DNA from: a candidate division WOR-3 bacterium
GTDB taxonomy: Bacteria; Hydrothermota; UBA3072; B12-G15
Assembly: GCA_965649055.1 (NCBI GenBank)
Contig: CBFGJG010000007.1
Location: 1-40,026 of the forward strand
Direction: 5' to 3'
DNA length: 40,026 bases
Both the position numbers and the translations under genes were made by a program. The notes beneath the pieces were generated by a model, which worked only from the letters and a program-made list of their open reading frames with translations, did no database searches and was not told the origin of the DNA. Shown here one piece after another: positions 1 through 40,026 of the stretch (within the stretch, counting starts at the first letter, position 1; each line of letters opens with the position of its first letter).

Positions 1-40
1 ACAACTTTATAGATACATTAAAAAGATAAACAAAAATCCA

Positions 41-56
41 GTCTCAAAAATGAGAC
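41..56. promoter_or_regulatory. Palindrome GTCTCA-N4-TGAGAC, candidate enhancer-binding-protein (sigma54 activator) site
   Basis: Perfect 6-4-6 inverted repeat about 45-60 bp upstream of a -24/-12 element; IHF-like TAActcaTTGAAA at 68-80 lies between them. Confidence 0.6.
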
Positions 57-97
57 AGACGAAAATTTAACTCATTGAAAATCAATGATGATAAATT

Positions 98-114
98 TTG
101 GCATAGTTTTTGCA
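98..114 (+). promoter_or_regulatory. Sigma54 (RpoN) -24/-12 promoter of the RiPP precursor
   Basis: TTGGCATAGTTTTTGCA: GG at 100-101, exactly 10 nt, GC at 112-113; matches TGGCAC-N5-TTGCW. Confidence 0.75.
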
Positions 115-234
115 TATATAATATTACTATGCATAGTGAAAGGCACAATTGTGCAGGAAGGTTGTTTAGGTGGCACCGACCTTGGATGAAAAAACTTCTT
201 TTCAAGGTGCATGAAAAGAAAAATGGAGGTATTG

Positions 235-387
235 ATGAAACTCGTAGATCTCTCAATTCTTGAGGATTTAATTGAAGAACCTGTAGGTGTAAAACATGGT
301 GGTGGCGGTTGTGGGGACACCTGCAAGGGTGTTATTTGTGGTGGCAGTTGTGTTGGTGGATGGTGTGGTTACAGTACATGTGGCTAA
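235..387 (+). CDS. Cys/Gly-rich RiPP precursor peptide, 50 aa: MKLVDLSILEDLIEEPVGVKHGGGGCGDTCKGVICGGSCVGGWCGYSTCG
   Basis: Translated by hand; GGAGGT RBS at 225-230; acidic/hydrophobic leader plus six-Cys core; directly upstream of a radical SAM/SPASM gene; absent from ORF track (short). Confidence 0.9.
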   Translation: MKLVDLSILEDLIEEPVGVKHGGGGCGDTCKGVICGGSCVGGWCGYSTCG

Positions 388-393
388 AAGTCT

Positions 394-425
394 GGTAGCC
401 TCTAAAAAAGGGGCTACCTTATTGT
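394..425 (+). terminator. Hairpin / leaky terminator between precursor and maturase
   Basis: GGTAGCCTCT-AAAAA-AGGGGCTACC (10-bp stem with one G-U) followed by an imperfect T tract TTATTGT. Confidence 0.65.
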
Positions 426-446
426 ATAGTCATATAAGGGAGATAT

Positions 447-1766
447 ATGTTCCATTTAATTAAAAGGGATGATAACAAGATAATTTATTTTCCTGCATTA
501 AATAAGATTTTTAATATTACTGAAAAGGAATATGAAAAAGATTTTAAAGAATGGGAAGAAAAAGAAATAAAAGCCGAGCAGACTTTAGATTCCAATTTAT
601 TAAATACAATAAATAAATATGAACAAATTTCCAACCTTCAAAGGTTGGTAATAGGTGTTACCAATAAGTGTAATTTTCAGTGTTTATATTGTTATGGTAT
701 AAATGGAAGTTATGGAAAAAAAATTCAAACAATATCAGAAAATAAATTGTTTAGTTTATTAGATTTTTTTATTGTTAAATCTGTTGACATAAATCAGATT
801 CAATTTTTTGGAGGAGAACCACTTATTGAATTTAATCTTATAAAAAAAATTTGTAATTATTTTGAAAAAGCAAAGATGAAAAATAAAATAAAAGATATTC
901 CTATGATGACAATGGTAACAAATGGAAGCATTATTTCAGAAAAAATAATAAAATTCTTTAAAGAATATAATTTTTCAATAACAGTTAGTTTAGATGGACC
1001 CCCTGAAGTAAATGATCTAGCAAGAAAAGATAAAAACGGGGATGGTACATTCAAAAAAATTTCTGATACGATCAATTTACTAAGAGAAAACGATATCCAG
1101 TATGGTATTGAAGCAACTTATACAAAATATCATATTAAATTGGGTATTTCGGTATGGAATTTAATCCAATTTTTTTATGAAACTTTTGGGCTTACTTCAG
1201 TTCATATCCCACCTGTCTCTTCTAATAATCCAAATATTGCGTTGTTCCCAGAGTATACAAAAGAAACAATGAAAATTTATAGAGAAGCAATAAATAATTG
1301 TCTAAGAAACTGGATAAATGGAAACATAGTTTCATTTTCTTTCTTAGATAGATATCTTTATGGTCTAATAAAATTAAAGACCTCTATTACTTTTTGTCCG
1401 GCAGGATATGATACAATTGCAATATCTTGGGAAGGTAAAATTTATCCTTGTTTTATGTTTTATGGGATAGATTCTTTTGGATATAAAGAAAATATATTGG
1501 AAGAACAAAAGATAGATTTCCAAATGCCTTTGAAATCAGAATGCACTGATTGTAGTAAATGTTGGATAAGATATTTATGTTCAATTTGTATAGGTGGTGT
1601 TTATTTTGAAACAGGTTCTATTTGTAAGATTCCAGTATATTTGTGCGAATGGCAAAAGGGAATGATAGAAGAAATAATTTTTAATATAAGTAATATACAA
1701 AAAAATGTTGACATCTGGGAAAAATTTGTTAGAAATCTAAAAAAACAAAATGCTCAAAATGCATAA
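447..1766 (+). CDS. Radical SAM/SPASM peptide maturase
   Basis: CNFQCLYC (CX3CX2C), FFGGEPL, TNG, SLDG motifs; SPASM CPAG...YPC...CSKCWIRYLCSIC...C; N-terminal extension could be a leader-binding (RRE-like) element. Confidence 0.92.
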   Translation: MFHLIKRDDNKIIYFPALNKIFNITEKEYEKDFKEWEEKEIKAEQTLDSNLLNTINKYEQISNLQRLVIGVTNKCNFQCLYCYGINGSYGKKIQTISENKLFSLLDFFIVKSVDINQIQFFGGEPLIEFNLIKKICNYFEKAKMKNKIKDIPMMTMVTNGSIISEKIIKFFKEYNFSITVSLDGPPEVNDLARKDKNGDGTFKKISDTINLLRENDIQYGIEATYTKYHIKLGISVWNLIQFFYETFGLTSVHIPPVSSNNPNIALFPEYTKETMKIYREAINNCLRNWINGNIVSFSFLDRYLYGLIKLKTSITFCPAGYDTIAISWEGKIYPCFMFYGIDSFGYKENILEEQKIDFQMPLKSECTDCSKCWIRYLCSICIGGVYFETGSICKIPVYLCEWQKGMIEEIIFNISNIQKNVDIWEKFVRNLKKQNAQNA

Positions 1767-2337
1767 TAAAAGGAATTTATACCTATTTTTAATAATTTTT
1801 AATCTATTTTACTTTACATTCCTTTTTATTGAAGATAGAATAAATGTAAAGACAGAGATTGAAGAGATAGAGTCAAGGGGCTCTGAATGGGAAGTTTTTA
1901 TTAATTTTTTTAAGAGTTTATGGAGGACTATACTTGCTGTTCTTTCGAGAATTTTTATCTTCTGGTTTTGGATATTTTTTAAGATTGGATTTATATTATT
2001 TATATTTGAATTTATTGGGATATATAAGAAAGGTCAGGTTGTCTTAAAAGGTGTTATATATTCACAGACATTTGTCTTTATGTTCATATTATTTTCATTT
2101 TTCTCTATTCTAATTTTTAAAAAAGAACCTATTACCTCTTTAAACTTCATATCATCTAACGAGAATAAATTAAATAATTTTATTCTCTCTTCAATAGAGT
2201 TTTTCAAGATATGTGAATTTTTCTATCTTTTTTGGTTTATAAAAAAGCATATAAAAATTTCAGAGACAACATTAACATTGCTTTTAATCCCACTTTTTTT
2301 CATTGAAACGTTTATAAAATGGGTATATTATATTTAA
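1750..2337 (+). CDS. Multi-pass membrane protein, Yip1-like
   Basis: Hydrophobic helices; ends with SIEFFKICEFFYL, similar to the LDFFSIW segment of the 4889 gene. Confidence 0.55.
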   Translation: MLKMHNKRNLYLFLIIFNLFYFTFLFIEDRINVKTEIEEIESRGSEWEVFINFFKSLWRTILAVLSRIFIFWFWIFFKIGFILFIFEFIGIYKKGQVVLKGVIYSQTFVFMFILFSFFSILIFKKEPITSLNFISSNENKLNNFILSSIEFFKICEFFYLFWFIKKHIKISETTLTLLLIPLFFIETFIKWVYYI

Positions 2338-2338
2338 T

Positions 2339-3061
2339 ATGAGCGAAGTTATACTTGAAATTCAAGGATTATATAAAAAATATAGAAAGAGTGATTGGGC
2401 AATCAAAGATATAAATATACAGATAAAGAAAAGTGAGATAGTTGCATTTTTAGGACACAATGGTGCAGGAAAGACAACGACAATGAAATGTATTATGAAT
2501 CTTATATTCCCACAGGAAGGGTTTATCAGGATTGCAGGAATGGATAATAAAGATGAGAAAGTGAAGAATCTAATTGGTTATCTACCTGAGAATATATTTA
2601 TTCCACCATATTATAATGTTTACGAGATATTAAATCTAAGTTTAAATTTAAGGAATATTAAAGATGGTAAGGAGGGAATAAAAAAATATTTGGAATTTTT
2701 TGAATTGGGGAATTATATAGATAAAAGGATAGATAAGTTATCAAAAGGGAATAGACAGAAGGTTGCTCTAATACTTTCAATCCTTCATAATCCATTATTA
2801 TATCTTTGGGATGAGCCATCTGAAAACCTTGATCCTGTTATAAGAAGGAAGGTAATAGAATTTATTAAAGAAGAGAAAGAAAAGGGTAAATCATTCTTTA
2901 TATCAACCCACATATTAACAGAAATAGAAAGAATTGCTGAAAGGGTAATATTGATAAAGGAAGGGATAATTGTTGCAGATAAAAAAGTTGAGGAGATTTT
3001 ATCTCAAGGTGAGACACTTGAGGATTTTTATATAAAATGCTATCAGGCAAAAAAAGGGTAA
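2339..3061 (+). CDS. ABC transporter ATP-binding protein
   Basis: GHNGAGKTT, LSKGNRQK, DEP, STH motifs. Confidence 0.93.
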   Translation: MSEVILEIQGLYKKYRKSDWAIKDINIQIKKSEIVAFLGHNGAGKTTTMKCIMNLIFPQEGFIRIAGMDNKDEKVKNLIGYLPENIFIPPYYNVYEILNLSLNLRNIKDGKEGIKKYLEFFELGNYIDKRIDKLSKGNRQKVALILSILHNPLLYLWDEPSENLDPVIRRKVIEFIKEEKEKGKSFFISTHILTEIERIAERVILIKEGIIVADKKVEEILSQGETLEDFYIKCYQAKKG

Positions 3062-3837
3062 TATTTAAGGATACATTTCTTGATATATTTGAAGGGAAGA
3101 TTTCTTATCTTGTCTTTGCTTTTACATTGTTAGGCTTTATATTTACATTATCTATTGGGAAAACTGCAAGGAATTTTGCTTTGAATTCGCATATTCAATA
3201 TATAGATTTCTTTATTTTTTCTGCATTTTATTTTTTTTCATTCTTATTTAAGTCTATCATCTTTTTACTTATAGCATCCTTTCTATTATCAAAGCATTTT
3301 TATTTTAAGAAATTATCACTTATCTTCTATCCAGTAAAGAGAAAGGATTATATAATAACACTCATTTTTGCAGTTACGATTTACTCATTTATATTTTTTC
3401 TTCTATGGGACTTAATATCTTATTTTTTACAATATTATCTTTTTCATTCAAATGTGAAAAATTATTTTCTTTATTTTCTGCTCTCTGATATCTCAATTTT
3501 TTTATATTCACCATTTGTTTTATTCACAGGGTTTTATTTTTCAGAGATACCAACCGCTTTTTTATCAGTAATTATATTTTTGGGTTCTTCTTTCTCATTG
3601 CTTCTTATGCCATATTTTAATATTGGAATTCCTGAAGAAATAATGATAATCATAAATAATATTCCGAGTTTATTCAATTTTATAATATTTATTCCAATGA
3701 AATTAATGAATATTCCACAGGGTTTAATTGATTTGAAACCGAGAATATGGGATATTGCTTTTTATATACTTCTTTTTATTGTTTTTCTTATATTATCAAT
3801 AAAAAATATAAAAAAAATAGAGGATGATATACCATAG
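3037..3837 (+). CDS. ABC-2 type permease-like membrane protein
   Basis: About 6 TM segments, YPVKRKDYI motif, follows the ATPase. Confidence 0.7.
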   Translation: MLSGKKRVIFKDTFLDIFEGKISYLVFAFTLLGFIFTLSIGKTARNFALNSHIQYIDFFIFSAFYFFSFLFKSIIFLLIASFLLSKHFYFKKLSLIFYPVKRKDYIITLIFAVTIYSFIFFLLWDLISYFLQYYLFHSNVKNYFLYFLLSDISIFLYSPFVLFTGFYFSEIPTAFLSVIIFLGSSFSLLLMPYFNIGIPEEIMIIINNIPSLFNFIIFIPMKLMNIPQGLIDLKPRIWDIAFYILLFIVFLILSIKNIKKIEDDIP

Positions 3838-3839
3838 AT

Positions 3840-4502
3840 ATGATATATCTTAAATTTTTTAAGCATACAATTATTAGGAATTGTAATGATAAGAGATTTA
3901 TAATTTCAATAATTTTATGTGTTATATTTATAATTCTTAATTGGAATATTAAGAATAAGGATGTGTTCCTTTTTAATTTTAACACAACGATTTTATTACT
4001 TATTTTGATTTTTATTCATATTGATAAGATGTGGGGATTTATAAATCTCCCGTATAATTTGGAATTTCTTCTTTCTTTTCCATTTAAGGAAAATTATCTC
4101 ATTATAGTCTATCATATATCAAATGTTCTTATGTTTTTTATATATATTTTATTCATTCAAATTTTTGGTTTTTTAAAAGGGGTTACTAATGAAAATGTTA
4201 TAATAAATAATCTTATTTTTGTTACAATATTCCAGAATATATTACTTTTATTTTCATTATTAAAATATCTTCATTTTCCTGTATTTGGATTTATTTTATC
4301 ATTCTATATAGGAGGATTTTTAAGAAATGGATTTAGTGAAAAAGGATATTTAAATTATCTATCTATAATTTTGCCACCATTTAATAGTGTATTAATGTAT
4401 GGATTAAAGATATACGATTTTATAAGTGTTCTACTTTATATGACAATACCATTTTTAATTTTAGTATCTAAAAGAAACTTCTCTGAGATAAAAAAGATTT
4501 AA
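3840..4502 (+). CDS. Second permease-like membrane protein
   Basis: Multi-TM, FLLSFPFK motif, coupled to the previous gene. Confidence 0.6.
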   Translation: MIYLKFFKHTIIRNCNDKRFIISIILCVIFIILNWNIKNKDVFLFNFNTTILLLILIFIHIDKMWGFINLPYNLEFLLSFPFKENYLIIVYHISNVLMFFIYILFIQIFGFLKGVTNENVIINNLIFVTIFQNILLLFSLLKYLHFPVFGFILSFYIGGFLRNGFSEKGYLNYLSIILPPFNSVLMYGLKIYDFISVLLYMTIPFLILVSKRNFSEIKKI

Positions 4503-4503
4503 A

Positions 4504-4887
4504 ATGGGCAACATATTAGATGATAAAAACCCCCTATTATTTTTGAAAAATTCATACCACCATATATAGAAGAATTTGAAGATTGCAGAGATTGCCCGGT
4601 TAAATACTTTTGTGCTGGAGGAGGTTGTATAGGAAGGAATTATGCATTCAATAATTCATTGACAAAGCCATCACCATATTGTAAGATTTACTTACTATAT
4701 GGCAATAGCAGAATTTTTTGAGTTGTTGAGCAAAAAAACGGAAGAGATTATCATTGGAACTATTAAAGAGTTAAAAAATAAGGGTAAATCAATTATTGTG
4801 GTTACACATAGGGAAGCACCACTTAAGATAGCAGATGAGGTATACGAACTTGAAGATGGGAAATTGAATAAAATAGAAGGAGGTTAA
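4504..4887 (+). pseudogene. Chimeric remnant: C-terminus of a second radical SAM/SPASM enzyme joined to the C-terminus of an ABC ATPase
   Basis: MGNILDD (4504), then shifted frame DCRDCPVKYFCAGGGC...SPYC (4581-4682), then KELKNKGKSIIVVTHR...IADEVYELEDGK (ABC H-loop only, no Walker A/B). Confidence 0.8.
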
Positions 4888-4888
4888 A

Positions 4889-5516
4889 ATGGAAAACCTA
4901 AAAGTAATATTGAATGTTTTTTCAAATCCACCAAAGGTATATGAAAAGATAAAAAATAATAAAGTGTCAGTTCTTATTCCTATAATTGTCCTTATCATTT
5001 TCTTTTTATTGAAAGATTTTTTCATTACTTATGATAATGCCGATGTTAAAACAAAACTTAATATAGGGATAATGGGAGAGAAATCTTCATTTGTTATTTC
5101 ACCTTATTTGTTTTTAATAAAACCAATAATTGTAATCCCTTTAATAATTTTAATAAAATCCATATTCTTTTTTGCATTTAATATCTTTTCAAAAGAGAGA
5201 CTGAATTTTAAGAAATATTTTCTTATTGTTTCCTATTCATCCCAGGTAAGAATAATAGAAGTCCTAATATTGCTTTTATATTATCTCTTTTTTAAAGAAT
5301 CAATTAACTTAAGCCCTTCTCTTATTTTCTATACTTCGGGATTTTTTTATTCACTTCTTTCAAAACTTGATTTTTTTTTCAATATGGGAGATGATTTTAA
5401 TTGTTTATGGGATTAATGTAAGCACAAATATAAATAGAAGAAAGGGATGGATTATCGGGATTATAATATGGATTATTTATATCTTAATCTCTGCATCCAT
5501 TACTAAAAATGCATGA
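4889..5516 (+). pseudogene. Yip1-family membrane protein (YknW-like), frameshifted in a T9 run
   Basis: NVFSNPPKVYEKI start; removing one T at 5371-5379 gives LDFFSIWEMILIVYGI...TKNA ending at TGA 5514-5516, overlapping the next ATG. Confidence 0.75.
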
Positions 5517-6713
5517 ACAGATTTGAGATTTTTTCACTATCTTTATATAATATAAAACAACATACCCTGAGAACATTCCTCACAATAACTGGTATAATTA
5601 TAAGCACATTCATTGTTACATTTTTTTTGATAATCTCAGATACATTTAAATATACTTTTAAAATTGCTGAAAAAATGATTGGTGGAGATGTTATAACAGT
5701 TGATAAGTATGACTGGGAAGATGAAAGACATAATATAGGAGAATTATTGAAAAAGAGAAGAAATTTTTCTTATACTCTTATTAGAGAATTGAAAGAACAG
5801 AATTTTGTATTGTTATCATCATCTGTTTATGAAAATAATCTTGATGTGGAATTTAAAGAAAAGAAAATGGAGAATATAAAAATATATGGGGTTGAACCAG
5901 CATTTTTTGTTATGCATAATTACAAAATAAATAATGGGAGAAATTTCAATTATATAGACCTTAAAGAAGATAAAAGGGTATGTGTTATTGGATATGATAT
6001 TATGAAAGAAATTGGGGAAGAAACACTTGAAAAATTTATTCTTATTGGAGGTGTTTCATTTATGGTTATAGGGGTTTTAAAAAAGATTGGGAATTATCTT
6101 GAAATGAAACCTGACGAAGTTATAATAATCCCCATAACCACTTATGAGAGATATTTCTTGGAAGAAGGGGACTATTCAACTATTGAAATATTAGCCGGGA
6201 AAAAAGATGAAAGAAGTATTAATCTGATTGATAGTATTGTTGGGGAATTTAGAAAAGGATTAGGAGAAGAAGGAGGATATGCGATTAATACACTTGAAAA
6301 GAGATTTGGGTTTTTCAAAGGGGTCAGTACAAATATCTTCAAATTACTACTAATTATTTCCCTTATATCCCTACTTGTGGGTTGTATAGGAATTGCAAAT
6401 ATAATGATAGCTTCATCTTCTGAAAGGATAAATGAGATTGGGATTTTAAAGGCAATAGGTGGATCAGATATTGAAATTTTTGTTATTTTTATTTTTGAAC
6501 CTATTTTATTAGGGCTTTTAGGGGCTTCAATAGGTGTCCCTATAGCCACAGTTCTTGCTACACTTTTATTATTGTCTTCAAAAACAACTGGTTTTATTTT
6601 TAGATTTCCATTTTTCAATAATCTTAACAATAATTGCAACAGCATTATCAGGTCTTTACTCTGCTTATAAAGCATCAAAAATACAACCAATTGAAGCATT
6701 GAGGTATCAATGA
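5513..6713 (+). pseudogene. MacB/FtsX-family ABC permease, frameshifted near the 3' end
   Basis: LRTFLTITGIII, GCIGIANIM, ERINEIGILKAIG; the canonical tail SGLYSAYKASKIQPIEALRYQ is in the +1 frame from about 6600 and ends at TGA 6711-6713. Confidence 0.8.
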
Positions 6714-7801
6714 TATTTTTTATATTTTATTTCCAGGATACTATTGATTTAAGATATTTTATTGAAAAGGCTTTAGAAACTAATAAATTTATGCTCGAAG
6801 AGATTGAATATAGTGTATCAGGTGTTCAATCTGAATATCCGTTCTTTTATCTTTTGCCTTTGCCATATTTTCAGATTTCTTCTGATTTGGAAGGTGAAAA
6901 TATTTATATATTATCATTACCAATTATTGAACCATCTTTTATTTTTTTCTTTCCACTTAATAGAGTAAACAGGGATTTGAAGGGAAAAAGTAAAGAATAT
7001 GCAAAATTCTATTTGAAAAAAGAATTCACTTTTAAATTTTATGAATTTCTTTATTACTATGAATTGTCAGCATTAGAGGATTCTATCTTAAAAATATACG
7101 AAGAGATTTTAAAGATGAAAGAAGAAGGTTATAAATCTGGCAAAATAAAGTATGAAGATTATCTTGAAATACTGGAAGTTAATTTAAAAGAAAAATATAA
7201 TTATATAGTTGCAATAAATGAATTAAAAAGAACGAAGTCTATTATAAATGAAATATTGAAAGATTCGATAAATTTAATTCCACTTGATTCATTTACTTTA
7301 ATAACACTACAATATGATTCGGTTATTGGTGATATTATAATAGATATAAATAAATCAAAAATAGATAAAATTAATGTATATAAATGGAATTCAATTTTTT
7401 CTTTCCTTCCTTCACTTCAATTCCAGATGAAGTCAGATTTTAAAACATTAGAGAGAGAGTTTAGATTATCAGCATCAATTAATATATCCCAGATTATTGC
7501 AAATCTAAATTATTTTAACATACAGAAAAAGATTCTTGAGATAGAAAGGAAACAGAATGATTACGAAAAGAAAATTTTATCAGAGAAGATTAATTCAATA
7601 TTTAATAAATATAATGAATATAAAAAGAGGAATTATGAAATTGGAATAATCTATGAAAATCTCTATAAAAAATGTGAGAATGATTACTATAATGGTATTT
7701 TGTCTTATGAAAATCTATTAAATACAAGATTGAAACTTTTAGGAATAAAAAAGGAAATATTGGAATCAGAATACAGTATAATAAAGGAGTGTTTAAGATG
7801 A
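6710..7801 (+). CDS. Divergent TolC-like outer membrane channel
   Basis: Located between MacB permease and adaptor; repeated GYKSGKIKYEDYL / YYNGILSYENLL helical motifs typical of TolC. Confidence 0.65.
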   Translation: MIFFIFYFQDTIDLRYFIEKALETNKFMLEEIEYSVSGVQSEYPFFYLLPLPYFQISSDLEGENIYILSLPIIEPSFIFFFPLNRVNRDLKGKSKEYAKFYLKKEFTFKFYEFLYYYELSALEDSILKIYEEILKMKEEGYKSGKIKYEDYLEILEVNLKEKYNYIVAINELKRTKSIINEILKDSINLIPLDSFTLITLQYDSVIGDIIIDINKSKIDKINVYKWNSIFSFLPSLQFQMKSDFKTLEREFRLSASINISQIIANLNYFNIQKKILEIERKQNDYEKKILSEKINSIFNKYNEYKKRNYEIGIIYENLYKKCENDYYNGILSYENLLNTRLKLLGIKKEILESEYSIIKECLR

Positions 7802-8799
7802 AAAGATTTTTAACTTTATTCATTATCTTATTTGTACTCACAACTTTTATTGTTATAAATATTGGAAAAAGGAAAGATAATAAAGATAAAAAAGAGATTA
7901 AATATGATACAGCTAAATATAGAGCGGTAGAGATTTCTTATGAATGTGAAGGTGAGATAGAAAATTACAGGGTTTACGAGATTTTTTCACCAGAAAAATC
8001 GTTCGTAAAAAAAATCTTAAGATATCCTGGAGAGGAAGTAAAAAAAGGTGATACAATAGTAATACTATCAAATAATGAACTGGAATACAGATATAGAAAA
8101 ATCAATTATGAACTTGATGAATTAAAAACGAAATTAAAAGAGATGTCTTTTCCAAATTTATCAGAAAGTCATTACAGAAAAGAGATAAAAGATTTAGAAA
8201 ATGAAATAAGAAAGAAAGAGATTGAATTTGAATACATAAAAAGGGAGTATGATAATCTTAATATAGTCGCACCTTTTAATTGTTATGTGTTAAAGGTAAA
8301 TTCAAAAGAAGGGGAGATTATAAATGGCATTTTTTTGAAATTATCCAATCTTGATACCCTTTCATTGAGGGTGAAATTATTGTTAGAAGAAATATCTAAA
8401 TTAAAAACTGGTCAAAAATTAAAAATAGTATTTTATTCACATAGCAATTATGAAGTAGAAGGAATATTGTATTATCTGAACTATGAAGGGGAAAAGATTA
8501 AAGAGAACTATGAGTACTTTGCAGGTATAAAATTTAAAAGGATTGGGAATATACTTCCAGGTTCAAAGGCAAATGTGAAGATATTCTATGATGTCTCTGA
8601 TAAATTATGTATTCCTAATGATGCTATAATAGAAAAAAATGGAAGATACTATGTTTTATTAAAGAATGGTGAGAAAAGAGAAATTAAAACAGGAATTTCT
8701 GGTTCACAATACACTGAGATTATCTCAGGACTTAATGAAGGTGATACAATAATATCCGGCCCTTTTGATTTTTTACAGAAGAAATTGTATGAGAGATAA
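7798..8799 (+). CDS. Efflux periplasmic adaptor (MacA/HlyD family)
   Basis: AAGGAG RBS and ATGA coupling favour ATG 7798; GEEVKKGD, IVAPFN, IPNDAI, EIISGLNEGD motifs. Confidence 0.88.
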   Translation: MKRFLTLFIILFVLTTFIVINIGKRKDNKDKKEIKYDTAKYRAVEISYECEGEIENYRVYEIFSPEKSFVKKILRYPGEEVKKGDTIVILSNNELEYRYRKINYELDELKTKLKEMSFPNLSESHYRKEIKDLENEIRKKEIEFEYIKREYDNLNIVAPFNCYVLKVNSKEGEIINGIFLKLSNLDTLSLRVKLLLEEISKLKTGQKLKIVFYSHSNYEVEGILYYLNYEGEKIKENYEYFAGIKFKRIGNILPGSKANVKIFYDVSDKLCIPNDAIIEKNGRYYVLLKNGEKREIKTGISGSQYTEIISGLNEGDTIISGPFDFLQKKLYER

Positions 8800-9463
8800 T
8801 ATAATAGAGGGATTTAAGATAAACAAAACATATTATACAACAAAGATTCCTTTAAAGGTTTTGAGTGATATTGATATAAAAATAAAAAGAGGCAAATTTG
8901 TTTCAGTTTTAGGCCATTCTGGTTCTGGAAAAAGCACACTTCTACACATCCTTGCACTACTTGACAGGTTTGATAGCGGGGAATATTTTTTAGATAAAGT
9001 TTATATTAATTCATTGAATGATAAAGAGAGGACAAAATTAAGGAGAGAAAAGATAGGGATTGTTTTCCAGAGTTTCTATCTTTTTCAATACTTCAATGTA
9101 TATAAAAATGTTGAACTCCCTTTGATTATAAGAGGATATTCATATGAGAAAAGAAAAATAATGGTTGAAAATGTTCTAAAAGAAATAGGCTTAGAAGATA
9201 GAATCTATCATATGCCGAATGAACTTTCAGGTGGAGAACAACAAAGGGTTGCAATAGCAAGGGCAATTGTTACAGAGCCTGAAATACTATTTGCAGATGA
9301 ACCTACTGGGAATCTTGATTCAAAAACAGGTATGAAGATATTTGAAATCCTTGATAAATTGAATAAAGAAAAAGGAATCACAATATTTATGGTTACTCAT
9401 AATTTAGAACTTGCAAAGATGACGGATGAGATAATTTATTTAAAGGACGGAAAAATTGTTTAA
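8789..9463 (+). CDS. MacB/LolD-type ABC ATP-binding protein
   Basis: GHSGSGKST, LSGGEQQRVAIARA, ADEPTGNLD, VTH; start at ATG 8789 preferred. Confidence 0.93.
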   Translation: MRDNIIEGFKINKTYYTTKIPLKVLSDIDIKIKRGKFVSVLGHSGSGKSTLLHILALLDRFDSGEYFLDKVYINSLNDKERTKLRREKIGIVFQSFYLFQYFNVYKNVELPLIIRGYSYEKRKIMVENVLKEIGLEDRIYHMPNELSGGEQQRVAIARAIVTEPEILFADEPTGNLDSKTGMKIFEILDKLNKEKGITIFMVTHNLELAKMTDEIIYLKDGKIV

Positions 9464-9490
9464 ATTCAAGAAAGATGAGATTTTTACATC

Positions 9491-10438
9491 ATGGAAGATA
9501 AAGAACTCAAGGTTGAAAATATAACTTTTATCTATCCAAATGGTGTTAAGGCATTGGATAATGTAAGTTTCACTATTTCATGGTTAGAAAGTAAAATAGT
9601 TGGTATTCTTGGACCAAATGGTGCTGGGAAGACAACACTACTTAATATATTAACCACAACTTTTAAAAATTTTGAAGGAAAGGCTTCTATAAATGGTTTT
9701 GATACAAAAAGGGATTATTATAAAATAAGAGAGATTATCAGTGTTGCAACCCAACAATTGATTGTAGATGCGCTTTTATCAGTAGAGGATAATCTTTATA
9801 TCTATGGAAGATTAGCGAGACTAAAAGGTTTGGGAGAGAAGATTGAGAGTCTTTTAACTTCGTTTCATTTAGATGATAAGAAGAAAGAATTGGTTTTAAA
9901 TCTTTCAGGTGGGCAGATGAGAAGAGTTCAAATATGTAGGGCTTTATTAAAAGAATATGCTGAAATTTTTTTCATAGATGAGCCAACAATTGAATTGGAC
10001 CCTATTGGTAAAATGACCGTATGGAATGAGATTCTAAGATTAAAAAATAATGGGAAACTTGTTATACTTGCTACAAATGATATGGATGATGTTGAGAATG
10101 TCTGTGATGAAGTAATTTTTATAAATAAAGGGAAAGTAATATTCCAAGGTAAAACGAAGGAATTAAAGGAAAAATATAAAGAGAATGAGAAAGTGGTGAT
10201 AAAAACATTTTCAGAATTTCCATTAGAAAAATTAAATGATATTAAAGATGATTTTCAGGGGACTCAGTTTGAAAAATCATCTAACAATGAAGTGGTAATA
10301 TATACAACGAAAGGGAAGGAAATTATTCCAAAGGTTGTTGAGAATTTTTTAAGGAATGGAATAGAGGTTAAGGAGGTAGATATTATTCTTCCAACACTGA
10401 ATGAAATATTCAATATAGTGGTGAGGAAAAATGAATAA
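9491..10438 (+). CDS. DrrA-like ABC ATP-binding protein
   Basis: GPNGAGKTT, LSGGQMRR, DEPT, C-terminal PTLNEIF; atypical D-loop (IELDP) and H-loop (ATND). Confidence 0.88.
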   Translation: MEDKELKVENITFIYPNGVKALDNVSFTISWLESKIVGILGPNGAGKTTLLNILTTTFKNFEGKASINGFDTKRDYYKIREIISVATQQLIVDALLSVEDNLYIYGRLARLKGLGEKIESLLTSFHLDDKKKELVLNLSGGQMRRVQICRALLKEYAEIFFIDEPTIELDPIGKMTVWNEILRLKNNGKLVILATNDMDDVENVCDEVIFINKGKVIFQGKTKELKEKYKENEKVVIKTFSEFPLEKLNDIKDDFQGTQFEKSSNNEVVIYTTKGKEIIPKVVENFLRNGIEVKEVDIILPTLNEIFNIVVRKNE

Positions 10439-11210
10439 TATTAAGGCCCTTTTATCAAGGGAATTAAAGATTAAAACAAGATGGAAGCCATTTATGATAT
10501 CACTTGTTTTACCACCATTAGTATATCTTATATTTCTTGGGACAGGTTTTTCAAGGAATTATTCCAAAATTATTTATAATGGAATAGAAATTTCATATTT
10601 AAGTTTTTTAATCCCTGGAATGATTGTAATGCAAATCTTTAATATCTTTGCGTTTTGTAGTAGTATGGTTTCAAATGAAGTAAAATGGGGGATTTATAAA
10701 CTTTTAAAGTTGAATAATGTTAAAGAGTATGAGTATTTAATTGTAAAAATATTGTCTGAAAGCATCATAGTATTTCTTCAGGTGATAGGAATAGTATTAG
10801 TTGGAAGCATAATCAATCCAGATTTTATTAAATTTCTAAGTATCCTGAAATTTGTCTTGTTATTATTATTTGTATTCGTCTCTTTAATTTTTATGGTTTC
10901 ATCTGGAGTAATTTTTGGTTTTTTATTTCCGGGTGAACAGAAAAGGAGTTTCTTTCTTTCAATTTTTACACTTCCAGCAACATTCTGTAGTAGCATATTC
11001 TATCCTATAAATAAATTGCCTTTGTGGTTTAAAATACCTGCATATATAAATCCATTAACCCATATTTCTGATACAATGAGGAATTTATTGTTTGGCATTT
11101 TTAATTTATATTCTTTTATAAGTTTAATAATAATTGTAATTCTAACTATTTTAAGTTTTTTGGTTTGTGTAAGATTAATGAAGTTAAAGGAAATCTATTC
11201 ATTGGAATAA
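10431..11210 (+). CDS. DrrB-like ABC-2 permease (possible self-resistance)
   Basis: YLSFLIPG, FYPINKLP, INPLTH motifs. Confidence 0.88.
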   Translation: MNNIKALLSRELKIKTRWKPFMISLVLPPLVYLIFLGTGFSRNYSKIIYNGIEISYLSFLIPGMIVMQIFNIFAFCSSMVSNEVKWGIYKLLKLNNVKEYEYLIVKILSESIIVFLQVIGIVLVGSIINPDFIKFLSILKFVLLLLFVFVSLIFMVSSGVIFGFLFPGEQKRSFFLSIFTLPATFCSSIFYPINKLPLWFKIPAYINPLTHISDTMRNLLFGIFNLYSFISLIIIVILTILSFLVCVRLMKLKEIYSLE

Positions 11211-11282
11211 TGAAAAATGGAAAAACTGTCAAAACAATCGTAAAAAGTTCCAAAGAAATTATTTGTTAACATAGGAGGAAAA

Positions 11283-11969
11283 ATGTCGATATTAAATTTC
11301 ATCTTAAATGTCATTTTTTTTATTTTATTAATCTTTCTTTTCATCAATTTTTTCAAACTAAAAAAGGGAGAATTCAAGAAAATAAAAGTAAGAGAAGTAG
11401 AAATTGTTAGGGCAAATGGTCTTCCATCTATGATAATTTTCTCTGATGATATACCAGAACCAATGGTTGACGGTAAGAAATATCCGGAAGAATTAAGAAC
11501 TTTTAATGAAAAACCAAGTGGTGGAATTGTATACTATAATAATAGTGGAGACGAAATGGGTGGATTCGTTTTTGGTGGAGGAATGAAAGAGGAAAAACCA
11601 AGCCAATGGATGATTTTCACATTTGATGCTTATAAACAGAATGAGTTATTTCGATTCACTATAATACAATCAGGAGAAGAAAAGTCATTCGGGATAAATT
11701 TTTTCTCACAGCCTGATAAAAACCTTCTTCCTATTATTGAAAGAATGAAAGATATAGTTAAAATAAAGGATAAGGAAGAAAAAAATAAGGCTTTGAAAAA
11801 ATTAAAAGAATGGATGGATGTGGAATATCCTGATGCTTATGGAGAATTATTTGTAATAAGTTATGATAATGGAAAAGGTAAAATTGAGATTAATGATAAA
11901 AATATGAGACCAAGAATAAAGATTTTTATTGACGAGAATAATAATCCTAAAATTGAAATGATTACATAA
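11283..11969 (+). CDS. Membrane-anchored hypothetical protein
   Basis: AGGAGG RBS, one N-terminal TM helix, 228-aa ORF. Confidence 0.75.
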   Translation: MSILNFILNVIFFILLIFLFINFFKLKKGEFKKIKVREVEIVRANGLPSMIIFSDDIPEPMVDGKKYPEELRTFNEKPSGGIVYYNNSGDEMGGFVFGGGMKEEKPSQWMIFTFDAYKQNELFRFTIIQSGEEKSFGINFFSQPDKNLLPIIERMKDIVKIKDKEEKNKALKKLKEWMDVEYPDAYGELFVISYDNGKGKIEINDKNMRPRIKIFIDENNNPKIEMIT

Positions 11970-12106
11970 AACTGACTTAGGAATTAATATGTATGCGGAC
12001 GGTGTTTGATATTTCAATCTTCTTTTTCCCTTCTATATATCTCTTCAAAATTATCTTTACCCCGGAAAGATTGTAAAAATGTTAGTAAGACCCAAATTTT
12101 ACAAAC

Positions 12107-12134
12107 TTGACTAATAATAAAAAACTATTATTAT
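12107..12134 (+). promoter_or_regulatory. Sigma70-type promoter of the HEPN/MNT pair
   Basis: TTGACT-N16-TATTAT, with inverted repeat TAATAATA-N6-TATTATTA over the spacer and -10. Confidence 0.6.
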
Positions 12135-12155
12135 GTTTATTAAAAGGAGAAGTAT

Positions 12156-12545
12156 ATGAACAGATTTAATGATTGGCTCGAAGAGGCAGAACTGGATTTT
12201 GAAAAATGTAAGATTGATATTCAGTATAAATTTTACAATTGGGCTTGTTTTACAGCACAGCAGTCAGCAGAAAAAGCAGTAAAAGCATTATGTATGAAGT
12301 TAGGATTTGAATCTTGGGGGCATTCAGTTACAAATATGCTTAAAATCATCAAAGAAAAAATAGAAATTCCTTCAGAGATTATTGAATATGCACAGTTTTT
12401 AGATGCCTTCTATATTCCAACAAGATATCCTAATGGATTTAGTATGGGAAAGCCTTCTGATTATTATAACGAGAAAATAGCAAAAGAGGCATTAAATGCT
12501 TGTGAAAAAATCATTAAATTCTGTAAGTTTAATTGCAATAAATAG
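12156..12545 (+). CDS. HEPN domain protein
   Basis: YNWACFTAQQSAEKAVKA, WGHS, YIPTRYPN motifs. Confidence 0.9.
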   Translation: MNRFNDWLEEAELDFEKCKIDIQYKFYNWACFTAQQSAEKAVKALCMKLGFESWGHSVTNMLKIIKEKIEIPSEIIEYAQFLDAFYIPTRYPNGFSMGKPSDYYNEKIAKEALNACEKIIKFCKFNCNK

Positions 12546-12855
12546 GGATGCACTTCTTTCATCTTTAAAAGAAATATCAGTAAAGTTAAAGTGTGAAAAT
12601 CCCAATATAAAAGAAATAAGGCTTTTTGGTTCAATAGCAAAAGGTGAACAGACTGGAAAAAGCGATGTTGATATTCTTATCATTGTTTCATCTTCCGATA
12701 CGCCAATTGTTTTAAGAAGTGTAAAATACAGAAAATATTTTGATATAGAAATACCTGTTGACATAATAGTCTATACAGAGAATGAATTAAATATTATGTT
12801 AAAACAAGGGAATAAATTTATAAAAGAGATTTTGAAAGAAAGTATTCAGTTATAA
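12496..12855 (+). CDS. Minimal nucleotidyltransferase (MNT)
   Basis: LFGSIAKG...SDVDILII, PVDIIVYT. Confidence 0.9.
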   Translation: MLVKKSLNSVSLIAINRDALLSSLKEISVKLKCENPNIKEIRLFGSIAKGEQTGKSDVDILIIVSSSDTPIVLRSVKYRKYFDIEIPVDIIVYTENELNIMLKQGNKFIKEILKESIQL

Positions 12856-12858
12856 TTA

Positions 12859-13326
12859 TTATATATAATGAACCTTGTATTCAAGATTTTTTAAATCTAT
12901 TGTAACAAATGTTCTTAGATCTGAAAGCCAGCCTGAAAGTTCACCTGGATTTATAATCCTTTCTCCCAAATCAAGTTTGTGTGTATGACCATATAGAATA
13001 AGGTCATAATCACCTTTTATGAAATTTTCAAGCTGTTTTGGTTCATGCATAACAAGAATCTTACGACCTTCTATTGTGAAACATTCAGGGCCTTTTGTTA
13101 TAACAAATCCCTTTTTCTCAAATCTCTCTTTTAACAAAATCTTATCACCATCATTATTCCCAAAGACTGCAAACATCTTCTCACATGTAAAATGCTCCAC
13201 AACAAATGGTGATACAATATCACCACAATGAATAACTACTTTTATACCCATTTCATCAATCATCTTGAATGCCTTTTTCACTATAGGTAGATTATCGTGT
13301 GTATCTGATATTACACCTATCACCAT
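12859..13326 (-). CDS. YfcE/MJ0936-family metallophosphoesterase
   Basis: SDTHD, HCGD, GNND, GHTH, INPG motifs. Confidence 0.92.
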   Translation of the reverse strand: MVIGVISDTHDNLPIVKKAFKMIDEMGIKVVIHCGDIVSPFVVEHFTCEKMFAVFGNNDGDKILLKERFEKKGFVITKGPECFTIEGRKILVMHEPKQLENFIKGDYDLILYGHTHKLDLGERIINPGELSGWLSDLRTFVTIDLKNLEYKVHYI

Positions 13327-14090
13327 AAAATTTCTCCATTCTCTATCCTTAATAACTTCCCGTTTATCTTTGGGATAAATGGAATATAACCTTCTTTAAA
13401 TAGTTCTTGAATACTTATAGGTGCTCTTTTCTTTTCTCTTTCAAATTTCTTCATAGTATATTTTAAAACTTCCTTTATACCATCAATCGCGATCTCCCTT
13501 AAATATTCATTATTTGCCCTTTGATATACATCTACCCAGTAATAAAGAAGTTCTTTTACACCTTTTTCTTTTATCAAAGACATATACGCAAATTTTCTAC
13601 ATCTGTCAGAACCTTTCTCAAATTTACTCCCGATAAAGAAACTTCTATATGCTTTATCAAAATCATAAGATATATAATACATAAATCCTTTATAAAAATG
13701 AAGAACCCATTCATCAGGCAGACTTTGAAGCCCTTTATCAATTAATTTTACGGCAAGTTCTAAATTCTTTAACTGATAGTTTATAAAGAAAGCTCCAAAA
13801 ATATAAGCATTCAAGAATCTTTCATCGAGTGATGTTACTATATCATAAATATGGAAAAGATATTCAAATTTTCCCTGTGTTCTCTTTTCTTCACCATAAT
13901 ATACAGCACCCCTAATCCACAGTAAATCAGCGATTAAATTGTTATAACCAGATACAAAAAATCTTATATTACTTCCTTTCGGGAAGTAAAGGAGTTCTTC
14001 TGTGTGTATTTCTTTTTTATATCTTTCAAAAATTAACTGAGAAGAAACTATCATGAGAATCAAAAGAAAGATAATTAAAGACTTTTTCAT
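13320..14090 (-). CDS. Membrane-anchored TPR-like ABC accessory protein
   Basis: N-terminal TM, ADLLWIR...TSLDERF..AYIFGA; third gene of the ABC unit. Confidence 0.65.
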   Translation of the reverse strand: MKKSLIIFLLILMIVSSQLIFERYKKEIHTEELLYFPKGSNIRFFVSGYNNLIADLLWIRGAVYYGEEKRTQGKFEYLFHIYDIVTSLDERFLNAYIFGAFFINYQLKNLELAVKLIDKGLQSLPDEWVLHFYKGFMYYISYDFDKAYRSFFIGSKFEKGSDRCRKFAYMSLIKEKGVKELLYYWVDVYQRANNEYLREIAIDGIKEVLKYTMKKFEREKKRAPISIQELFKEGYIPFIPKINGKLLRIENGEILW

Positions 14091-14854
14091 CAGTAGAACT
14101 CCTTCTTTTCAAGTATTAAAGAACTTAAAAATATCATAAGAATTATATAAAGTATGCTGTAAGAAATAGAGAATATAAAGATTTCCTTCTCAAAATTGAT
14201 TGAATAAACAATATATGATTTTATATTTGTTAATGAAAAATTAGGGAAGACATAATAAACAATGTTTGCAAATATTTTAAAGATTAGATTCGGTATCTTC
14301 AGTGAAAATTCTTTTATATAATGTGAAGTATTTGCTATAAAATAAATAAGCAAAGATATAAGTCCTGAGGTAATTGGTGCCATAAAAGAGGAAAGGAACA
14401 GGACAACGCTTTCAATAATAAGCAGTTCAAATAAAAGGAAATAATACCAGAAGAATATCCTGCCAAAGAAAAATCCGAATATAATCTTGATAAAAATAAA
14501 GAAGTAGATGAACAGTATTGTCTGGACTATAAATGTTATCAATGAAAGACCTAAAAGTTTTCCAAGGATTAGTTCAAATGGTTTAACTGGTTTACTGAGG
14601 ATCGTATGTATTGTCTTTTTTTCAATCTCATCATAGATAATCCTTGTTCCGATAAATATTATCTGGAAAAGTAGTAATATCTCTATGAATGAAACTCCAA
14701 AATCAACAATAACCCTTATTGATTGACCAACAGAAATAGGAATGAATATAATTGAAGAAGTTAAGATGATTATACCAAAAATAGATACCGAAATTAATGT
14801 TTTATCCCTTATCCCTTCTCTGAATGTGCTTAATGCGATTGCATTAATCTTCAT
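14090..14854 (-). CDS. ABC-2 permease (PilI-like)
   Basis: AIALSTFREGIRDK, EIEKKTIHTILSKPV, GKLLG motifs. Confidence 0.85.
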   Translation of the reverse strand: MKINAIALSTFREGIRDKTLISVSIFGIIILTSSIIFIPISVGQSIRVIVDFGVSFIEILLLFQIIFIGTRIIYDEIEKKTIHTILSKPVKPFELILGKLLGLSLITFIVQTILFIYFFIFIKIIFGFFFGRIFFWYYFLLFELLIIESVVLFLSSFMAPITSGLISLLIYFIANTSHYIKEFSLKIPNLIFKIFANIVYYVFPNFSLTNIKSYIVYSINFEKEIFIFSISYSILYIILMIFLSSLILEKKEFY

Positions 14855-15749
14855 TTTTCAAAACCTCCATAAAGTATTCTTCAAGCCTCTTCCTTTTTGG
14901 TTCAACAGATATAACATTTCCTTTATTCTTTAAGACAAAATTCAGGAATTCCTGAAGCTTTTCTTCGTTTTCTATCTTCACAATCTTATATTCGTCATAT
15001 TCTGTGACTTCGCCGAATTTTTCTATTTTTTCCTTCGTGATCCCTGATAGCATTACATCAAAGCTTATATTTTTATATTCAAGTATCTCTGAAATTTTCC
15101 CAATCTTCAAAACCCTTCCTTTGAAAAGTATACCAACAGTATCACATATTTCTTCAACATCAGGTAGTATATGTGTAGAAAAGATTATAGTTTTACCTTT
15201 CTTTTTAAGTTCAATTATCCATTCCTTCATTTCCTTTCTCCACAATGGGTCAAGACCCGTCATAGGCTCATCAAGTATTATAAAATCAGGGTCATTTATG
15301 ATAGCCTGTGCAAATCCAATCCTTTGTAACATTCCTTTAGAATATGTTCCTATCCTTCTTTCCATTGCATCTTTTAGCCCTATCTTATCGAATAATTTAA
15401 TGATTTCATCCCTTGATAATCTTTTTTTAAAGAAAGAAGAGTAAAAATCAATTGTTTCATAACCTGTAAGATGCCTGTAGAAATACGGATTTTCGGGCAA
15501 AAAACCTATTTTTTCTCTTGTATCTTTTTTAATTTTTTCCCCAAAGATCTTTATTTCACCTTCGTCTATCTTTATAAGACTGAGGATTGACTTAAAAATA
15601 GTTGTTTTACCTGCACCATTTGGGCCAAGTAATCCAAAGATTTCACCTTCTTTAACATCAAAACTTACACCATCAAGTGCCTTTATCTTTTTTCTTAAAA
15701 AAGGTGAGCGATATGTCTTTTTTAGTTCTTTTACTTCAAGGACTTTCAT
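14844..15749 (-). CDS. ABC ATP-binding protein (PilH-like)
   Basis: GPNGAGKTT, GFLPENPYFY, YSKGMLQRIG, LDEPMTGLDP. Confidence 0.92.
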   Translation of the reverse strand: MKVLEVKELKKTYRSPFLRKKIKALDGVSFDVKEGEIFGLLGPNGAGKTTIFKSILSLIKIDEGEIKIFGEKIKKDTREKIGFLPENPYFYRHLTGYETIDFYSSFFKKRLSRDEIIKLFDKIGLKDAMERRIGTYSKGMLQRIGFAQAIINDPDFIILDEPMTGLDPLWRKEMKEWIIELKKKGKTIIFSTHILPDVEEICDTVGILFKGRVLKIGKISEILEYKNISFDVMLSGITKEKIEKFGEVTEYDEYKIVKIENEEKLQEFLNFVLKNKGNVISVEPKRKRLEEYFMEVLKNED

Positions 15750-16840
15750 TCCCAGACTCCTTCTATTTTTGTTTTACATTTAGGACATTTACCATCTTTT
15801 ATTTTATTCTGCTGGACATCGAAACCCCATCTTTTTATTAAAAGTTCTTTACAATCAGGACAATAAGTATTTTCACCCGGATGACCCCTTGGAACATTTC
15901 CCATATAAACAAATTTCATACCTTCCTTCAATGCTATCTCTCTTGCTTTTTCAACTGTTGAAACAGGTGTAGGAGGTAGATTGGTTAGTTTATATGTTGG
16001 AAAGAAGCAGGAAAAATGAATAGGTGTATCTAAACCGAGATTATTCTTTATCCATAAAATCATATTTTTAATCTCTTCCATATTATCGTTCAATGTTGGT
16101 ATAACAAGGTTTGTAATTTCAAGGTGAACCTTGTTTTCCTTCAATATTTTCAATGTTCTTAAAACAGGTTCAAGCGAACCTGAAGAAATCTCTTTATAAT
16201 TTTTCTCATTAAAAAATTTAAGGTCAACATTTGCAGCATCAAGATAGTTTATAATCTCTTTTAGGGGCTCTTCTTCAATGAATCCATTTGAATGGAACAT
16301 ATTTTTGAAATTATTCTTCCTTGCAACCTTTGCTGTCTCAAGCATATACTCAAAAAAAACAACGGGTTCAGTATAAGTGTATGCTATTGTAGAAATATTA
16401 TATTTTTTTCTGTAGAGAATAGCATTTTTTATAAGTTCATCAGGAGATAATTTATAATTTTCAGTTTCATCGGGACCAACCTGTGAGATTGAATAGTTCT
16501 GACAATATTTACATCTGAAATTACATCCAGCGGTAGCAATTGAAAAAGCAGTTGTTCCGGGAAAGAAATGATACAATGGTTTTTTCTCTATTGGGTCTAT
16601 ATGGACAGCACAGGGATTTCCAAATACAAGAGAAAATAGTTCACCATTTATGTTTCTTCTTACCCTGCAAAAACCTGTTTCATTATTTTTAAGGACACAA
16701 TGATGCGGGCAATTGAGACAACGAACCTTTTTACCATCAAGTTTTTTATAGTATCTTGCAGGATAAAGGTTTTCAGTTTTTTTTTCAGCAATTAAAAAAG
16801 GTAAGCTTGCAAGTGATATCAAAAAATCCCTTCTTTTCAT
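15746..16840 (-). CDS. amrS: AmmeMemoRadiSam system radical SAM enzyme
   Basis: DPIEKKPLYHFFPG, GCNFRCKYCQN, AYTYTEP, ENTYCPDC; N-terminal RRDFL. Confidence 0.92.
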   Translation of the reverse strand: MKRRDFLISLASLPFLIAEKKTENLYPARYYKKLDGKKVRCLNCPHHCVLKNNETGFCRVRRNINGELFSLVFGNPCAVHIDPIEKKPLYHFFPGTTAFSIATAGCNFRCKYCQNYSISQVGPDETENYKLSPDELIKNAILYRKKYNISTIAYTYTEPVVFFEYMLETAKVARKNNFKNMFHSNGFIEEEPLKEIINYLDAANVDLKFFNEKNYKEISSGSLEPVLRTLKILKENKVHLEITNLVIPTLNDNMEEIKNMILWIKNNLGLDTPIHFSCFFPTYKLTNLPPTPVSTVEKAREIALKEGMKFVYMGNVPRGHPGENTYCPDCKELLIKRWGFDVQQNKIKDGKCPKCKTKIEGVWE

Positions 16841-16846
16841 AGTATA

Positions 16847-16874
16847 AAAATAAAAGAAAAAAAGAAAAAGTCAA
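16847..16874 (-). promoter_or_regulatory. Promoter of amrS operon, probably leaderless
   Basis: TTGACT-N16-TATTTT-N6-ATG, no Shine-Dalgarno. Confidence 0.55.
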
Positions 16875-16880
16875 AAGAAA

Positions 16881-18551
16881 TCAGTTTTTATAAACTGAGA
16901 CCTTATTCCTTCCGGTCTCCTTTGCCTCATACAACGCTTTATCAGCAAAGGTTATAAGTTCATCTAAAGAAATTGAAGAATCTTTTGGAGGTTCTGCCAC
17001 TCCTATGCTAACAGTAATGTTAATAGAATCCCTGACTATCAGGAAGTTATACTCGGCTATTTTTTTACAGAGTCTGTTTGCTATTTTTTCAGATTCAGCA
17101 ACACCCATTCCGGGAATAAGTATAGTAAATTCTTCACCACCATACCTGCAAATGAGGTCTATCTTTCTTAAATGCTGTCTCAATAAACTTGCAAGGATTT
17201 TAAGAACATTATCCCCGACAATATGTCCATATTTATCATTCACTTTCTTGAAATGGTCTATGTCAAGCATCAAAAGGGAGAAAGGTTGTTTTGTCTTTGA
17301 ACTTATTTTTAGAAGTTTTTCACCATGTTTGAAAAAGGTTCTTCTGTTAAAAAGCCCTGTTAATGGATCATGGTTAGCAAGATGTTCAAGTGCCTTCTTA
17401 ACTTTCCTTTCATCTTCAATTTCTTTCTGTAATAAAATATTTCTGAGACGGTAGATTTCAGCTTCCTGTTGAGCCATTTCAAGTTTATGAGAAATACTTA
17501 ATGTCTTCATAATGAAATCTGATTTTTCATTAAAAATAGACCTTTCAATTTCACTGTGTATCTTGAAATGCTCAAATGCATTTTTATAATCACCAATTTG
17601 CCTGTATGACTCTGCTATTGCCTTATGACAATTAGATTCAAATGACTTTTCACCTATTGTCTTCGCTGTCTCTAATGAATCAAATAAAAAAGAAAGGGCT
17701 TCATTTGGTAGATTCTTTCTGTTTGCCTGTTCACCCCTTGCCCTTAAAACCTCGCCCATTCCTCGTAAATCCTGTGCTTTTTGAGCAGTCTCGTATGCTA
17801 AATTAAGACATTCTTCTGCTTTTTCAAAATTATTCAATTCAAAATATGTCCAGGATAATGCAATAAGTGTTCCACAGGTTAATGTTGGAATTCCATTTTG
17901 TTTTGCGAGTTCAAGACTTTTAAGACCATAATCAAGTGCTTTTTGGTATTCCTTTATATGATAATGAATCTCGGCAAGTGTTCCCATTATAAATCCTTCA
18001 ACCCATTTATCATTTGTCCTTTGTGTGATTTCCAGTGACTCTTTTAAAACCTGTATAGCATCATCATAATGCCCTATTGAATAATAAACAAGACCAATGT
18101 TATTTAAAGATGCTGCTTCACGATTTGTATTACCAAGTTTTCTTGCAAGTTCAAGTGTCCTGTAATAATATGATAGAGCTGTAGAATAATCACTCAGAAA
18201 ATAGTGAAGACGTCCAAACTCATTGTAAATCCACATTAAACCGTTTTCATCATTTATGTTTTTATAGAAATTTTCAGCCTCTATTAAACATGACATACTT
18301 TCAACATATTCACCCCGTTGATTGTGTGCATGGGCAAGATTAAAGAGGCTGTCAGCTAATCCTTTAATATACGGTTTTTCTGCTTTTTCAAATTCTAATG
18401 AAAGCTCCCGTGCTTTTTCAGCATATTCAATTGCTTTAAGTGGATCTTTAAAAGATAACTCTCTTGAAATCTTATTAAGGATATCAATCTTCTCTATATC
18501 ATTTTTGGCATTTCTGATTCTTTCTTCAAATACTTCAAAATTATTATTTAT
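16881..18551 (-). CDS. TPR-repeat diguanylate cyclase (GGDEF), 556 aa if started at ATA 18551
   Basis: DPLTGLFNRR, DIDHFK, RKID I-site, GGEEF; frame stays open 85 codons above the ORF-track ATG, up to GGAGG-N6-ATA. Confidence 0.85.
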   Translation of the reverse strand: MNNNFEVFEERIRNAKNDIEKIDILNKISRELSFKDPLKAIEYAEKARELSLEFEKAEKPYIKGLADSLFNLAHAHNQRGEYVESMSCLIEAENFYKNINDENGLMWIYNEFGRLHYFLSDYSTALSYYYRTLELARKLGNTNREAASLNNIGLVYYSIGHYDDAIQVLKESLEITQRTNDKWVEGFIMGTLAEIHYHIKEYQKALDYGLKSLELAKQNGIPTLTCGTLIALSWTYFELNNFEKAEECLNLAYETAQKAQDLRGMGEVLRARGEQANRKNLPNEALSFLFDSLETAKTIGEKSFESNCHKAIAESYRQIGDYKNAFEHFKIHSEIERSIFNEKSDFIMKTLSISHKLEMAQQEAEIYRLRNILLQKEIEDERKVKKALEHLANHDPLTGLFNRRTFFKHGEKLLKISSKTKQPFSLLMLDIDHFKKVNDKYGHIVGDNVLKILASLLRQHLRKIDLICRYGGEEFTILIPGMGVAESEKIANRLCKKIAEYNFLIVRDSINITVSIGVAEPPKDSSISLDELITFADKALYEAKETGRNKVSVYKN

Positions 18552-18619
18552 ATTATACCTCCAAGTGATTTATCTAAAAATCCATTTTTACATTGTTTTT
18601 TAAAAGAATTATATTAAAA

Positions 18620-18647
18620 ATATTAAAGGAAAATAAAAAATTGTCAA
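18620..18647 (-). promoter_or_regulatory. Promoter of the diguanylate cyclase gene
   Basis: TTGACA-N16-TAATAT on the minus strand. Confidence 0.55.
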
Positions 18648-18873
18648 TTTAAATAGTATTTTCTTTTCAAATATTTTTATTCTTTGATTATTATATAAAT
18701 CCATATTAAAAAAATTTATTGTTTGCTATTTATATCTAAATGAGATTGAGAAAGGTAATTTCCTGTAATTCGGAAGTTATCTAATATGTCATATCCAAAA
18801 CTCATCAAAAGGCTTATTATTTCTTTTAATAAAACCTAAATAAAATCAGCTTTCATTTTTTTTCATTATATGC

Positions 18874-18901
18874 TTGACATAAACCTAAATTTTGTTAAAT
18901 T
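18874..18901 (+). promoter_or_regulatory. bamA operon promoter, probably leaderless
   Basis: TTGACA-N16-TAAATT (extended -10 TG) then 6 nt to ATG 18908; no SD. Confidence 0.6.
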
Positions 18902-18907
18902 TCATCT

Positions 18908-21121
18908 ATGTTTTTCATAATGATGGCTCTTTTCCCCTATGATGAAGTTATTATGGAAATAGGGGTTAAGGGTGTAAAAAATATAGATACGATACTGGTA
19001 ACCACTGTCTCGGGTTTGAAGATAGGTGATATTCTTACAAAAGAAAATGGTGAAAAATGTATAAAAAACCTTTATTCAACAGAACTTTTCAGAAATATTA
19101 AACTTGAAGCAGTAAGAAGTTCTTATGGAGGAATTAAGGTTACTATAGTTGTAGAAGAATTCCCAAAAGTCATAGAGACAGATATTTCAGGAAATAAAAA
19201 GATAAAGAAAAAGGATTTAGAAAAACTTATAGATTTAACACTTCCTAAACTGGTCTCTGACAGAAAATTATTTGAAATTCAAAATAAGATAAAAGATTTT
19301 TATAAAGAAAAAGGGTTCAGAGGAACCACAGTTAAACTACAGAGAGAGACACTGGATGAAGGAGAAAAAATAACATTCGTTATAGAAGAGGGTAAAAAAT
19401 TGAGACTTAAAGAAGTAAAGTTTGTAGGAAATGAGAACATATCTGATAAAAAACTTGGTGGAAGGTTAAAAACAAAGGGAAGAAAACACTGGTGGACATT
19501 CTGGATTAAGGGTGAAATAGTTGATACCCTAATAGAAAAAGACTTCCAGATAATTGAAGACTACTATAAAGAAAATGGTTATCTTGATGCTAAAACAGAT
19601 TCATTTAAAATTGAAGAAGTGGATAATAATGCAATTATAAAGTTTTTTATCTATGAAGGAAAAAAATACTATCTTGGGAATATAACATTCACAGGAAATG
19701 TGTTCCTTGAAAAGCCAGAAAGATTTTTTAAATTAAAATCAGGAAATGTATTTAATAATAAGAAATTCGAAAGTTCTTTACAGGAACTTTACACATATTA
19801 CACCGATAATGGTTATCTCTATGTTAATATAAATCCTTTATTTAACTTTAGAAATGATACTGTTGATGTTGATATTAAAATAAATGAAAATAATAAGGTT
19901 TATGTGAAACTTATTGATATTATAGGTAATATATCAACTTATGATAAAGTTATAAGAAGATACCTTACAATTTATCCGGGTGATGTATTCTCAAGGGAAA
20001 AAATAATCACTTCGCAACAAAATCTTTTCAGGCTTGGTTATTTTGAAAATCTGTTATTCAACTTAAAAAGAGAATCTTCGCTTGATTCTGTTTCACTTAT
20101 ATTTGAAGTAAAGGAAAAACAGACAGGTCAGGTTTCAGCAGGAATGGGATACTCAAAAGATGTCGGTATTACAGGAAATGTATCAATAAATATACCAAAT
20201 TTTCTTGGAAAAGGTCAGACTGTAAATTTTACATACGAAAGAACCGTTGCAAGCCAGACAGGAACAAGACCAATACAATATATTACACTTGGATTTCAGG
20301 AACCTTGGCTTTTTGATACACCAACAAGTATTGGATTTTCTTTATTCTCAACATACAGACTGTGGGAATATTTTACTGAATACAGAATGGGTTTCCAGAT
20401 TGACCTTGGAAGAATTATTGGTCCAAGAAAAGATATCACCATTTCAGGAAATTACAGATTGTCAAGGAACAAGATTGATTGTGATACAACAAAAACACCT
20501 GACTATATAGATGAACAATACGGTATAAAATGGGAATCATCTATTTCAACTAATTTTCTTAAAGATTCAAGGGATAATTATTTTTATCCCAAAAAAGGAA
20601 CATATATCTCTTTATCACCGAAACTTTCTGGAACAATTCTTGGAGGAGATATAAATTACTACAGGGTGAATTTTGAAATAAAAAGATTCTTGGAAATTTA
20701 TAAAGAATTTGTTATTATGAACAGGATATTCTTTGGGCATTTGCAGGGGCTTGAAGGTTCAAAAACACCAATAATAGAAAGATACCAGCTTGGTGGTTCT
20801 GGATTTTATGGTATAAGAGGCTATTCTGACAACTCAATCAGACTTTCAAGGGGTTATGGTGGTAATGAAGCAATTATAATGAATATAGAGCTTAGAAGAA
20901 ATATAACAAATATGATATATTTATTGGGATTTTTTGACGCGGGAAATATATTTGAAAATATTAATAAGTTTGATTTGTCAGACCTTTATTCAGGTGCAGG
21001 TGTTGGTTTCAGGATTGAGATACCAATGATGGGTATATTCGGTTTAGATTTTGGATATGGATTTGATAAATCTAAAGGAGGAAAATGGGAAACTCACTTC
21101 CAGTTAGGTCAATCTTTCTAA
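18908..21121 (+). CDS. bamA: Outer membrane protein assembly factor BamA
   Basis: POTRA repeats (YKENGYLDA, YTDNGYLY), VKEKQTG, NFLGKGQ, IRGY, GVGFR, C-terminal F. Confidence 0.95.
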   Translation: MFFIMMALFPYDEVIMEIGVKGVKNIDTILVTTVSGLKIGDILTKENGEKCIKNLYSTELFRNIKLEAVRSSYGGIKVTIVVEEFPKVIETDISGNKKIKKKDLEKLIDLTLPKLVSDRKLFEIQNKIKDFYKEKGFRGTTVKLQRETLDEGEKITFVIEEGKKLRLKEVKFVGNENISDKKLGGRLKTKGRKHWWTFWIKGEIVDTLIEKDFQIIEDYYKENGYLDAKTDSFKIEEVDNNAIIKFFIYEGKKYYLGNITFTGNVFLEKPERFFKLKSGNVFNNKKFESSLQELYTYYTDNGYLYVNINPLFNFRNDTVDVDIKINENNKVYVKLIDIIGNISTYDKVIRRYLTIYPGDVFSREKIITSQQNLFRLGYFENLLFNLKRESSLDSVSLIFEVKEKQTGQVSAGMGYSKDVGITGNVSINIPNFLGKGQTVNFTYERTVASQTGTRPIQYITLGFQEPWLFDTPTSIGFSLFSTYRLWEYFTEYRMGFQIDLGRIIGPRKDITISGNYRLSRNKIDCDTTKTPDYIDEQYGIKWESSISTNFLKDSRDNYFYPKKGTYISLSPKLSGTILGGDINYYRVNFEIKRFLEIYKEFVIMNRIFFGHLQGLEGSKTPIIERYQLGGSGFYGIRGYSDNSIRLSRGYGGNEAIIMNIELRRNITNMIYLLGFFDAGNIFENINKFDLSDLYSGAGVGFRIEIPMMGIFGLDFGYGFDKSKGGKWETHFQLGQSF

Positions 21122-22050
21122 TAATATTACTATTTTCCTGCACAAAAACAGGAAGTATTTTTGAAAAAGATACAGTATATAGAGAAACATTCAGTGTCGA
21201 CAGCACATATTCTTATTTTGTTGAGGCAAATCATAGTTCAAGTCTCTACCTTTATTGTGGTAAAAAAGAACTTTTTCAGATGAGAAGCCTGATTAGATTT
21301 GAAACACCTGATACTACTGATTCTATATATTTATTCCTTATTGGTGATAAACTAAATGATTCTATTTTCTTTTATACACTGAAAGACTCTTTCAATGAAG
21401 ACAGTATTTCGTTCGACTTAAGCAGTAATCTAAAGAATTCTCTTTTTTACAAAGGCTTTTATAACACAGATACTGTGATAGTGAAAATATACCCACCTTA
21501 TGATAATATAAAAAATGGATTAATCATAGAAACCGATTCCGTTTATAAGTTTTCTTCTAAAGAAAATTCATTGTATTCTTTCATTGTTCTTTTTGAAAAA
21601 ACGAGAAAGGATACCTTAAAATTCATTAAAGATACTTACGTATGCACGCATCCCTTAATAGGTGATACACTTGATACCTTAATGGTTGCATCCGGAATTT
21701 CAGGAAGAATCAATTTCTTTATAAATAAAGATTCCCTGAAACTTGATTCGCTTCTTTATTCAAGATTTGACCTTGGTCTTTCAACAAACGCAACCTGCTC
21801 TCTGATAGTAAACTTACAGTTGAGGGAAAAAGTCTTTAAGACAATCGGTGGAGCATATGTGAAACCTGCAACCAATGATACATTAAGTTTTATCGCACTA
21901 ATAAATAGTATACCTGATTTAATCTCTTTTTCAGATACGATACAGTATTACAAGTTCACATTGAAAATGAATAATGAAGATTTTAATCCCAGATTTGTTA
22001 ATGTTGATTCGTTGAAGATATTTATTATGTTTGTGGAGGAGAAGGAATGA
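21085..22050 (+). CDS. Putative lipoprotein of unknown function
   Basis: LLFSC lipobox; start codon uncertain. Confidence 0.65.
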   Translation: MGNSLPVRSIFLIILLFSCTKTGSIFEKDTVYRETFSVDSTYSYFVEANHSSSLYLYCGKKELFQMRSLIRFETPDTTDSIYLFLIGDKLNDSIFFYTLKDSFNEDSISFDLSSNLKNSLFYKGFYNTDTVIVKIYPPYDNIKNGLIIETDSVYKFSSKENSLYSFIVLFEKTRKDTLKFIKDTYVCTHPLIGDTLDTLMVASGISGRINFFINKDSLKLDSLLYSRFDLGLSTNATCSLIVNLQLREKVFKTIGGAYVKPATNDTLSFIALINSIPDLISFSDTIQYYKFTLKMNNEDFNPRFVNVDSLKIFIMFVEEKE

Positions 22051-22946
22051 TTTTCGTTATAATCTCATCAACTATTTTTTCACAAACTGGATTCGGAGAG
22101 GCTTGTATTACCGGTAACGGTTTCTCAAGGGTTTTACAATCTCCCTGTTACAATGACTTTTTAATAAACCCCGCATCTTTCAGAAACGGGATTTATTCTT
22201 CTTTCACACCAGATTTTATAATCAGCAAAAGCGGTCAATTCGAATGGATTCCTTCTTCATTTACAATTTCAACAGACATAATGAGATATTTTAATATTGG
22301 ACTGTATTCAAACATAATTTACACAAAAAATTTCTCTTATGAATTCCCTGAAGATTCAAATGAATGGGACAAATACACACAATCCGTGATAACCAAGGGT
22401 AGCATATTTTCTATTAATGGTAATATATCTGCAAAGATAAACAATCTTCAGTTAGGAATAAACATTGGTAAGATTCTGGGAATTTCAAAAAGGATAGATA
22501 TTTTTGATTTCAAAAACTATAAGGATATTAATGATACATCAGATTTAAGGAACCATAGAGGAAATCTTTATTCTGCTGGATTTATGTATAGCTTAAATCT
22601 TGTGAACTTTGGTGGAAGTTTTAAAAAATACAATATTGGTGATGAAATTTTCTATAAATTTTATTATGGTGCTGTTTTAAACCTGCAGGATAAAAAAATC
22701 TATGTATCTTTAGAAGGTTTTAACCCATCCATTGGAATTGTTTATAAGAGAGTAATTCTTGGTGGTTCGTATATCAAAGAAGAAGAAAGGAAAGAGAAGA
22801 ATATAGGTTTTGGTTTTTCTATTCCAATCAAAAAAAATTCAATCACATTAATAAATAACATAAGACTTATTGATGGTAAATTGGTAGGTTATGATAAATC
22901 AGATATTGATTATCATATAGGTTTAACTTTTGAGTTCATTGAGTAA
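22047..22946 (+). CDS. Putative outer membrane beta-barrel protein (FadL/PorV-like)
   Basis: INPAS motif, alternating amphipathic strands, C-terminal YHIGLTFEF. Confidence 0.6.
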   Translation: MIFVIISSTIFSQTGFGEACITGNGFSRVLQSPCYNDFLINPASFRNGIYSSFTPDFIISKSGQFEWIPSSFTISTDIMRYFNIGLYSNIIYTKNFSYEFPEDSNEWDKYTQSVITKGSIFSINGNISAKINNLQLGINIGKILGISKRIDIFDFKNYKDINDTSDLRNHRGNLYSAGFMYSLNLVNFGGSFKKYNIGDEIFYKFYYGAVLNLQDKKIYVSLEGFNPSIGIVYKRVILGGSYIKEEERKEKNIGFGFSIPIKKNSITLINNIRLIDGKLVGYDKSDIDYHIGLTFEFIE

Positions 22947-22962
22947 AAAAACAGGAGGAATT

Positions 22963-23904
22963 ATGAGATTTTTAAAATTAGTTGCTTTCTTTATTTTCTT
23001 AAATGCATTTGCCTATGAATACAAGCTTGGATTTATTGATTCAAATAGAATTTTACAGGAATATAAAGGGACTCAGGATTTACAGAAGAAGTATCAGGCA
23101 AAGATAGCCGAGTGGCAGAATAAGATGGATAAAATGAAAAAAGAGATAGAAGACCTTCAGAGGCAATTCCAGACACAGCAGATCTATCTTTCAGATGAAG
23201 CAAAAGGTAGAAAACTCCAGGAACTTCAGAATAAACAGAAAGAATATGAGAACTTTATTCAGTCAATATGGGGACAGGATGGTGAAGCAAAAAAACTAAA
23301 TGACCAGTTGATGAAACCATTTCTTTCAAAAGTAGACTCACTTTTAAAGAAAATTGGACAGGAAGAAGGCTATTCCTTCATATTTGATATATCTGCCGGA
23401 AGTGTTGTGTATGCAGATGATGTCTATGATTTAACCGACAGGGTTATAAACGAACTTAATAGGGAATTTGGACCCGTAGTATCACCGGAAGAAAAGATAT
23501 ATTATTATTGTGCAAAGTTTAAAGAACTAACAGGTGAAGCAAAGTCGGGAAATCTCGGGGATAGGGTTAAGAATATTTTAACAACATATCTGAAAAATAA
23601 AGGTAAACTTGAAGAGATAAATTATACAATAATATCACAGGCTAAAAACTCATCAGGTGTGGTGAAGGAAGACGAGGATTTGAACCCTGAAAATGCTATG
23701 AAGATTGTTGAAAATGCAAAACTTGATATTTTTATATACGGGAGTATTTCAAAGTCAGGTGAAACAATAGAGATTAATTATACAATAATAAAAAATAAAG
23801 GGAAGGAAACCAAAGAAGGCAAAATAACTTTAAGGGGTGAAAGTTATCTGCAGGAAAAAGTGGTAAACGAAATTACACAGAATATTTCAGAATTTCTAAG
23901 ATGA
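22963..23904 (+). CDS. skp: Skp/OmpH chaperone with an extra C-terminal domain
   Basis: [11 protein letters not shown], coiled coil, GYSFIFD, DLTDRVI; AGGAGG RBS before ATG 22963. Confidence 0.85.
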
Positions 23905-24887
23905 AGGCAAGTGAGATTGCACTCTGGATAGACGGAAGGCTTGTCGGTGAAGATAAAGAGGTCTATGGTATAGAAGTTCCAGAAAAAGCAAAAGAAAATC
24001 AGATATCTTTTTTATTTGATGAACAGAAATTAAAAGAAACTAAGGCAGGAGTTATAGTATCAAAAAAAGAATTCCCTTATGAAAAAGAAAAAACATTCAT
24101 TATAGTTAATGATCCAAAAGAAGCTTTTATAATCTTCCTGAATAAAATTTTTCCGGAACCGGTGAAAAAGATAAAAGGGATTTCAAAAAATGCTAATATA
24201 GGTGATGCAAATATTGGCGAAAATGTCTCAATAGGAGATTTCTGCTATATCTCAGATAATGTGAAAATAGGCTCTGATACTATTATTTATCCTAATTCTT
24301 TTATAGGTTATGGTGTGAAGATAGGGAAAAATTGTATTATCTATCCAAATGTTACCATTTATGATAGAACTGAAATAGGAAACAATGTTATAATTCATTC
24401 CGGCGCAGTGATAGGTTCTGATGGTTTTGGTTATATGGAGAAAGATAAGAAGAGGATAAAGATACCACAGGTTGGAAAAGTGGTAATAGAGGATGATGTG
24501 GAAATAGGTGCAAATACAACTATTGACAGGGCAACACTTGGCGAAACGGTTATCGGGAAAGGAACAAAGATCGATAACCTTGTTCAGGTTGCACACAATG
24601 TAAAGATAGGAAAAAATTGTGTTGTCGTAGCACAGGTGGGAATTGCAGGTAGCTGCTCAATAGGTGATAATGTTATTATAGCAGGTCAGGCTGGAATAGC
24701 AGATCACATAACAATTGAAGATGATGCAATAATACTTGCACAATCAGGTGTTTCAAAGAGTGTGAAAAAAGGTTCTATTGTATGCGGTGCACCCGCACTT
24801 GAAAAAGAAAGGTTTTTCAGGGAAAGAGCTTTGATTTCAAGACTTGATGAGATAATTGAAAGAATAAAAAAACTTGAGAATAAGTGA
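23901..24887 (+). CDS. lpxD: UDP-3-O-(3-hydroxyacyl)glucosamine N-acyltransferase
   Basis: [34 protein letters not shown], hexapeptide repeats. Confidence 0.96.
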
Positions 24888-26821
24888 TTCTATTTATCTT
24901 TTCTCAAAATATCATCTACAGTGCTGATACAATAAAATATTATCCTGAAAAAGAGGTTCTTTATCTTATAAATAATGCAGAAGCAATTTATGGAAATTTA
25001 AGGGTTGTTGCAGACACTCTTATTTATTATGTTAAGGAAAGAAGACTTGTAGCAATTTCAAACCCTGTTCTTTATGAAAAAGAAAGGGATATAAAGGCTA
25101 ATAAGATGGAATACTATATTGATGAAAAAAAGGGATTTGCTATTGATGGTAAGACAAAGGTTGAAAAGGGATATTTCTTTGGGAAAAAAACTGTTTATCT
25201 TGAAAATAATGTCATAAAGATAAAAAATGGATACTTTACAACCTGCGAATACGAAGAACCACATTACTATTTTTATTCCCCTGAAATAAAAGTGGTTCTT
25301 GATGACAGGGTGATTGCAAGGAACATAATACTTTTTGTTAAAGGGATTCCTGTCTTTTATCTTCCTTTTTGGATGTATCCAACAGTAAAACAGAGAAGGT
25401 CGGGATTTCTCATACCAAGAATAGGTTTTTCAATGTATGGTGGAAATTTCATACAGAATATAGGATGGTATCAAACACTCACAATGTATGCAGATTTAAC
25501 TATCTGGTTTGATTATTATACAACAACAGGAATATGGTCACATATGGAAGGAAGGTATCTTTTTAGACAGGGTTCAGGAAATATCAGGGTTGACTATACA
25601 AAAGAAAGGAAAGGTAATATAAGATGGTCTTTGAATGGTTCAGGCAGAAACACCCTCCCTTATAAAATAAATCTTGCTTATTTCTCAAATTACAAAAGCG
25701 ATAACAGGATAGATGTAGATTATAATCAGGGAGAGACACAGCTTCAACAGGAAGCAAATGCGGAGATTAATATATCAAGAACATTTTCTTTTGGTAACAT
25801 AAGTGCAAGGATAAAAGAGAGGAAGGATTTTATTAAGGATATAACATCAAGAGAATTACCAAGAATAGATTTAAATTTATATGGTTTTAAAATTCTTGGA
25901 TTGAGCCCTAATATCTCTTCTTTTATTTTAAGGGGTTCTGATGGTATAATATATTCAAGTTCAAGCACAAATTTTTTATTTTCAAAAACAATATTCCCTT
26001 TTAGAGGTTCTTTTGGAATTTCATTAAGACATATTTATGCATCTGAAACAATGGATTCAACTTATTATAGTGATATTCAAAGGTCTTATTCATTTGCCTT
26101 AAGAACAAGTATATATGCTATATCAAATTTTGGCCTTTTCGTTGTTAACAGGTTCAGAACTGTAATTGACCCCTATGTGGATTTCTCTATTTCAGAAAAG
26201 GGTAAGGAAGGGAATTTGTTTCCGGGAGCGCCAGTATCAATAATTTCAAGTTATTCAAGAAGATTAAATTATGGAATTACTTTCACAAATCAATGGAAAA
26301 TAAAGGAAAAGGTTTATTCACCTTTTATCTTGAATATCAGTGGAGCATACAGGTTTGAAGAGAAAAGTTTTTCCAATCTTTCATATTCTTTAAGTATAAC
26401 AGATGGAAGTATTTTCCGTTCAGGCGTTTCTGGATATTATGATGTATCAGATAAAAAGTTAGTCTTGAATAATATTACGAATACATTGAATTTTCAGAAA
26501 ACATTTGAAGGCAAACCTTTTATATTGAGTATATCACATAGCTTGAATATAGCCGATACACTGATAAACCAGAATGCATCACTTTTTTCAAGATTTTATC
26601 TTACAAAAAACTGGAATTTTGATATAAATACAAATTATAGTTTTAAAGAGATGAGATTTAACACAACAAGTATAAAACTTGAAAGAAATTTACACTGCTG
26701 GTATTTTGAATTTTCATATACACAGTATTTGAACAACTGGAATTATACATTCAGAATAGGGATAAAAGAAATTCCTGAAGTGAGGCTTGAAAGGAATACG
26801 ATAAGGGGTCTTTTCCCTTAA
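24884..26821 (+). CDS. lptD: LPS-assembly protein LptD
   Basis: [30 protein letters not shown]; position after lpxD. Confidence 0.88.
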
Positions 26822-28713
26822 AGATGAAATCTTTTTTCTGCTTCTTTTAGAATCATCTCAAGCATCTTTGGATAATTTATATTTGCAAACTGGCACATCT
26901 TTGCAAGATGTCCATCCCAGCACCATCCGGGATTTGGATTAACTTCAAGAAGTTTCGGATTTCCAAAATTATCAAGTCTCCAGTCAAATCTCGCATAATC
27001 TCTGCATTCAAGCCTTTCAAATAATTTAACTGAAAATTCAACCAATATTCTTGATGTATATTCCGGTAGTTTGGCTGGAATTGTTTTAACTTTGCTATAT
27101 GGTGATGATGGGTCCCATTTCGCTTCGTATGCGCAGATCCTTGGAAGTTCCTGTGGAAGTTCAGAGTAATCTTCTTCACCTATTGGTAGCACAGTGTATG
27201 AATCCGGAACATTGCCAATGATTCCAAGTGTTAAATCTTTGCCTGTCAGGAATTCTTCAACAAGTATTGGTTTATCATATCCAAATTTCTCTCTAATCTC
27301 AGAAATAGCATTTATCAATTGTTCAATATTATAACAAACTGAATTTTTCGTTATTCCAAAACTTGAATCGCCAAAATTTGGTTTCACAATGACAGGAAAA
27401 TCAAATGGTAGCTGGAATGTTGCATCTTCTGGTTTTATGAAGAATGCTTCAGGGACTGGTATTCCCATCTCTTTTGCAATACCACGAACAAGGGATTTAT
27501 CATAGCAATAGGCAAGTGTCTGTGGACCTGAACCGGTATAAGGTATTCCCAACATCTCGAGGAGTGCAGGAACATGAAGCTCTTTCAATGGGTCATTGTA
27601 ATAACCTTCATCACAGAGATTGAAAACATAATCTATCTTCCCCTTTAATTTTTTTAACTCTTCAAAGAACTCATCATGGTTTGTAAGATATGTGAATTTA
27701 TAATTACTGAAATTATTCAGTGCTTCTTTCAACCTGTCTATCGTGTAAAAATCATCATCGTCAAATTTTGCGAGTGGTTTTAATGGGTCTGGTTTTTCAG
27801 GGTCACCAAGAAGGACAACAACATTTTTTGTTTCTTTTGTTACCTTAATCTTTTTGGGTGTCCATTCTTTCCTTGCAGATGCGGTAACTATTATTCTCCT
27901 TTCCATCATACCAAGGTCCTGTTTTCTCTTTGAATCCGGAGTAATCTGGGCTGCAAAGTTTATATCCTGAAAGCCTGCTTTTTCAAGGAGCCTGGAAATG
28001 CTCTCTTTGGAGTATAATCTTTCAGCATAGAACTGGTCTTGAACCACACCTTTTTCTACATGTGTTATAACTTCACGAGATACAAGACGCTGTTTATCAA
28101 ATGATAATGACCTTTCCCTGCAAACAAAGTATTTTTTCCCTATCCATTCCCAGGACCTTTCCTGGAAATGCTTTCTTAAATAATCGCCATCTGTAACATC
28201 TATTAGTATTTTACCCCAAGGTTTTAAAACCCTGAAGACCTCTTTTAAGACCCTAAGGTCATCTTCAGCAGTCTCAAAATAACCAAAACTATTACCAAGG
28301 ATTGTCACCACATCAAATGAATCGTTCTGGAAAGGAAGTTTTCTTGCATCACCTTCCCTGAATTTTATATTTAGACCTTCTTTCCTTGATAGATTCTTTG
28401 CCCTCTGAATGAGATAGTGGGAACGGTCAAGACCTTCAAGATGTAAAATTCCTCTTCTCGCAAATTCAAATAGATGCCTTCCCTGTCCACAACAAATATC
28501 AAGTAAAGAGTGTTCCGGTTTAAGGTCAAGTATCTTTATGAATAAATCGACTTCATAAGATGTTATGGAAACATCATCTACCACATCTCCGTCGGTCTTT
28601 AGATAGTATGCATTGAAAATCTTAGCCCACCAATCTGATTTAACATAACCTTCAAGGTCTTTTACCGGTCCTATACACCTTAAAGGTTTTCGTATCTTGC
28701 TCGATTTATCCAT
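26818..28713 (-). CDS. Class I SAM methyltransferase fused to a D-Ala-D-Ala-ligase-like ATP-grasp domain
   Basis: LDICCGQGRH, GNSFGYF; FNLCDEG, IPYTGSG, VKPNFGDSSFGI, LVEEFL, LLEVNPNPG. Confidence 0.88.
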   Translation of the reverse strand: MDKSSKIRKPLRCIGPVKDLEGYVKSDWWAKIFNAYYLKTDGDVVDDVSITSYEVDLFIKILDLKPEHSLLDICCGQGRHLFEFARRGILHLEGLDRSHYLIQRAKNLSRKEGLNIKFREGDARKLPFQNDSFDVVTILGNSFGYFETAEDDLRVLKEVFRVLKPWGKILIDVTDGDYLRKHFQERSWEWIGKKYFVCRERSLSFDKQRLVSREVITHVEKGVVQDQFYAERLYSKESISRLLEKAGFQDINFAAQITPDSKRKQDLGMMERRIIVTASARKEWTPKKIKVTKETKNVVVLLGDPEKPDPLKPLAKFDDDDFYTIDRLKEALNNFSNYKFTYLTNHDEFFEELKKLKGKIDYVFNLCDEGYYNDPLKELHVPALLEMLGIPYTGSGPQTLAYCYDKSLVRGIAKEMGIPVPEAFFIKPEDATFQLPFDFPVIVKPNFGDSSFGITKNSVCYNIEQLINAISEIREKFGYDKPILVEEFLTGKDLTLGIIGNVPDSYTVLPIGEEDYSELPQELPRICAYEAKWDPSSPYSKVKTIPAKLPEYTSRILVEFSVKLFERLECRDYARFDWRLDNFGNPKLLEVNPNPGWCWDGHLAKMCQFANINYPKMLEMILKEAEKRFHL

Positions 28714-28757
28714 CCATTATTTTCCTGTTGGGAAAAGATTCAAAAAACATTTTTTAT

Positions 28758-28785
28758 ATTATATTTAATTTTTAAAAAAAATCAA
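28758..28785 (-). promoter_or_regulatory. Promoter of the methyltransferase/ATP-grasp gene
   Basis: TTGATT-N16-TATAAT on the minus strand. Confidence 0.6.
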
Positions 28786-28840
28786 GTTTTATTTGACATA
28801 TTTCAAAAATTTTTTATATATTTATAAAAAGGGAGGATTA

Positions 28841-29872
28841 ATGAAAAAACTTTTCATTTTAGCGTTTTTGTTTTTTGTCGCATGCCAGAGCCAGTATATG
28901 ACTGGTGGTAAGGTTTATGTTCAATCGAAACAATATGATAAAGCGATTGAACAATTTAAACTTGCGGTAGAAGCAGAACCCAACAATTATCAGTGCTATT
29001 TATGGCTTGGACATGCATATGGTTACAGTGCTATGTGGAAAGATGCAGCAACACAGTATATAAAGGCAATCGATGTGAATAAAGAAAAGGCAACAAAAGA
29101 GATGATGAAAGATGCAGATACATACTGGCAGACATTCTATAATGCCGCTATTACTTGTATAAAAGAAGAGGATTTCGATAATGCATTGAAATTTCTCGGA
29201 TATTCATTAAACTTCGCAACATCTACAAAGACTAAAGCTGCATCTCTGGTTATAAAAGGGTCAATCCTTCAGAACCAGGGAAAAACAGATGAAGCGCTCG
29301 AAGCTTTTAAAGAAGTTCTTGTGAACGAACCCATGAATCCTCTTGGAAACATGGCTATGGGGAATTACTATTTCTCTATAGGTGATTATGATAATGCTGC
29401 AAAACATTTTAAGATTTCTTATGAAGCAGACTCAAACAATATAGAGGTTGTGAAGATGCTTGGTGCGTCTTATCTTGATGCAAAGAAATATGATGAGGCA
29501 ATAAATATGTTTAAAAGGCAGATAGCACTTACACCTGACGATGGCGTTGCATATCTTAATCTTGGATTGACATACCTCTTTAAAGGTTTACAGGAAGATG
29601 CAATTAATAACTTCTATATATCTATAGAGAAGCTCAAAGCAGTTGGTGATGTTGAAATAATACAGAAGGTTTATGTTACGCTTGCAGAAATATTCTATGA
29701 AAGGAAAGATTATAAAATGGCTTTGGATACAGCAGGCGAACTTCTTAAGATAAACCCGACAAATTGTGAAGGTATAAAGATTATATACAATACATATGTA
29801 GATATGAAAGACAAGAAAAACGCAAATCAGTATTTTAAGAAGGTGGAAGACTGCCTGAAGTCAGGTAAATAG
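28841..29872 (+). CDS. TPR-repeat lipoprotein
   Basis: GGGAGG RBS, MKKLFILAFLFFVAC lipobox, TPR repeats; TTGACA at 28793. Confidence 0.85.
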   Translation: MKKLFILAFLFFVACQSQYMTGGKVYVQSKQYDKAIEQFKLAVEAEPNNYQCYLWLGHAYGYSAMWKDAATQYIKAIDVNKEKATKEMMKDADTYWQTFYNAAITCIKEEDFDNALKFLGYSLNFATSTKTKAASLVIKGSILQNQGKTDEALEAFKEVLVNEPMNPLGNMAMGNYYFSIGDYDNAAKHFKISYEADSNNIEVVKMLGASYLDAKKYDEAINMFKRQIALTPDDGVAYLNLGLTYLFKGLQEDAINNFYISIEKLKAVGDVEIIQKVYVTLAEIFYERKDYKMALDTAGELLKINPTNCEGIKIIYNTYVDMKDKKNANQYFKKVEDCLKSGK

Positions 29873-29933
29873 GTGTCAGGTCTTGACATTTGACATTTTT
29901 ATATTTTTAAAGATTTTTTGAAAGTGAGGATAT

Positions 29934-30728
29934 ATGTTAACTGCAATAATAACAATGGGTTTTATAAGCATTGCTTTCGGGCTATTTCTCACATATGTTG
30001 GTAAGAAATTCCGTGTGGAAGTTGACCCGAAGCTTGCTGCGATAAAGGATACCTTACCGGGTGCAAACTGTGGTGGATGTGGATTCCCTGGTTGTGAGAA
30101 ATTCGCAGAAGAGGTTTTTAAAGGGAATGCACCTGTATCCGGATGCACTGTCGGTGGAAGCAGTGTTGCTGAGAAGATAGGAAAAATCCTTGGGAAGGAA
30201 GTAGGTCTTGCAGTCCAAAAAATAGCGGTTGTTCAATGCCTCGGGGACAAGAATACTGCAAAAAGAATCTCTGAATATACAAATGATATAAATTCCTGTT
30301 CTGCCCTTGACCTTCTTGGTGGTGATAAAGGTTGTATGTACGGATGTCTTGGTCTTGGTGATTGTGTCAAAGTATGTCTTTTTGATGCTATTAAAATGGG
30401 AGAGAATGGTCTACCTGTAATAGACGAAGAAAAATGCACTGCATGTGGTGCATGTGTTAAAGCCTGCCCGAGAAAGATTATATCTCTGATACCTAAAACA
30501 CAGAAGATTTATCTTGGCTGTGTCTCACCCGAGAGGGGAACGGATGTTTCGAAGGTTTGCACAAAGGGATGTATTGGATGCAGCCTCTGTTCAAGGGTAG
30601 TCCCGGAAGGGATGATTGTTATGGATGGATACCTGCCGAGGATACAGATTGATAAAATTGATGAATATGAAAAAATAAACCCTGCTGTTGAAAAATGTCC
30701 ACCAAAAACATTTGTGGTAAGAGGTTAA
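29934..30728 (+). CDS. rnfB: Rnf electron transport complex subunit B
   Basis: N-terminal TM, LPGANCGGCGFPGC, GCLGLGDC, CTACGACVKACP, GCIGCSLC. Confidence 0.92.
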   Translation: MLTAIITMGFISIAFGLFLTYVGKKFRVEVDPKLAAIKDTLPGANCGGCGFPGCEKFAEEVFKGNAPVSGCTVGGSSVAEKIGKILGKEVGLAVQKIAVVQCLGDKNTAKRISEYTNDINSCSALDLLGGDKGCMYGCLGLGDCVKVCLFDAIKMGENGLPVIDEEKCTACGACVKACPRKIISLIPKTQKIYLGCVSPERGTDVSKVCTKGCIGCSLCSRVVPEGMIVMDGYLPRIQIDKIDEYEKINPAVEKCPPKTFVVRG

Positions 30729-30729
30729 T

Positions 30730-31542
30730 ATGTGGAGATATTTAATACATACTGAGAATTTTTCAATACCTATGTTCGGTGTTATGGCTGTTATTGCGTT
30801 CCTTATAGGTTATTACATAGTGAGAAGGGAAGCAAAAAAAGAAGATATTCCAATGCAGAAGATAGAAAGCCTTGCCTTCTGGATATTGATAGGTGTATTG
30901 ATAGGTGGAAGGATATGGTATGTGCTTGAGATGTGGAGTTATTACAGAGAAAATGTTGGTGAGATTTTCAGGTTCTGGGAAGGTGGTCTTGTATTCTATG
31001 GTGGATTTATCGGTGGATTTATCGGTGGATTATTGTATCTTAAAATATCAAAGTTAGATTTTTCAAGGACTTCAGATATATTTGCCTTAGCATTACCACT
31101 TGTTCTTGCAATTGGAAGGATTGGATGCTTTTTAAATGGATGTTGTTTTGGTAAAGAGACAAAATCATTTATAGGCGTATGTTTCCCCAAAAAATGGTTC
31201 CCACCAGCATATATATCACAGATTGACAGGCATCTTATCAATATGGGTGCAGAAAAATCCCTACCAGTGATACCAACACAACTTTTTTCATCTTTTCTAT
31301 TAATTGCAATCTTTGTTTTGATATTCTTATTGAGAAAAAAGAAACCTTATAATGGATTTTTATTCCATCTTTTTTTGGGTCTTTATGGAATAAAAAGATT
31401 CTCCATTGATTTCTTCAGACATTATGAAGGGAATGCTTTGATATTCAAGGTTCTTTCATTATCGCAGATTTTAAGTATAATACTTATTATTTTAAGTGTT
31501 GTATTAATTACATTAAACTTATTGAAGCTTAAAAAGCAATAG
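30730..31542 (+). CDS. lgt: Prolipoprotein diacylglyceryl transferase
   Basis: IGGRIWYV, WEGGLVFYGG, IGRIGCFLNGCCFG, PTQL, RFSIDFFR. Confidence 0.95.
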   Translation: MWRYLIHTENFSIPMFGVMAVIAFLIGYYIVRREAKKEDIPMQKIESLAFWILIGVLIGGRIWYVLEMWSYYRENVGEIFRFWEGGLVFYGGFIGGFIGGLLYLKISKLDFSRTSDIFALALPLVLAIGRIGCFLNGCCFGKETKSFIGVCFPKKWFPPAYISQIDRHLINMGAEKSLPVIPTQLFSSFLLIAIFVLIFLLRKKKPYNGFLFHLFLGLYGIKRFSIDFFRHYEGNALIFKVLSLSQILSIILIILSVVLITLNLLKLKKQ

Positions 31543-31545
31543 AAA

Positions 31546-32280
31546 TTATTCGGCATTGAGATAGAAATATAAACTTTCAGCAATCATACTTCCAAATAGA
31601 CCAACACCACCGGTAACACCACATCTTAAAACCTTATCTTCGAATGTATTTGAATAATAATATTCATAGAAATTTTTATCTACCTTAAAAACCTTAATCT
31701 TATATATGCCCGATTCTCCAAAAATGAGATCTTTTAAAGATAGTTTCCTATCAAATGTCCATTGCTCTGTAGATCTTCCATCTTCAAAATACGTTTCAAT
31801 ATAATAAAGCTGTTCATCTATTGACAAATCATTTATTGTCAATGTGTCATTTATATCAATGGTATCACCATTTAAAGGATATAGAATCGAGAATGAAGAA
31901 GGGATAATTGTCTTACCGAATAATGTATCAAGATAAAGTGTATCTTTGTATCTTGCGGTGACAACAAGACTGCATAAAGAACCCGGTAATATGCTGAAAT
32001 TTCCCTTTGTGATATAGATTCCAAGTGTCTCGCTTGTTGAGTCCTGAACAGCCAGTGTTTCTGATATAATAGAATCACTTGTTATTGAATAAAGAATGAT
32101 ATTAATATCTTTAAGGTCGTATCTTGAAATCTCGTCTATCCTGTAAGTTCTTCCTATCCTTATCTTCTGAATATTCTTATCGTTTCTTAAAATACAATGA
32201 ACATTAATTTCGGGTTCGTAATCAAAAACATATTCTTTGCAGGAAAAAAATACGATAACAAGAATAAAAAATCTCTTCAT
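31546..32280 (-). CDS. DUF4249-like lipoprotein partner of the TonB-dependent receptor
   Basis: FFSC lipobox, C-terminal VTGGVGLFGS, coupled to the receptor gene. Confidence 0.75.
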   Translation of the reverse strand: MKRFFILVIVFFSCKEYVFDYEPEINVHCILRNDKNIQKIRIGRTYRIDEISRYDLKDINIILYSITSDSIISETLAVQDSTSETLGIYITKGNFSILPGSLCSLVVTARYKDTLYLDTLFGKTIIPSSFSILYPLNGDTIDINDTLTINDLSIDEQLYYIETYFEDGRSTEQWTFDRKLSLKDLIFGESGIYKIKVFKVDKNFYEYYYSNTFEDKVLRCGVTGGVGLFGSMIAESLYFYLNAE

Positions 32281-34562
32281 TAAAACCTCACATTAATACC
32301 AAAAGAAGGTATCATTATTGGTAATATAGAATATCCAATCTTCCTTGGAGGGTCTAATGTTTCACCTGTGTATGGATCTATGTATTCATATGAATAGAAT
32401 AATATATTCTTCCTTGAATAAACATTCATTATATCAAGATACCAGCCACCTTTCAAAGAAAATATCTTTATGTCTTTTTCAATATGCATATCAAGCCTGT
32501 GCGAAACAGGCAATCTTGAACAATCCCTTGGCCCTTTTATATAAAACCATAATTCATATTCTTCTTCATTTTGATTAATATCATAGAAGAATTTATATCT
32601 CCCGATCTCTTCACTATAGGGAAGACCTGAACCCAAGTAGAATCTAAAATCGATCTTTGCATTACCAAAAAATGAAATGAAAGAAGGGATTTTATAACCA
32701 TAAATGATATTTAATGTATGCCTTCTGTCATATCTCGGGAAATATGATAGTGTATCTATAACCCTTCTTGTCCATCCAAAAGTATAACTTAACCAGAATA
32801 CATGGTTTCCAAGTTCTTTCTTAAAGAATATGTCAAATCCAGTTGAATATCCATTACCATTTGTTAACGATTCCGAAGGAACACTGAAAAACATATAATC
32901 TGTTTTGGGAAGGATAAAGTTATAGTATTTCTTAAAATATCCTTCAATGTTAAAAAGGGATGTTTCATCTATCCATTTTTCAATCCCGATAATAAAATGA
33001 TAACTTACAGGCGCAGGATGTAGAGAATCAACAGGACGCCAGAGGTCAAACAGTGAAAAGTAAGATTCCTGGCTTGTAATTGTAGTAATGAATTGATTGT
33101 ATTTACCTAAAGCAATATTGAATGTAGAATTTTCAGTTAATCTGTATTTTAGTCCAAATCTTGGATTAAAATACAATCTTCCGATATTTTTAAATGGCGG
33201 TATATAATATATAAATCTTATACCGGGTTGGATAAAGAAAACAGGTTTTATAAGGAACCATTTATCCTGAAGGTATAAAGAAAAAGATTTTGAACTCTGC
33301 GAGGGTGTTTTAAATGTTCCAACACTCACACCCCATTCCTGATTTATTTTTGGAACTTCACATTGAAGTCCAAAATCAAAAAGATGTTTCTCATCAAAGA
33401 TATATGAGAAGTTTGAATTAAGGTTGAAACTTTTTATCTCTTCAAAGAGATGGATATCGTTACCAGGATTGGATAAATCTTTAGCATTGAAATGTGTAAA
33501 GAAATTGCTGTAAACAGAGACAATATCACCATATAATTTTTCAGTTATAACCCTTCTCCATCTCAAAGATGCACCGCGATTACCCCAGTTTATATTAACT
33601 TTCATATTTGAAACATCGTCCTCAGCATCAAAATTCAAAACATCAACACCACCAAAGATTGTGAGTGTAAATCTGTTATCAAGGGAAGGAACAAAATTCA
33701 CTTTTGAAATAAGGTCATAGAAATAATAAGGGAATGAGATTTTTACACCTTTATATGTTGTATATAACCAGGCAAGTGCATCAAAATAAGTCCTTCTTCC
33801 ACTTATAAGGAAAGAACCTTTAGGTATTGGACCTTCAAAAAGAATCTTTGATGTGATAAGCCCGATACTTCCCTGGAATTGGAATCTCTTTGAATTTCCT
33901 TCTTTTGTTGTAACTTCAAGGACAGAAGAAAGCCTGTCTCCATATTTTGCAGGGAATCCACCAAGATGTATCTCTGCTTCGGAAACTGCATCTGGCTGGA
34001 AGGTTGAGAAAAGACCAAAAAGATGTGTTGAAGGATTGTATATAATTATTCCGTCAAGCAGAACAAGATTTTCGTCAGGGCTCCCACCCCTTACAAAAAG
34101 TTTATTTGATAACTCATGCATACTTGTAATACCGGGAAGTATCTCTATTGCTTTAAGAAGGTCATTCTCAAAGAATGTTGGAACTGACTTTATCTCTGCC
34201 TGTGTTATTCTTTTCTGGCTTATATTAATAGTCTTTTCAAAAACCTCCCTTTTTGAAGTGATTGTAATACCTGAAAGTTCAATCTCTTTCGGTTTAAGTT
34301 CCACATTTATTGTGATTGTTTTTCCTTCAACAATGTTTATTTCCTCTATCTTCTCTTCATATCCTATATATGAAACGATGAGCCTGTATTTACCCGGAGC
34401 AATATTTGGAAGATAATAATATCCTTTATTATCTGATGCTGTTCCGATATTTGTCCCTTCAAGGACTATATTCGCATATGGTAATTTCTCACCATTTGAT
34501 GCATCTGTTATGAAACCTTTTATATTTCCATATTGGGAAAAAACAAAATATATTAATATCAT
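32280..34562 (-). CDS. TonB-dependent receptor with N-terminal carboxypeptidase-regulatory-like domain
   Basis: IKGFITDASNGEKLPYANI, VSYIGY, VRGGSPDEN, GGFPAKYGDRLSSV, C-terminal F. Confidence 0.92.
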   Translation of the reverse strand: MILIYFVFSQYGNIKGFITDASNGEKLPYANIVLEGTNIGTASDNKGYYYLPNIAPGKYRLIVSYIGYEEKIEEINIVEGKTITINVELKPKEIELSGITITSKREVFEKTINISQKRITQAEIKSVPTFFENDLLKAIEILPGITSMHELSNKLFVRGGSPDENLVLLDGIIIYNPSTHLFGLFSTFQPDAVSEAEIHLGGFPAKYGDRLSSVLEVTTKEGNSKRFQFQGSIGLITSKILFEGPIPKGSFLISGRRTYFDALAWLYTTYKGVKISFPYYFYDLISKVNFVPSLDNRFTLTIFGGVDVLNFDAEDDVSNMKVNINWGNRGASLRWRRVITEKLYGDIVSVYSNFFTHFNAKDLSNPGNDIHLFEEIKSFNLNSNFSYIFDEKHLFDFGLQCEVPKINQEWGVSVGTFKTPSQSSKSFSLYLQDKWFLIKPVFFIQPGIRFIYYIPPFKNIGRLYFNPRFGLKYRLTENSTFNIALGKYNQFITTITSQESYFSLFDLWRPVDSLHPAPVSYHFIIGIEKWIDETSLFNIEGYFKKYYNFILPKTDYMFFSVPSESLTNGNGYSTGFDIFFKKELGNHVFWLSYTFGWTRRVIDTLSYFPRYDRRHTLNIIYGYKIPSFISFFGNAKIDFRFYLGSGLPYSEEIGRYKFFYDINQNEEEYELWFYIKGPRDCSRLPVSHRLDMHIEKDIKIFSLKGGWYLDIMNVYSRKNILFYSYEYIDPYTGETLDPPRKIGYSILPIMIPSFGINVRF

Positions 34563-34568
34563 TGATTT

Positions 34569-34596
34569 ATTATATTTAAATGAGAGAAAAAATCAA
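34569..34596 (-). promoter_or_regulatory. TonB receptor promoter, probably leaderless
   Basis: TTGATT-N16-TATAAT-N6-ATG, no SD. Confidence 0.65.
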
Positions 34597-34603
34597 TGAA
34601 TTT

Positions 34604-35281
34604 CTAACCTGTTAACTTATTTCCACACTCACCACAGAATCTTGTTCCAGCAGGGCTTTTCGCACCACATTTAGGACAGACTATGAGTGATAATGGAGCA
34701 CCACAATTATTACAGAATTTTCCTTCACCTGCCGGTTTTCCACATTTTGGACAAATTGTCTGTTTACTCTCTATTTCACCTGTGAATACCTGTGTTTTTG
34801 AAGCCTTCTCCTTGATATCCTGAACTGCCTTTTCTGCTTTAGCAGCTGCAACTTCTACACTTATTCTTGGAGCACAGGAAACACATAAACCTTCCTGTTC
34901 ATTGAAATCATTCTCGCATACCCATTTGGTGCATCTTGGGCAGCGATGAAAATGCTGTTTTGCTTCATTCTGTGCCTCTTCAAATGCTTTCTCATGTTCT
35001 TTATGCCACTCAGGTGACATACCTTTGAATCTCTCACTTATAACATCTGTTGCCCTTTCAGTTCCATATCCAATATTATATTTTCCTGTAATCTGTGTTG
35101 CTGCACTTATCAGGCCACCAAGACCTTTTAATAATTTACCTTTCTTATATGTCTTTGATTCTATAAACCTTGTTTTATAACCTTCCCTGCATATATCACA
35201 ATAGAATGTGAACTGGAATCCGGACTCTGTGCTGTTATCTGCAAAATTATCAGTAAACCCTATAAGTTTACCATTACCCAT
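34604..35281 (-). CDS. Zinc-ribbon protein with C-terminal double zinc ribbon
   Basis: Multiple CxxC pairs; CPKCG...KFCNNCG...CPKCG...RFCGECG. Confidence 0.85.
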   Translation of the reverse strand: MGNGKLIGFTDNFADNSTESGFQFTFYCDICREGYKTRFIESKTYKKGKLLKGLGGLISAATQITGKYNIGYGTERATDVISERFKGMSPEWHKEHEKAFEEAQNEAKQHFHRCPRCTKWVCENDFNEQEGLCVSCAPRISVEVAAAKAEKAVQDIKEKASKTQVFTGEIESKQTICPKCGKPAGEGKFCNNCGAPLSLIVCPKCGAKSPAGTRFCGECGNKLTG

Positions 35282-35290
35282 TTTACCTCC

Positions 35291-35620
35291 TTATTTTAAT
35301 GGTTTGCCACACTTAATACAATTTTCACTTATAGGTGGCTGTTCTTCCTTACACTTTGGATTTTTACATACTACAATAAGCCTTTTATCGCAATGTTCGC
35401 AATAATCACCAAAGAAGGTTTTTTTGTTACAATACGGACAGTTTATTTCTAATAAAAGACCACAATGACTGCAATTCTTATGTGTCCTCTCAATAGGATT
35501 TCTGCATTTTGGGCATCTTAAAGGACCAACAGGATTAACTTTACCGCAGAAAGGACAGACATTTGCATCTGATTCAACCAAATTGTCACAATATCTACAG
35601 GGATGTTTGTATCCAGGCAT
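35291..35620 (-). CDS. Small multi-zinc-ribbon protein
   Basis: Eight Cys pairs in 109 aa; GGAGG RBS. Confidence 0.85.
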   Translation of the reverse strand: MPGYKHPCRYCDNLVESDANVCPFCGKVNPVGPLRCPKCRNPIERTHKNCSHCGLLLEINCPYCNKKTFFGDYCEHCDKRLIVVCKNPKCKEEQPPISENCIKCGKPLK

Positions 35621-35633
35621 TAAGCCTCCTTAT

Positions 35634-36050
35634 TTATTCAGAAATAAAAACTGAATATGTTCTTTTCACTCCATACGCTTCAACATAAAGTTCAATATTG
35701 CCATAGGTAGTTTTTAAAGCAGTAAGTATCACCTTAGAACCTGTTTCAGGTTCTATTTTCAAGACTTCAGGAAGATTCGTTGACCATTTTGGATTTACCC
35801 ACAAATAATTTCCTTTTAAATCCTTTCCCCACGCTGTTAACATTACTTTACCACCTATTCCTTTAATAGTTATTCCACCTTCAGCACTTGGTCCAGATTC
35901 ACCCAAAGAAAGGTCTCCAATATAGACATAGATAGAAGATAATACTATATCTTCTTTTTGAGTGCCATAACCTTGAACACTTCCAACACTCTTTCTAATG
36001 GCACATCCTGAAAAAAGAAATAAAATAAGAAAAAAAGATAATCTTTTCAT
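35634..36050 (-). CDS. Lipoprotein with a possible Ig-like domain
   Basis: LFSGC lipobox; PKWSTN...LKIEP beta-rich tail. Confidence 0.75.
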   Translation of the reverse strand: MKRLSFFLILFLFSGCAIRKSVGSVQGYGTQKEDIVLSSIYVYIGDLSLGESGPSAEGGITIKGIGGKVMLTAWGKDLKGNYLWVNPKWSTNLPEVLKIEPETGSKVILTALKTTYGNIELYVEAYGVKRTYSVFISE

Positions 36051-36062
36051 ATTTTCCTCCTT

Positions 36063-37382
36063 TTATTCTTTTTGCCATTTTAAGGCATCTTCTTTTGAAG
36101 ATATGTTAAATCTTAATAGTGATTGAACATCTTCCTTCCATTGTTCAAAAGAACGATGGATAACCCTTCCTACGAAATTCTTCCTTATCTTTTGAAGTGC
36201 CGGAATCTTTTTAATCGCGAATAAATATTTTGTATATTGTGGTTGTAGTAATTTTTCGTCAGACAGATATATCGGTTCCCTCCTGAAATTTATTCCAAGC
36301 ATTGCTCTATTTATCTCCTTAATAAAATCATCTAATCTTAAAATAAATTCCTGTTCTTTTATATTATGGAATGAATTTCTTTCAACAACCTTGAAGAAAT
36401 AAGTTGCTTTCCCTTGTTCTTCACTTGATATTGATTCCATAGCAATAACATTACCACCTTCATTATCTTTTGTTTTATATATCGGAATCAAAAACCAGAT
36501 ATATTCTCCTGTCAGGTCTCCCAACAAACCCCTTTTAATTCCTATGCAGATTTTATTAGTTATGGAATTGGATTTTAGAAAATTGTATTCTTCTTTTATA
36601 TCCGATACTAATATCTTTTTTTCGAGTTCTCCCCAGATATCTTTTGATATTCCATCTATATCTTCTTTTTTGGCGCATTTCCCTTCTTTCATAATCTTTG
36701 ATAATCTTCTTATAAAAGATGAATTAACCGTTGGCAGCATTTCTTTAAGGTGTGTCTGAACTTTTAAACCAAGTTCATTCATAATATCAGAAAAAGTCTT
36801 TTTGAAAGGCTCCATTTCCTTTCCAAGATGTGAAAATATTATTTTTTCACCCCATTCTGTGGATATTGAAATACTCAATCCTTCGTCTTGGATATCCGAG
36901 ATATCACTATAAGGAATTCTTAATATATCCCCTTTCTCAGGTTTAATTACAAAACCTGTTTCAAATAAATCTATTTCACATTTACCTTTCATTTTTTCAT
37001 CATTTTTTTCGTCATAATATACAAGCTGTGCTTCAACATTGGATTTTATGATTTTTTCTTTCATCAGAAAATCTTTTAGAAGAATTTCATTTCTTATACG
37101 AGAGAGAATTCTTATAAAATCTTCAAATTTATAACCCAGGTTGAAAATTATTAACTTTTCAAGGTTTGTAAGTGTTATCTGAACTCTTTATTCAACTGGT
37201 GTAATATCAATTATATCTCTTAGATGAATATTGAAGGGTTCTGAAAATTTTGGTAGCAACGATAGATTTTCTTTGTCTATCTGAATTAGGGCATCACCCT
37301 TTTCATAAATACTACCTGTTGAATCTTCAAGGTTATAATTACAATTACATTCAAAAATTATTATTCTTTCTTCTTTTTCCAT
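36063..37382 (-). pseudogene. Single ~440-codon gene (tandem PH-like repeats) broken by an in-frame TAA at 37188-37190
   Basis: ORFs 37188-37394 and 36063-37064 are in frame and the 41 codons between them are open; GGAGG RBS before ATG 37382. Confidence 0.8.
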
Positions 37383-37398
37383 AATTCCCTCCATTAGA

Positions 37399-37426
37399 AT
37401 ATTAATAAAAAAAATATAAATGTCAA
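37399..37426 (-). promoter_or_regulatory. Promoter of the zinc-ribbon operon
   Basis: TTGACA-N16-TAATAT on the minus strand. Confidence 0.6.
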
Positions 37427-37477
37427 GTAATTAATTGGGGTCAGTCATAAAGTTTCAAGTTTTGTGAAAGAAAAGAA

Positions 37478-37877
37478 GAGATTCCCACGCCTTCCGAAGG
37501 AAGGCTCGGAATGACAAGAAGAAAGGCTGGGATTGCCACGTCGCTATGCGACTCGGAATGACAAAAGAGAAGATGATGGCAAACTTTCGGAATGACAAAG
37601 TGTAGAAGTCATTACGAGCATTGGGTCTTCTTACATAATTGCTATACCTAATGCGTGGTAATCTCAGGTGTTAAAAGGTGAGAAAAGAAGGGATTCCTAC
37701 GAGTTTGATAAGACAAGCAGGATGATGGCAAACTCTCGGAATGACAAAAAAATAAAGGAAGGCTCGGAATGACAAAACAGGCGTAATAACAAGCCTTCGG
37801 AATGACATCTTAAGATGTCAGATTGCCACGTCGCTATGCGACTCGGAATGACAAAAGAAGAAAACAGGGATTGCCAC
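37478..37877. repeat. Cluster of REP-like palindromic elements (GATTSCYACG-hairpin-CTCGGAATGACA)
   Basis: Seven TCGGAATGACA copies on +, one inverted copy at 37608-37665; 37531-37568 is identical to 37821-37858. Confidence 0.85.
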
Positions 37878-37893
37878 TTTTGACTAATTTATT

Positions 37894-38757
37894 TTAAACA
37901 CCATTCGGATATTTTAATGAAAGATACTCTTTTAATGCATCTTTCCAGTGTGGCATTATATTTATACCTTCTTTTTTTAAAACAGAGTTCTCAAGAACTG
38001 AATAAAATGGTCTTTTTACAAATTCATCAGGACTTGTTTTTCTTCTATTTATCTTAACCTTAACATTCAGGATTTCAAACACTGCATTTGCGAAATCAAA
38101 CCAGTTTGTTTCACCTTCACAGGTTGAATGTATTATCCCGTTAATCTTTCTTTTTATGATGAGATGGAGCTGTTTTGCTATGTAGTAAGTATATGTAGGG
38201 GTTAAGAACTGGTCGTCAACAATGGATAATTCTTCATTATTCTTATATTTTGAAATGATTAAATCAACGAAGTTCATTCCTTTTTTCATTACGCAAGGGT
38301 TTATGCCGTAAAGACCGGATACCCTTACAATAGCCCAGTCTTTAGCATAATTACGAACATATATCTCACCGACATATTTTGATATTGCATATGTGTTTAA
38401 AGGGTTTGGAATATCTTCTTCTGTATAAGGTTTGCCTTTCATTCCATCAAAAACATAATCTGTTGATATATGAATTAGATAAGATTTAATCTCGTTTGAA
38501 ATCAGAGATAAATCCTTCAAAGCATATCCATTTATCCTAAATGCTAAATCCTTATTTATCTCGCAATCCGGAACATTATGGTATGCAGCTGTGTTTATAA
38601 TTACATCAGGTTTTATATCCTTTAATTTATTAAGGTCTTCGGGAATCCCGATGTTTATATCTTCCATGTCAAGTGGGACAACATCAAATTCATTCTTTAA
38701 GACTTCTACTATGTCTTTCCCAAGCTGACCTTTGGCACCAAGGATAACAACCTTCAT
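37894..38757 (-). CDS. rfbD: dTDP-4-dehydrorhamnose reductase
   Basis: GAKGQLG, INTAAY, ISTDYVFDG, YAISK, DQFLTPT, KRPFYSVL. Confidence 0.93.
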   Translation of the reverse strand: MKVVILGAKGQLGKDIVEVLKNEFDVVPLDMEDINIGIPEDLNKLKDIKPDVIINTAAYHNVPDCEINKDLAFRINGYALKDLSLISNEIKSYLIHISTDYVFDGMKGKPYTEEDIPNPLNTYAISKYVGEIYVRNYAKDWAIVRVSGLYGINPCVMKKGMNFVDLIISKYKNNEELSIVDDQFLTPTYTYYIAKQLHLIIKRKINGIIHSTCEGETNWFDFANAVFEILNVKVKINRRKTSPDEFVKRPFYSVLENSVLKKEGINIMPHWKDALKEYLSLKYPNGV

Positions 38758-39785
38758 TCAAAAATCCTCCCAATTTTTTTTATGGTCTTTGACATATCGT
38801 CAAGCATTGTCATCCATTGAATATTGTAATAGATAGGATTTAAAAAATCATTATACCTGTATTCTTCTATTTTCTTCACCATTTCAATAACAGAGTCTTC
38901 AATACCTTCTTCAGGGACAAACCCAAGCTTCCTTTTTAACTTTTCATTCGAAATTCTATAGGAGCGCGTCTTAAAATTTGAATAATCAGGTTCTATATCA
39001 ATCTTTATCTTGTAATAATCACATAGTGTTTTTCTTATCCTTAATGCAAGTTCTGATATCCTGAAATTTCTATAGCACAGATTGAATATCTCACCTTTCA
39101 CATCTTTCTCATCTGCTTCCGAAAGAAGTATGAATGCATTTGCAGCATCGTTAACACTTGCAAGTGGTCTCCACATCTCACCGCCACAATTCAGATATAA
39201 TTTACCTTTTGTTAGCGCATCTTTTAAGAATGTATTAACAACAAGGTCATACCTCATCCTTGGACTGAAACCAAAAATCGTTCCTTGTCTTAATATAACA
39301 GGAGAAAAGTTTTCATCCATAAGTTTTAACAAAATCCTTTCAGCATTATATTTCGAAACTGCATAAGCAGCCCTCGGTTCAACTAAAGAATCTTCCGTCT
39401 TTATATCATCCGGTGCAAAAAAACCCATATCGTATATAGATGCACTTGATGCAAAAACAAATCTTTTAACACCAACCTTCTTACACAGTAAAGCGAGTTT
39501 TTCAGTTCCTTTTGTATTCATCTCTTCATTTGCCTTTGGATTGTATTCTGCAGTCGGGTCATTTGAAAGCCCTGCAAGATGAATAACAGTATCAACACCC
39601 TGTAAGACAGATTCATCAACATCCCTTATATCTTTTATAACTATCTCAAGTTTATCTTTAACATCCTTTATCCCTATATCAGTAAAGAAAAAGGTTTCAA
39701 GTATCCTTACCCTTTCTCCTTTATCAAGGAGTTTTCTTACAAGGACAGAACCAATATATCCTGCACCGCCGGTAACAAGTATCAT
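38754..39785 (-). CDS. NAD-dependent nucleotide-sugar epimerase/dehydratase (extended SDR)
   Basis: TGGAGYIG, HLAGLSNDP, YAVSK, SPRMRYDLVVN. Confidence 0.92.
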   Translation of the reverse strand: MILVTGGAGYIGSVLVRKLLDKGERVRILETFFFTDIGIKDVKDKLEIVIKDIRDVDESVLQGVDTVIHLAGLSNDPTAEYNPKANEEMNTKGTEKLALLCKKVGVKRFVFASSASIYDMGFFAPDDIKTEDSLVEPRAAYAVSKYNAERILLKLMDENFSPVILRQGTIFGFSPRMRYDLVVNTFLKDALTKGKLYLNCGGEMWRPLASVNDAANAFILLSEADEKDVKGEIFNLCYRNFRISELALRIRKTLCDYYKIKIDIEPDYSNFKTRSYRISNEKLKRKLGFVPEEGIEDSVIEMVKKIEEYRYNDFLNPIYYNIQWMTMLDDMSKTIKKIGRIFE

Positions 39786-39786
39786 T

Positions 39787-40026
39787 TTATCTCCCTTTTA
39801 TTGTCCATACATCACCAAAACTATCAGGTGGTATCCTGATCTCATCAGGTTTTTCCCTATTGTATGTATGGCTTGCAATGCTTATAAGAACTGTATCATC
39901 TTCAAGAGACATCCATCCATGATATACACCGGGTGGAACAACTATCAACTTTGGATTCCTTGAGCTTGCGATAATCTGCATCATTTCACCATATGTTTTG
40001 CTATCTTTTCTATCATCTTTCAAAAC
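39787..40026 (-). CDS. RfbC/RmlC-like cupin sugar epimerase, 5' part outside the window
   Basis: DDRKDSKTYG, VPPGVYHG; frame open to the window edge. Confidence 0.8.
   Translation of the reverse strand, partial: VLKDDRKDSKTYGEMMQIIASSRNPKLIVVPPGVYHGWMSLEDDTVLISIASHTYNREKPDEIRIPPDSFGDVWTIKGR

Follow-up and report, generated by a model that had tools for sequence, protein, structure and literature searches.

A conserved six-cysteine precursor peptide beside a radical SAM/SPASM maturase forms a probable thioether RiPP cassette in a WOR-3 bacterium

Near the start of the stretch of DNA analysed here (40,026 nucleotides from a candidate division WOR-3 bacterium, referred to as the window), we found a gene for a 50-residue peptide with six invariant cysteines, followed closely by a gene for a radical SAM/SPASM enzyme (Table 1). 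The locus is probably a RiPP cassette, with a thioether-cross-linked peptide as its most likely product. An earlier sequence-only reading had proposed a 50-aa open reading frame with six cysteines and a strong ribosome-binding site; its coordinates, the ribosome-binding site (GGAGG) and the positions and spacing of the cysteines were all reproduced, and orthologues of the peptide were found. The precursor open reading frame is a real, conserved gene.

Table 1. Features of the precursor/maturase locus, in window coordinates
Feature	Position	Strand	Comment
Shine–Dalgarno sequence GGAGG of precursor	225..229	+	5 nt before ATG 235
Precursor gene	235..387	+	50 aa; leader about 1–22, Gly/Cys-rich core about 23–50, six invariant Cys
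GC-rich stem-loop, 10 bp, T-rich tail	394..418	+	lies in the precursor–maturase gap; terminator-like or attenuating
Radical SAM/SPASM peptide maturase	447..1766	+	439 aa; short N-terminal putative leader-binding domain
Polytopic membrane protein, 195 aa	1750..2337	+	third cassette gene; Yip1-like (lead)
ABC transporter ATPase (ABC-2 / DrrA / lantibiotic-protection-like)	2339..3061	+	Pfam/NCBIfam-type family matches
Membrane protein, 266 aa, putative permease subunit	3037..3837	+	syntenic, 28–33% identity
Membrane protein, 220 aa, putative second permease subunit	3840..4502	+	syntenic, 28–33% identity
YknW-like / MacB-FtsX / OEP-like / HlyD-like / ABC ATPase gene set	4889..9463	+	adjoins cassette

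Direct reading from the ATG at 235 to the TAA at 385–387 gives the 50-aa translation MKLVDLSILEDLIEEPVGVKHGGGGCGDTCKGVICGGSCVGGWCGYSTCG, with cysteines at positions 26, 30, 35, 39, 44 and 49 (spacing 4-5-4-5-5). The radical SAM gene begins at an ATG at 447, 59 nt past the precursor stop. An alternative in-frame ATG at 211 would give a 58-aa peptide but lacks Shine–Dalgarno spacing; we preferred the start at 235 because both this spacing and the starts of the orthologues fit it. The GGAGG sequence also precedes the ATG in L176 and L177, that is, in all three loci for which DNA was available. To judge how often so many cysteines would fall together by chance, we took as a control every open reading frame of 30–120 aa from the window's six reading frames: only 1 of 202, the precursor, placed six cysteines within 24 residues. 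The core contains 12 glycines and 6 cysteines per 29 residues, against a genome GC content of 30.6%.

The peptide has no entry in a protein collection of 5.8 billion clusters, which agrees with gene callers having missed it, and it matched no Pfam model and none of the NCBIfam families at E values up to 0.1. These absences could be taken to mean that the frame arose by chance and that the radical SAM enzyme modifies something else. Such a reading is highly improbable given the cysteine density above, the closure of the remaining two frames across the gene, the conservation of the Shine–Dalgarno sequence and of the position beside an orthologous enzyme, and conservation across four members that differ by more synonymous than non-synonymous changes. 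Sequence evidence, to the extent that it can, already refutes it.

A search of the phylum found orthologous precursors in 2 of 271 other genomes, and a profile search of the 5.8 billion clusters gave three matches in all, which yielded one further peptide, P0123. Pattern scans of genome contigs and of metagenome contigs did not return the true orthologues, which were found by the phylum search. All four family members share the core GxGCGDxCxGVxCGGxCxGGxCGYSxC. Alignment of the four revealed 22 invariant columns, which lie mostly in the core and include all six cysteines, while the leader diverges. Over the 27 core codons compared, there were 11–13 synonymous and 5–7 non-synonymous differences. 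Nine glycines are invariant within the 27-residue core, Asp28 is invariant, position 29 is T, N, D or T, and W/F43 and Y46 are conserved. The sequence-only reading had also described a Gly4 linker and a nine-residue periodicity. The glycine-rich stretch is present in this peptide, but it reads AGFG or AGLG in the relatives, where only G23 and G25 are invariant; similarly, two units follow the periodicity, CGDxCxGVx and CGGxCxGGx, but the third is a variant, CGYSxC. The combination of a variable leader, a conserved core and an adjoining, co-conserved enzyme, in the same order in three loci, is that of a RiPP precursor/maturase pair. Homologues of the maturase do have similar upstream peptides, both in the orthologues of the phylum and in the Bacillota relatives described below.

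The identification of the neighbouring gene product as a radical SAM/SPASM enzyme held up. The protein matched PF04055 with 61.9 bits (gathering score 29.5) and carries the radical SAM motif CX3CX2C as C75-x3-C79-x2-C82, together with the seven C-terminal cysteines of the SPASM motif for two auxiliary 4Fe-4S clusters (C317, C335, C369, C372, C378, C381 and C400), which align with the SPASM region of CteB. The motif and all seven cysteines are invariant across 14 aligned relatives. The Pfam SPASM model PF13186 scored 14.2 bits on residues 317–338 only, below its gathering score of 21.5; many relatives carry PF13186. The best PDB match was CteB (5WGG), with a sequence E value of 1e-31 and a fold TM score of 0.74. 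In the predicted structure (pLDDT 85.9), the N-terminal domain consists of three strands and one long helix and does not form a full winged helix.

Comparison with radical SAM/SPASM HMMs placed the maturase closest to the PapB model NF047865 (173.7 bits over residues 65–391; cut-off 340), followed by a nif11-peptide maturase model (151.3 bits), QhpD (TIGR03906; 147 bits, cut-off 453) and the SCIFF maturase (TIGR03974; 136.8 bits, cut-off 425). Three of these four top models (PapB, QhpD and the SCIFF maturase) describe thioether-forming enzymes. Lower scores were obtained with CcpM (TIGR04068; 111.6 bits, cut-off 500), GggB (NF050038; 104.2 bits, cut-off 650), RumMC (NF035951; 80.8 bits, cut-off 720) and CefB (NF038107; 69.6 bits, cut-off 600), and with the cyclophane or C–C models YhhB (78), AmcB (69), GrrM (61) and XyeB (60). 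The StsB model NF045574 was outside the top 25 NCBIfam models. The maturase falls under every curated equivalog cut-off in NCBIfam, and neither peptide nor enzyme attains any curated family; the earlier reading had likewise not recognised the sequence as SCIFF or freyrasin. These comparisons support its assignment, at the level of sequence, as a SPASM-type radical SAM peptide maturase from the thioether-forming neighbourhood of PapB, QhpD and SCIFF/CteB.

Related SPASM enzymes perform other chemistry: anSME converts cysteine to formylglycine, and TigE, SuiB and ChlB form C–C links. All four were significant fold matches of the maturase, which belongs to no curated isofunctional family, and the conserved W/F43 and Y46 could serve as sites for an aromatic C–C cyclophane. 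We therefore weighed a product with no thioethers, in which the enzyme would form such a cyclophane, epimerize residues or convert cysteine to formylglycine, and the cysteines would engage in disulfides or metal binding. We regard this as quite unlikely: the cyclophane and C–C models score far below the thioether models, cysteine is the sole side-chain-bearing residue common to those precursors of the wider clade that were read, and the Cys-rich core lacks aromatic residues in some sister precursors, such as the first peptide of L019.

Within the favoured thioether explanation, the links could be sactionines, joining cysteine sulfur to the alpha-carbon of glycine or another residue, which would make the product a sactipeptide. 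The nine invariant glycines point this way, as do the Bacillota sister cores, which offer almost solely glycine, alanine and aliphatic acceptors. By contrast, Asp28 is invariant and position 29 varies among T, N and D, and residues of these types are acceptors for CteB, NxxcB and PapB. Among the best HMM matches, too, are PapB, QhpD and the SCIFF maturase, which form thioethers to carbons other than alpha, whereas the sactisynthase models GggB and RumMC score lower and StsB does not appear among the top 25. StsA offers a precedent, with three Cys-to-Gly sactionines reported (PMC10288494). Overall similarity does not separate S–Cα from S–Cβ/γ enzymes; some sactisynthases are described as closer to ranthisynthases than to other sactisynthases (PMC10288494). 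We consider sactipeptide and ranthipeptide regiochemistry about equally likely, and the sactionine version of the cassette explanation, taken as a whole, as possible but short of probable.

We compared the pair with three characterised systems. Like PapB/PapA (freyrasin), it combines a radical SAM/SPASM enzyme with an adjoining short precursor that has six cysteines in a periodic core. The freyrasin core consists of six Cys-x3-Asp units, whereas the core here has a single Asp and is rich in glycine (12 of 29 residues), and the maturase reaches only about half of the 340-bit PapB cut-off. SCIFF peptides ('six cysteines in forty-five') are typically a Bacillota family. CteB/CteA, the SCIFF system that makes thermocellin, shares the six cysteines and a precursor of about 50 aa; CteB is also the nearest solved structure, and in the complex model described below the leader would bind an N-terminal domain of the maturase. 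It differs in that the maturase scores 136.8 against 425 bits, that the peptide matches no NCBIfam model and that the N-terminal domain is reduced to three strands and one long helix. With StsB/StsA there is a precedent for a short core with thioethers from Cys to the Gly alpha-carbon, but StsB is reported to be MftC-like (PMC10288494), and its model is outside the top 25 for our enzyme.

We also predicted the structure of the precursor–maturase complex. The median score was 0.80, compared with 0.00 for the best of three controls; of 157 solved complexes, 116 attained this mark, as did 2 of 215 mismatched pairs. Contact agreement across runs was at least 41%, and the pLDDT of the partner was low (44–48), with the leader alone placed confidently. 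Predicted contacts joined leader residues 1–6 and 8–16 to enzyme residues 12–36, 301–309 and 414–435. In these models, leader residues 1–16 are predicted to sit on the N-terminal beta-strand of the enzyme (residues 20–24), a pass that may reflect solved look-alikes, since the solved complex of the CteA leader with the RRE of CteB is similar.

A strong hairpin follows the precursor stop in all three loci with DNA. The stem-loop in the window has a dG of -18.5 (z -3.45), and hairpins at the equivalent position have values of -30.6 (z -6.6) in L176 and -35.9 (z -6.7) in L177. A scan found five terminator-like sites where 0.7 were expected. Sigma-70-like sites numbered 17 against 15.8 expected by chance, so we claim no promoter. 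When the three loci were searched with Rfam, just two chance matches appeared, both below threshold. In a metatranscriptome from the same study, matches were limited to spurious pieces of 18–31 nt, which provide no evidence either way on expression. Short contigs identical to parts of the cassette were present at low depth in a DNA run labelled hot springs metagenome (X1), which is possibly the sample of origin.

These features suggest a model for how the cassette may work. The strong ribosome-binding site would drive translation of the precursor, and the hairpin past its stop probably makes precursor mRNA more abundant than the read-through message for the enzyme and the transporter. Through about residues 1–16, an amphipathic strand (LVDLSILEDLIEE), the leader would dock as an added beta-strand on the small RRE-like N-terminal domain of the maturase. 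The radical SAM core, with its cluster on C75/C79/C82, would cleave SAM to a 5'-deoxyadenosyl radical, which would take a hydrogen from a carbon of the Gly-rich core; the resulting carbon radical would be captured by a cysteine thiolate held at a SPASM auxiliary cluster. Each thioether would cost 2 Da, and up to six, one per invariant cysteine, would give a compact poly-macrocyclic peptide. The leader would presumably then be removed, and export of the product, or protection of the producing cell, may fall to the ABC-2-type ATPase with its two membrane partners and to the Yip1-like protein.

The cassette comprises six genes, encoding the precursor, the maturase, a Yip1-like membrane protein, an ABC ATPase and two permease-like proteins, and L182 and L183 contain the same six genes in the same order. 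The 195-aa membrane protein shares 37–38% identity with its counterparts at the same position in L182 and L183 and matched nothing in Pfam or NCBIfam; an ESM Atlas feature score of 0.91 to clusters that are partly Yip1 serves as a lead only. The ABC ATPase is 54% identical to its syntenic counterpart in both loci, and the 266-aa and 220-aa proteins match no family in Pfam or NCBIfam. We found no leader peptidase among the cassette genes; as the contig has only 234 nt ahead of the precursor, the cluster may include genes beyond its end. The gene set next to the cassette is possibly an envelope-spanning exporter, but it has no synteny in the orthologous loci, and hence its tie to the cassette is unsupported. 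At the equivalent position, the orthologous loci instead encode a 569–615 aa ABC_membrane+ABC_tran exporter. A 62-aa open reading frame at 4699–4887, considered as a remnant of that exporter, gave no tblastn match to it, and we set that reading aside. A second radical SAM gene in the window (15746–16840, minus strand) encodes an unrelated AmmeMemoRadiSam enzyme (352.9 bits against 220). Cassette GC content is 25–29%, compared with 31–35% further along the window, a difference too weak to argue for horizontal transfer, given that genes for membrane proteins are AT-rich in any case. Genes for BamA, OmpH, LpxD and LptD in the window bear out the suggestion of a diderm host.

To place the maturase among its relatives, we built a quick tree of 49 rows with SH-aLRT supports, in which several long branches were flagged. 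The maturase, whose closest enzyme is P0002 (44%), belongs to a four-enzyme clade (support 100). The sister group of this clade, with support 96, is a clade of 16 rows (support 100). The sister clade contains five of the six included Bacillota enzymes with Gly/Cys-rich precursors, from Ruminococcus (L018), Anaerocolumna (L019), Hathewaya (L022), Enterococcus ureilyticus (L023) and a metagenome (L096); the sixth, L020, stands apart on a long branch. Like the WOR-3 precursor, the Bacillota peptides have leaders with a strand in which hydrophobic and acidic residues alternate, joined in some by an ILEE..P-like motif, and cores built of C-G-x-x-C units; one or more ABC transporter genes follow. 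They differ in that the enzymes are only 30–33% identical to the maturase and in that the cores, often in several tandem copies, vary in length and in cysteine number (3 to about 10) and do not carry the CGDxC..CGYSxC signature. Acceptors in the sister-clade cores are nearly all Gly, Ala or aliphatic, as seen with AFGIICGGGCWGIGCAF from L018; the cores of L019 and L023 include stretches of G, A and C only.

Neither the WOR-3 family nor its Bacillota sister group is in NCBIfam or Pfam, and we found no description of this precursor/maturase family in the literature. In the accessible part of PMC10288494, 18 family and sister-clade motifs matched no related precursor among 3,421 published sacti- and ranthipeptide precursors; the only look-alikes there were three singletons, listed as 'uncharacterized' or 'hypervariable', whose cores are of the Gly/Cys type. 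We offer, as a rather unlikely conjecture, that the WOR-3 'CGD' family and the Bacillota sister clade form an undescribed RiPP group with a ladder of many short thioether rings, up to six in the WOR-3 peptide, linked mostly to glycine alpha-carbons. One SPASM enzyme would then install about one ring per 4–5 residues on a Gly-rich core. If so, ring density and topology would be of a kind not known among characterised sacti- or ranthipeptides, in a group shared by Bacillota and an uncultured phylum of hot-spring diderms.

Thioether RiPPs made by radical SAM/SPASM enzymes are a well-mapped class, and the locus opens no long-standing question. It adds a well-supported and easily testable pair, one 50-aa peptide and one enzyme, from a phylum for which we found no cultured producers of such peptides in print. 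The pair is tied to a larger uncurated Bacillota clade that includes gut Ruminococcus and Enterococcus, so the chemistry of one member, once solved, would be assigned clade-wide. Solving it would also provide the seed of a new family model and assist gene callers in recovering missed small genes. Unannotated Cys-rich precursors beside PapB-like radical SAM enzymes are a recurrent find. The genome that contains the window has two further pairs of a Cys-rich precursor and a PapB-like radical SAM enzyme.

The precursor gene lies at the very start of its assembly unit: the window covers positions 1–40,026 of contig C7 in a 2.08-Mb, 85-contig genome, so that the contig end is only 234 nt from the cluster. 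Re-reading the DNA confirmed the six cysteine positions and their spacing, as claimed in a sequence-only reading, as well as the 59-nt gap to the ATG of the maturase gene. Among 202 window ORFs (30–120 aa, six frames), only the precursor has six Cys within any 24-residue span, and its core contains 12 Gly and 6 Cys per 29 residues in a genome of 30.6% GC. The peptide had no Pfam or NCBIfam match.

No maturase orthologue was found in G000 and 60 relatives, 61 related genomes in total (top match 28% identity). Extending the search to the phylum's 272 available genomes revealed orthologues in G159 (40% identity) and G154 (39%), and at both orthologous loci a small ORF occupies the equivalent position upstream of the enzyme gene (L176, MIELDFKGLINLISPGNPSPNAGFGCGDNCNGVICGGTCPGGFCGYSQCPVT; L177, MIELNFEKLMNLLTADNSPTPLAGFGCGDDCSGVVCGGTCNGGWCGYSQCPTT), the check that the sequence-only reading had suggested. 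A profile of the three precursors, run against 5.8 billion protein clusters (lengths 27–93 aa), returned three proteins in all: the L176 and L177 peptides and a database peptide, P0123 (MEKLEFGELGDLLSSASLLNNNHAGLGCGDTCNGVICGGSCLGGWCGYSMCPA). The window's own precursor is missing from that collection. The family is rare, with 3/272 phylum genomes and four peptides altogether. Aligning the four revealed these invariant residues: M1, L9, L12, G23, G25, C26, G27, D28, C30, G32, V33, C35, G36, G37, C39, G41, G42, C44, G45, Y46, S47 and C49. The 27 core codons of the three DNA sequences are 65–72% identical to one another, with 11–13 synonymous versus 5–7 non-synonymous differences; stop codons crowd the remaining two frames, and GGAGG precedes the ATG in all three. 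On these sequence grounds, the precursor ORF is a gene under purifying selection.

When the window ORFs were compared by blastp with 16 kb of each orthologous contig (L182 and L183), all six cassette genes proved to occur there in identical order. Identities were 46–51% overall for the precursor, 38% for the maturase, 37–38% for the 195-aa membrane protein, 54% for the ABC ATPase and 28–33% for both the 266-aa and the 220-aa membrane proteins. The ATPase resembles ABC-2, DrrA, PSM-export and lantibiotic-protection ATPases, and the cassette's ABC genes suggest that the product may be exported or that they provide self-protection. The 195-aa protein had no family match; language-model features point to a resemblance to clusters of which part carry Yip1 (score 0.91), which is a lead only. 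In L182 and L183 the cassette is followed by a 569–615-aa ABC_membrane+ABC_tran exporter, in place of which the window has the YknW-like to ATPase gene set, a neighbour whose link to the cassette is putative. No peptidase gene was found with the cassette. Exact pieces of the cassette are present in a DNA sequencing run whose label is hot springs metagenome.

Coordinates of features in the window and at related loci
Sequence	Positions	Strand	Feature	Details
Window	225–229	+	Shine–Dalgarno GGAGG of precursor	read in sequence
Window	235 (ATG) to 385–387 (TAA)	+	Precursor ORF	MKLVDLSILEDLIEEPVGVKHGGGGCGDTCKGVICGGSCVGGWCGYSTCG
Window	447–1766		Maturase ORF	439 aa
Window	4889–9463		YknW-like, MacB/FtsX permease, weak OEP match, HlyD-like, ABC ATPase	
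Window	12156–12855	+	HEPN-domain (129 aa) and nucleotidyltransferase (119 aa) genes	overlapping
Window	13320–16840	-	AmmeMemoRadiSam-system radical SAM enzyme, then ABC ATPase and two ORFs	
Window	18908–26821	+	BamA (Omp85 + four POTRA), two unknown ORFs, OmpH/Skp-like, LpxD, LptD-like	outer-membrane block
Window	26818–28713	-	Methyltransferase/ATP-grasp fusion	630 aa
L176	~1040–1200		GC-rich element	
L177	~1060–1230		GC-rich element	
L185 (C56 pair 1)	212–385; 437–1858		Cys-rich ORF; rSAM/SPASM gene	57 aa (ORF)
L186 (C56 pair 2)	1258–1410; 1489–2934		Cys-rich ORF; rSAM/SPASM gene	50 aa (ORF), MINILNLLEGKIKPVCGCGCPCWCGGVINDYANGYMDGACDAGLASNEAA
L178	3039–3149	-	f38 Cys peptide	MNKMIRLNGDSKQTVGAGAGGCGVIACGGSCSGIVW
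L179	944–1078	+	f38 Cys peptide	MNKMKLSLNLLDFSAIEDPMKVLSGEQEKCCNGYWSCGGTVSTQ
L021	3794–3910		GG-leader peptide	
L099	2152–2337		GG-leader peptide	

A strong hairpin lies between the precursor and enzyme genes at all three loci (window, L176 and L177: dG −18.5, −30.6 and −35.9 kcal/mol; z −3.45, −6.57 and −6.65, in the same order); its location is shared, its sequences differ, and the window's copy also scores as terminator-like. A hairpin after the structural peptide gene is the usual means by which its transcript exceeds that of the enzyme, as established for lantibiotic operons. Just upstream of the precursor genes, L176 and L177 share a GC-rich element of ~130 nt, a candidate regulatory RNA or repeat. 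It matched nothing in Rfam, and the 234 bases upstream in the window hold no clear counterpart; its conservation is weak evidence because both genomes belong to one genus.

The maturase matched PF04055 (61.9 bits), and Pfam SPASM was sub-threshold (14.2 vs 21.5). It matched 69 NCBIfam families, every one under its cut-off, including PapB (173.7; cut-off 340), nif11-peptide maturase (151.3; 518.7), QhpD (147; 453), SCIFF maturase (136.8; 425), CcpM (111.6; 500) and GggB (104.2; 650). Its CX3CX2C motif (C75, C79 and C82) and seven SPASM cysteines (C317, C335, C369, C372, C378, C381 and C400) are invariant in alignment with 13 relatives. CteB is the closest solved protein by sequence (5wgg, E 1e-31) and by fold of the AlphaFold model (mean pLDDT 85.9; Foldseek E 8.6e-23, TM 0.74), followed in fold by anSME, ChlB, TigE and SuiB. 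The modelled N terminus has strands at 3–7, 10–15 and 20–24 and one long helix at 26–58, an extension shorter than in most aligned relatives.

The pair is of the rSAM/SPASM-modified Cys-rich RiPP kind and falls outside every curated family tested; the sequence-only reading did not recognise it as SCIFF, freyrasin or subtilosin. Literature searches found no published description of it. None of its motifs occurs among the 3,421 precursors that PMC10288494 lists in its spreadsheet supplement, where the only loose resemblances are three Gly/Cys singletons marked 'uncharacterized' or 'hypervariable'.

Complex prediction supports binding of the precursor leader to the maturase. Scores were 0.81, 0.77 and 0.80 (median 0.80; best of three controls 0.00), passing a mark reached by 116/157 solved complexes and 2/215 mismatched pairs; this pass may partly be recall, because a related enzyme already has a solved leader/RRE complex. 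Contact agreement between runs was at least 41%, and partner pLDDT was at least 44, which leaves the precursor's own fold uncertain. Confident contacts join peptide residues 1–6 and 8–16 to enzyme residues 12–13, 20–25, 28–36, 301–309 and 414–435, the tightest being strand-on-strand between peptide 2–4 and enzyme 20–23.

In a large protein collection, the closest enzymes were P0002 (44%) and P0003 (38%; the L176 enzyme, named 'candidate division WOR-3 bacterium'), with the remainder at or below 37%. Pattern scans gave 159 loci with maturase relatives (19–39% identity), and we inspected the 13 non-self loci with tblastn scores of at least 150 bits. Gly/Cys-rich small ORFs adjoin the enzyme at 8/13 (L018, L096, L019, L023, L022, L020, L024 and L027); in L018 the ORF is repeated six times in tandem (MEFKMNEVKVNDIEILEETEAPAFGIICGGGCWGIGCAF), while L096 encodes three peptides, and L019 and L023 two each (for example, MNEIKINEVELTSISTEDSKSDYPQARGGFVCGGMCTNGMLCGGVCGNGVGGNCGGYCK). 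Two loci (L021 and L098) have Bacteroidota-type GG-leader peptides, and three (L017, L097 and L101) no recognisable precursor. From this set, 0/11 peptides and 0/6 enzymes reached an NCBIfam cut-off. Quick maximum-likelihood analysis of 49 enzymes (SH-aLRT support, long branches flagged) united the window enzyme, P0002, L176 and L177 (support 100). Their sister (support 96) is a 16-row clade (support 100). Of the six Bacillota enzymes in the tree that have Gly/Cys-rich precursors, this sister clade holds five (L018, L019, L022, L023 and L096); the sixth, L020, was placed apart on a long branch.

Given that three of the four top curated matches are thioether formers, that Cys is shared by every clade precursor inspected and that the SPASM domain is full, the maturase probably forms Cys-to-carbon thioethers. 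The links may run to non-alpha carbons, a candidate reading favoured by the enzyme's resemblance to PapB, to QhpD and to the SCIFF maturase, by invariant Asp28 and by T/N/D/T at position 29. Links to alpha-carbons (sactionine) are also a candidate: nine Gly are invariant in the precursor, sister-clade cores have little besides Gly, Ala and aliphatic residues, and StsA counts towards this reading, with Cys-to-Gly links reported in PMC10288494. Under thioether chemistry of either type, each link would remove 2 Da, with six links possible. The product may act as an antimicrobial or as a signal.

Precursor/rSAM pairs of this sort are common; the same genome has two more, on contig C56. Their PapB-like enzymes (154–156 bits on the PapB model) fall far from the window enzyme in the tree, and acidic-tailed Cys peptides akin to theirs adjoin relatives in L008 and L181. 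In other WOR-3 genomes (family f38), different short Cys peptides lie next to enzymes 30–32% identical to the window's. Bacteroidota relatives at L021 and L099 adjoin GG-leader peptides ending ...SGHAGGLVCWC, followed by a large TonB-dependent-receptor-sized ORF, apparently a separate conserved system.

Elsewhere in the window, the presence of BamA, OmpH, LpxD and LptD genes indicates a diderm host, as had been remarked from sequence. The phylum is probably WOR-3, going by the NCBI names of P0003 and P0122 and by G159 being kin within one phylum. The HEPN and nucleotidyltransferase genes are a usual HEPN/MNT toxin–antitoxin-like pair. The AmmeMemoRadiSam enzyme scores 352.9 bits on TIGR04337 (cut-off 220); next on its strand come an ABC ATPase gene and two ORFs without family match. 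The 630-aa fusion combines a SAM methyltransferase domain (residues ~57–250) with the C-terminal ATP-grasp domain of D-Ala-D-Ala ligases, an unusual pairing.
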